Shown in pieces: positions 1 to 64,000 of a DNA stretch of 64,000 nt (the stretch's first letter is position 1; each line of letters opens with the position of its first letter). Position numbers and translations under genes: made by a program. Under the pieces are notes generated by a model, which did no database searches, was not told the DNA's origin, and saw only the letters and a list, made by a program, of their open reading frames with translations. Origin of the DNA: Stegostoma tigrinum (Eukaryota); assembly GCF_030684315.1 (NCBI RefSeq), contig NC_081381.1, positions 34,206,784 through 34,270,783 on the forward strand. Reading direction: 5' to 3'.

Positions 1-150
1 TGGTTTCTTCCCACAGTCCAAAGATGTGCAGATGAGGTGGATTAGCTAGGGTAATTGTGGGATTACAGGGATCGATGGGATGCCCATCAGAGGATTGGTG
101 CAGACTTGATTAATCCAATGGCCTCTAACCACACTGCAGGGGTTCTATTA
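1..150 (+). mobile_element. 3' part of HE1/V-SINE-type tRNA-derived SINE
   Basis: tggtttcttcccacagtccaaagatgtgcag...ccacactgcaggg matches the 3' half of the SINE copies at 15495, 32957 and 47215. Confidence 0.7.
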
Positions 151-479
151 CAACTTTGGGCTGAATCTTGCGTTTTTGTAACAAAGTGTCAGGTTCACTA
201 AGTTTCATGGACCATTTCTCTTTGAGAGATCTCTCATTGCATCTTCCCAAACTCTACTTATTAACAGTCTACCTTGTCCCTATGGCACCTCAACCTCCTG
301 ATTCCAGGCCCATCCCACCACCTGCTGTTCCTATGGGAATTCATTACTCACCAGATATCTGCCTAAAGACTGGCATCCAAGCCACCGGTGCCATTTTAAA
401 AGGTTGCTGTGTACCCAGACAAGCAATGGCACTCTGATGCTGCCCTGCCCATCGTTCCCAAGATATTGGGAGAGTGGAA

Positions 480-1700
480 AATGGCATTGTGATTTTGTGG
501 AAGGTGCTGGTGGATGGGCTGGTCCAGAGGAGGGCTGCTTCCTAGGGGTGGGCACTCTGCCAGACCGTGGCAGCTAAGCCCGAGGTGACCTCCTGGATCA
601 GTGCCTCCTCAGCAGTGACAGAAAAGAGCCAACAGTGCCACAAGAGTGTCATGGACTTTCTCCGCTCTGCCAGGGTAAGTGCCATTCTCTTCTGTCAGCT
701 ATCTCACTCTCATTCTATCTCTGATACTGCACCCAGCTCCCACCAAGGCTCACACTATGCCACTCTCACTATTGCTTGCAATATCTTCCCTCACTCACAC
801 TTCCCGTACCCCAACCTCTTTCTACACCTCTAACTCTGCATACCCTCCATGCTGCTTCCTCCCTCACTCGGGACACCTCAACGCCTTACTCCACATGTAC
901 GAGCACTAACAGCTGCGCCAGCTGCTTCCATCTCACTCGATCTCTCCATTTCTCCCATTTCAGGAGGAGAAGCCCACAGAAAAGCAGAAAGGGCCTGGAA
1001 CAGGGGGAGGGATACCCAAAATTCAATGCCTCAGACCCTATGAGGAGGAAAACCTGGCTCTCAAAGGAGAAGACCAGATATACCCCTATGGGGAAGCCAA
1101 AATATCCAGTCCCTCCGACTGAGTAAATGCCACTCCTCACCTCACTGTGACTCTCCTATTAACCTCCTACCTGTCTCATTCATTGCACAAAATTTCTAAC
1201 ATTGGCCCCGAAGCTTCTCTCCCTTGTGTCTTGCAGGTACTAGCTGTATGGCCCTGGCCACTGCAGAGAAACATTCTGCTCCACCAGTAACCACCTCCTC
1301 ACCTTCAGAGCATGAGAATTCCCAGGCCTCAGAGGAAGCATTAGCAAGGCTCCCTCCTACAAATCCCACCACCCCACCCCAGCTCAGATACTGACACCTC
1401 AATGGAAAGGTCAAGCTTAACAAATGTGGAAGCACATTCTAGTGCGCACCTGAATGGGGCAGCTCCAGGGCTGGCTGAGAAAGAGACACCGCAGGACGTA
1501 GGCAGACACAGGACGTGCTCTAGACCAGGCACCTGCTCAGCATCAAACAGGGCAGGACCCAATTGTGTCAGTGCTCAGGGACTTTGTGCATATGCTCAAA
1601 GAAGCACGGGGACTGCAAGCTGCTATGTGGGGGAGTGCATAGGAGCAGTAAGCAAGTACATGGGGGGCAGGAGCAGCAAGTAGGTATTTCCGTGCTGGGG
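480..1700 (+). mobile_element. Decayed PIF/Harbinger Myb/SANT-like (NAIF1/MSANTD-like) gene remnant, spliced
   Basis: Broken frames give LVDGLVQRRAA...EVTSWISASSAVTEKSQQCHKSVMDFLRSAR|gtaagt (donor 675), then acceptor 962-963 and AHRKAERA..GGGIPKIQCLRPYEEENLALKGED, resembling the Harbinger Myb protein; frameshifts present; extent approximate. Confidence 0.6.
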
Positions 1701-2924
1701 CAGGGGGGGGAGCGTGATGGTTCTCATTATCCAGAAACTGCAAAAGTGCAGCTTCTCGAGTGGCCCCAGCTGCCTCAAACCTCCCAGTTTGCTGCCCTCA
1801 GTCTCCACAAATCAGTTCCTGAGTCTCCTTCCCACGGCAGCTTTCCCCTACCCTAAACTCCCTCCCTGCCTCCCGCAGTCCCTCCTTTCCCCTGGGTTTC
1901 TGTGCATGAATCTGACAGACTGGCCATGACTCACCCTCTTCATCAACCAGGCAGCCACTGGCAGGCATGCCCCAGTGCCTTGACTGAGGCCTCTACCTCA
2001 CCCCAGCTGTGTTAGTACAACCCTCCCTGGACTGACTGCTATGGAGTCAGACTGACCATGACACCTCCCCCAGGAAAGCACAGGCACACGCTCCCTGATC
2101 AAAAAAAACACCTCAGCTGCATTCACGGCCGCGACCAATCTGCTGGGCTGCTACTACAGGCTACCCTTCACTAGCTGTGCTGAAATCCCTGACTGACAGA
2201 CACTTCCACGGACTTCAGTCAGGATTACTCCACTCAGATGGAGACCTGGCAGCTGCTTGTGCTGCATACTCAGTGCATAAGCTGCCGGTTTTGGGGGAGG
2301 TGTGAGACTGATGTGGCACATTGCTGTGTAGCAAGATGCACAACCCCTGGACTGAAGACTGCTGGCCAGCAAGGTAAGCTGCCTGGTCACCTGAATGCAC
2401 TCCCAGGCAATACAATTTCTGGGTGCTGTGTGCCTCCAGGGCAAGCGAGTGAGTGTTGGGAGAGCATGCAAAAGCCTGGGTACAATCTGTGTGAGCCACG
2501 GACCTGTTTCTGCAGGCAATGTCCTTGCAGCAGCCTTTCAATGCAAGCTGCTAGCGTGGCCTGCAGTGCAGCTCTGTGCTACCTAAGTGTCCTGCTATTG
2601 TCCTGGATGAGAGGATCTTGAGCAGTTTTCAGTTATCAGATGCCATTGCTCATGGATGTGTGTGTGGCTGGTGTCTATTGATTGTGCCCCATGACACTGT
2701 TGTGTGGTGACCAATACTGAAGGCTCTTTGCATCACTGAATCAGTCACATGCCCTTTTACCACCCTCCCTACCTCTAGGTGCTTGCTTAGACCATTTAGT
2801 ATCATGATCCTTTGGGTCAAAGGTTATTGGTTTCAGCACAGCTCAACATGGAGAGTATGCGATGTCCTGCATCATTGTGAGAGGTAGTGCCTCCTCATTG
2901 AAAAGTTAAACCAATAAGTTGACT

Positions 2925-3940
2925 GCACAGAGCCATGGAGTCAAACAGCGCAGAAACAGACCCGTCGGCCCAACCCATGCATGCTAGCCGAGTTTTTTTA
3001 TTTGAAAAAATACACTTTATTCATAGAATGTACAAAAAATAAAACATTTATACACCTACCCAGTCATGCAAGCCGATCTGGGTTTCCCAGGGGATACGTA
3101 CACCAACTAAAGGAGAAAAATAAACCAAAGAGAAAAAAAACAAAGAAAATACCCCGGCAGTCGTCTCCCCGCGCAGTCCCCGTTGGCCCCCTGACCAGTT
3201 GGGGAAGGCGCCAGCTGGGCCCAGTTACCAGATAGGGCCTTTTTTTCTATTCTGGACGAGGGGTTTCATACAGTGGTCTTTCCCCACCGCGCCTTGGCGG
3301 CGGCTGCCCCAAGCTTTAGCGCGTCCCTCAGCACATAGTCCTGGACCTTGGAGTGTGCCAGTCTGCAACACTCGGTCAGGGTCAGTTCTTTCAGCTGGAA
3401 GACCAGCAAGTTGCGGGCAGACCAAAGAGCGTCTTTCCATCCATGCTCACCGAGTTTCCCAAACTAAACTAGCCCCGTTTGCCCATGTTTAGCCCATATC
3501 CCTCCAAACCTCTCCTATCCATGCACCGATCAAAACACCTTTTAAATGTTGTTACTGTACCTGCATCTGCCACTTCTGGAAGTTCATTTCACACACGAAC
3601 CACCCTCTGAGTGAAAAAGTTGTCCCTCAGATTCCTTATTGGGTCTTTCTCCTCTCACCTTAAAACTATGCCCTCTAGTTTTGAATTCCCCCATACTAAA
3701 GAAAAGACCTTTGCTATTCACCTTATCGATGCCCCTCATGATTTTATAAACCTCTCTAAAATTACCCCTCAGCCTCCTATGCTCCAGGGAAGAAAGTCCC
3801 AGCTTATCTAGCCTCTGTCCATAACTCAAGCACTCTATTCCTAGTAACTTCCTTGTAAATCTTTTCTGGCCCCTTTCCAATTTAATAATATTCTTCCAGT
3901 AGCAGGGCAACCAGAAGAGTATACAGTATTCCAAAAGTGG
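2925..3940 (-). mobile_element. CR1/HER1-type LINE 3' fragment, interrupted by a Tx1 insertion
   Basis: ORF 3584-3934 EYCILFWLPCYWKNIIKLERGQKRFTRKLLG...RRLRGNFREVYKIMRG is a CR1 ORF2 C-terminus; 3' UTR continues at 2925-2995. Confidence 0.85.
2996..3436 (-). mobile_element. Tx1/L1-clade LINE 3' end (5'-truncated)
   Basis: Minus frame KDALWSARNLLVFQLKELTLTECCRLAHSKVQDYVLRDALKLGAAAAKARWGKTTV*, then 3' UTR with AATAAA and A-rich tail; imperfect 21-bp flanking duplication (2975-2995 / 3437-3457). Confidence 0.75.
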
Positions 3941-4599
3941 ACATTTCCCTTAACATCCAAACTGCATCATCCTGTGGCTTTTGGTGTGACCCTGCTGTGT
4001 GGAATAGGACTGTGATATTAACTCATGACAATGACTACGCATCAAAGGACCCCATACAAGACATGGTACACTCTGGCTATCAGTTCCCATGTGATTCTGG
4101 ACAGTGACTGTGGTGGAGGTGTAAGGGGGGAGGTGGGGAGTCACTCTCACATCCTGTCCAGCAGGACTCTTGCTGGCTTCTAACCAGGAGCCAGCCCTGA
4201 CTGACTTCTCTTTCCCCTCACTGGCCTATATGTGCTGAGGCAACTTTGGCTTCAGCTAATGAGGTTCAATCCCTGTGCTCCAAGGCCAAAGCTGGGCACC
4301 TGCACCCAAGGGTGATTTTCATAGAATCTGAAGCAATTGCATAATCATTTTTCCAGCCCTTACCTCTGACCTGTCTAATGAGCACACACACTATCTACAC
4401 TGGCTGAGCCATGTTACACAGTGCAGGGCATGTGATTTGGTCAAAGGCCTTGTACAAATGCATTTCCTTGCAGAATGTCACGGCAGACAGTGACTTGGCT
4501 GGGTCTTTCGGCCTGGTTTTTTGTTTTTCTCTTTCTCTCTGCGATTCCGAACCCTCACTCCCCACACCCCAGTTGAAGTAGATTGAACGCCTCCTCGTC

Positions 4600-4750
4600 A
4601 GGTTGCTGCTTGTGGGATCTCACTGTGCACGCGTCACGTTTCCTCCTTTGCGACGGTGGCCAGGGCGCTTAGGGACGGGGGTTGGGTGGATAATCGAGAA
4701 GGAGGACTCCCCGGAGGGTGCGAAAAGGTGCTACACGAATGCAAGTCGTC
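4600..4750 (+). mobile_element. Deu-domain/SacSINE1-like SINE 3' part, CpG-rich
   Basis: tgtgggatctcactgtgcacg...gaaaaggtgctacacgaatgcaagtc resembles the recalled shark DeuSINE 3' region; similar degraded copies near 43765 and 29490. Confidence 0.45.
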
Positions 4751-5064
4751 TGCGTCCCGAAAGCATTTCCCTTTTGCTGGGTATCTGTAAATTCTGATGA
4801 TCAGTTGTGATTAGATCCACTACCGGAGGGCAGTTTTAAAAACCCTGCAGTATATATGGGTCCTTATTAACGCAGTCTATCACCTAAAGTTGGGATATTG
4901 GTATTTGTGTGTTTGTGTGTGCGGGGTAGGGGGTTGGTGGGAGGTGGGGTAAGTAGAAGGGGGCTGTCTTTCTCTTTGCCCCCCAGCAAACATACCCTGT
5001 CATACTGGGAATTACTGTTCCCAGTTTTCCAGCAGGTGCCTCCCAGATCCCTCCTCGAGCCAGC

Positions 5065-5720
5065 TTTCTGCTATCTCTCTCTCTCTCTCTCTGGCTACCT
5101 GCTATCTCTCTCTCTCTCTCTCTTTCTCTCTCTGGCTACCTGCTATCTCTCTCTCTTTCTCTCTGGCTACCTGCTATCTCTCTCTCTTTCTCTGACTACC
5201 TGCTATCTCTTTCTCTCTGGCTACCTGCTATCTCTCTCTCTCTCTCTTTCTCTCTGGCTACCTGCTATCTCTCTCTCTTTCTCTGACTACCTGCTATCTC
5301 TTTCTCCCTCTCTCTGGCTATCTGCTATCTCTGTCTCTCTCTCTGACTACCTGCCATCTCTTTCTCTCTCTCTGAATACCTGCTATCTCTCTCACTCTGA
5401 TTACCTGCTACCTTCCTCTCTCTCTCTCTCTCTTTCTCTGACTACCTGCTACCTTTCTCTCTCTCTCTCCCGGGCTATCTGCTATCTCTCTCTCTCTGGC
5501 TATCTGCTATCTCTCTCTCTCTGACTACCTGCTATCTCTCTCTCCCTGGCTATCTGCTACCTTTCTCTCTCTGATTACCTGCTACCTTCCTCTCTCTCTC
5601 TCTCTCTTTCTCTGACTACCTGCTACCTTTCTCTCTCTCTCTCCCGGGCTACCTGCTATCTCTCTCTCTCCCTGGCTATCTGCTACCTCTGTCTCTCTGT
5701 GGCTGCCTGCTATCTCTCTA
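5065..5720 (+). repeat. Compound (CT)n / CTGGCTACCTGCTAT minisatellite just upstream of the LRRC38 CDS
   Basis: More than 20 units of ctg(g/a)ctacctgctat separated by variable (ct)n runs; strongly pyrimidine-biased strand. Confidence 0.95.
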
Positions 5721-5820
5721 ATCGAATCTCTCGCTATTTGATCTGACCATGCAGAGTACAGTGCTGCCTGCCCTCCCTCGGGATGTGCCAGGCGCTGCCG
5801 GTGCTCTGTGCCACTCTACC

Positions 5821-6439
5821 ATGCCTTCTTACCTTGCCCCGTGCCTGCTGCCCCTGCTCTTGCTCTGCTTGCCCTTGATCAGGGGCTGCCCAGGAGACTG
5901 TGTTTGCCGGGACAGCCACACCATAGACTGCAGGGACCTGGGACTTTCTGAGCTGCCTATCGGTCTCTTCCCGCTGGTGATCAGAAAGATCCTCATGAGC
6001 AACAACCGAATCCGGGAGATCCCCAACGACTTCTTCATGTACTACCGTGACCTGGTCTACCTGGACCTCAGCAACAACTCGCTGTCGTCTATCGCCCAGG
6101 GGACCTTCAGCAGCACCAATCTCATCTACCTGGACCTCAGCTACAACAACTTCTCGCAGCTAGCGCCCGGAGCGTTCAGCTCAGCGCAGCGCCTCATCAT
6201 GTTGCGCCTGGGGAACAACCCACGCCTGGGGAAGGTGGAGGACGGAGCATTTCTGAACCTCAACCTCCTGCAGGTGCTGGAGCTCAACGACAACGCGCTG
6301 GAGTCCCTGAGTGTGGCCACCCTCCGCTCCCTACCCTCCCTCCGCACCGTCCGCCTGGATGGTAACCCCTGGCTCTGCAACTGCAACTTTGCCCAGCTCT
6401 TCCTCTGGCTCAGGGCGAACGCTGAAATCCTCGCCACTG
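5821..6439 (+). CDS. LRRC38: LRRC38 (BK channel auxiliary gamma-4 subunit) coding exon 1: signal peptide, LRRNT, LRRs, start of LRRCT
   Basis: MPSYLAPCLLPLLLLCLPLIRGCPGDCVCRDSHTIDCRD...IPNDFFMYYRDLVYLD...LQVLELNDNAL...LDGNPWLCNCNFAQLF matches recalled human LRRC38; accATG context; donor G|gtaagt after 6439 (phase 1); in-frame upstream ATG at 5749 is an alternative start. Confidence 0.93.
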
Positions 6440-6659
6440 GTAAGTGCCTAATGACTGCTCCTCCCTCCCTCCTTCCTTCCCTCCTTCCCTCCTTCCCAAG
6501 AGCGCCCATGGCCCAAAGCGAAGGTGAGGGTAGAGAAATCCCCTGAAAGCACACTCCTCCTGGATGAAGTCTGTAGCATTTTGCCTGTTGGAGGTAAAAC
6601 CAAAATGTAAGCCAGCCCTACGCTCCTGATCCATTGGCAGGACAGGACAGAGGGTCTTC

Positions 6660-6985
6660 GTACATAGAACATAAACATAGAACAGTACAAAACAGTACAG
6701 ATGTTGTGCGGAACTTTTACCCTAATCCTAAGGTCTATCTAACCTCCACCCCTACCTTATACTATCATCCATAGGCCTATCTAACAGCCGCTTAAATGCC
6801 CCTAACGAAGCCGACTCCATTACCCTCTCCGGCAATGCATTCCACACCCCTACCACTCTGAGTGAAGAGCCTACCTCTGATGTCTCCCCCCATATCTATC
6901 TCCACTCACTTTGAAACTATGCCCCCCTCGTAACAGCTACCTCCACCCTGGGAAAAAGTCTCTGGCTGTCCATTCTATCTGTACT
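6660..6985 (-). mobile_element. CR1/HER1 LINE 3' end with (catagaa)n tail
   Basis: acatagaacataaacatagaac tail followed by reverse-strand CR1 ORF2 end. Confidence 0.75.
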
Positions 6986-7339
6986 TCTCCTACCTACGCT
7001 CCTGGGGCATGGCCAAACTGGTCATTAACAGGTCAAGGCCGTGAGCAGTGGAGGGGATCATTGTGCCTGACTGTCTGCCCCCCTCTCGCTGTTACATTGG
7101 TGCTTGGGTGTCCGTGGAGAGCCCCCCTGCGCGTTGGAGGCCTTTCCAGACCAGTGGGCACCGCAGCTACTGGAGGGCATCATCACCCCAGACAACGTTA
7201 CTTCAGTTTAGTAAATATCTGCCTCCTGGTGTGAGTTTCTGCTCAGCTATATTTCATTACAGTGCCCCATCAGTACAACAGGCAGAGGAGGGCTTTTGTG
7301 GCAGAGGGTCGCCTACCTCATTGGGGGAGTGGGGGGGGT

Positions 7340-7500
7340 CAGTTAACTCAGTTGGCAGGACAGCTGGTTTGCACTGCAGAGTGATGCCAACAGTGCAGGT
7401 TCAATTCCTGCGCCAATTGAGATCAACCACAAAGGTTCCACATTCTCAACCTGGACTCTTGCCCGAGGTATGGTGACCCTTAGCTTAAACACGCCTCCTT
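7340..7500 (+). mobile_element. tRNA-derived SINE (second family)
   Basis: A-box-like taactcagttgg and B-box-like ggttcaattcc; related copies at 14446-14610 (+) and 50300-50420 (-). Confidence 0.55.
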
Positions 7501-8669
7501 TCTCAGTCTCTGATAAGAGAGTGGAACTACGTTGACTTTGCCTGTTACCTCTGGGTCAGGAGCTCTGGGTCCGAGTCCCACCTGCCCCAGCCAGGGCAGG
7601 GTCACACTCACCTGACCAGGGTATGGATGAAATCAATCTCTCTGGAACGCGAAGGAGCAGATGAGAGCTGCCTCCATTGGAACCATGCCCTGTTCCACAA
7701 GTCCACAGCACCCATTGGCAGGACTTAAACAAATACAGATAGCGCTGATTAAGCTGAAGTTAATTGAAACCGCACTATTCAAAGCACATATTCTCATAGA
7801 AAGCCTCGTAAATATTCAGGTTACTTTACCAGAATGTCAAACAAGTATGGATACATGAACAAAATTAATGTCAAAATAGTCAAGAATATATGCAAAACTA
7901 TGTTTCGGTCCTCATATAAAAGATTGTCTGTCTGGAGGTGGAAGCGTATAGACAGTTTTTAAAAACTTATCTAAACATAATTGAGGCAGGCAATGGCCAG
8001 GGTTAACGAAATGAGCAGGAACTTGCCCAAACACACTGACTTTCGGGGTGCATTATTCCTTCGTGCTGCTAGGAGTCAGGTAAGAACTATGTTATCGTGA
8101 ATCAGGCACATCTTATCGGAATCATAGGTAGTGAAATCAAAACTGAAACAGCATTAATCACAACCTTGTAAATCGAGGACTGCTTATACAGAAACATCAA
8201 TTCATACACCTCTCCATCAGCAACATTGGGATCAGTAGTGTAAATGCAAAATCAATCTTAATAAACTAATATTCACTTAACGGCTAGAGGTTGGAGGTTC
8301 ACCAGAGGTTCTGAGGAAAATCAGGTAATTATTTAAATATTGTTGAATATTGAAAGCAATTTTATCTGTGTCCACCTGTTTTAGCTAGATGGGGGATTAA
8401 GATGACAAATCTAACCTGCCATTCACTTTACCAGTCTGAGTTCCTGAAATGTTCTCTGGAGCTTCCCAGAGGATTTGGTTGCTGTTCAAGGTTGAATAGC
8501 TCATCTGGAAGGTTAGGCCTCTATTCTCTTGCTGAACTACCTAATTTGGAGCCAAGAGTGGGAGTAGGGTTATTTCTTTTGGCCTCAGCACCTGTGGATT
8601 GAGAGGTGGTGATGGCACATGGGTGTTAACCAGGGTTCATGATGGCTGCTTTCGACCCTCCTGAGTGCA

Positions 8670-8822
8670 TGTGTGTACGCGTATGTGTGTACGTATGTAT
8701 ATTTCTATGTATATTGCGTGTGTATGTGTGTATATTTCTATGTATCTATGTATATTGTGTGCGTGTATGTATGTATATTTCTATGTAGTGTGTGTGTGTG
8801 TTTTTGTGTATGTGTGTGTATA
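8670..8822. repeat. (TG/TA)-rich microsatellite
   Basis: gtgtgtacgcgtatgtgtgtacgtatgtatat... Confidence 0.9.
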
Positions 8823-9934
8823 TTGAATGAGGACAGGGTAAGATTCAACTGTGACAGTGCCCACAGGCACTCAGCCTGCCTGTTTTTGCCAGCAAAATTC
8901 ACAGAATGGCTTCAAGCATTTGACCAATATCTGTAAGACCATAAGATAAAGACGTAGATTTAAGCCATTCAGCCTACTCAGTCTGCTCCACCATTTGATC
9001 ATGGCCGGTATGTTTCTCAGTCCCATTCTCCTGCCTTCCCCCCAGTAACCCTTGGTCCCCTTACTAATAAAGAACCTTTCTATCTCTGTCATAAATACAC
9101 TCAATAACTTGGTCCCTACAGCTTCCTGTGTGTGGAAATGTATCTCAGCAGCTTTGAACCAGGTTCCTGTTTGTCTGCAAAGCATTTGCAGTAAACTGAA
9201 CGACTAATTCACTGGCTTATTCTGAATTTTCTGACCCAGCCCTTCAACCAGCCCTTTCAGGAAGTAAATACCTAGTTATCTAATACTTCAGCAGGGCAGC
9301 AGTATAAAGGGCTTCTCCAGGTATTTACAGGGACTTTGAAGAGATGGGGCACAGGGTTAAAATTGAACACTTGCAGGATTTGGATAACATTTCAGGTCAA
9401 AGTGCAGCAATGGGAATGTTACAGGGTCAGTGATCCAGAGGCAGGTGGCAGAAATTAATTTCAGTTAATAAATCAGGAATTATAAAGCAAGTCTCAGTTA
9501 AGGTAGCCACCAAATAATGATCCATTGTTGCAAGTGAAGGAAATCTGCCATCCTTACCTGTTCTATCCAACATGTGACTCCAAATCCACACCAATGTGAT
9601 TCACACTTAACTGCCCTCTGATAGGGCCAGGACAGCCATTCAGTTCAAGGGAAATTAGGGATGGGCAACAAATGCCAGCCTTGTCAATTATACCTGAATC
9701 CCATGAAAGGGTTTTTAAAAATGAGTCGCAGTTCTAGGATGTTAATCTGAAGTTAACATTCTCCCCCTTCATTCTTGCTGTTTACTGACCCAGCTGGCTG
9801 AGCACAGGTATGATAGCATGGTTATTCTCCACCCATTCAACCTTCTCAGGGGGTAAAATGTAAGATTGCAGTTACTTATTCATATGGGGCAGGACGGTTG
9901 CCCTCACCTGTATTGGATTCAGGATTCAGGAAAT

Positions 9935-10280
9935 CCTATTCCCTCCTCCCACCTCAAGCCCCACCCTCATCTCCTCTCTACTAAACTCATCCCACCCCCT
10001 TGAACCGTCCGTCCTCCCTGGACTGACCTATCTCCTCCCTACCTCCCCACCTACATTCACCTATACTGGCTCCATCCCCATTTCTTTGACTTGTCTGTCT
10101 CCTCTCCACCTATCTTCTCCTTTATCCATTTCCTATCCGCTTCCCCCTTCTCTGTATTTATTTCGGAATTCTCTTCCCCTCCCCATTTCTGAAAAAGGGT
10201 CTAAGCCTGAAACATCAGCCTTCCTGCTCCGTTGATGCTGCTTGGCCTGCTGAGCTCGTCCAGTTCTATACCTTGTTAGC
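9935..10280 (+). mobile_element. Penelope-like element 3' fragment with degenerate hammerhead motif
   Basis: Same pyrimidine-rich 3' region and ctgaaaaagggtctaagcctgaaacatc as the PLE copy ending at 45125. Confidence 0.75.
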
Positions 10281-10554
10281 TAGACTTCTTGTTCCTGATT
10301 GTTAGCTGGTGATCAGCTGGAATGTATTTCTGTGTGTGGGTATGGAGCAAAAACAGGATCAGGCTAACTGTGATGCAGCCCCCAGATGACTAGCCTGCTG
10401 ATGTTCACCACCTAGACACACATGCAAAGGTTAGACATTTGGCCAAGATAACCCTGTAAACACCAGCAAGTTTCCAGCTTCTCAAACAGTGAGACCACCC
10501 CGACCTGTCACTGGGTGAATGCCAACAACAATGGAATAAGTCTCTTCGATTCTT

Positions 10555-11445
10555 GTCTGATTCACTCATGGGACGTGGACATCGTTGGTTGGGGCCAGCG
10601 TTTATTATCCATTCCTGGCTGCCCTTGGGAAGGTGGTGGTGAGCTGCATTATTGAACTGCTGCAGTTGGTTGACCCACAATGCCATTCGGGAGAGAATTC
10701 CAGGATTTTGATCCAGCAACACTGAAGGAATAATAATATATTTCCAAGTCAGGACAGCAAGTGGCTTGGAGGGGAATTTGCAGCTGGTGGCCTTACCATG
10801 TATCTGTTGAGATGAAAGTGAATATAGGTACGGAAGGTGCTGTCTAAGGAGCCTTGGTGAGATTCTGCTGTGAATCCTGTAGGTGGTACGCACTGCTGCT
10901 ACTGAGTGCCAGTATAAATCAAGAATTATCAAACTAGTCACAGTAATTCGTAGCAATCAAACAATGATCCATTGTTGCAAGGGAAGGAAATCTGCCATCC
11001 TCACCTGTTCTGTCCTACATGTGACTCCAAATCCACACCGATGTTGCTGGATGTGGTGCCAATCAAGGGAGTGGATGTTTGTTGAAGTAGTGCCAATCAA
11101 ACAGACTGCTTTGTCTTGGATGGTGTCAAGCTCCCTGAGTGTTTTTGAAGCTGCACCCATCCAGGGAAGTGGGGATTTTTCAATCGCACTTCTCAACTTG
11201 AACCTTGTAGATGGTGGACAGGCTTTGGTGGGTAGACAGGTGAGTTTCTCACTGCATGTTTACTGGTCTCTCACCTGCTGTTGCAGCCACCGTGTTTATA
11301 TAGTGAGTCCAGTTCAATTTCTGATCAACAGTAACCCCCCAGAATGTTGATAGTGGGATATTGACTGATGGTAACATCATTGAATGTCAACAGGTGATGG
11401 TCAGTTTGTTTCTTTTTGGAAGTTGTCAATGCCCGGCATTTATGT
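10555..11445 (-). mobile_element. CR1-like LINE (second family) ORF2 3' fragments
   Basis: Minus ORF LPWMGAASKTLRELDTIQDKAVCLIGT...; related copies at 25540-25850 (-), 31130-31410 (+) and 48770-48960 (+). Confidence 0.7.
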
Positions 11446-14400
11446 GGCATGACCATTATGTTCATTGCTCACTTCGGGTCTAAGTGAGAGACGGGAAGTC
11501 CAGCACATGAATCATTCCAACATGGACTAAATCAAGGCAGAGGGGGGTAGGTGGTAGGGTCATCACCTATCCCTGGCCACCCCACCTAATTGAAGACCCT
11601 CACCAAAACCCACCTCAGGAAGAGCGTTTTAGATTCCATCCCTTGCTTACACTTTGGACGTTCTGAGATGGGCTAAAATTTGAGCAATTCCTAAAATGAT
11701 ATTGTACTGATTGCAGTCTCCTTACTGTGAATGAATTAAAGAATCTGATAATAATTATTAATGAAGGAACTTCAGCCTTAGAAGAGAGAGTTGAGGCAAG
11801 GGCTGGTGTTGATCAATGGCAGTATTTCAAACCAGGTTTTTAGTGCATGGGCCACCTAGCTTACACAGTTCCTGAATCCAATGGAAAGGAGGGTCAGGAG
11901 GATCAGGTAAGTATACAAGGGGCTCCCCAGCAATTTGCTCAAAGACTAATTGAAACCAAAGGAGCCATCATAATGCAATTCTGGCTTTTGCTCGCCATCT
12001 ATATTTTTCGAGCAGACTTTCTACGATACTGAGGCCATTTGAAGTTGTCTTGCTGTTGTGCTGGGTGAGACGAGCCAACTCAAGCCAGGCTGGGAGCAAA
12101 TTCCACACTCTGTCTTGTGTGGTTCAGTGACTCACCCTTCTGACATCCTGAGTGGACTTCTGCTCAGCAGTTTGCAAGCGCTCACACACTATATGTAGCG
12201 CCAGGAAAGAGGGAAGGCAATAGAAGAAAATGTGTAGACTGTCATTTAATATTTCCAATAACAATGCACAGTAATGGATGCAAGAGAACATTTATCTTGT
12301 CTAGACAAGGGACGTGAATGAATAATGAGACATTAAGCTGCAACATTTAGTGGAGCAGTTAATAGATTGATGCTTGGATGAGTGAAATGAGAGTCAATTA
12401 ACTGGATGAGAGTCCACAAGGACGTACGCATTCTAACAGGGTAATCAATAAGGAGATAAGTGACTTTATCATTACCATTTTATGTCGCTAAAGGTGAGAG
12501 GTGTCAGTACTGGGGACATGAGGATTTCCAATTTAAGATACACTCATTAAAATAAACACATCAAAACAATAATTTGCAATTATACAGCACAGTTAATGTA
12601 ATAAAGCATTCCAAGGCACAAACAAATTTTCACACTAAGTCATTTAGGAAGATTTTAGGACAGGAGACCAAAAGCTGCATTATAAGATGTTTTTCAGGTA
12701 TCATCTAAGAAAGAGAAAGAGGGAACCTCAGATGTTAGTGCACCAGGAGATGAATGCACAGGCACCACTGGCTGAGCAATTAAAGTCAAGGACACTCAAG
12801 AGGCTATAACTGGATGAGCGTAGGTGCCTCAGAGATGTTGCAGGGCTGGAGGAGGTTACAATGATACTTACAGGCAGGTAGAGCTTTTAGAATGAGAGAC
12901 ACAATTTTAAAATCAGGGGTTTACCAGGCAGGAAGCCTGTAGGTCAGTGAGCACAGAGTGAGGGATCTCTGGGACTTGCTCTAAGGTAGAAGCAGCAGAG
13001 TTCTGTGTGAGCTCATGAAGATGAGTTGGCGATCAGAACCACATTGAAATAATCAAGTGGGATCTTATGGAGGTGACCAAGTCCAGCTGCCAGCTGGGAA
13101 ACTGTTGAGAGACCCTCTTTGCTGCCTTTGGGGAAGGTCTTCCAAAACCACAATCCAAACAGGCAGTGGAGAGGCCACCAGACAGCTGTTCCCCTTGACT
13201 CATGCAGTGGGCGGGGAAGGGGGATTGGTGACCCTCTGCTGAGACCCTCAGGTCAATAAGAAGCCAGAGTTGGGGAGGTGCTGGTGGCTGGTGCTGGAAT
13301 GTCAACCACTAGAGGTCCAGGATTGACAGGCTTTGGGTAATCCATGGCAGGAGGATCATGAGGGTGGTATATTTGGGGAGAGGTCAGGTGCAATTGATTC
13401 TAAACAAAAGGGACATTGTGACCATCGAGTCTAGCTCTAATTTTGGGGGTATGTCCTTTTTGTTTTGGATCAACCTACCCCCTCACATATCCCTGAAAAT
13501 TAGCCTTAGGCTGAATGGGTACAAAGCCATTCTCTTGTATGATGTTTAGAAAATAAGCATCTCTCAGTATTCTCGTAACAGGGTCACATATTATGCCCAC
13601 TGACTGGCATGTTCTAACAGCAGTCACAGAATCGCCATCTAAAGCACCAATGTCTTCAATTTACTAACTCAGCGGATGCCACGGTGATCTCTATCAATTT
13701 GTACTAATCCAGGCATTACTGTCTCACTAAACAATCTAAGCACTTGTGGATTAATGCCTGGCCTAAAGGACGAATGTCCAGTGACCTAAGAGATATACAG
13801 CAAGGCATCCATGAGCTAAATATGGGGACCACCTGACTTCCAAACAATACAGCAAGCAAACCAACTGGGACTTGGTACTTTGTGCCTGTAACTAACTTCA
13901 GGTGTGAGACAGAAGTGGATATAGTGTTGTTTCAGAGGACACAATTTCTAGATTTTTTTCACTCTGAATGAAGCATTGTAATATAGTGGCTTTTAACTGG
14001 CAATGTGGATGTTCAGATTAAACTCTGTAGTAGGAAATAGCAATAGACCATAAGGTTTCTCTAAAGGAGCAGGACAGCTGATGTTTCAGGTTGGGACCCT
14101 ACTCCTGAAATTTCTGAAGAAGGGTCCCAACTCAAAACGTCAGCCTTCCCGCTCCTCTGATGCTGCTTGGCCTGCTGTATTCCTCCAACTCCACACTTTG
14201 TTGCCTCTGACTACAGCATCAGCAGCTCTTGCTATCACAGATTCTGTCTTCCCATTTGGTTATGTATATTGTAGTGGGGGGACCATGCATAGAATTAGGG
14301 TGTAGATAAAACGTGAAAATGTATCAAGAGTTCCAGCAGCATGGATCTAAAGACAGACAGCCTGGCTGTTAAGTGCATATATCAATTAATCATTAAAACC

Positions 14401-14609
14401 ATGTTACCAAATTGACGAATCAAGACAAGTTAACAAAGGAATTCGTTAGCTCAGCTGGGTGGACAGTTTGTCTCTGATGCACAGTGATACCAACAGCATG
14501 GGTTCAGTTCGTGCATTGGCTGAGATTACCATGAAGGACTGTCCCTCTCCCCTCTCCTGAGGTGTGGTAACCCTCAGGTTAAACCACCACCAGTTGTTTC
14601 TCTCTCTAT

Positions 14610-15095
14610 TGTGTTCAGTTCTGGTCACCATAAGCAAGAAGGATGTGGAAGCTACAGAAACAGCTTCCCAGGATGTTGCCTGGTTTTGAGGGTACTATCT
14701 GTGAGGGGAGATTGGACAAACTTGGTTGGTTTTCGCTTGAGAGGCGACCTGACAGAATTTTACAAAATTATGTGAGGGCACGGATAGTCAGGGTCTTTTT
14801 CCCAGGCTTAATTACTAGGGGACATAAGTTTAAGGTAAAAAGGGGTAAGTTTGAGTGAGCTGTGAAAGACAAGATTTTACCCAGAAGATGGTAAGTGCCT
14901 GGAATGTGCTGCAGAGGAGGTGGTGGGAGCACATACACTAGCAACGTTACAAAGACATCTTGACAGGTAAATGAATAGGCAGGGAATACAGGGACATGAA
15001 CGGCACAGAGGCAAAAGGTTTTAGTTTAGACAGGCATCGTGTGTTGGCGCAGTCATGGTGGGCCAAAGGGCCTGTTCCTGTGCTGTGCTGTTCTT
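14610..15095 (+). mobile_element. CR1/HER1 LINE 3' fragment
   Basis: CVQFWSP...QKQLPRMLPGFEG..RLDKLGWFSLERR...TRGHKFKV. Confidence 0.8.
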
Positions 15096-15492
15096 TATTC
15101 TTTTCTTTAGTTACTGAATGAAGATGCTTCTGTCCTGTTGCCAATGTCCAGGTGTTTAGAGTATCTGATGGTGGGAATAATGCACTAGTTTGTTTTTCAT
15201 TGAATGTGATTCTCCTAACTTGATGCTTTGTGTGCTCACATTGGAAAATGTCGGAATTAGACTCAATTAAGAGTCAGTCAACACTTGTTGGCAGATCGGC
15301 TTTCACTAAAACGAAGCCTTTTAACCCCTTCAGACACATATGTTACTGAGAAAGGTTTTCCCAGTACCCTGTCCCACATTTTCCACTTACCTTTCTCATT
15401 TTGTTTTGATATATATATTCTATCAGGAATCAAATCTGCACATATAAATATTTACCTAGAGAATGATTTTTTGGATCAGTTTAAGGCTGATT

Positions 15493-15800
15493 GGGGCAGC
15501 ACAGTAGCTTAATAGTTAGCACTACTGTCTCGCAGCACTAGGGACCCGAGTTCGATTCCACCCTTAGGAGACTGTCTGTGTGAAGTTTGCACTTTCTCCT
15601 TGTACCTGTGTGGGTTTCCTCCGGTGCTCTGGTTTCCTCCCATGGTCCAAAAATATGCAGGTTAGGTGGATTAGCCATGGAAAATTGCCCATAGTGTTGA
15701 GGGATGTGTAGCTTAGGGGTGGGTCTGGTTGGGATGTTCTGAGAGTTGGTGTGGACTTGTTGGGCCGAAAGGCCTGTTTCCACACTGTAGGGACTCTGTG
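15493..15800 (+). mobile_element. HE1/V-SINE SINE, near full length
   Basis: tRNA-like head (ggcagcacagtagct..., gttcgattcc), V-domain gtctgtgtgaagtttgcac...ggtttcctccc, LINE-derived tail. Confidence 0.85.
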
Positions 15801-16362
15801 ATGTTACAGAATCAGCCCTGATATGAGAGTTGGGTACAATCAACACTGCAGAGTCCCCTGATTTGAGTAATATACTCAGTGCTATTTTTACAGCAGTGAG
15901 CAGTGAAAGACCCTAGAAAACTGCAGAGAGGTATCTACATAGACCATAAGCAATGCAGAATGGATACTAAATGGTGGTTTAACTTACTGGAACTCTGAAC
16001 CTTCATGAGGAAACCTGATTATTAATGCACAAAGATGAAAGTGGGTGAACCATCTGTCATTCTATCCTCTCCTGAGATGGTTTCACACTTGCTTGGATAC
16101 TTAAAATTCACAAGTTTTGCATCAGTTCCTAATTTCCTGTTCTTGAGAAGCCTTTAGGGTGGCAATTTTGTGTTTTGTTTCGTTAATGCCAGCACAGCAA
16201 AGTTCTGGTGTGGGAGAGTCAGGAGACAGGGAGAGTCAGGAGACAAGGGGCTCAGATACACTAGCCTGGGCAATTGTCAAGAGACATTGGTTTGAGGGCA
16301 GGTTTGATGAGTTGCTGTTGTTTTGCTTGCTACATAAAAATATCTATGTTCATTTCTTCAAG

Positions 16363-16610
16363 GCTTTGATGCAATCCAATGCTCCTTGCCCAGGGATATG
16401 AGGAAGATTACACTCAACGAGTTATCTGACAACAGCTTCACAGAGTGTGAGTTCTCGCTGACTCTGACAGACTACTTGATTATCTTTTTCTCTGGGGTTT
16501 GTGTCTCCATCACTGCCATTACAACGAGCTTCTTCTTGGCCAATATTGTTCAATGCTTCCAGAGACTGGGATTATTCAAGGAAAGTGATGACGACGAAGA
16601 GAATAAGTAA
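16363..16610 (+). CDS. LRRC38: LRRC38 coding exon 2: end of LRRCT, transmembrane helix, acidic tail
   Basis: Acceptor catttcttcaag| at 16362; phase 1 gives G-FDAIQCSLPRDMRKITLNELSDNSFTECEFSLTLTDYLIIFFSGVCVSITAITTSFFLANIVQCFQRLGLFKESDDDEENK*, matching the recalled human exon 2; total 288 aa. Confidence 0.93.
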
Positions 16611-18333
16611 TGGCAAGAAACAGACACTAGATGAATACTTGTCATGTTATTTCCTCCATTTTTCATTTGCAAAGGAGTTGTGTTTTTACTTAAATATAAA
16701 GTTGCACATTATGTAATGCATCGGTTAGTCAGATATATGCATCTGTTGATAAAGATGAAATTATTGAAATGAATTAGTTTTTCTAGTTGAGGTTTTCCTA
16801 CAGTTGCTTGAATGTAGGAACAAGAGTAAGCTACTCAGCTTTTTGAGGCTGTGCCTCCAAAGGACTAATGGGATGAAGGATTTTATTATTTTCACAAGAC
16901 TAGACAACAAAGGAATAGGTCATGCCTCAGCCACGTGGACCCGTAGTATGTTGACACATGGAGTACTGTGAGCAATTCCAAGTACTACATTAAGGAAGGA
17001 TTATATTGTCCATGACAGTTTGGCCTTGGTTTTTGTTACCGGGTTAGGAACACAGAGATGGAACATTTCCCAGCTCTACGTGGCAACAAATTTCCTGGGA
17101 GTGTGCATTTTCATTTCAGAGAGAGAGGGTACTCTGGCAGGTAGACTGGGTAACCTCAGGGCGGAAGCTGCCGATTGTGGGTGCAGGTTGGCCACAGGAT
17201 CGGCCTGTCTGCACTGGCACTGCCCAGAAGATAACCCAAAAAAACCGATGAAACTAAAAACTGCCCTCCAGCCCTCATTTCTGATATCTCCTCACTCCCA
17301 GACACACTCCCCATTTCACATTAGTGCTAACCCCTATGCTATCTTATGTCCCTCTCCTCTTCCTCATGACACCTCATAACTGCAATGGCGTCTCATGCCC
17401 TGTATCTATCCTTGCCCTTTATAATCCTTATGCCAAAATTGGCAACTTATGTTAAACCATGCCCCTTTGCCTACCACTATCTGCTCTTTCACATACCCTG
17501 TCAACTCACCTAATGTCCCCAATGGGAGCCACATAGACCTGACAAAATAATTGCAAAGAGAACCTCTCTGATTCATAGAATACGTTTACCACATTTAAAA
17601 TTCTTTAATAGAATTTTTTTTTAAAAAACAGACATTTCATTCAAGTGCAACAAGCACTGAAACTCAAAGTCCCATATCCAAAAATCAAAAAAAATCATTT
17701 GTATCTGCCCATCAAACTGTAAAATGGAAGACACCCCACTATGATAACAGATCCTTGTGAAATCAGTCTTGCTACATTCATCCAGAAATGGAAATCCTCA
17801 AGATAATGGCAAAAGACAGACAAAACAGAAAGAAACCACTGTTTTTGAACTCTTCACACTTTTTTTTTCAAATATCAAAATGCTTGGAGTTTTATATGAT
17901 TTGACAGTCTTGACAAATCCCATTAACATTTTTCAAGTTTTAAAACCTTTGACAACTTGACAGTTCTTTAACAGCTTAGCTTCATTCAGAAGTTCTTGTC
18001 AGCTTGATAGTTCTGACTGGTTGATACATTTTTAGGTACATCCAATTCTACATGTAACAAGACCAAAAGGTCCCAGACACCCAAGAAAACCACCTGTCCC
18101 CACTTCAGCATCCCCTGCAGCAAGGACACCTGATTTCCCTTCACCACAAAGACCATATCAGAAGGGTACTCTACCTTTCCAAGTGTGCGCCCAAGCTATC
18201 CCAGTGAATGTACAACATCCAGAGCTTAGTAGGTCCAGTGCGCACACTACAGGAACAATATCCCACTTCAGGATGGCAGCTGATGATGTAAATGGCCAGC
18301 TCACTCCGTAAAACATGAATGGGTTTAACTCAG

Positions 18334-18759
18334 AGATAATGGGAACTGATGAAGGGTCTAGGCCGGAAACATCAGCTTTTGTGCTCCTGAGATGCTGCTT
18401 GGCCTGCTGTGTTCATCCAGCTCCACACTTTATTATCTTGGATTCTCCAGCATCTGCAGTTCCCATGATCTCTGATACAATTTTAACCTCACTGTGAAGC
18501 CTCTTCCAGGGATGCCTAACCTGAAGAAGTTACCCTTCTCCCTCCAGACCAACCTCAGGGAATCTCTCTCCACTGCAACTCTCTTGTCTCCTCTCCACCT
18601 ATCTTCTTTTCTCTCCATCTTTGGTCCGCCTCCCCCTCTCTCCCTATTTATTCCAGAACCCTCTCCCCATCCCCCTCTCTGATGAAGGGTCTAGGCCCGA
18701 AACGTCAGCTTTTGTGCTCTTGGCCTGCTGTGTTCATCCAGTTTCACATTTTATTATCC
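18334..18759 (+). mobile_element. Penelope-like pLTR cassette with two tandem hammerhead motifs, flanked by a 14-bp TSD
   Basis: TGGGTTTAACTCAG at 18320-18333 and 18760-18773; HHR cores at 18346-18373 and 18679-18706. Confidence 0.85.
18679..18706 (+). ncRNA. Minimal type I hammerhead ribozyme core (PLE-associated)
   Basis: CTGATGA-a-gggt-ctag-gccc-GAAAC-GTC: intact core boxes, helix II, palindromic ACGT in place of helix III, GUC cleavage triplet. Confidence 0.7.
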
Positions 18760-19160
18760 TGGGTTTAACTCAGTCTGAATCTAATCTCCCCCACAAGAAA
18801 GTGGGAAGTGTTGTATTCATAGGCAAGACTTCCAACTTTTGGCCTCTACTGCCATTTTTGCCACAACAGAGATGCTTTCTGTCATGCAGAAAGGCTGAGC
18901 CATTATTGTGTAGATTTACTCAGAATGTGTAGCATTGTGTTTCCTGGAATTTAGAAGGTAAAGGGTTGATTGGTCAATGTTTCCAAATTGTTAAAAATTG
19001 ATAGGATAGGTCGAGAGAATATATTTCTAATGGCCGGTAGTATTTTGCATAAGCGGTTTTGTCTATTCAATGAAACTAAACCATTCAGAATTGACATTAG
19101 GAAACACTTCAATGAATATAAACATTGAGAGCTCTCTTCGATAAATGGTAATTGAAGTTA

Positions 19161-19215
19161 ATAAAATGTGAGGCTGGATGAACACAGCAGGCCAAGCAGC
19201 ATCTCAGGAGCACAG
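19161..19215 (-). mobile_element. Short PLE 3' fragment inserted in a CR1 remnant
   Basis: 9-bp TSD TTGAAGTTA at 19152-19160 and 19216-19224. Confidence 0.75.
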
Positions 19216-22200
19216 TTGAAGTTAGATCAGTTGTTAACTTGAAGCCTGAGGCTCAAGGTGTTAAGTGCCTCCTCCCATTCCAGTATTTCCATTTCATTAT
19301 GTTATGGCTGACATGTACCTGAACTCCATGTACTCGCCCTGATTCTAGGTAATCTGGGGAAAGACTAGTTGAAGCTAGCTCTTTCACCTCAAGAATTTTA
19401 TACAGTCATGAGGATGTGCCTTGGTACTGTAAGCACGAAACTATAACTGAGATCTTCAGTCTGTTTCAGATGGGCACAATTTCCTGGTGCTTTTCAGGTA
19501 AAGGACTGCAGAATAGCTGTAAAAGAGCACCTTCCTGAATGCTGCCCTCTCTTGCAGGTCAGTTGGGTGATGGGTTGTATCAGTTCAACTCCCACAGACT
19601 CAGTGTTATCAGCAGGAGGCTTGATCAATCTGAGTTGTCAGGCTTCACTTAAATATAAGTGACAAGCTGCCAGCATTAATGTCATTATGTGGAGAAACAA
19701 GAGAAGCTGGTATTGTTCTCCCGACAGCAGAGAAGGTGAGGGGGGACACTCACAGAGGATTTGAAAATCGTGAAGAATGTTGCTCGAGTTTCCGAAAGAT
19801 GAAGGTTCTGCCAAAGGTGACATGAGGGAGTGAACAGCATTTCTTGTTGAAAAAACTTCAAGAAGACCAGCATCCTGTCACCAAGTTATCCTTCATTTAC
19901 ACGTGCAAAGTACATGGACTCTGACCAGCCAGCGCAGAGCCAGTCCCTAGAGTTAGGAGACTCTCTGAATCCCTATTTGGCATTTGTTTTGAATCAATCT
20001 CTTTGGAGATGTTATTACACACCTCTAGAGCAGGTGGGACTTGAATCTGGGCTTCTCAGGCCAGGGCTAGGGACACTGCCACTGCACCACAAGAGGGCCC
20101 GTAATCTCCTGCTTATATCTGTCAATCTGGGCTCCCTAATTGGCCTAGATCATCATCCCCAGTCAAGGATCTCACAGTCAATAGGATCCACCTAGCCCTC
20201 AATCCAGTTAGTATGGTTGTGATCTGGAATGTATTGTCTGATAGGAATAGTGGAAGCAAACTCAACATAAACTTTAAAATGGGAACTGTAAAAATACTAA
20301 AAATGGAAACATTACCAGGACAATGAGGGATGGAACTAATTGCTTGACGCATTCACAGTTACTCATTCACTGATACAAAATGCTGTGCGGCCTTCTTCTG
20401 TGTTTAGTGATTCACTATATTTAATTTGATTCAATATTGTTGGCCTAGTGGTATTTTTACTGGACTATTAATCCAGAGACCTAGGGAATGTTCTGCGGGT
20501 CTGAGTTTGAATCCATCGTGGAATTTGAATTCAACAAAAAGTTAAGAGTGCATTAATTGCTGACCATTAACCTACTAGATTGTCTGAAAAACCCATTTGT
20601 TTCACTAAAGCCCTTAAAGGAAGGAAACTACCATCCTTACCTTGGCTGGCCTACATGTGACTCCAGTTCCATGATAAGGTGGTTGACTCTCATCTGCCCT
20701 CTAGGCAATTAGGGATTAGCAATAAACTTATGGCCCAGATATGATCCCACAAATGAATAAAGAAAAATGTGCTGTTTATATTCAGCTTGCCATTTGTGCA
20801 AGTGATAACATGATGGGCCAGGTGGCCCTTTGCCATTTAAAAGCAAACAGCATCTCTTAAATGGGAAGTGTACTTTTCAAAAGTTGTCAGCGAACAGTGG
20901 GTTAGAATGGCATTTGTAAGGGCAGTCCAATTTTCACACAGAACCATGAAGATTCACATAGAGCAGGTGTTGTACAATTTCTTTCTTTGCAATGGGCAAC
21001 TTAAACCCTGGGAAATCAGTTAACAAACAGCAACAGGGTGACAGGACAAAGCCAGCAGTTCAGTTCTGAGGAGTTTCCTTCAATACAAGATGAAGTGTAA
21101 TTTTCTCAACAAGTTAGACTCCTGGTCAAACCTCTTACTCTCTGTATAGTTCTGTAATGTCAAACCTCAGCCCCAGTGCTTTTGGGCCCTGTCTCCCTCA
21201 CTTCCTCAGCTCCTCCCAGAAATACAATGTGACACAGTGCTACTAGCCCATTGTCAGCTTCCACTGCAGTTGCCCTTGCAATTATTGTGTTTAGCCAATG
21301 TTGATGTCTCTCCTGGTCAGCACTTGCACCATAACAAACTGCTTCAAACATCTTCAAATCCATTCTGCAATCTATTCTAAATCTCCTTGGAAACTGGTCC
21401 TTGCAGGCTGTGATCTCCATCCTCTCTTCTCCCTTGGCCAGACGTGTAATCTGATGAGAGGGGTCTAAAATTGTTTACCCAAAGGCTACAGCCTGATACT
21501 CCACTGGACAGGGCACTTGATAACACGGGGCTAATCTTACAACAGGAATGGATTATTCTACAGTGTGTCTGTACCCTCATGATTCCTTCAGTGGCGCTGA
21601 ATGGCAATAAGTATGTTGCTGGTGGCAGGATTCTTCAGACGTTGATCAGTATATCATGTGAATGAGGTTCGATGACATGGTTATCTTGGCTCAGTGAGTT
21701 AATCATTCCATCATCTTTGAGTCAGAATGTTAAGGGTTTGCGCTGCATTCTAAGCTAATTCGATCAGACAGCCGTTTCACATGCTGTCAGATTTGACCTT
21801 CCTTGTCTTCAGTGGAAAGTATTATCAAAAGAGAGGAAGAACAGTGATCACTCCATCACATCAGTTTCACTGGGTTAAAGTAACCCACCTTAAATTCATA
21901 ATACAGACCAATACTTTATGTCAGCAATGAGGAAGTGATGCATTATCAGGAGTGCTGTTTTTCAGATCAGTCGCTCAGCCGAGATCTCATCTGTCTTCTT
22001 TGATAAATCAAAAACATTCAACGGAGTGTTGCTGACTTCCCCCAGCTATCAATATAGATACATAAATGCCTAACATTCATTCCTCTCATCACTGGTTGAG
22101 GGGTCCTCCTTACAAATTGGTTGCTACATTTTTCAGGTGACAGTTCATTGACATCTGAACACTTTGTCAGGCCAAAGTCACAAAGACACAGGATAAATAC

Positions 22201-23799
22201 AAATTCTTTCTTTATGACCAACCTGAGCATTGATTCATAATTCTTTATTATATTCACTGACTTAATTTATGCAAATGTTTCCTTTCTTTGTCTCCAAAAT
22301 GCACTTAGCCATAATAGACAATTCAAGTCTGAAATTTCCATAGATTTCTCTGTGTTGATGACCATAGAGAAGATGATTTTGGGACTATTTTGAAGCAGGC
22401 CAACTAGCTAGCATTTAAACAGGCCACTTGGTTCATTAATGAGATGAAAGGGAATCAACTTAAGTCCAAATTCTCATGTCAAAATATTCTAATCATTCCA
22501 ATCAACAGAAAGTCAAACAATAAACCTTTATGACTTACTTGACTTAACAATAAAAATCTTAAAGTATGGGATTACAGTGCTTATTCATAAAGGATCTCCA
22601 ATTAAGGCATGACTGGTTTTGTGATGAGAAATGCAACATCAGTTATTTAACACAATAAACATTAACTTAGGAGTGTTTTGCTCTGATAGCAATTGCTTAG
22701 TGATATGGAGACTCCTGTTAAGTATTCCATAATGGTATCAGTGGCAATTTATTCCACCATGACACCAGTGCTGCTGCTATCCTCAATAAGATCATTTGGA
22801 TATCGCTATGACCAAGCATGTTAGCTGAACAGATTGAAATTAGAATAGTCTAATTTTTTTATTGAGGCCCAGAAACAGCACCAGATACTTCAACATGACA
22901 GAACACTTACCATGCGTTCAATGGGTGGTGGAAGCAGATTTAATTATAACTTTTAAAAGGGGATGGGATACATACTGGAAGCATTAAAAGTGCAGGAGTC
23001 TGAGGGAAGAGCGGAGTAATGGAACAAATTAGATAGCTCTAATAAACAGCTAGCACAAATATCATGGACTGAATACTTTGTTTCTGTGCTTATCAAATAT
23101 ATGGTTTTGTTGCTAACATCCAGCAAAATTAATCATGGATAAAGGCAATTTAAATGCTGATTTTTCCGCTCTGTTTGTTGAGGCAGTAATTAAGTGAGAG
23201 GAGATGACTGGGAACACGATCTCACTGAGATAACCATATAAATAATTTCACTGATCGGCAGGGAGTTGATTTACACCTGATTACTCGTGAAATTCAAGAA
23301 AAGATCTGGGTGTAATTTCCTGTATGATTGAGGATTACTGGTTAGCATGCTCATATGGTAATCCTAGCTTCACATTCATTCCTGTCCGGGTCAGAGATAT
23401 TAACTCTGTGTTTAAATACCAGGGCACAACACACAAAACAGTTGTAAGTGAGACAAGGTCACTCAAATAGCAGGAAACAGAAACAAGGAGGGTTTGGATA
23501 TCGTGTGTAATTAGTCACACTGCCACTCCATGCTGAGAAAACAAAGTGATTGGATACTAAAATGAAAAACTGCAGATGCTGGGAATCTAAAATGAAAACA
23601 CAAAATGCTGGCAATACCCAGCAGGGGTCCAGCAGTATCTGTGGACAGGGAATCAGGGCTAATGTTTTAGGTCAATGGCTTTTCCTCAATACTGGAAGAA
23701 GTCAGGGGGTCAACAGTTTGTAGCAATAACCAAAGCAAGGAAAAGGAGGGAGAGGAAGTAAGAACGACAAAGATGATCAATGAAAGGTGGAGGGTAATA

Positions 23800-24450
23800 T
23801 AGTTTAATAGATCTTAATTGCAAGGGGGAATGGACTGAAGTATAAACATTTTGGTGCTATTGTATCGAGCATTGGTGATGCCATACACAGGAAATGAGTG
23901 CAGTTATGGTTGCCTTTTTTTAAGAAGGGAGTTACTCGCATTGGAAACATTTCAGCGAAGTCTTGTAAGTCTAACAGTCTTACTTCGCTGATTCCTGCAT
24001 TGAAGTTGGCTGTCATGTGAGGAAAGATTGAGCAGTCTGAGTCTATCTTCATTAGAGGTTAGAAGAATGAAAGGTGATCTGTTGAACATAAAAGATCCTG
24101 AGAGTCCTTAACAAGATACCTGCTGAGAGGATGTTTACCCACTTGGGGGAATCCAGATCTAGGGGATACTGATTAAAAATAAGGGTTCTCCAATTTGAAA
24201 AGGATGTGAGCAGGAATTTGCTCCCTAGGGAAATTGCTAATGTTTAGAATGCTTTACCCCACATAACAGAGCAGGCTGGGTCATTCAACACTGAATTCGA
24301 TAAATTGTTAGTTGATAAGGAAGTCAAAGGTAATTGGAGGCATGGAGGAAAGTGAAAATTAAGTGAAAGTGAAATTAAGGCCACAAATAGTTCAGCCATG
24401 ATATTATTGAGTGGCAGAGCAGGTTCTTGGGGCTGAATGGTTTATATTTC
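23800..24450 (+). mobile_element. Degraded CR1 LINE 3' fragment
   Basis: gtgcagttatggttgcct...agaagaatgaaaggtgatct...ggctgaatgg tail. Confidence 0.6.
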
Positions 24451-26324
24451 TTACATTGTTATGCTCTTTTAATAAAACTGATAGTGATGCAAGAGATAAG
24501 GAATGGTAATAGAACAAAACAGAACCAAACGATCAGTCCACAAGACATATAGTTAGCAACAGCAGAACACTTGCTGTCTTAAGAGATGAGAATGTTATAG
24601 TCTTGTGTTGACCATTGCACATGCAAGGAGGAGAGGAAGAAGGCCATTGAGCACCTATTTGCCCACACACTCACTAGATATCTGTCGAAGAAAAATCAAC
24701 AGCAGGTCAGTGAAAAACTATGACTTGAAACTTTAATGACTGTAGAGTAAATCATAGTGACTTACCCACCAGATCTGCTCCTGCCACAGGTTATCTATAG
24801 CTTGCCCTCTTGTGGACTCCGTGCTACTTATTTAATGCTTTCAGATCAAGTAACATCCAAATACCTACCAGTCCTTGAAGGAAATCAAAAGAAAAGTTCC
24901 AGATTATTTATCCATTTTATATGCCTCTGAGCTGAAAGAATGGAAGTTTAGGAAGTTCAACCAAGGCCATGGACAATGACAGACAAACACACTTGATTAG
25001 TTTCCCCATTCCTGTAGCTCATTCCTGGGTGTGCTTTATTCTTACATAAACCACACAACCCTTCCACTTAGATTTGAACCTGTAACTTATGCCTGCATTT
25101 CCATAACTCCAATATTAACTCCCCAATTGCTTTGATTTGGTGGCTGTCTATAACTCACTCCCTGCAATTCATTATTCTAAATACAAATTGCCTGATTATG
25201 TTAATCAAAGAGACTGTGCCAATAGTTAACCTAAAAACCTTGTCAGCAGAGTCAACAATCTCCTGGGGATCTCCTAATTGCTGGCCAGTAACCCTTTATA
25301 AAGAGCGTACATATGTAGTGTCTGGCTTAGAGCCGAATTGAACATGCACTTAAGGTAAAACAGGCTCTTGGCTGTGATGCTCAGCGTGGTCCAACAGCAT
25401 GCCACCACTTACTATGCTGAGTCATCCATGAAGAATGGACATCTCTACATGGTCCCAGAGTGTACCCTGTGGGGCTCAACACCAGCAGCATCTTCAGGAA
25501 AGGACAGAGAACGAGGGGAACGCAAAGGCTTTTTTATTTGTTCATGGATTACGAGGATCACTGGCTGGGTCAGCATTTCTTGCCCATCCCTAGTTGTCCT
25601 TGAGAAGGTGGGGGTAAGCTGCCTTCTTGAACTGCTGCAGTCCACCTGCTGTGGGTTGACCCACAATGCCCTTAGGGAGGGAATTCCAAGATACTGACCC
25701 AGCAGTAGTGAAGGAATGGTCATGTATTTCCAAGTCAGTATGGTGGCTGGCTTGGAGTGGAAAGTGCATGTGGTTGTGTTCCCCTGCATCTGTGGTCCCT
25801 GACCTTCTAGATGGTAGTGGTCATGGGTTTGGAAGATGTTGCTGAAGGAAATGAAATGCGCAGTTACAAGAGAAGTAAGTATCAAGTGAACTGCTCCACT
25901 TTTCAAAGGGTCTGTCAGGGTGAACAAGTTCATTCTTTGTAAAGACAGCTGCGTCTGGAAACCTTTCCACAGTTTCTATCACTAAAAAAAAACTGAGAGC
26001 AGCTCAGTGGCACATATGAAGGGCACAATGACACTCATGCTCGCCATGCCAAAGACAAGAGTGCGATAAATCTTTTCATATGTCAAGCACATCAAATTAC
26101 TCATTCCCAGAAAGCTGAGAGGATTTGAGGGCAGAGTGACTTTCAGCAAACGTCACAAATATCAACAGGGCTGTGAAACTCCAGCAGTTGGAGTGTCTCA
26201 CCGTCTCAGTGTCCTGTTTAACCTGGCTGGCACTGTTGAATTAAAGGAAAATTGCCAGCATGGGCATGGTCTGCAGTTAGCCCTCTTAAGAGTACCAGCT
26301 TTCACAGATATACCCCAGTGCACT

Positions 26325-26680
26325 CACAGAGTCATGAAGTCAAGCGGTACGGAAATAGACCCTTTGGTCCAAAGAGCCCTTGTCGACATGTTCCCAACTA
26401 AATCACTTCCACCTACCTGTGTTTGGCCCATTTCCCTTCAAATATCTCTTATTCATGTACTTATCTAAATGCCTTTTAAACATTATGACTGCGCCCACAT
26501 CCATCACTTCCTCTGGAAGTTCATTCCACACACAAACACACACTACATAAAAATATTTCCCCTCATGGCTTTTTTAAATCTTTATCCTCTCACCTTAAAA
26601 ATATGCCCCTAGTCTTGAAATCCCCTGCCCTTGGAAACAGACCCTTGTCATTCACCTTATCTATACGTATCATAATTTAC
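26325..26680 (-). mobile_element. CR1/HER1 LINE 3' end
   Basis: Similar to 3460-3760 and 29760-30300. Confidence 0.7.
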
Positions 26681-26844
26681 ACATCTCCAAAACGGTTCAA
26701 CAAAACCTATGGGTTCTGACCTGGTTCTCCTCAGTGGGGTAGTAGCAGTCAAGAAATTGACCTCTGAGATAAGTGACAGACATCAAACACTTCAGAATGA
26801 ACAGAAGGATGAAGAAAGGAAACTGAAAGTATATCAGAACCTAT

Positions 26845-27040
26845 GATGTGGAGGTGCCGGTGTCGGGCTGGAGTGGACAAAGTCAGAAATCACATGACAC
26901 CAGGTTATAGTCCAACAGGTTTATTTGAAATCACAAGCTTTCGAAGCAATGCTCCTTCACCTGACGAAGATGCTATGCTTGAAAGCTTGTGATTTCAAAT
27001 AAATGTGTTTGACTATAGCCTCGTGTTGTGTGATTTCTGA
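26845..27040. repeat. Palindromic PLE-derived hairpin (head-to-head 3' ends, HHR-like centre)
   Basis: gtcagaaatcaca...tttgaaatcacaagctttc / gaaagcttgtgatttcaaa...tgtgatttctgac are reverse complements. Confidence 0.8.
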
Positions 27041-27299
27041 CGTTATTTCTTATGAGCAATGTGATAATAACGAACAAAAGCAAAGTTGCTGGAAAAGCTC
27101 AGCGGGTCTGGCAGCGTCTGTGAAGATAAAAACAGAGTTAACGTTTCGGGTCCAGAGATCCTTCCTCAGAACTGACAGACCTGCGGAGCTTTTCCAGCAA
27201 CTTTGTTTTTGTTCCTGATTTGCAGCATCGGCAGTTCTTTTGGTTTTTACTTAGTGATAATAACTAAATATGTTTTAAGGTCTGTCTAGGCCAATAGGA

Positions 27300-27680
27300 G
27301 GCTTTTGGAGCCTACAACTCATTGGTCTCAATGTGGACTTTACCAGTTTCAACATCTCCCCACCCCAGCCTCTTCCCACGACCAACCCTCCCTCTCATCC
27401 CCACCTCCTTGACCTGACACAACCTGTCTGTCTTCTCTCCCATCTACCTGCCCCTCTCACTTCACTGACCAATCCCCACCACTCCCTACCTGCACTCACC
27501 TATCACTATCCCACCTATCTTTCCCAGCCCCATCCCTTCTGTCTCTGATCTGAGTTTCTGAGCTCCCTCCCCCTTCCTCCATTTCTGAAGAAGAGTCCTG
27601 ACCCGAAACGTTAACTTTCCTGCTCCTCTGATGCTGCCTGGCCTGCTGTGCTCCTCCAGCTCCACACTGTGTTATATCAG
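27300..27680 (+). mobile_element. PLE 3' fragment with HHR motif
   Basis: GLNVDFTSFNISPP end of GIY-YIG ORF; ctgaagaagagtcctgacccgaaacgtt at 27585-27612. Confidence 0.75.
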
Positions 27681-27926
27681 AATGATTCCAGGTTCAATTT
27701 GTAATCTTAGCTCAAGTGAGGGCTGAGGGGTGGATAGCTTCAGAGGCACTCCAGTCTTGTCATCTGGGAACCCCAGTTCACTCACTCGCACACATACACT
27801 CATTCAGTCGCTCACCGCCATACTCACACTGATGTACATGCACACACACAGGAAGGATTTTCTTCCTCTTCGCCTAGACAGGCTCTGAAACAGATTTAGT
27901 TATTACCACATAGTTCATAAGAAATA

Positions 27927-28125
27927 AAGTCAGAATCCCATGATACCAGGTTATAGCCCAACAGGTTTATTTGAAATCACGAGCTTTCAGAGCGCTATTC
28001 CTTCATCAGGTAAAGCAGCATCACTCCGAAAGGTTGTGAGTTCAAATTAACCTGTTGGATTATGACCTGGCATTGTGTGACTTCTAACTTTGTCCACCTC
28101 AGTCCAATGCCAGCACCTCCACATC
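27927..28125. repeat. Second palindromic PLE-derived hairpin
   Basis: agtcagaatccca...aacaggtttatttgaaatcac / gtgagttcaaattaacctgtt...cttctaact inverted arms. Confidence 0.75.
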
Positions 28126-29440
28126 ATAAGAAACAAGAGCAGGAGTTGGCCATTGAGCTAATATAGCCTCGCTCCTCCATTCAAGAATATCATGTTGGTC
28201 AATCATAGCCTTTGTTTCTCTGCCAGTCCCGCCCAACCATGAGCTTTGATTGCCCTGTCGATCAAAACTCTATCCAGCTCAGCTTTGCATATATCTAATG
28301 ACCCAGTCTCCACTACTCCCTGGGGAAGAGAATTTCAAAGTCCAAATTCATTTCGAAAGAAGAATTTCCATCTCATCTTCAATGGGACTCCTACTTATTT
28401 AAACCGTTCCCTCAAGTTCTACACTGACACCATGACAGGAAACTTCTTGAGATTCTCTCAGTATTTACCCATCCTGTATGGGTCTGAAAGGATCTGACAG
28501 AGTTAATACTGAGGCGTGCTTCGTGCCTGCTCTATGGGCATGCCAACTCATTCTGCTGAGATCTTATGTGCTGAAATGATCATACCTCACTACCCATCAA
28601 GATCCTTCAGAATCTAATTTGTTGCAATAAGATCACCTTTCATTTTTGTTAATTCCAATGTATATAAGTTTTACTCACAAGACAATCCCTTTATCCCACA
28701 AATCAACCTGTCACGCACTTTTCTAAACTGTTTCTAGCACAAATACATCTCTCTTTAACTAAGGAAACTGAAACTATACTCAGGACTCTGGGTGTGGTTT
28801 CACGAAAGCGCAATGCAGTTCCAGTAAGAATTCCCCCTAATTATATTCTGTCCCCTTCTCGATATGGCCAACATCCCATTTGCTTTCTTAATTACTCATT
28901 GTACATGCATATTAACTTTTTGTAACTCATGAACAGGGACACCTATAAGTTACTCTATGAATTCTGCAAACTTTCCCTTCATTTAAACAAAATTCTGCTT
29001 TTCTACTCTATTCTGCTGCCAACATTTTTACCTTTCGTTGAAAAGCTGCACTCACCTATCACTATCCCACCTATACAATCCTTGAAAAGCTATTTGTAAT
29101 CTCTTCACAACTTGTTTTCCGATTTATCTTTGTATCATTACCAAATTTGGCTACAACAGTCAGTCCCTTTACCCAACTCCTTAATATGTTTCATAAATAA
29201 TTGAGGCCCCAGCCCTGATCCCTGTGACAGCTTTCCCCCAAAAATAACCTCGTTGTCCTGAATCCCCTGATTCCTCCTTGTTATTTAATCCTCTATCACT
29301 CCATTTATTACCTCAACACAGTAACCCTTTTACATAGCACCTTATCAAATGCCTTTTGGAAACCCAAATATATTACACCTACTGACACCTCTTTATCTAC
29401 CCCCAGCTTGCTGTATCCTTGAAGAACTCTAATAAATGTG
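28125..29440 (-). mobile_element. Degraded CR1 LINE fragments (RT region and 3' end)
   Basis: Minus ORF VDKEVSVGVIYLGFQKAFDKV (RT motif) at 29308-29505 and CR1 3' UTR at 28130. Confidence 0.65.
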
Positions 29441-29754
29441 TCAAATACAACTTCTCCAGCATTTCTACGATGATAGCGCTGCTTGTATAAGCTTTTTGAG
29501 TGCAAAATTGGCTATATTACAACTTTCACTGACTGTAAAGTGCTCTGGAGCATCTAAGGATATAAAAACAAATATATTACATTTGTCATTAGGTAAGAAT
29601 GGGAAGGGCTCAGCTGTGATGTACCACTCATGATTGGTCAGCTTTCTAAAGGTTACTACCGAGAATCACACTGGCAGACTCGGCCCTTTGGCGAAGTATA
29701 TTCGAACAAAGGTAACCCACTTCAGGAGAAAATGGAATAACTTTAAGAGATGAG

Positions 29755-30295
29755 TCACAGTGTCATAGAGATGTACAGGACAGAAACAGGCCCTTCAGTC
29801 CAACTCGCCCAGGCTGACCGGACATCCTAAATTAATCTAGCGCTTGACCCATAACCTTTTGACCCTTCCTTTCATATACCCATCCAGATGCCTTTTAAAT
29901 GTTATAATTGTACCAGCCTCCACCACTTCCTCTGGCAGCTCATGCCATACACACTCCACCCTCAGTGTGAAAATGTTGTCCTCTCAGGACCCTTTTAAAT
30001 CATTCCCCTCCCACCTTCTAGTTTTGGATTCCCCTACCCTGGGCAAAAGACCTGTGCTATTCATCTTCTCCATGCCCCTGATGATTTCATAAACTTCTAT
30101 GAGGTCACCTCTCAGCCTCCGACACTCCAGGGTAAGTAGTCCAGCCTATGCAGCCTCTCCCCATAGCTAACACCCTCCAAACCTGGCAACATCCTTTAAG
30201 TCTTTTCTGTGCCCTTTCAAGTTTCACACCATATTTTTTTATTGCAGGGAGACCAGAATTGAGTGCAGTATTCCAAAAATGGCCTCACCAATGAC
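29755..30295 (-). mobile_element. CR1/HER1 LINE 3' fragment
   Basis: QSLVRPFLEYCTQFWSP motif; 3' UTR shared with other copies. Confidence 0.8.
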
Positions 30296-30520
30296 TGAAC
30301 AAAGACTGAACTCCTGGAGGAGATTGCAAATTGGTTTTTGCCTTGAAGGTGCAAAGTGGAGTTACCGCCTCTAGTTAACTCTTCACTTTCAACTTTTATC
30401 ATTTAAACAAGTGTTTTTCAAAAGCAGCCATAAACAAACGCAGCAAACATTGCAAACTGGCGTTAGCTGAAAGAGAAGAAAATTGGAACACTTTTATAGT
30501 TCCACTGATGGAAATCAAAG

Positions 30521-30933
30521 TTAGAGTTGGACCTGCAAGAAATCAACTAGCTCATCACAGACCAAGCACATGGATTGAACCAATCCTGGTTTGTACTGCT
30601 CACTGCCACATTGGAAGTTACAGTTAATCCATTGCTTAAACTGGAAGACCATCACAATCTCTTTCCAAAGGGTCTCCCATTTATATTTGATTCCTGGCTG
30701 ACGCACTGTAAATTAATCTGTCACAGATGGAATTGCTTCAGTAAGTGAATCGAATGCACACCTGTTGTGGCAGGTAGCATGAGCTTTCCATTGAGACTGA
30801 CTTTTGACAGCATTGCACAGCCAGACATAATAATATGCTGAAATATTTAGGACTGGTTCATACTGAGCCAGCATTTCACTTCTGAGAGTTGTTTTCCTGA
30901 TCATCAGTCTGTGACTTTCACGAAGGAACACAC
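30521..30933 (-). pseudogene. Putative pseudo-exon, copy 1 of a three-copy coding-like block (unknown family)
   Basis: ORFs 30713-30931 and 30521-30706 share a frame, separated by one TAA where the paralogs have GAA/AAA; the core is homologous to 36401-36953 and 41769-41915. Confidence 0.4.
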
Positions 30934-32395
30934 CTATACATGTACAATGTGTGTTAAGAATTATTGGATAAGAACAGAATCCTGGGAATGGCCATCCTCA
31001 GTAAGAATCATTAATAATGAAGAAGGGGGCATCAAAAGGCAGAGATAAAGGGCAAATTCCTCAAAAAGACATATTGCTAATATTTTTCCTGTGTAGCCCT
31101 GTTAATGTTAAAGATATCCCAACCTTCCAACCCCATGACCTCTATAATCAAAAAGGAAAGGGATTGCAGATGTAGGGGAGCACCACCATGTGCAAGACCC
31201 CCTCCAAGTCACTCACCATCCTCACTTGGAACTACATCACCATTCCTTCACTGTCAAATTCCTGTATTTCCCTTCCTAACAGTACCATGGGTATCCCTAT
31301 ACGTAAAAAACTGCAATGATTCAGGATGGAGGCTCATCTCTATCTTCTAGAGGGTAATTAGAGGTGGGCAATAAATGCTGACCCAGTCAGCAACACCCAC
31401 CTCACATGAATGAGTGGAGCAGTTTGGGTTTTGAGAAGATTTAGGTGGGTGGAAAAAGAGAGATGGGAAGATTTAGCAATGGAGCGTGTGCAATAGGGCC
31501 ATGATGACTGAGAGCTCTGCCAGAGATGGTAGAGTGAAGGCAAGTGAAGAGAGAAAGCTCTATAGCAAAACAAAAACAAAAGGCAACATCCCTGGGCAGA
31601 AACAATTAATGTTTGAGGTCAATGACCTTTCCAGGTTTGGCAAGCGTTTTTTGTGGTGATGTTGCTTTAGAAGCGGATAACCTTTAAACATAAAATGGAG
31701 GACAGTTTTCTCATTGCTGTTTGACACCTATGCAGCCAGATCTTAATGGCTTCAATCTCAGAATGTGGAGGAGACCCCAGCAAGAGCAATGGAGATTGAA
31801 TCAATTAACACCTTCAATAAATAATGGGGGGTGATAGCTATGTTACTGTGCGACAGTTAATCCAGAGACACATGTGATGTTCCAGGCACCCGGTTTGAAC
31901 CCTTCCAAGGTGGAATGTGGAATTAAGAATCTGATGATGGTCACAAAACTATTATTGATTGTCAAGAAAACCCCATCTGAGTTCACTGATGCTCTTCCAG
32001 GACATTGTTACCTGCTCAGGCCTGCATGTGATTCCAGACCCACAGCAATGTGGTTTACCCCTAACAATTAGGAATAGACAACAACTGCTGACCTAGCTAA
32101 CAGTGCTCAGATGCCATGAATTAAAAACAGAAGGATGGTTGTGAGATTGGAGCCAATGATGATCAGATACTCTATACAACAGGATAATTCTTTGGGCACT
32201 CTTTTTGGAAAATGTTGCTTATTGGAGAAAGCTGCCAACATCATCAAAGTCCCCTCCCGTTTTGGTAATGCTGTTCTACAACCTCTCCATCAGGCAGAAG
32301 ATACAGAAGTTTGAACACATGCACCAGCGGGTTCAATAACAGCTTCTTCCCTGCCATTATTAGACTGATGAATGGACTCTCTAACGTCAAATAAT

Positions 32396-32911
32396 AGAAC
32401 ATAGAACATAGAACATAGAACAGTACAGCACAGAACAGGCCCTTCAGCCCACAATGTTGTGCCGACCATTGATCCTCATGTATGAACCCTCAAATTTCTG
32501 TGACCATATGCATGTCCAGCAGTCTCTTAAATGACCCCAATGACCTTGCTTCCACAACTGCTGCTGGCAACGCATTCCACGCTCTCACAACTCTCTGTGT
32601 AAAGAACCCGCCTCTGACATCCCCTCTATACTTTCCTCCAACCAGCTTAAAACTATGACCCCTCGTGCTAGCCATTTCTGCCCTGGGAAATAGTCTCTGG
32701 CTATCAACTCTATCTATGCCTCTCATTATCTTGTATACCTCAATTATGTCCCCTCTCCTCCTCCTTTTCTCCAATGAAAAGAGACCGAGCTCAGTCAACC
32801 TCTCTTCATAAGATAAGCCCTCCAGTCCAGGCAGCATCCTGGTAAACCTCCTCTGAACCCTCTCCAAAGTATCCACATTTTTCCTATAATAGGGCGACCA
32901 GAACTGGACTG
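32396..32911 (-). mobile_element. Young CR1/HER1 LINE 3' fragment
   Basis: Uninterrupted ORF 32490-32876 DTLERVQRRFTRMLPGLEGLSYEERL...; (atagaac)n tail; ATAAT on both flanks. Confidence 0.9.
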
Positions 32912-32956
32912 ATAATGCTGATCTTGTTAATGTTAATCTTGCCTAGCGCACATTTA

Positions 32957-33262
32957 GGGTGGCACAGCGGCTCGCATTGCTGCCTCACAGCACCAGGGAC
33001 CTGGGTTCAATTCCACCATCAGGTGACTGTCTGTGTGGAGTTTGCACGTTCCCCCTGTGACTGCGTGGATTTCCTCAGGGTGCTCTGGTTTCCTCCCACA
33101 GCTCAAAGACGTGCAGGCTAGGTGGTTTGGCCATGCTAAATTGCCTGTAGCATTCAGAGATGTGTAGATTAGGTGGGTTATAGGGAGATAGGTCTGGGTG
33201 GGATGCTCTGAGGGTTGGTGTGGACTTGTTGGGCCAAAGGGCCTGTTTCCATACTGTAGGGA
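32957..33262 (+). mobile_element. HE1/V-SINE SINE
   Basis: gggtggcacagcggctc...gtctgtgtggagtttgcacgttccccc...ccatactgtaggga. Confidence 0.85.
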
Positions 33263-33298
33263 TTGTGTGTGCATAATAATGTATATACATACATATAT

Positions 33299-33300
<2 letters not shown>

Positions 33301-33348
<48 letters not shown>
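33301..33348. repeat. (GT)n microsatellite
   Basis: Perfect GT run. Confidence 0.97.
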
Positions 33349-33357
<9 letters not shown>

Positions 33358-36300
33358 CACATCCTGTGCATTGTAACCTGTATGTCTTACTCTGCCCAAC
33401 CACTTTTTCATGCTATGATCTGTGTATTCTTGCTTACTATGAACTGCTCATAAACAAAACTTTTCGCTGTACTTGGGTACACATGACAATAAATGAAATC
33501 GAGTCAAGCAGGTCCAGTCTGAAAGTGGAATTGAGGATGGGAGTGTGTTCTGCAGTTTCTCACTGGAAATGCCATAAAACACCCCAAAGCTGTTCACAAG
33601 AAAGTTATCAAAAGAGAAATCGGACACCATGTCACATAAGGAAATAGTAGGATAAGTGATGTAAAATTTGTAGGAAGCAGTTGGCTTTAAAGACCATCTC
33701 AAAACAGAGCAGTTGAGAGGCAGGCAGGGAGGCTCTCGGACAGAATGACAGAGCTAACAGGAGGCAGGACCAGGTGAATTTATGAGGTGTGGTTTAGTAG
33801 AGGACAGAGAAGCGGATTAATGCGTGGGCTCCTGATGGCTTAGATTGATCATGATTTCTGTGACAATGGCCATTTCACATGTTCAGACATCCTTAATCTT
33901 GTCTTAATCATGTCATCCTCTGGCTACCTTGCAGGCTCACGGGGCTGTGTGAACCTATTATACCTTCACAGACCTAAAGCTGAGGCTTGAGATTGTGTAG
34001 TTTGATACTACTTCTAATCCTCTCACACGAGATATTGAACACTCTTTAAATGGTGATTGTTTATAGGATGTGAAATTGCTGCTGCAACTATTATCCTATC
34101 GCACCCCAAATTTCCGATCGGAGCTCAACTCTCTGCCAAGTTAAATCGAGCGTTATCTCCAGATCCCTGCATTTCAAACATTTGTCGTCCTTTCAGATAC
34201 AGATCTGATCATCTAATGAATCTGAGGCTAAAAATGTTCACTATTTTCTTGAGGGATTTGTCTCTATGGAAATTGGAAACTTCTCCTAATCCCAGGATTA
34301 CAATGAACAAGCATAGGTACTGCAGTTGAGCCATTAATACTATTACTGGGACTCATCCCTTTGTCCTTTGATTTCCACAGAAGATTATTTCTCAAAAATA
34401 TACTGCCTTCCTTAGTGACGCACAAAGTTTAAAATGTTCTTTCCTCCAATTTCCTCCCTGGGATTTTTTGATGCTTACATTCCAACATCTCGAAACAGAT
34501 TCAATACTAAAGATACCCAGAGCTCTACTACTACCACCAATTAACATAAAATAGCATAAATTATAAATACATTCTATATATAGAGTGAGAGAGAGAGAGA
34601 GAGCACTACAGTGCCGAATGCAGTGTGGCAGTGAGAATGCTAAATTACATAGGAAAGAAATTTAAAAGGATGCAGCTATAATGTGGGCTGGCCTGAAAGG
34701 GTCACAATTGTTCTGTAGGGGCATTGCTGAAAAAAATTACATTTTGTCAAAGTTTTTGCCTTACACTCATCGGGAAAATTCACAAAAATACAAATTTAAT
34801 AGAAAAACTGACACACTGTATGAGAGGAGAATACTGATTGGTTGGCAAGTGGACCGTGATTGGTAGGGGCATTATTGTGGAGAATGCACCAGTTAACAAG
34901 GCCTGACAGTTAACTGCCAGGCATTGTTTAAAATTTAAACTAGGCAGGTTGACTCTAATTCTCAAGGTATTGCCCTGAGAAATTAATTCCAATGTCTCTT
35001 ATCTTGATGAGTGGAAACAGACACAGTGTATGTCCTTCCTGTCCACAAGGAGCTTTGTATTAAAGTATGGGCCTTCCAGTACATCGATGCCCACCTTGTT
35101 GTAAGCCCAAGTGACAATCCTCAGTGTCGCTCTTCACCCAGTTCCAAACAGCTTTGGAGAGGCTCCAAGTCACTGCCACTTGTTAGCAGCAATAGTCGAA
35201 GATAAACAGTTGAAGAAAGTGATGGAAAGGAAGGAAAGCAAACAGTGCAGGAATGAAGGAAAATGACAGAGCAGACCAGAACCCAACGCACAGTGTACAG
35301 AAGTGATGTGGTGCTCCGTAAGATTATTTTTAATTCTCATAACAGGTATGTGGCCATTGCTGGCAATTGTTCTTGAATTCAGTGACTTACTTGACCATTA
35401 CAGAGGGTACTTTAAGAGTTCATCATGTTGCTGTGGATTTGAGGCCATGTGTAGACCAGATAGCCACACAATGGCCCGATTTCCTTCCCCAAACGATATT
35501 CATGACCCGGATAGGTCTTGCAAAAAATGATCATTATCATCACGGTCACCATCACTGGGACTAACTTTTTACTTACAGATTTATTTTCAATGAATTTAAA
35601 ATCCATCAATTGCCCGAGTAGGATTTGAACCTGGGCCTATGGATTACTCAGCCTGTAACTTACTGGGCTTGGCAAAAAACTGTGCTCTATACGAATGCAC
35701 AGCATTATTTGTTGGAGTTTGGTTTGTCCTCCAGTGTCTCGCACAAGCCACCATTTTTCACGTGAGTTCAAAGGACAAGAATTTTCATTTAAAATAAGCC
35801 TATCATGGAAAAGCAAATATCAACAGTACTTCACAGTTTGTGGCTTCTTTGAATACTACATGGATCTCTCTTTGGGGTATTTGTGGACTGTTGTGGATTG
35901 GGAAGATATCCTTTAGCTCTGTGAAACTTAGGTCAAACGCCAGTATTTTCTTCAAAACAGTTTTGGCATATGTTACACCTCTAGGTAAATATATTTTTCT
36001 CTCATACAGACTATTTCATCTCTCTTCTATTGCACATGATTGCTGAATCACTATTACACTAGTGATATGTGGTATATTGCACTAGCCATGACAATTAACC
36101 AATTACTCTTCACTGAGGTGGATAAGAGAAACATGTCAGAGGGAGGGGACTTCGATCAAGTGTCTTGAAGGAAGAGGGTGAATTTAAATTGATGGGAACA
36201 GTGAGGTAAGGGCAGTAAATTTGAGGTGAGTGCTCAGCACAATCTGAAGCTCAGAGTTTGAGCTAAAGTTAATAAGTGGGAGTGGGGGTCAGGCTGGAGT

Positions 36301-36400
36301 GAGAAGCAAAGGCAGCAGTGCAGTGATCAGCGATATAAGAAGTCACCAACACTTTGAGAATCCAAAACCTCCTTGGATTGTGTGATTCTGCCATGTTAGA

Positions 36401-36953
36401 TGGTACAGTCATTAAATCTTTTGTATGCAGGAAAGCCAACCTACTTCCTTCCAGAGGGTCTCCTAATGATATTTGATTTCTGCCTGAACGCAGCCACTTC
36501 ATCAGTGTGAGGTGGGCTTTCTTCAGTCAGGTAGACAAAGAGAAGGCTGGAAGAACACAGCAGGCCAGGCAGCATCTGGAGGAAAGGAGCAGTCAACATT
36601 TTGGATATTACCCTTCTTCAGGGCAGGATGTGAGAGTAGAGGGAGCCAGAGATAAAGTTGGGTGCAGGTGGTGGTGAAGGAAGGAGTGGAGGCAGAATGA
36701 TGGTGATAGGTGGACATTGGTGGTAAGTACGACCTAGTTGATCGATGGGAGGGATGAGTTTGGTTGGTAACTGGAAGGGAGGGTCAGAGGGTAGAGAGGA
36801 AGGCAAGAGGTTGGGCTGGGAGGGCAGGCAGAGAATGGGTGGAAGGTTATTTGAAATTGGAGAACTCAATGCTGAGTCCTCTGGGCTGTGGGGTGCCCAG
36901 ACAGAAAATAAGGTGTTGTTCTTCAAATTCCTTCAGTAAGCTGGCTTTTGTGA
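36401..36953 (-). pseudogene. Copy 2 of the coding-like block, split by a PLE insertion
   Basis: Minus reading LTE/ESPPHTDEVAA..QAEIKYH*ETLWKEVGWLSCIQK; aligns with 41769-41915 once 36528-36937 is removed. Confidence 0.4.
36528..36930 (-). mobile_element. PLE 3' fragment with TSD
   Basis: End of GIY-YIG ORF plus degenerate HHR; CTTCAGT at 36521-36527 and 36931-36937. Confidence 0.8.
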
Positions 36954-39187
36954 CCAGTGTCATGATATTAGGTTTAAAACATTCAACATAGTTTCAGCAA
37001 GAATGTACTTATATATCATTGACTAATTCAAGCACAAAGCGAATCAAGATTTATAATTGACCGTGGACAGTACCTTAATCAGAGACAGCATGGACATGAA
37101 TGACAACCATTCCTACAAACCATCTGTATAAATTCACATCTTACTTGAACAGTGTGTCAGTAACGCTGTAACATTGAGTTGCCGGGGACAGGCTAACATT
37201 GGTGACTCCCCACAAAGTCAGTGACAGGTTTTGCCTCAGTAGTAGGAAATATTTAATTGCTAAGGGTAGGTGTCAGTCACTCTGACAGGCTAACCATTCC
37301 AACTTCTCTTCCTGACATTAATATGCACAATGTACAAGTAACTCGTCCTTAGTCCCCAAACTGGAGCCATTTGCATTATCGAACCAGGGTTCCAGCGTAT
37401 TTGCATAATGCTGCCTGAAGGCACTATCTCCCCGTTGGAGATCTGGGAGCGTGAGCCATTGCATTTACATGCTAACAAAAATCCAAATTGAATCATGAAT
37501 AAAAATGCTCAAAATTTGTCAAATTTATCATTCCGCTTGGAGACATTCCCCAAGTTATGGGACAGATCCATTCAGATTGATACTGTGAATCACAATAATG
37601 GGTAATTAGAACTCCTTGACAGGAGAAATAATACAGTCCAATCTTCCCAAAACAAATCTAGGACTGACCACTGATAACTTTACTGGATGAATGCATTAAT
37701 CTATCAAGTTTTATTTATAATCTTTCAAGTATTAATCTATCATTTAACACAAGCGCCAACGAGTTGACTGTAAAATAGCAGAGAAATCCATTACAAACAC
37801 AAGTAGCATCAACTTTCTTAAAATCACCAACAGTAACTTCCAACATTTGGTGCCTTTACTTCCTTTCACTCTCACATTTCAAAACAGCCCAAAGGCTCTT
37901 TCATAACACAAAGCAGAAAAGGAATATTTTCAATTTTAGAAGCTGAACATAGAGCCTGTATTCATTGCACAGAGGTAAATCAGTGAGGCAACATCACAAA
38001 CTCTGTAAGGAAACTCAACAATGAACCTCTCCGTGTGGGACACAAACAATGAGTTAAACCTTGATACTCTAAAGAAAACCTCCAGGGATTCCACAAAGCA
38101 GACAGAATGTAACCCAGGGACATCATCGAGAAGAAAACTGATTAGATTGCCAAATGAATTGAAATAGACCTCCTCCACCCCACTCTGAGTAGGAGGTTAG
38201 CAATGTCTCTGCCGACAACCGGGAGCTCACTACCAACTTTAATTCAGAAAAATACTTCAACCTTTCATCAGCAAACAGAGAGAGTTACTGGGTTACACAC
38301 TTCACTGACAGCCATGAATTGTTCACGACCATTCAATATGACAAAGTGCTGAGTGGTTGGATCAGAGCTTTATTCAGGACGAAGCTTACCTGAATGAGCC
38401 AGGTGTGTCAACTTAAAGATGCTATCACCTGTTGAAATATGGGAAATGGCAAAAAAAATCACATGAAGAGTATGTGTATACAATACCCTCCTTACAGTCA
38501 GCTCTCCTAATCACCAACATTTAGCTTAATTGATTGTACCAAGGTAAGCTGCTCCATATCCTGCTTTGTTTATCTGTTTACATTGCATTTGTTGGTGACA
38601 GAATTTGAAACAGAGGAGACTCATTGGACTTTGTCATCTTGGATTCCATGCTACAAACTCAGTTGACAGTAAACCTGATGGCCTTATGATTGAGTCACTT
38701 ATCAGTATCTGGCACTAGCAGTGCTGTATCTTCTAAGAGTCTAACATCAATCAAGTAATAGCTTTGTGTAAGTGTTACGGAATAATTGTTTTTATATGCA
38801 TTTTCCAAAGGTCACCTCGTGCCTTGCTTACGAGCAACGATCTCAGAAATGATGCGGACTGGGGAGCACAGAGATTTCCTTGTCCTTGACTCCTGACAGA
38901 ACATAGATTGGTTCTGCAAACAGAAGCCTAATACTGTTTCACAGGTAAAGCAATTAAATGACAGGGCCAATAATTTTGTCATTTTGTTTTGAAAAGTGCT
39001 TACTGTATGGAAGTTGAGATAAACTTGTCTCCAAACAACGCTTCTTCAAATTCCAGCACTGGAGAGATTGAAGAAGTGGAGAAACCGACCCACATTTCAT
39101 CTCAACGATCATCAAAAACTGGTGAGCAATGGAACTAGAGCCACATGAAACGAATCATCCTCAGAGTGACAGAAGGAGAGAAAACGG

Positions 39188-40727
39188 AGATAACAAGATG
39201 TGGAGCTGGATGAACACAACAGGCCAAGCAGCATCCGAGGAGCAGGAAAGCTGATGTTTCGGGCCTGAACCCTTCATCAGAAATGGTGGAGGGGAGGAGG
39301 TTCTGAAATAAATAGGGAGAGAGGGAGAGGCGGAGAGAAGTTGGATAGAGGAGAAGATAGGTGGAGAGGAGACAGATCGAACAAAGAGGCAAGGATGGAG
39401 CCAGTAGAGATGAGTGTAGGTGGGGAGGTAGGGAGGAAATAGGTCAGTCCAGGGAGGAAGGACAGGTCAAGGGGTCGGGATGAGGCTAATAGGTAGGAGA
39501 TGGGGGTGGGGCTTGAGGTGGAAGGGGGGATAGATGTAAGGGAGGACAGGTTAGGGACGTGGGGATGAGCTGGGCTGGTTTTGGGATGCAGTGGGGGGAG
39601 GGGAGATTTTGAAGCTGGTGAAGTCCACATTGATCCCATTGGGCTGCAGGGTTCCCAAGCGGAATATGAGTTGCTGTTCCTGCAACCTTCGGGTGGCATC
39701 ATTGTGGCACTGCAGGAGGCCCATGATGGACATGTCATCTAAGGAATGGGAGGGGGAGTGGAAATGGTTCGCAAGTGGGAGGTGCAGTTGTTTATTGCGA
39801 ACCGAGCGGAGGTGTTCTGCAAAGCCTCCACTTGGTTTCCCCGATGTAGAGGAAGCCACAACGGGTACAGCGGATGCAGTATACCACATTGGCAGATGTG
39901 CAAGTGAACACCTGCTTGGTGTGGAAAGTCATCTTGGGGCCTGAGATGGGGGTGAGGGAGGTGGTGTGGGGGCAAGTCTAGCACGTCCCACGGTTGCAGG
40001 GAAAAGGGCTGGGTGTGGTGGGGTGGGAGGGGAGTGTGGAGCGGACAAGGGAGTCATGGATAGAGTGGTCTCTCCGGAAAGCAGATAAGTGTGGGAGGGA
40101 AAAATGTCTTTGGTGGTGGGGTTGGATTGCAGATGGCAGAAGTGTCGGAGAATGATGCGTTGGATCCAGAGGTTGGTGGGGCGGTACGTGAGGACGAGGG
40201 AGATTCTGTTTTGGTCTTTTTTTATTATTGCGGGGAGGGGTGTGAGGGATGAGTTGCGGGAAATGTGGGAGACATGATCGTCGGCATTCTCGACTACTGA
40301 GTGTGGGAAGTTTCGATCCTTGAAAAACGAGAACATCTGAGATGTACAAGAGTGAAATGCCTCACCCTGAGAGCAGATGTGGCGGAGGCGAAGGAATTGG
40401 AATAGGGGATGGCATTGTTGCAGGAAGGTGGATGGGAGGAGGTGTATTCTCGGCAGCTTTGGGAGTTAGTGGGCTTGAAATGGATATCAGTTTCTAGGTG
40501 GTTGCCGGACATGGAGATAGGTCCAGGAAGGAGAGAGAGGTATTAGAGATGATCCAGGTGAACATAAGGTTGGGGTGGAAGGTGTTGGTGAAGTGCATGA
40601 ACTGTTCAAGCTCCTCTTGGGAGCACGAGGCAGCGGCGATACAGTCATCAATGTAACAGAGGAAGAGGTGGGGTTTAGGGCCAGTGTAGGTACAGAAGAG
40701 GGACTGTTCCACGTAACCTACAAAGAC
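39188..40727 (-). mobile_element. Penelope-like retroelement (RT C-terminal half + GIY-YIG endonuclease), frameshifted
   Basis: LFLCYIDDCIAAASCSQEELEQFMHFTNTFHPNL (RT), SSHPPSCNNAIPYS, FTCTSANVVYCIRC..YIGET..FAEHLRS (GIY-YIG); HHR motif 39253-39280. Confidence 0.9.
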
Positions 40728-41172
40728 ACCCCTACCACATCCCAAAAACCAGCCAAGCTCGTCCCCGCCTCCCTAACCTGTCCTTACACCTACCTCCTCC
40801 TCCCACCTTGGGCCCACCCCCATCTCCTACCTACTAGTCTCATCCTGCCCCCTTGACCTGTCCGTCCTCCCTGGACTGACCTATCTCCTCCCTATCTCCC
40901 CACCTACACTCACCTTTACTGGCTCCATCCCCACCTCTTTGACCTGTCTGTCTCCTCTCCAACTATCTTCTCCTCTATCCATCTTCAATCCGCCTCCCCC
41001 TCTTGCCCTATTTATTTCAGAACTCTCTCCCCCTCCCCCAATCTGAAGATGGGTCTAAGCCCAAAACATCAAGCTTTCCTGCTCCTCTGATGCTGCTTGG
41101 CCTGCTGTGTTCATCCAGCTCCACACCTTGTTATCTCAGATCCTCCAGCATCTGCAGTTCCTACTATCACTG
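40728..41172 (+). mobile_element. Inverted pLTR/3' segment joined to the 5'-truncated PLE
   Basis: Reverse-complement copy of about 39190-39600 fused directly at about 40728. Confidence 0.8.
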
Positions 41173-41768
41173 AAACAGAAATTAGGCCATGTGTTGGCCC
41201 AGGCTGTTCAGAACTCCACAGAGTAAGAAGTCACTCATTATAGTTGTGAATAGCGCACTGCTGGCTGAAAGGCCAGTTTAAGCTGATGTTGGTGATTTAA
41301 TTTTCTGAACACTGGAAAAGCGAAAAGGCTTTGAGCCAATTTGATACATTAAATCAGCATCAGGGTTTAGAGGAGTGCACTGAATAAACATGCCAGAAGT
41401 TCTAGGATTGCACAGTAGGATGGCTTGTCTTTGCATAGAATTATTACTGAAAGTACAGAATTTGTGCTGCAGATACCAGCTCCTCACTACATAAATCTTC
41501 CATTCCCTAACTTCCAGTTTGTTATCATCAGCTTTATTAATGTCCTCTTCACCTTCCGGTTCTTTAATCGGCTCCTGTTGACTAATTCCTCCACCTGTCC
41601 CACACGCACTTTTGCTTTTTTCTAAAGGGTTGACATTTGCTGCTCGCATTTCTGTTTGTATCTGGAACTTGTGACACCAGTGACCATTTTCCCTGTTTAA
41701 TCCTCACCATTATGGCCATTAATGAGCTCAATGCCACCCAGGTCCTAAGTCGGCACAAATGTTTTAAG

Positions 41769-41915
41769 TGATACAGTCATTCAGCTATCTTTTGTAAGCA
41801 GGAAAGTCAAACCATTTCCTTCCAGAGAGTCTCCTCACTCTATTTAATTTCTGCCTGAACGACAGCAATTTTATCAGTGTGAGATGGAGTTACTTCACTA
41901 AGGTGGCTTTTGTGA
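41769..41915 (-). pseudogene. Copy 3 of the coding-like block
   Basis: Minus reading HKSHLSEVTPSHTDKIAVVQAEIK*SEETLWKEMV*LSCLQK; embedded in a purine-rich minus-strand stretch 41280-42450. Confidence 0.4.
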
Positions 41916-42747
41916 TTTTCCATTGGGGCCTCACTGAATGATCATCATGACTGGGTACCCTGGCTAATTTCATATCGCTTTGTGCAGTGACAATGAGGTT
42001 AGTGGCTTCTGCTCCTACTGCCAAACTATGAACAGTAGGAGCTAGAGACTGAAGTGCAGATCTACGCTATGCTCCTCACTGTTCAATGCAGTGATGTTGG
42101 TGGCGTTCCTTGTTTCAAACAGCAATTTTCTCTGGTTTTCCCTCTCATTCATTGTGTCCCTTTTGTCGTGTTTTTATGCCCCTCCTCTCTCAACCATTTC
42201 CATTTTGTCCACACTCTGTCATCCATTCCCTGTAGAAGTTGTTGCATTTCCTTCGTTAGACTGGATTTCTGATAGAATCACAGTTTTTGTTTCTTTATCG
42301 CAGTCTATGCCTCTGATATTTTCCTCTCTCTGCAATATTTTCAGTCTATCAAACTTTAATCTCTCTCCATTCCCTCACCCAGCACCAGCTGTAACTGAAT
42401 TGGAAGCACTCTAGTGCTCATTTGTGTCTTCCTCGAAATCTTGATTAGAAGGCAAGTTATTTAATTTCAGGAACCCGGACTGCAGCTTGCTGCAAACAGA
42501 AGAGATGTAGGTATCCTCTCTCTCTGTGTGACGATGGTTGAGTCTCATAGTCTGGGGTCCAGTAAAAGCCGCTGATCATTAAAAAGTCAAGACAATGGAA
42601 CTGAACGTATTAAAAATAAATAGGTGTATGGCTAGCTCCCTCTGATGGAGGCATGTGTAATTACATACCAGTACAATTACATCAGCCTTTGTAATGTTAC
42701 CACACAAATGATTAATGCACCCTTCTCAAATCCCACTCTCTATTGTG

Positions 42748-42915
42748 TTAATTGGGGTGTGAATCCATTCCTTTTAACATCAATTAACGCTTCTGTTGAA
42801 ACAGTAGATAAAGCATTTCAGATAGAGAGGAATATCATCTTATGGTGTGGTTTCCAAGTAATGATCTTGAATACATCTATCCTTCAAAATATCTACAGAA
42901 ATTTCTACAGAACAA
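42748..42915 (+). repeat. Left arm of a ~170-bp inverted repeat
   Basis: Reverse complement of 45186-45358 (ORF track gives NPFLLTSIN..IILWCGFQVMILNT on opposite strands). Confidence 0.9.
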
Positions 42916-43304
42916 TTCGCTGCTTATAAGAGATTTACAAGGTGTACAGCTGGATGAACACAGCAGGCCAAGCAGCATCAGAGGAGCAGGAAGGCTGATG
43001 TTTTGAGCCTAGACCCTTCTTCAGAAAAAATTCACTGCCTGACAGGTTACCTTGTATAGTTCCTAATTGACAGCAACAGCTTGACTCAACTGATACAGTG
43101 GTTGGAGTCAGAAGTTCCCTGCCAGGGTTTGAACAAAAAAATGTACACTGACACTCCCTTGTTGTACTAGGGAAGTGCTGCTCTGTTACCTCTGATGACC
43201 CTCATTGAGCTGTTACACTGGAGTTCTAAAGTGGTCAAAAAGATTCCCGGCACTACTTGGAGGATGCTCCTACAGTAGCCTGGACTGACACCAAACTACC
43301 GAAT

Positions 43305-43520
43305 ATAGAATCATAGAATCCCTACAGTTTGGGAGCAGGCCATTCAGCCCATTGAGTCCATGTTGACCCTCTGAACAGCATCCCAGCCAGATGCATTTCC
43401 CCCTACCCTATCCCTGTAATCCTGCATCTCCCACGGCCAAACCACCTAGCCTTCACACCCCAGGACACTACGGGGCAATTTAGCACGGCCAATCCACACA
43501 AGCTGCACATTTTTGGACTG
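43305..43520 (-). mobile_element. HE1 SINE 3' part
   Basis: catagaatccctacagt...gcaatttagcacggccaatcca. Confidence 0.7.
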
Positions 43521-44139
43521 GGGTAAATTCAGAAAGTGCAGAAAAATTCAGCAGTTTGGCAGCATCTATGGAGAAAGGAATAGAGTTAATGTTTTGAGTC
43601 CAATATGACTGTTTTTCAGAACTGCAGCTTCGAAGGAGTGTCACACTGGACTCAATCTGTTAACTGTTTCTCCCTCCACAGATGCTGCCCGGCATTCTGA
43701 CTTTCTCCAGCAATTCCTATTTTTATCTTAGATTTGCAGCACCTGCAGAATTTTGTTTTCATTGATGCTGTGGGACATCTTGCTGAGCAGCAACTATATT
43801 TTCCAAGACAACAGCCAGTGCATTTCAAAATAAAAATTCTTGTGAAATGCTCTGAAACAAGCTTGAGACACCTATTAAGTTATTGTGCAAACTTATGTGG
43901 ACACAGTATAACCAGCCAGTATGTTGCAATTACCCAATATACGAGCAATTTGTTCTGTTTGCACAGCAAGTGCCAACGGATTCTGGTAAAAGCAGTGCAA
44001 TTCAGAAAAGAACTTGAAATGGAATAATTTTACCTAAGTTCACGGACATTGCCTTGGATCATCATTCTGGGTGAGAATGAGGATTTCTGATGTTACTGCA
44101 AATGATGTCTGCACCGTTTGAAGAGTCTGGGAAGTAATG

Positions 44140-45125
44140 CAACATCCTCTGACACTTCCACCATCTGCAATCCGACTTGACCACCAAAGACATTTTTCCC
44201 TCCCCACCCTTGTCTGCCTTCCGGAGGGACCACTCTCTCCATGACTACTTTGTCCGCTCCACACTCCCCTCCAACCCCACCACATCCAGCACTTTCCCCT
44301 GCAACTGCAGGAAGTGCTACACCTGTCCCCACACCTCCCCCTTCAACCCCATCCCAGGCCCCAAGGAGACTTTCCACATTAAGCAGAGGTTCACCTGCAC
44401 ATCTGCCAATGTGGTACACTGCATCCACTGTTCCTGTTGTGGCCTCCTCTACATTGGGGAATCCAAGCGGAAGCTTGGGGGCTGCTTTGCAGAACACCTC
44501 CGCTCGGTTCGCAATAAACAACTGCACCTCCCAGTCGCAAACCATTTCAACTCCCCCTCCCATTCTGCAGACGAAATGTCCATCCTGGACCTCCTGCAGT
44601 GCCACAACGATGCCACCCAAAGGTTGCAGGAACAGCAACTCATATTCCGCTTGGGAACCCTACAGACCAGTGGTATCAATGTGGATTTCATAAGCTTCAA
44701 AATCTCCCCTCCCCCTACTACATCCCAAAACCAGCCCAGCTCATCCGCGCCTGCCTCACCTGTTCCTCCTCTCACCTATCCCCTCCTCCCACCTCAAGCC
44801 CCACCCCTGTCTCCAACTTACTAGCCTCATCCTGCCTCCTTGACCTGTCCATCCTCCCTGGACTGACCTATCTCCTCCCCAACTCCCCACCTACACTCAT
44901 CTTTACTGGCTCCATCCTCACCTCTTTGATCGATCTGTCTCCTCTCCTCCTCTATCCTCTCCTCTATCCATCTTCTCTTCACCTCTCCCTTTCTCCCTAT
45001 TTATTTCAGAACCTCCTCCCCCTCCCCCATTTCTGAAGAAGGGTTTAGGCCCGAAACGTCAGCCTTCCTGCTCCGCTGATGCTGCTTGGCCTGCTGTGTT
45101 CATCCACCTCCACACTTTGTTATCA
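44140..45125 (+). mobile_element. Penelope-like element 3' part (GIY-YIG endonuclease + pLTR with HHR)
   Basis: ORF 44177-44824 CNCRKCYTCP...FTCTSANVVHCIHCSCCGLLYIGESKRKLGGCFAEHLRSV...EQQLIFRLGTLQTSGINVDF; ctgaagaagggtttaggcccgaaacgtc at 45033-45060. Confidence 0.9.
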
Positions 45126-45185
45126 GCATTTCACCTTGCTATTTCCTTACTGTCACCTCCCTTGTTCAAGAACTATCCAGAACTG

Positions 45186-45358
45186 TTGTTCTGTGGAAAT
45201 TTCTGTAGATATTTTGATGGAAAGGACACATGTATTCAAGATCATTACTTGGAAACCACACCATATGATGATATCCCTCTCTATCTGAAATGTTTTATCT
45301 ACTGTTTTAACAGAAGTGTTAATTGATGTTAAAAGGAATGGATTCACACCCTGATTAA
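45186..45358 (-). repeat. Right arm of the ~170-bp inverted repeat
   Basis: Reverse complement of 42748-42915. Confidence 0.9.
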
Positions 45359-45914
45359 TGTAAGTCTAGATTTTATAGCAAGCCCCCCAAGGTAGTGATC
45401 AGGTGCAGTAACACCATTTGAATTTGGGGATCCTTTAGTTCTGATTTCCCTTAGCTACCAGTTCATCCTTTCATTTTTGTCCTGCAGGATGAATCATCTG
45501 TTTGAAGTTACAGTCTTTCTCCAAAACCCCTGGCATCTCCAACAGTTCGTTGATATTGCAGTCCTCTTCTAACATCCTAGTTCTGAGTTTATTGGAGTTG
45601 CTCCAAGTTTGCTGAGATTCCAATCGTTCTCCATGTCTAATCTACCTCCTCTGTTTTTAACTCTCTGCGTTGTGGTTCTGTGATACTCTTGCTCTCCTTC
45701 CCATTGTAAAGTACTAGTACAGCTATTTCCCTTGCAGGCGCAAAACCACGCCCAGACCCAATCCCAAGCTCCCTTTAGGGACTTTGGCCAGAAATTCATT
45801 CCATGTGCAGGAGGACAGGGAGCAATGAATTTACAATCTTCTCACATCCTCTCCAAAATAGAGACAGAGCTGGATAAACAAAGAGGCACAGCACAGGCTT
45901 CATAAATCATACGT

Positions 45915-45920
45915 TTTATT
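45915..45920 (-). terminator. Candidate CFAP107 polyadenylation signal AATAAA
   Basis: tttatt on + strand about 185 nt past the CFAP107 stop. Confidence 0.5.
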
Positions 45921-46102
45921 ACTGAGAGTTTCTTGTTTAATTTAATTCTGTTGATAACTCCTCCAAAGTTCATTCAGCCATGATCAGATGCAGTGTTCCT
46001 AACATGTCCCAAAAAAATGAATGCACATAGCTGGACAGATTGTCACAGTCCCATTTTTGCCATCAAGTTAAGTCCAGTTAAGAAATTCCAAAGCAACGAT
46101 TG

Positions 46103-46272
46103 TCACTTTTCTGGGACGGGCTGGTGGTAGCTACTTATGGGCTGTCGTGGGATAAGGGATTTGGGACCATAGGAGAGAGTGTAGATAGTGTCATACAATG
46201 CTGGCTGGTTCTCTTCTTTTCTCTTCAATCTGGCTAACTTCTCCTCCAAAAGGCCAAAACTTGTGGGAGGAG
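46103..46272 (-). CDS. CFAP107: CFAP107 coding exon 4 (last)
   Basis: Acceptor tttcctttcag|; phase 1 gives A-PPTSFGLLEEKLARLKRKEENQPALYDTIYTLSYGP...PVPEK*, like recalled human APPTNYGLYEQLK...STYTSSYP. Confidence 0.88.
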
Positions 46273-46963
46273 CTGAAAGGAAATAGATACAAAAGACATC
46301 CCTAAGTTCCAGCTTCAGCAGCTTATGTTTACAGATGTCACCAACATGTGGTAAAATATTCCCATTTTGCATAGCAGGAGTGTTTGCCAATTAAAATTGG
46401 TGCCAAGCCACATAATATAGATAGAAGGCCAGCAGCTTGGTCAAAGAGTTAAATTTCAAGGAGCACCTTAATGCAGGGAAGTGAGGTCGAGAAGGGCTGG
46501 CGGCTTGGGAGGGATTGAAGATATTAAGACCTTGGCAACAGCTTTACGGCTGACCATAGGAGAATGGAGGAAACTTAGGATGTGAATGATCACAGATCAG
46601 ATAGTCCCAGGTTTCATCCCTGTTCAGTGCTGAACTAACTAATCTCAGCTGCAATAGCTAAGTGGGACCTTAGCAACACCAACGCAGGAATGGGAAAACT
46701 GCTCTGGATTTGTTGTAGCATTATCTGCTCGAAAACTCAATCATGAATGGCACGTGCAACCGGGCTGGTCTTGAGAACCTCCTATCATCTTCAGCCTTCA
46801 TTACCACCCTGGAGAAATAACCTTAATGGTGAATGACCATTCAAGCAAAGGACAAGAGAGTGGCTAACACTCAGCAAACGCTGCCAATAGTCAGTCTGTT
46901 CACGGGAGGATGAAGATAGAGAAAGGGGAGAGAATTAGTGTAAACATGCTCTGCAATACATAC

Positions 46964-47138
46964 CTATTAGTGGAACGTCTGTACGTTCTGGGACCCAACC
47001 TGGCAGCCTTGCATTCCATTTACGAAGTGGAGGCAAACATGGGTTTGGACGTCGATTAATGTGTTCATCGTAGTGTGTAACATAGTACCAGGAGCGTGGA
47101 ACGTTGTGATGAGGGAATAATACAGTAATAGGTACACC
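46964..47138 (-). CDS. CFAP107: CFAP107 coding exon 3
   Basis: Acceptor gttttttttag|, donor G|gtatg; GVPITVLFPHHNVPRSWYYVTHYDEHINRRPNPCLPPLRKWNARLPGWVPERTDVPLI, like recalled human GLPYKHLITHH...YDDHYNR..NPGLPPLRTWNG..WLPEKSDFPL. Confidence 0.92.
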
Positions 47139-47214
47139 CTAAAAAAAACAAGGCAACTTATTTAGAGTTTCTTCTTGGTCAAGTACTGTCTGAGGAAGCA
47201 TTAATCATAAGGGC

Positions 47215-47552
47215 TGGTAGGGTGGCTCAGTGGTTACCGCTGCTGCCCACAGGGACCCAGGTTCGATTCCACCCTCAGGTGACTGTCTGTGTGGAGTTTG
47301 CACAGTCTCCCTGTGTCTGTGTGGGTTTCTTCCAGGTACTCTGTCTCCTCCCACAGTCCAAAGATGGGCAGATTAGGGGAATGGCCATGCTAAATTGCCC
47401 CATAGTGTCCGGGGATGTGTAGACTAGGTGGATTAGCCATGAGAAATACAAGGATGGGGTAGGGGGTGGGTCTGAGTGGGATGTTCTTCAGTGGGTCAGT
47501 GTGGGCTTGATGGGCTGATTAGTCTGCTTCCACACTGCAGGGATGCTATGAT
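47215..47552 (+). mobile_element. HE1/V-SINE SINE in CFAP107 intron 2
   Basis: ggtggctcagtggtta, gttcgattcc, V-domain. Confidence 0.85.
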
Positions 47553-48612
47553 TCAAGGACTCTTGTTTTAAAATAAATCAAATGATGTCTATTTGCATAA
47601 GAGGGACACATACCAATAGTCCCATTGCTTTATTTTTGGCTAAATTTCTGCATTCCCCAGCCACTAAGGGGATTACACCAGTCCGTAGCAACTTTCTCTA
47701 AAATTGTTTCATTACCTCAGCAGAGCAGTTCATCCCCAGCAAATCACCTATCATCAGTTCAGTGCTGCTCAGACAGTGGAAGGTAGACTTCTGGTGAAAC
47801 CAGATTCACCTGAAGGAGCTGTGCTAAGCACTACCTCAAGCTGAATCTCTTTCAGAGACTGTTCAACTCACTGAAGGCTTGAAAATTCCTACCTTGCAAA
47901 TGGGAAATGGGATGAGAATAGATAGGTATTTGATGGCTGACACAAATACAATGAGCCAATAGTCCTCTTCCCAGGCTGTAATACTCTGCCACTCTATGAC
48001 CAGATTGGCTAATTGCAACTTTGGTGCCCTGATTACTATTGTAATGGGAAAATCATCAACTTCTTGTTATTAAACTAATAAATCACTGCACAATGACATA
48101 TGTTTATGGAGGTGAATTTGAAGCATATGAGGGGTTGGCAATTTTTGATGTTGAAACAGACGTTCCCTCCCAATGAACACTAAGATTGCATCTTAGGATA
48201 CAGGGGGGAAACTGCAAACAGAGTGATGTAATGGGCCCACAACTGCACAGCGATATTCTACAAGACAGCCCATCAGATCACTTTATTTGTGGCTAAGATA
48301 AAACAGCAACCGTTCCTGATTCCTGTCACTTTCCACCCAACCTTGCTGTTAAGTGTGGGTGGTATCCCTTATCCAAATAGACCCACTGATTGGACTCAGA
48401 TATTTGGAGTAAGAACCGGAGATCAGCTTGTGCTCACTGAAACAGACTCGTATGCACACTTCCTCCCCACCAGCACTGTGACATATGCTCAAAACCATTT
48501 TGTGACCTCAGGAAGGACTTTGTCCCAATGCCATTCAATATTCCTAGTCCAAAGAGCCAGCTTGCCCCTGCCCCCACCCGTCCCTTGTATCCACCCCCCA
48601 ACTTCATCTCAC

Positions 48613-48723
48613 CTGATGTTTTTTCTGGATCCGAACTTTCTCTCTGATGTCTGGCATGACGTATGGGTAGCGCTTGTAGTCAGTTCGGTACGTGGTGGTC
48701 CCGAAGCAAGTCCCCTTGATGAA
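48613..48723 (-). CDS. CFAP107: CFAP107 coding exon 2
   Basis: Acceptor ttcttgttcattcag|, donor CAG|gtgag, 111 nt phase 0-0; FIKGTCFGTTTYRTDYKRYPYVMPDIREKVRIQKKHQ, like recalled human F...SIYRKEYIPFPDHRPD. Confidence 0.88.
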
Positions 48724-49002
48724 CTGAATGAACAAGAAGAAAGAAGTGCTAGTGTTTTACGTAGACATTGAAAGCAGCCTGTTTGACTGATATCCCATCC
48801 ACCACCTCAAAAATCCACTCACTGCACCACCAACACATCATGACGGCAATGTGTACCATCTACAAGAAGCACCGCAGTGACTTGGCAAGTCTCCTTCGAC
48901 AACATCTCCCAAACCCACAACCTCAACCACCCAAAAGGACCAGGACAGGAGCCACATTGTACTACTGCCACATTTGATTTATCCTTCAAACCACACACTA
49001 CT

Positions 49003-49320
49003 GGGGTGGCACAGTGGTTAACCTGCTGCCCCACAGTGCCAGGGACCCAGGTTTGATTCCAGACTCGGTGACTAACTGTGCAGAGTCTGCATATTTGCCC
49101 TGTGTCTGTAGGGGTTTCCTCTCACAGTCCAAAGATGTGCAGGTTAGGTGGTTTGGCCGTGCTAATTGCCCGTAGTGTCCGGGGACATCTAGGCTAGGTG
49201 CGTTAGCCATGGGAAATGCAGGGATAGGATAGGAGGGTGGGAATCTGAGTGGGAGGCTCTTTGGAGGGTTGGTGTGCCATCAATGGGCCGAATGGCCTGC
49301 TTCCACACTGTAGGGATTCA
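49003..49320 (+). mobile_element. HE1/V-SINE SINE in CFAP107 intron 1
   Basis: ggggtggcacagtggtta...cagtccaaagatgtgcaggttagg...ccacactgtaggga. Confidence 0.85.
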
Positions 49321-49521
49321 GAGATCCTGACAGGCCAATACGTTGCTGCGCCTTCAACTGGTTCAAAATTCTGGAACTCCCTCCCCAATAGCATCATTGA
49401 AGTACCCACATTGCAGATGTTTAAGAAGAAGATCCCCATCAACTTTTCCAGCACAACTCGAGTTGGGGAAATAAACACCAGCCTTTCCAACAACGGCCAA
49501 TTCCTGAGAATGAATATCACG

Positions 49522-49735
49522 AGTTTTGAGAAGATTTGTAGCTCAGGTTGAGGTTTCTGGATGTCAGTTCGCTCGCTGAGCTGGAAGGTTAGTTTTCAGA
49601 CGTTTCGTCACCATTCTAGGTAACATCATCAGTGAGCCTCCGACGAAGCGCTGGTGTTATGTCCCGCTTTCTATTTATCTGGTTAGGTTTCCTTGGGTTG
49701 GTGATGTCATTTCCTGTTCTTTTTCTCAGGGGATG
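49522..49735 (-). mobile_element. PLE pLTR fragment of a different family with intact hammerhead core
   Basis: Minus: CTGATGA-t-gttacc-tagaat-ggtgac-GAAAC-GTC at 49632-49599, 6-bp helix II. Confidence 0.75.
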
Positions 49736-50615
49736 GATATCACTTAATGATGGATATCACATAAATGAATATCACTTTTTTTTGAAAAACAAAATCAGAA
49801 GCTGCTGGAAAATCTCAGCAAGCCTTGCAGCATCGATGACAAGAAAGCAGATTAATGTTTCAGGTCTGGCAACCCTTCTTTGGAACTGACTATAGCTAGG
49901 AAAATGTTGGTGCATATGCTTTTATTTTAGAGGTCCAGTTCCCCAGGCAGGACGTGGCTGCAGAGCACCTTTTGGACCATCCACTGGTCAAGCTTCAGTT
50001 ACGGTTGTAAGATTCCTGCTGAGTCAATGCTATATACACAGACTCTACTGTGTTTGGCTCTCAATGAATAGTCGGTGCAGCGTGGATTTTTACTGCACAG
50101 TCTCAGACCATTCAGCCCAATTTGTCCATTTATACTGCTGTCAAATAAGGATAGGCTGGTGAAGAAATGTCCTTAGCCCATTAGCAAATAAAATAAATCC
50201 TCTTCTTATTTCTCTGTATTTATCTTGTTTCCCACAAATTTAGTTGTGCTATTTGCCATTATTACTCACTGTTGCAGTAAACTGGACATTCTAGCCGGGT
50301 AAAGGATGAAGTCACCAAAGAACAGGGATCAGAAAGAGATGACCTCAGCTAGTGCAGGAATTGAACCTGTGCTCCTGGCATTACTGACCAACCATCCATC
50401 CAGCTAACTGAGCTAACCAATCCCCACAACCCACACTGACTTTAAATTAAAATGTCGATCCTGATTTCCTTTATGGGTTTAACAAACACGATCCGATGTT
50501 TACAATCCCCGTCTCTATGTGTCCCTGTGCATCAAGAACTACATCCTGAACTGAAGAGGAGTGCGGAAGGCAAAAAAAATTCACAGCTTCCATACCCAGG
50601 CTAACTGATGTCCTG

Positions 50616-51955
50616 ACACACCCACACACGCACCCCTCACACACACCCACACACATACCCCTCACACACTCCCACACACATACCCCTCACACACACCCAC
50701 ACACGCACCCCTCAGATACACCCACACACGCACCCCTCACACACTCCCACACACATACCCCTCACACACACCCACACACGCACCCCTCACACACACCCAC
50801 ACACGCACCCCTCACACACACCCACACACGCACCCCTCAGATACACCCACACACGCAGCCCTCACACACTCCCACACACATACCCTTACCACACACCCAC
50901 ACACATACCCCTCAGATACACCCACACATGCACCCCTCACACACACCCACACATATACCCTTCAGATACAACCACACACGCACCCCTCACACACACCCAC
51001 ACACATACCCTTACCACACACACTCACACATATACCCCTCACTCACACTCACACATATACCCCTCAGGGACACCCATACACACACCCCTCACACACACCC
51101 ACACACACACCCCTCACACACACCCACACACACCCACACACGCACCCCTCACACACACCCACACACATACCCCTCACACACACTCACACATATACCCCTC
51201 ACACACACCCACACACACACCCCTCACCCACACTCACACACATACCCTTACTACACACACTCACACATATACCCCTCACTCACACTCACACATATACCCC
51301 GCAGATACACTCACACACACACCCCTCACACACACCCACACAGATACCCTTACTACACACACTCACACATATACCCCTCACTCACACTCACACATATACC
51401 CCTCAGATACACCCACACACACACCCCTCACACACACCCACACACATACCCTTACCACACACACTCACACATATACCCCTCACTCACACTCACACATATA
51501 CCCCTCAGATACACCCACACACACACCCCTCACACACACCCACACAGATACCCTTACTACACACACTCACACATATACTCCTCACTCACACTCACACATA
51601 TACTTCTCAGGTACACCCACACACACACCCCTCACCCACACTTACACATATACCCCTCACCCACACCCTCACATGTACCCCGGCCACACCCCCATGCATA
51701 TAACCCTCACACACATCAACACACATACCCCTCACACACACCCACATGCATACTCCTGACGAACACCAACACATATATCCCTCATACACTCTCGCAGGTA
51801 TACTCTTACACAGACTTGCACATTTACCCTGACACACACCCACAAACATACCCCTAACACATGCCCACACATATACCCCGACACACACGCACCCTCTCAC
51901 AGACAAACGAATATTCCTCACATCCCCACAAATACCCCTTCCCCACACACACAGA
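50616..51955. repeat. CA-rich minisatellite (about 22-bp unit, cacccacacacatacccctcacac)
   Basis: About 1.3 kb of tandem variants; source of spurious His/Thr/Pro ORFs. Confidence 0.95.
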
Positions 51956-53269
51956 CCTATAACCATAGAGTAGTTACAGCAATGGAAGGAGGCCAGTCTG
52001 CCCAATGGACACATAGTGGCTCATGGATAACAAGGTGTGAAGGGGGATGAACACAGCAGGCCAAGCAGCATCAGAGGAACCAGAGGTTCCAGTCGAGACC
52101 CTGGCTCTTTGCAGGTTTGAGTTAGTCCCATTTCCCTCCCTTTTCCCCTTTGAAAGCTTCACTTGAATCTGCCCCCATCCAGAGCCGAAGCACATGCTGC
52201 ACAAAGAAGACTTTCCTCATGTTGGCTTCGGTTCTTATTCCAAACACTTTCGACTGGTGTCATCTCGCTTTCGATCTTTTTCCCAGCTGGTTTAATACCT
52301 GCCAATCTGCTTGTCACAATTTTGAACACCTTGATGAAATCTCCTCTGAACCTCGTGTTCTCTAGGGACAACGGCCCCGACCTCTCACATCACAGAAGTA
52401 AATTATTCCTGGTACAGTACTGGTAAATCTTTGCTATCTACTCTCGAATAGCTTCACGTCCTTCCTAAAGTTTGTTGCTCAGAATCTTATGCTATATTCC
52501 AGGTGGTGCTGAGCTTGTGTTTTATAAGATCACAATGTCTTTTCTCTTTCACTTTCGGTCAGCATCGTTTGAAACTGCTCATTCGTCACCTCTGGAGGGG
52601 AGAGCGGGTAATATCACAGGAGCAGTGAGGTCTCCTGTGGCAAATTTAAATGTGGTTAATTAACCCAGAACATAAAGCCAGTATGTGTAAAGGTGCCCTT
52701 TTTATGTTGTAAAAACCCCTCTGGTTCACAATGCCCTTCAGAGCAGGAAATCTGCCATTTTTACCTTCACTGGCCTACATGTGACTCGCTGCAGCATTGT
52801 TAACTCGTAAGTGGCTGAGCAGAGCACCCCACCCAAAGGAAATTTGAGACGGATAACAACACTGAGGTTGCCAGCAATGCTCAAGATGAAAATTGGGACA
52901 AAAACATCCCTCTCTGCAAAATGATTTGTTATTCAACTTGACTGGGCAGCCCAGTAAGGTCAAAAGCATCCAATACATTCACTGGTGCACCGACCAATCT
53001 GTTGACTTTTTCCTCAGATATTGGTGATGATGAAGATGAAACTGATGATGATGGGGTCCATTTCATCTCCGTTTGTCATTTGCGATCCAACAGCCTCCAG
53101 CATGAGCTCACTCTGAAAGTTTGGACCGCGAAGGGAGGAAGCCCAGTCCCATCCTGACCAAGAAGGTGAGAAAAGCCAAGGATTTTCAGCAAAAGGACAA
53201 ATTGAATGGCAGAGCCAAAATGAAAGTGTTTCTGTTTAGCGTCCAGAGTCTGAACCCTGTCACAGGCGC

Positions 53270-53535
53270 AAAGACACGCACACATGCATACACACACAGA
53301 CAGAAACATAGCAACACACACACATGCAGACAGAAACATACACAAACACACGCACACGTATACACACACACAAGCACAGAAACATAGCAACACACACACA
53401 CACGCCCACACGCATGTACACACACAGAAACATAGCAATGCACACACATGCAGACACACAGAAACACACACACAAACACAGAAATAGACAGACACACAGA
53501 AACACACACACACACACTCTTACACAAACACACAA
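53270..53535. repeat. CA-rich simple repeat
   Basis: (cacacaga aacatagcaa)-type units. Confidence 0.9.
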
Positions 53536-53805
53536 TCCCTCCAACCCTATTGCTGCACTTGTTTCAAACTTGCAACATCTCCCAGTTCTAATGAAAGATC
53601 ACTGACTGGTTTCTCTCACCTACGATGTATTTCCAGCTATGCCCGCTTTTATGCTAGATTCCCGGCAGCCTCACTATTTTGCTTTTCTCTCCTTCCAGCC
53701 CGCACATGGCAGTGTGCTCCCCAGAGCCATCTTAGGGCTGGAAGTGACCTTCATTCATCTGCCCTGACCCCATCCTCCCAGCCCCATGTGGTCCCTCCAT
53801 CTTAC

Positions 53806-53940
53806 CTTCTCCCTTTCCTCTGCCCAGTTGCCAACCAGCACTCGGTTCTGATAGTGCTGCTGTATTTTCCAGCTGGGCAGTGTTGCCAAGGGGTCAGGAG
53901 CAAATCGATCTTCATAGGATATAGGGCAAAGGGATGCCAT
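53806..53940 (-). CDS. CFAP107: CFAP107 (C1orf158; ciliary microtubule inner protein) coding exon 1
   Basis: gtcATGg Kozak; MASLCPISYEDRFAPDPLATLPSWKIQQHYQNRVLVGNWAEEREK|gtaag, like recalled human PLSTPSWQIETKYSTKVLTGNWMEERRK; four exons give 196 aa. Confidence 0.92.
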
Positions 53941-53998
53941 GACTCTGCAGGAGTGTGTGCGCCAGGCTTAGATGCATGTGTGTCACTTTCAGCACCTT

Positions 53999-54020
53999 TG
54001 TTTACCGTTTCCATGGAGAC
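53999..54020. promoter_or_regulatory. Adjacent forkhead (TGTTTAC) and RFX X-box (GTTTCCATGGAGAC) motifs in the CFAP107 promoter/5' UTR
   Basis: TGTTTAC 53999-54005; X-box 54007-54020 (reverse GTCTCCATGGAAAC), 59-80 nt upstream of the ATG of a motile-cilia gene. Confidence 0.7.
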
Positions 54021-54106
54021 CGCCTTCAGCAACACTCCACTCAGAACAAATGCTGGGCATCCACCAGGTCTCATCTCCCTGTTCCTCAAATATTTACTTC
54101 AGTCCA

Positions 54107-54236
54107 GAGATAATGGGAACTGCAGATGCTGGAGAATTCCAAGATAATAAAATGTGAGGCTGGATGAACACAGCAGGCCAAGCAGCATCTCAGGAGCACA
54201 AAAGCTGATGTTTCGGGCCTAGACCCTTCATCAGAG
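54107..54236 (-). mobile_element. Short PLE pLTR insertion with HHR core and 10-bp TSD
   Basis: CTTCAGTCCA at 54097-54106 and 54237-54246; HHR core 54207-54234. Confidence 0.85.
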
Positions 54237-54402
54237 CTTCAGTCCATGTGGTTCTCATTAAGGGTCTTGTGACACAATGGTAGTGTCCCTACCTCTGAGC
54301 CAAGAGGCCTACCTACTCCGAAGGTGTATCGTAACATTTCTGAACAAGATGATTAGAACATTTCTACATGGACTCCAATAAGGCTCTGGTGACAAACCGT
54401 CA

Positions 54403-54958
54403 AAAATCACACGAGACCAGGTTATAGTCCAACAGGTTTATTTAAAAGCACAAGCTTTCAGAGTCTCGCTCCTTCCTCAGGTGTCAGTGAGGGAGGTGAC
54501 ATCAAACACAGAAATTATAAGCAATCAATCAAATGGTCACAGAACTGATGCGAATATGTTGAGCAAACCTAACTTGGGTGTTAAATCTTTAATCACTTAG
54601 AAAGGATTAATATGCAAATCCCAGCATTTCTTTCAAGTCACTTCCCCGAGGTAACGAAAGGTTTATTTAAAAGTTCAGCATACCAGTGAAATTCTGGGAT
54701 TGGCATATTAATCCTTTTTAACTGATTAAAGATTCAGTAGCCATCTTAATGTTTGTTCAACACATTCACATCAGTTCTGTGATCCTTTGATCGTTTGCTT
54801 ATAAATTCTGTGTCTGATACCACCTCTCTCACTGAGACCTGAAGGAGGAGTGAGACTCCGAAAATTTGGGTCTTCAAATAAACCTGTTGGACTATAAATT
54901 GGTGTCATGAGATTATTGACCATGTTCACCCAAGTCCAACAGCTGCACCTCCACATCC
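54403..54958. repeat. Long palindromic PLE-derived element (about 200-250-bp inverted arms)
   Basis: ttatagtccaacaggtttattt / aaataaacctgttggactataa and attaatatgcaaatcccag / ctgggattggcatattaat are reverse-complement pairs. Confidence 0.8.
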
Positions 54959-55454
54959 TGGTGGTAGAGTGGCAGTGTTCCGAGAAAACCAAGCCCGGAA
55001 AGTCTGGGTTCAAGTCCCGCTTGTGTCAGATGTGCGACCAATAACACGATCTGAACAGGGTAAAAATATATGTTGGACATTCCCTCCCACCCCATTCCCA
55101 ACAAGATGTGCAATGTTAAAGCTGATTCCTGGATGCACCTTCATTCACTCTCTTGGATCTAACTCCATGGCACTGCCTTCATTGGACAACAGGCAGAGAT
55201 TTGGGGAATTTCTTCACAATAGGAGATGAGCAATTGTAGGTGAGAGCAACAAAGATGGTGGGTTTGTTTACAAAATAGCATGTTGCTGTAATTGGGAGAA
55301 GGTACAGTTCATATTCTGCAAATATTGATGGGCTGAAGGGCTTTCTTCATCTTGTGATCTATACAAAATGAAGTAAGTAATTGGGCATCAGATTTTCCTT
55401 ACACTGAAGGACTTCATTCTAGCTCTCTCTCTACTCTCTATAGCAGAAATACCT

Positions 55455-56200
55455 GTAACACTTAATGGTAAGGTCCTGGGGAGTGTTGCTGAACAAAGAG
55501 ACCTTGGGGTGCAGATTCATAGCTCCTTGAAAGTGGGCTCTCAAGCATACAGTATAGTGAAGAAGGTGTTTGGTCACTGGCCTTTATTGGTCAGTGCACT
55601 GAATATAGGAGTTGGGAGGTCATGTTGCAGCTGTACAGGACATTGGTTCGGCCACTTTTGGAATAACGTGTGCAATTCTGGTCTCCCTGCTGTAGGAAAG
55701 CTGTTGTGAAACAAGAAAGTGTTCAGAAAATATTTACAAGAATGCTTCCCGGGTTGTAAAGTTTGAGCTATAGCGAGAAGCTGAATAGGCTGGGGTTATT
55801 TTCCTTGGTGCATCGGAGGCTGAGGGATGACTTTATAGAGGTTTCTAAAATTATGAGTGGCATGGATAGAGTGAATAGCCAAGGTCTGCTCCCCAGGGTA
55901 CAGGAGTCCAAAAACTAGAGCGCATAGGTTTAAGGTGAGGAGAAAGGTGCAAAAAGGACCTAAGGTGCAGCTTTTTCACATAGAGGGTAGTGCGTGTATG
56001 GAATGAACTGTCAGTGTAGGTGTTGGAGGCTGGTACAATTACAACATTTAAAAGGCATCTGGATGGGTGTATGAATAGGAAGGGTTTAGAGGGATATGGG
56101 CCAAATGCTGTCAAATGGACCTAGATTAATTTAGGATAGCTGGTCAGCATGGATGAGTTGGACCAAAGTGCCTGTTTTTGTACTGTACATCTCTGTAACT
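55455..56200 (+). mobile_element. CR1/HER1 LINE 3' fragment
   Basis: EQRDLGVQIHSSLKV...LVRPLLE..VQFWSP...; same 3' UTR as 29755 copy. Confidence 0.85.
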
Positions 56201-56704
56201 CTATTCCATTATTCCTTTAGCACGCTCTGCACAAAGCCCCAGACATATCAGTTTGTGCTGGCCCCACTCTGCCTGGTCAAAGCCATATTATTTACGATCT
56301 CACAGTGATTATTTAGCCCCCTAATACCCACACCTATCTCAGGTAATGGGATTTACAACACAGGCAGAAACTGGGGTCATTGTGACTCAGTCATAAAGTC
56401 CCACTGCGTAGCAGAAGCAGACCATCTGACTGGTAATGTATCAGTCCACAAATAGACTCTTAAATAACCACTGTTTTCTATTAAACAACTGATCCACGTT
56501 AAAAAAAATAGAAGTCAGCAAACAATGACATCTGTAGTGATTGCAACAGGGTCAGTCAGGTGGACCTCATAGAATATGAGTTCCATGACTGGAGTTATTA
56601 ATCTGGTCCAAGTAGGGAGCCCTGGCTGACTCCTGGCTATCAGGAGTGTCAGAGGTTCTGTTCACTCTGAGAGCTGTCTCTGTGTCAAGGACTCTCCACA
56701 TTTT

Positions 56705-57005
56705 CATAGAGTCCCTACAGTGTAGAAACAGGTCATTTGATGCGGCCAGTCCACACTGACCTGCCAAAGACCAACCCATCCACCCTCTATTTTCCAATGG
56801 CTAACGAGCCTAACCGACTCATCCATGGACACTATGAGCAATTTAGCATGGCCAATCCACCTAGCCTGCACATTTTGCACTGTGGCAAGAAACCAATGCA
56901 GACACAGGGAGAATGTGCAAACTCCACACAGATAGCCACTCAAGGGTGGAATTGAACCCAGGTCCCTGGCACTGTGAGGCAGCAGTGCTAACCACCATGC
57001 CACCC
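56705..57005 (-). mobile_element. HE1/V-SINE SINE
   Basis: Reverse gggtggcatggtggttagcactgctgcctcacagtgccagggacctgggttcaattcc. Confidence 0.85.
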
Positions 57006-57969
57006 AAGTGTAAATAAAGGGTGACTTGGTGATGGGATACCGACCTCTACGGAATTAATTCAACATTGACTCACTTTATAGTTCACACCGCTTTAAGCAG
57101 CAATCAAGCAACTTTTCCTTTATTGGCTCTCTTTGGCATTGACTACAAGCTTTATGTGCAGAATGTCACTCAGCATAATTGTAATCTTTGTGCTCGTTCT
57201 TCATCTGGGAGGCTGAACAGGGAATATCAGGCATCGAAATAGTATGAAATCCTGAGAAGAAAAGCGATTTTAAAAGAATCTTGTTATGAATATACAGAGA
57301 GACACAGTCTTGTGGTTCCCAGTGCTTGAATCCCTGCAGTGATACTAGTATTGCTAATAATCTGTGATCCATTCTGCTCTGTGCAACAATATTACTGAAG
57401 CACCTCTTCTTTGCACATACAAAAGTGCCAGATGTGGAGTTGAGCTTCCAGTAGGGAGTCTGTGCTGGAAATGTGACCTGTGCAGTTCATTACTTGCCAA
57501 ATATGTACATTATCAGCTATAAAATTGTGTCAATGTACATTCCAATTCCTCGTCTATTCTCCCTGCGGCAAGGCTCAGTCGGGGAGTTCAGGAAATTACT
57601 TGGAAGTGTAATCGCAGCTCTTGTAATCTTCCCCACTGCCCACTACACCATGGCTGTTTCTAAGTTTGCTCCTTTTCTGTCAACTCAAAAATTGCAAATG
57701 GAGGTGTGGGCAGTAAGGAGGTCAAGTGGAGGGAAGTCAGTTAAACAGAGTCCTATCAGTTTAAAAGAGTGACTAGAGTCTGTGACCGTGGATAGTGAGG
57801 ACTTGGTCAAACATGCGCTGATCAGAGAGAGTCAGCGTGGGTTTTCTAAAGTGAGCTAACTGATACTTTGATGTGGTGACCATGAGCGTAGACAAAGAAA
57901 TATGTATGAATCTCACACTCACCCTCCCTAACACAAAGACTCCCAGCTTCCCCGCTCCCCCAACCCCCC

Positions 57970-58444
57970 CCCACACACATATGCACGCTCATATTCACAC
58001 TCACACACATACATTCACATTCTCTCACACACACAAACACACGCACACTCATGCACGTACTCACAATATCAACGCACGCACACACACAACACAAACACAA
58101 TCATGGCACTCTTTCACACACACACGCACTCATGCACTGTCTCGTGTGCCACACGCACACACCTCACATTCATATTCACTATCACACACATGCTCACATA
58201 TTCACACACACTCACACATGCTCATATATTCACACACATTCACACACACACACTCACACCCACATATTCACACACACACTCTCACATATTCACATACACA
58301 CACACGCTCACATATACTCACACACACACACGCTCACATATTTTCACACACACACATTCACACTCATACACACGAATGCACGCACACTCAATCACACACT
58401 CTAACACACACACACAATCATGCACTGTTTCACACACACTCTTT

Positions 58445-58495
<51 letters not shown>
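57970..58495. repeat. CA-rich simple repeat ending in perfect (CA)n
   Basis: Source of His/Thr-rich spurious ORFs. Confidence 0.95.
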
Positions 58496-58499
<4 letters not shown>

Positions 58500-59352
58500 T
58501 CCCAGATATCATTCAGCATGTGGTCCCACAAAGATGATTACACGCAAAATTTACAGTAGCCTTGGACTGGAAATTATTTGAGAGTTAGGAGTGGGGATAG
58601 TGGACTGATTCAGAAACTGGAGAGTTGTGTTGCACACAGGCATCCCAAATCCATCCCAGGTGCCAACCTACCTTCGCACCCCTCCACCCAGGACACCTGC
58701 CCCCGGACTCAACACTTTCTCCGGCCACCAGACATAGCACACCATCTCTCTGCAACCCCCATCTGCCAATTCCAATTTCCTTCTCCTACAGCCCAACATT
58801 CCTCCATTTGCCCTAAACCCCCTGAGCACAACACTCATCCCTTCTCCCCAAAACCTGAAAGCCCCATAACTCTGCTAGAAGACACATCAACTCCAACCCA
58901 CATGACAACTCCTTCCTCCATTGCTATCTCACTGCCAGGCCTGATACTCCTTCCCACACCATCCTACCTTAATCTTTTACAACTTTCGCTAGTTGGCTTT
59001 TGCCCTGGCACCTAATTCATCTGGCGCTCTGCATACTTGGCACCCTAACCTACCTACTGATCTTGTATGTTTACCCTTCAATAAAAGTGATTGAAGTGAC
59101 TAGCCTTGCTGCGGGACTTTTAAAATATCAATCACAGAGTAAAGCTCCAAGTGCCCTGAAAAAGTGTGCATGGTTTGACTCCCTGTAATAATCCTACCCC
59201 ACAAGAGAGCTGCGAAATTGCAAGGATGATTAGTATTTCTGAAGGCATTAATTGGAATCCCCTGCCAGGAACGCAAAGCTCTGTATGAATGGAAAAAAGA
59301 AGGAATAGAGTGACAACCTGACTCCAACTGTCATTCCTTGGAAAACCCAGCC

Positions 59353-60136
59353 CTATATGTCTACAAGGAAGGAGACAATGTCATCAACAGCCTGTCTCCC
59401 AGATGAGAAGGTCAAGTAGCCATTGTCAAAGCAGCTGATTATCCCATGGAAGCCATCTTCAACATGGTACCAGGAAACTGGAACACCATTGTCCTCTAGC
59501 CGCTTCTTGAAAAGCAATCCATCATCCCTTAGTACATCAAACTCACAGGTCAAAATGTACGCAGGTGGCAGCTTGCCAATGGCAGCATCGCTGGCAAGGA
59601 GAGGGGCGAATGTTGGCTCTAAGCTGGGCTTCACAAGATTATAAACATCATCGTCATGCATTAGGGCAAGGTTGGGCTTGTGACCTCCGACCTGAAACTT
59701 GGCCGGGATCAGATCTGGCTTTAGCCACCTCCTGTAGTTAGTTTTGAGTTCCACAGGCAGGTGGCGACCTGACAACACATCTTCTGCTAAGGACATGTCA
59801 CCGTTCAGATACTGCAGGTAGAAGAAGACCATGCGTGTTCGAAAGAGGAGGGGCACATATTGGTTTTGTTGGTAGGAAGGCAGATTGAAGTCGACCATTT
59901 GGAGGGCTGGGTAGATCAGGACTTGGGCACGGAGGGATGGCAAATCCAAGCTCTCTTTCATGGAGGTGACTCTCAGGCAGACGGCAGCAGCCAGGTTGCC
60001 CCCAGCGCTATCCCCGCATACAACAATCCGGGTGCGGTCAACTCCGTAATCACCAGCGGTCTTGAGGAAATGCAAAGTGGCATTTAGGCAGTCTTCGAGC
60101 TGAGTGGGGTATCTGTGCTCTGGGGCAAGGCGGTAC
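59353..60136 (-). CDS. AADACL4: Arylacetamide deacetylase-like (AADACL3/AADACL4-like, HSL/GDXG lipase) last coding exon; no upstream exons recognised in the window; paralog assignment uncertain
   Basis: Acceptor gtttccccag| at 60137; YRLAPEHRYPTQLEDCLNA...CGDSAGGNLAAAV (nucleophile Ser), CEFDVLRDDG (Asp), GFHG (His), stop at 59353. Confidence 0.85.
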
Positions 60137-61419
60137 CTGGGGAAACCAACAGGAAAACATTAGACTGAGAAGGGCTAGATTTGTTTTGGGAACCCTGTTG
60201 AAGGACCCATTTCTACAGCGCTCGGCCTCATCAAGGTCGAAGAAAGACTCTCTAATGCACAAGTTGGTCAAGGTAGATTTGACAGTCAGCAGTTCTATCA
60301 CCTCTGACCTGTAGCCTTTTGACCTCAGACCACAGAAATGATTTCTGTACCTGGTGGACAGTGCGGTAGGGTGAATCATCTGAGATCTGGAGGTTTTCAA
60401 GAGTAGTGGCAAGAAAGGCAGACATGAAGCAATAAAAGTGAGGTCTTGAACACAGAAACATAGGATTTAGGAGGTGGGCTAGGCCATTCAGCCCCTCAAG
60501 CTTAGTGCATGAATTGTTAAGATCCTGACTGATCTGGCCTCTAAATTCTGGTCTACCTCCAACTGCTTTGGCTCACTTGTCAATTAAAAATCTATCCAAC
60601 TCAACCCGAAAAAAAAATCCAATGATCCAGCCTCCTAACCTCTCTGCAGAAGATTAACGGCCATCTGAAAGAAAGAAACCCTAATTTCTGTATTAATGGG
60701 AGATTTGTTATTTTTAAACAGTGTCCTCTAACTCTAGATTCTTTCATAAGCGGAAAAGTCCTGTTAGATCCTCCCTATTAGGGCCCCTCAAGATCTTAAG
60801 TGCTTCAATAATATCGCCTCTCATTCTCAAACTCCAATGTGTACAGGGTCAACATGTCCACCTTTTCCTCTTTTTGCTTCGTTTTCTTTCCTCATAAACC
60901 TGCAGAGTGGTGGGTGAAGCAAGAGGCTTCTGGTGGCAGCACCGGAACACAGTAACACCTCAGACCGTGGTATCCCGGTGAGCAAGGAGGAGGTCCCAGC
61001 TGACTAACCCTGGCCCTGGCTCGCAGGCTACGCTGAGGCTCCAGGTCTGCTGCTAGGCCTCGGCACCTGGAAGAGGAGAAGTAGCGGTCTTGGCACAGCT
61101 TGGTGGTCTCCCAGTCTGGTGGTCTCGTCCCTGTGAGGAGACCATCTTCGTCTTCAGCTTCCAAGGGTCCCAGCCGCCTGGTAGGTGGGCTCATCCAGGA
61201 GTCGTGTTCTCATCCTGGCATGGCAATCTTCTCTGGTGGAGGCTTCCGGCCAAGTGCTCCAGTGCTCCGGCATGGCGGTCTTGTCCTGGAATGGCAGTCC
61301 TGTCCCTGAATCATGGTCTCATCCGGAATAGCAGCCTTACCCTGGCTGCACCTTCAATGTATTTCATCATTCCTTAATCAGCTTTCCCCGGGCCCATGGG
61401 CCACTGACTGAAGTCTTCA

Positions 61420-62022
61420 TCTCAAGAGAGCTAGAATACAACAGCAGATTGTACTGCTGAGGCAACACAAGGCTCTGGTCTGACTGCATTCGGAATATTG
61501 TGAGCAGTTTTGGGCCCTGTATCTAAGGAAGAATGTGCCAGCACTGGAGGGTGTCCAAAGGAAGGTTAAAAGAATGATCCCAGGGAAGAAAGGCTTGTCA
61601 AATGAGGAGTAGTTGAGGACTCTGGTCTGTACTCGATGGATTTTAGAAGGACGATGGAGGATCTCGGTGAAATTTACAGAATACTGAGAAGCCTGGGTAG
61701 AGTGGACGTGGAGAATACATTTCCACTATCGGAGAGACTAGGTCCTAAGGGCACAGCCTCAGGTTCAAAGCACTAGCCTTCAGAACTGAGGTGAGGAGGA
61801 ATTTCTTCAGCCAGAGGGTGGTGAATCTGTGTAACTCACTATTGCAGAAGGCTGTGGAGGCCAAGTTGTTGAATTTAAGACAGGAGATAGATAGGTTCCT
61901 GATTAATAAGGGGATCAAGGGTTACAAGGAGAAGCCAAGAGAATGGGGTTGAGAAACATATCAGCCATGATCAAATGGTGCAGCAGACTTGCTGGGCCTA
62001 ATTCTGCTCCTGTATCTTATGG
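61420..62022 (+). mobile_element. CR1/HER1 LINE 3' fragment in AADACL intron
   Basis: EYCEQFWALYLRKNVPALEGVQRKVKRMIPG...; 3' UTR tcttatggt. Confidence 0.8.
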
Positions 62023-63884
62023 TATTGTGGTCAATTTTGCTATAGAATGTTAATCCTGCTTTTGTCCAACCTTCCCTAGAGGTCTCGCTCAATACTGGAC
62101 TGGATCCAAGGTGCCCAGTCTGCGTACCTCCTGTAAAACTAAACTGGGCCCTGAAGAACAATTATTAAACATCACAATCAACAAAACATTTGGAGAAAAA
62201 TCTCCTATCTGTGTTCCTAAGAAGAATAGAATGTTCTGGAAGTTGCGTGGAAATGCATATAGTTATTTTGCAAAACAACAAGGACAGAAAGTATGCCTCA
62301 GTCATAGGAAATGAAAAACGGCAAAATTAACTGATGGGAGGACAATTGGTAAATAATTAAAAGCCAAGTGAGAAATGCTGTGATTACTTAGGGAGCCAAA
62401 CGCCCTTCATTTGCTGAGGTCAATGTGATCCAGCATTTTGTCTGTAGGGAGGGAATTCCTTGTTAATCGGCAGCATTGTTTATGACTCCCCACAGCACAT
62501 AAGTAAGAAATTTTAAAAAAGGACTAAGTAACGGATAACTGAAGTGGAAATAGGCAAAATTGCAGAGTTCAAGAGCTTGTGGAAATTGGCGCAGAATAAT
62601 GGGGGTAAAATAAAAAGCAAGCAAGATAACTGAGCAACAGCAAGGAATCTGCAAATTTCAGGCAGCTAGAAAATAAAACAAATGGAATAGGAAATCATAA
62701 ATAAAACTAGAACTCCGGGGATAACAAGAAGGTAGGAATTACAGACAAAAGAATAATCAAAGTCCATTTGGGCCTTCTACCTGTAGCAGCTTGGCGTAAC
62801 AATGTATTGGAGTAGCTGATCCATCCCAGCTATTAATCTCAATAAAAGGGATGTGAAATACAATTAGGCCTCAAATTACTGAAAGTAATCACGACTTTTT
62901 AAAATCTATTCTTTCATGGAACGTGGGTTTTGCCAACACAGTTCACATTTGTTAGCCATTCCTTATTGTCCTTGAAATGAGTGGCTTTCTGGTCTTTGCT
63001 GAGGGCAATTAAGACTTAACCACATTAATATGAGCCTGGAGTCACGTGTAGGCCTGACACAATAAGGACAGCAGATTCCTTCCCGATAGGACATTAGTCA
63101 ACAGATGGGTTTTTGCAGCAATCAATGATCACCATTACCGAGTACAGCACTCCATTCCTTTTTGGGTTACTAATTCAGTGCGCCCTTCAGAAAAAGTAAC
63201 TGTGAGTTTCGTAAAGAGATGTCGGAAGGGCTGAACAAAAATAAGATCAAATGCTAACAGATCATAAAAAAGTAAAACAATGTTAAAGATAAAAGAATTT
63301 TCAAGAACAGATACGACACCCCAGGGTGAAAGTAAGACATGGATCGGTAGAGGATAGAGGCAGGACAGTGATATTAAATAAATATTTTACCTACATCTTT
63401 TCTAACAAATGGTGGTGGTGAATATATAAATGGGACAATTGATAGAACTAACTCTAGAGAGGAATTTGGTTCTGAAAATAAATGAACAGACCCCGAGCTG
63501 GGTAGGTCAGTGAGTGCTGAACCCTGGGCTATTGGAAGAAGTCAAATAGTATGGATTCTGTTCACCACATTTTAACATTCTGAAACTGTGGCACTGTAGG
63601 GTGCCCTAATACATAGAACCTCTGCATGAGAAAGAAGAAAATGATAAATCCAGATCCTAATAGACAATGTGTCTAATGTTGCTTTTGGGCAAACTTGTGA
63701 AATACCTAAGTCAAGGTAAATTGAATAATTATTTACAAATGTCAGCACAGGTTTATAGATGCCAAACAGAGTTGGGGTAAATGTATATTGCTGCCTTAAC
63801 TGTAAACATTGTGGAGAACTTTTACCATGCTGACTGCAATGGTACAAGAGAGTGGCTCATCACCACCTTCCCAAAGGAAACATC

Positions 63885-64000
63885 ATGGAATCGCTACAGT
63901 GTGGGAAATAGGCCATTCAGCCCAACAAGTCCACACTACCCCTCTGAAGGGCATCCTATGCAGGCCCATTCCTTTCCCCTTGCATTTCCCATGTCTAACC
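63885..64000 (-). mobile_element. HE1 SINE 3' end (truncated by window)
   Basis: catggaatcgctacagtgtgg...cccaacaagtccacac. Confidence 0.65.

What the first reader, a model, noticed from the sequence alone, without database searches (positions are those of the whole stretch)
30521..41915. Three diverged copies of a coding-like block suggest a decayed tandem gene array between CFAP107 and LRRC38
Seen: a ~130-150-bp block not matching any repeat family I recognise recurs on the minus strand at about 30619-30746, 36401-36953 and 41769-41915, roughly 5.5 kb apart. Minus translations align: LTEAIPSVTD*FTVRQPGIKYKWETLWKEI; LTEESPPHTDEVAA(fs)QAEIKYH*ETLWKEV; LSEVTPSHTDKIAVVQAEIK*SEETLWKEM. Core differences are largely third-position synonymous (I atc/att, T acc/act, L ctt/ctc, K aaa/aag, E gag/gaa). 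The copy-1 stop (TAA) sits where the others have GAA/AAA, and copy 1 otherwise keeps one frame for about 136 codons. Inference: once-coding paralogs of a family I cannot name. Recalled: mammals carry the tandem PRAMEF cluster in this interval, so the site may independently have hosted a shark gene array; no PRAME similarity is visible.
Basis: partly seen in the sequence, partly recalled or inferred. Interest (0 to 1): 0.7.

Follow-up and report, generated by a model that had tools for sequence, protein, structure and literature searches.

The report
Three worn copies of one exon
Three worn copies of one 140-base stretch lie side by side between two genes in a shark genome and were not found elsewhere in it; they are likely leftovers of a gene that was duplicated locally and later died, but no related gene could be named.

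Summary
The block is real: three same-strand copies at 30611-30746, 36396-36531 (5' stub 36928-36953 cut off by a retroelement fragment) and 41764-41915, 68-80% alike, with unalignable flanks. It is not a common repeat: no further copy in the genome by DNA, protein and pattern searches that return thousands of candidates for neighbouring old repeats, although copies under about 70% identity would be missed. The coding claim is overstated: 15 of 33 variable columns are third positions, pN/pS about 0.5 (P 0.02-0.06), every copy has stops, and copy 1's long frame leaves the shared frame after about 30 codons. The ends of homology fall on plus-strand splice-like signals (post hoc P 0.0015), so even the strand is open. 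No homologue in Pfam, Rfam, PDB or protein collections; LRRC14/LRRC14B (PRAME's relatives) and CERT1 were tested and do not match. Best reading (0.45): one exon of an old, locally triplicated, now dead gene. Rivals: constrained non-coding element (0.3), locally copied transposon fragment (0.2). Other sharks and RNA could not be examined. Modest interest.

The parts
30611..30746 (-). copy 1 of the block (the most diverged; about 0.50 substitutions per site from the others)
36533..36927 (.). fragment of an old Penelope-like (RT plus GIY-YIG) retroelement subfamily inserted at the edge of copy 2, with a 7-10 bp target duplication; 12.5% diverged from its subfamily
   Evidence: family type from related long copies
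36928..36953 (-). 5' stub of copy 2, matching 41890-41915 of copy 3 (23 of 26 bases)
41764..41915 (-). copy 3 of the block
30624..30740 (+). copy 1 read as a plus-strand exon: AG before, GTAAGT after, 117 nt, one frame open (copies 2 and 3: 36409-36525 and 41777-41897)
   Evidence: inferred, no transcript seen
30524..30997 (-). 158-codon frame with one stop through copy 1; only about 30 codons are shared in frame with the other copies
46106..47138 (-). last two exons of CFAP107 (right neighbour)
   Evidence: PF22595; splice sites

Best explanation
The three blocks are diverged copies of one 140-150-base stretch, found only at this place, and are likely the last recognisable exon of a gene that was likely triplicated in tandem long ago and is likely dead now. 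Shown: local paralogy, same orientation, sharp ends, unrelated flanks, stops or a frameshift in each copy. Inferred: unequal crossing-over made three gene units; selection or exon-limited gene conversion kept this exon alike while introns and spacers were replaced by transposon debris; copies 2 and 3 stayed alike until about the time a retroelement fragment landed at the edge of copy 2; decay followed.
For: Exon-sized block with abrupt ends: 1 of 24 flank bins reached p<0.05. Three copies within 11.4 kb on one strand, none in 177 other loci of 1.18 Mb including 200 kb on each side, none genome-wide by DNA, protein (14, 36, 124, 125) or pattern (34, 35, 133, checked in 37, 135, 136), while two neighbouring old repeats gave 2974 and 4743 candidates. 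Third-position excess: pN/pS 0.46-0.56 in the two frames that share third positions, P 0.02-0.06. Donor-like and acceptor-like signals at both ends on one strand, P 0.0015 in 20000 column permutations, post hoc. A stop at the same aligned codon in all three copies. No conserved RNA fold.
Against: No parent gene or homologue: Pfam in 18 frames, 5.8 billion proteins, 1.84 billion representatives (copy 1 only), PDB, own genome. No second exon shared between units. The two supporting signals point to different readings: the plus frame with low pN/pS has a stop shared by all three copies mid-block, and the plus frame that is nearly open has pN/pS about 1.1. The outer acceptors are pyrimidine-poor (0.45-0.55 against 0.63-0.77 for two CFAP107 acceptors). 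Copies 2 and 3 differ by only 0.20 +- 0.04, while the younger insert has drifted 0.125 +- 0.02 on its own, so this reading needs conversion or late constraint.
Confidence: 0.45

Rival explanations
1. The copies are a duplicated non-coding element still under constraint: an enhancer cluster for LRRC38 or CFAP107, or an exon of a non-coding transcript.
For: Copies 2 and 3 are no more different (0.20 +- 0.04 in total; 9 and 9 lineage-specific changes) than neutral drift since the insertion alone would make them (about 0.25), yet their flanks are unalignable. The insert sits at the very edge and leaves 136 bases whole. Stops in all frames need no explanation. Human LRRC38 has tissue-specific enhancer chromatin (PMC8594701, passages), though described within and near the gene.
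Against: The dating is within error (about 12 changes on copy 2's lineage against about 16 expected). The third-position excess is not expected. No structure signal: z -0.6 to +0.85, positive or negligible covariation term; no Rfam match at the block among 5 weak matches. Three to four small indels in 140 columns.
Confidence: 0.3
2. The block is a short piece of an ancient, low-copy transposable element (for example from a LINE coding region) that was inserted or copied three times locally.
For: Short block in unrelated flanks is what insertions look like; pieces of a transposon ORF can carry a third-position excess; the interval is at least 36% recognisable repeats and holds 60-70% identical CR1-type fragments. 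The DNA search missed copy 1 when given copy 3, so copies under about 70% identity escape it.
Against: No extra copy by three conserved patterns: 1, 3 and 10 off-locus matches against controls of 1, 2 and 3, with 8 of the 10 being one near-identical repeat on small contigs, none extending beyond the seed. No target duplications or terminal repeats seen at the block ends. Three of three copies clustered on one strand.
Confidence: 0.2

Closest known systems
Decayed tandem gene clusters (duplicated pseudogenes, pseudo-exons)
   Same: Several same-strand, exon-sized paralogous blocks a few kb apart, each with its own stops or frameshift, introns and spacers unalignable.
   Different: Only one shared block per unit, no intact member and no nameable parent.
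Eutherian PRAMEF cluster (PRAME/LRRC14 family)
   Same: Position next to CFAP107 in the DHRS3-AADACL-CFAP107-LRRC38-PDPN neighbourhood (the mammalian order is recalled).
   Different: No similarity to LRRC14/LRRC14B profiles; the genome shows only LRRC14 and LRRC14B; PRAME is reported as eutherian only (PMC3037382, passages); here LRRC38 converges on CFAP107, whereas I recall a tandem orientation in human.
Duplicated conserved non-coding elements (clustered enhancers)
   Same: 100-200-bp blocks kept while flanks turn over; no open frame needed.
   Different: Weak third-position excess and splice-like ends; conservation across species untested.

Membership tests
Tandem pseudogene array | Paralogous copies clustered at one locus in one orientation | tested here: met
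Tandem pseudogene array | Coding signature in the shared sequence | tested here: inconclusive
   pN/pS about 0.5, P 0.02-0.06; 15 of 33 variable columns at third positions
Tandem pseudogene array | More than one exon, or flanks, shared between units | tested here: not met
   134 + 31 repeat-masked tiles gave only the block and one pair of CR1-type fragments
Tandem pseudogene array | Intact parent or orthologue | tested here: not met
   none in own genome or protein collections; genomes of other sharks could not be searched
PRAME/LRRC14 family | Sequence match to the family profile | tested here: not met
   profile of 25 LRRC14/14B proteins: best block tile -0.1 bits; profile-profile probability 0.15%; block profile against 111 proteins best 0.9 bits
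PRAME/LRRC14 family | Match to PRAME proteins themselves | not testable with these tools
   none among the 110 hits or in PDB; the Pfam family carried by LRRC14 hits is not in the local library
Dispersed transposable element | Many copies genome-wide | tested here: not met
   against controls 90, 93; blind below about 70% identity
Dispersed transposable element | Match to Dfam/Repbase | not testable with these tools
   no such library
snoRNA or other structured RNA | Conserved fold, boxes, Rfam match | tested here: not met
START domain (CERT1 type) | Sequence match to START exons | tested here: not met
   20 START loci: best 2.2 bits; CERT1 exon ranks 57, 175, 1780 of 3045 frames, DNA p 0.12-0.61
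Leucine-rich repeat | Full LRR unit | tested here: inconclusive
   PDB 4u08 at E 0.001 as a sum of 8 weak stretches, best 7.9 bits; other frames E 1.3 and none; no Pfam LRR match

The most novel reading that the evidence does not exclude
The blocks are relics of a leucine-rich-repeat gene array (PRAME-like or another LRR type) at the site where eutherians later carry PRAMEF, so this locus bred tandem LRR genes in jawed vertebrates hundreds of millions of years before mammals; or one copy (copy 1, 117 nt, open, with a perfect donor) is still a live exon of an unannotated shark gene family.
Probability: 0.07. Interest if true: 0.7.

Novelty: new member of a known kind. Interest (0 to 1): 0.25.

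Why it matters
As a dead exon triplet of unknown parentage it is a small footnote: a marker of a lost, unannotated cartilaginous-fish gene that could be recovered from other shark genomes. It would matter more if an intact version turned up in another shark, or if it proved LRR/PRAME-like, since PRAME is reported as eutherian only (PMC3037382). If instead it is a constrained enhancer triplet, it would be a candidate regulator of LRRC38 or CFAP107.

Tried and rejected
Structured RNA: no fold signal, no Rfam match. PRAME/LRRC14 lead, from recalled motif likeness: shark LRRC14 was found by synteny, 110 relatives fetched, 25 of them aligned; no match. The W-P-F word upstream in copy 1's frame gave 18 off-locus hits at E 0.1-7; the 14 inspected were chance or antisense LINE sequence. 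CERT1 START lead, recalled: CERT1 found next to HMGCR; no significant match; the exon before the intron was not scored by script. Podoplanin: its transmembrane exon lies on the other side of LRRC38 (L030). L005 (E 0.004) and L239 (E 1.1) do not match the DNA profile. A second apparent duplication (23.9-24.3 and 28.2-28.8 kb) is old CR1-type debris. Viral contigs: 15 seed matches, none extending; phage records none. Protein Atlas: no usable hit for two open frames of copy 1. Sequencing runs: 4 of 10 listed runs hold copy 2, one study; no RNA holder listed; no read-level data were obtained, so the stops are unchecked in other individuals and expression is open. Earlier scan notes: nothing on this place. 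Literature: 0 papers for LRRC38/C1orf158/synteny, 2 for shark+LRRC38, 4 for PRAME+shark, further listings; none on this block by title or abstract start; listings only, supplements not seen.
Full report
Observation. Identities are 67.8% over 146 bases (copies 1-2), 68.8% over 109 (1-3) and 80.1% over 141 (2-3), far above 200 shuffles. A profile of the three finds only these in the window; the next of 49 listed matches scores 8.9 bits. Copy 2 is split: a 395-base fragment (36533-36927) with a 7-10 base target duplication separates a 26-base stub from the rest. The fragment resembles the end of long RT plus GIY-YIG elements and has thousands of relatives.

Setting. The genome is a shark's: its LRRC14 last exon is 83-100% identical to chondrichthyan proteins. 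CFAP107's last exons lie at 46106-47138 on minus. The LRR gene called LRRC38 has exons at 5722-6546 and 16338-16610 on plus, so the two genes converge across a 29.5-kb gap. Beyond the window lie a short-chain dehydrogenase exon (DHRS3 by recall) and a VPS13 exon on the right, and a 7TM receptor, a podoplanin transmembrane exon (E 2e-6, just under the cut-off) and a PRDM2-like exon (recalled, no Pfam match) on the left. The neighbourhood is the mammalian one, but I recall LRRC38 in tandem with CFAP107 in human, so the gap may equal the PRAMEF interval only on its CFAP107 side.

Extent. Homology stops sharply: 1 of 24 flank bins reached p<0.05. After masking, 134 tiles of 21.5-46.1 kb and 31 tiles of 16.6-21.6 kb gave only the block and one inverted pair of old CR1-type fragments. 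With known repeats subtracted the spacers are about 3.6 and 2.8 kb, so there is no 5.5-kb period.

Copy number. DNA searches gave 2 candidates for copy 3 and 1 for copy 1, against 2974 and 4743 for two neighbouring old repeats. Copy 3 did not find copy 1, so this search is blind below about 70% identity. Protein searches found the copies and otherwise E 0.004 or worse. Three conserved patterns gave 1, 3 and 10 off-locus matches (controls 1, 2, 3); 8 of the 10 are one near-identical repeat on small contigs, and none extends beyond the seed. A profile scan of 177 loci (1.18 Mb, including 200 kb on each side) found no copy. A large family is excluded at this divergence; a small, very old one is not.

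Coding signal. Pooled pN/pS is 0.50 (0.56 over the whole block); column shuffles give P 0.022-0.024 for that frame and 0.059 or 0.018 for the best of six, the best being the plus frame that shares third positions. The copies carry 3, 3 and 4 stops in about 45 codons, near random expectation. All three have a stop at one aligned codon near the end, which could be the true stop. Copy 1's one-stop frame of 158 codons is rare (9 of 1576), but only about 30 codons are shared in frame.

Boundaries. On plus, each copy starts after TACAG and ends before GTAAGT (copy 1), GTAAGC (copy 2 before the insertion) or CTAAGG (copy 3), giving 117, 117 and 121 bases; copy 1 has an open, phase-symmetric frame. 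Permuting columns within conservation classes gives both signals in 0.15% and the donor alone in 1.3% of 20000 trials. I noticed this before testing it, the outer acceptors are pyrimidine-poor, and the open plus frame has pN/pS about 1.1, so it is a lead on strand, not proof.

Age. The insert differs from the majority of 29 relatives at 44 of 381 sites (0.125 +- 0.019). Copies 2 and 3 differ at 24 of 135 (0.20 +- 0.04; 9 and 9 lineage-specific), copy 1 by 0.50 +- 0.08. The duplication is older than the insert and old enough to erase flanks, yet the blocks differ no more than neutral drift since the insert predicts. So they were constrained or converted at least until about then (inference). 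This fits a still-constrained element as well as a late-dying exon.

Identity. Nothing in Pfam over 18 frames (best E 0.085) or 276 open frames, Rfam, 5.8 billion proteins, 1.84 billion representatives (copy 1, minus frame), or the Atlas. Plus-strand frames were not searched in the large protein collections. The only hit under E 0.001 is a bacterial LRR protein in PDB, summed over 8 weak stretches, best 7.9 bits (other frames). Recalled likenesses to PRAME/LRRC14 and CERT1 were tested with sequences from this genome and failed. The genome shows only LRRC14 and LRRC14B. PMC3037382 (passages) found no PRAME in opossum, platypus, chicken, frog or zebrafish; PMC8594701 (passages) calls LRRC14B a PRAME paralogue and describes muscle enhancers at human LRRC38. 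Folding gives z -0.6 to +0.85 with no covariation support.

Verdict. Real, locus-specific triplication; most likely one surviving exon of a dead tandem gene set (0.45), else a constrained non-coding element (0.3) or a locally copied transposon piece (0.2). Orthologues in other sharks and stranded RNA would decide. Interest 0.25.

Noticed in passing
window 21163-21474 (-): A unique 104-codon open frame with an acceptor-like AG near 21451 resembles the second half of a PH domain: best PDB match CERT1 PH, E 0.99; scores 58 against the shark CERT1 PH exon, first of 3045 frames but not an independent test; no Pfam match, no paralogue in the genome.
   Followed up: partly
L022:1001-2125 (+), about 8-9 kb before the window start: Intact 375-codon 7TM receptor frame (PF00001), CXCR3-like by recall, between podoplanin and LRRC38; I recall no such gene there in mammals.
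   Followed up: partly
L030:2056-2220 (-): Podoplanin-like transmembrane and tail exon (PF05808, E 2e-6, 28.5 bits against a cut-off of 30).
   Followed up: partly
window 5722-16610 (+) and 46106-47138 (-): LRRC38 converges on CFAP107 here; recalled as tandem in human, which would mean a local inversion in one lineage.
   Followed up: no
G000:C2:18.9 Mb (L124, L125) and G000:C5:11.1 Mb (L079, L081): LRRC14B is not beside CCDC127/SDHA as recalled for human.
   Followed up: no
window 23850-24350 and 28230-28830: Two old CR1-type LINE 3' fragments in opposite orientation that look like an inverted duplication.
   Followed up: yes
L265-L272 (small contigs C309-C834): A near-identical AT-rich repeat unit on at least 7 small contigs; no Rfam match.
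   Followed up: partly
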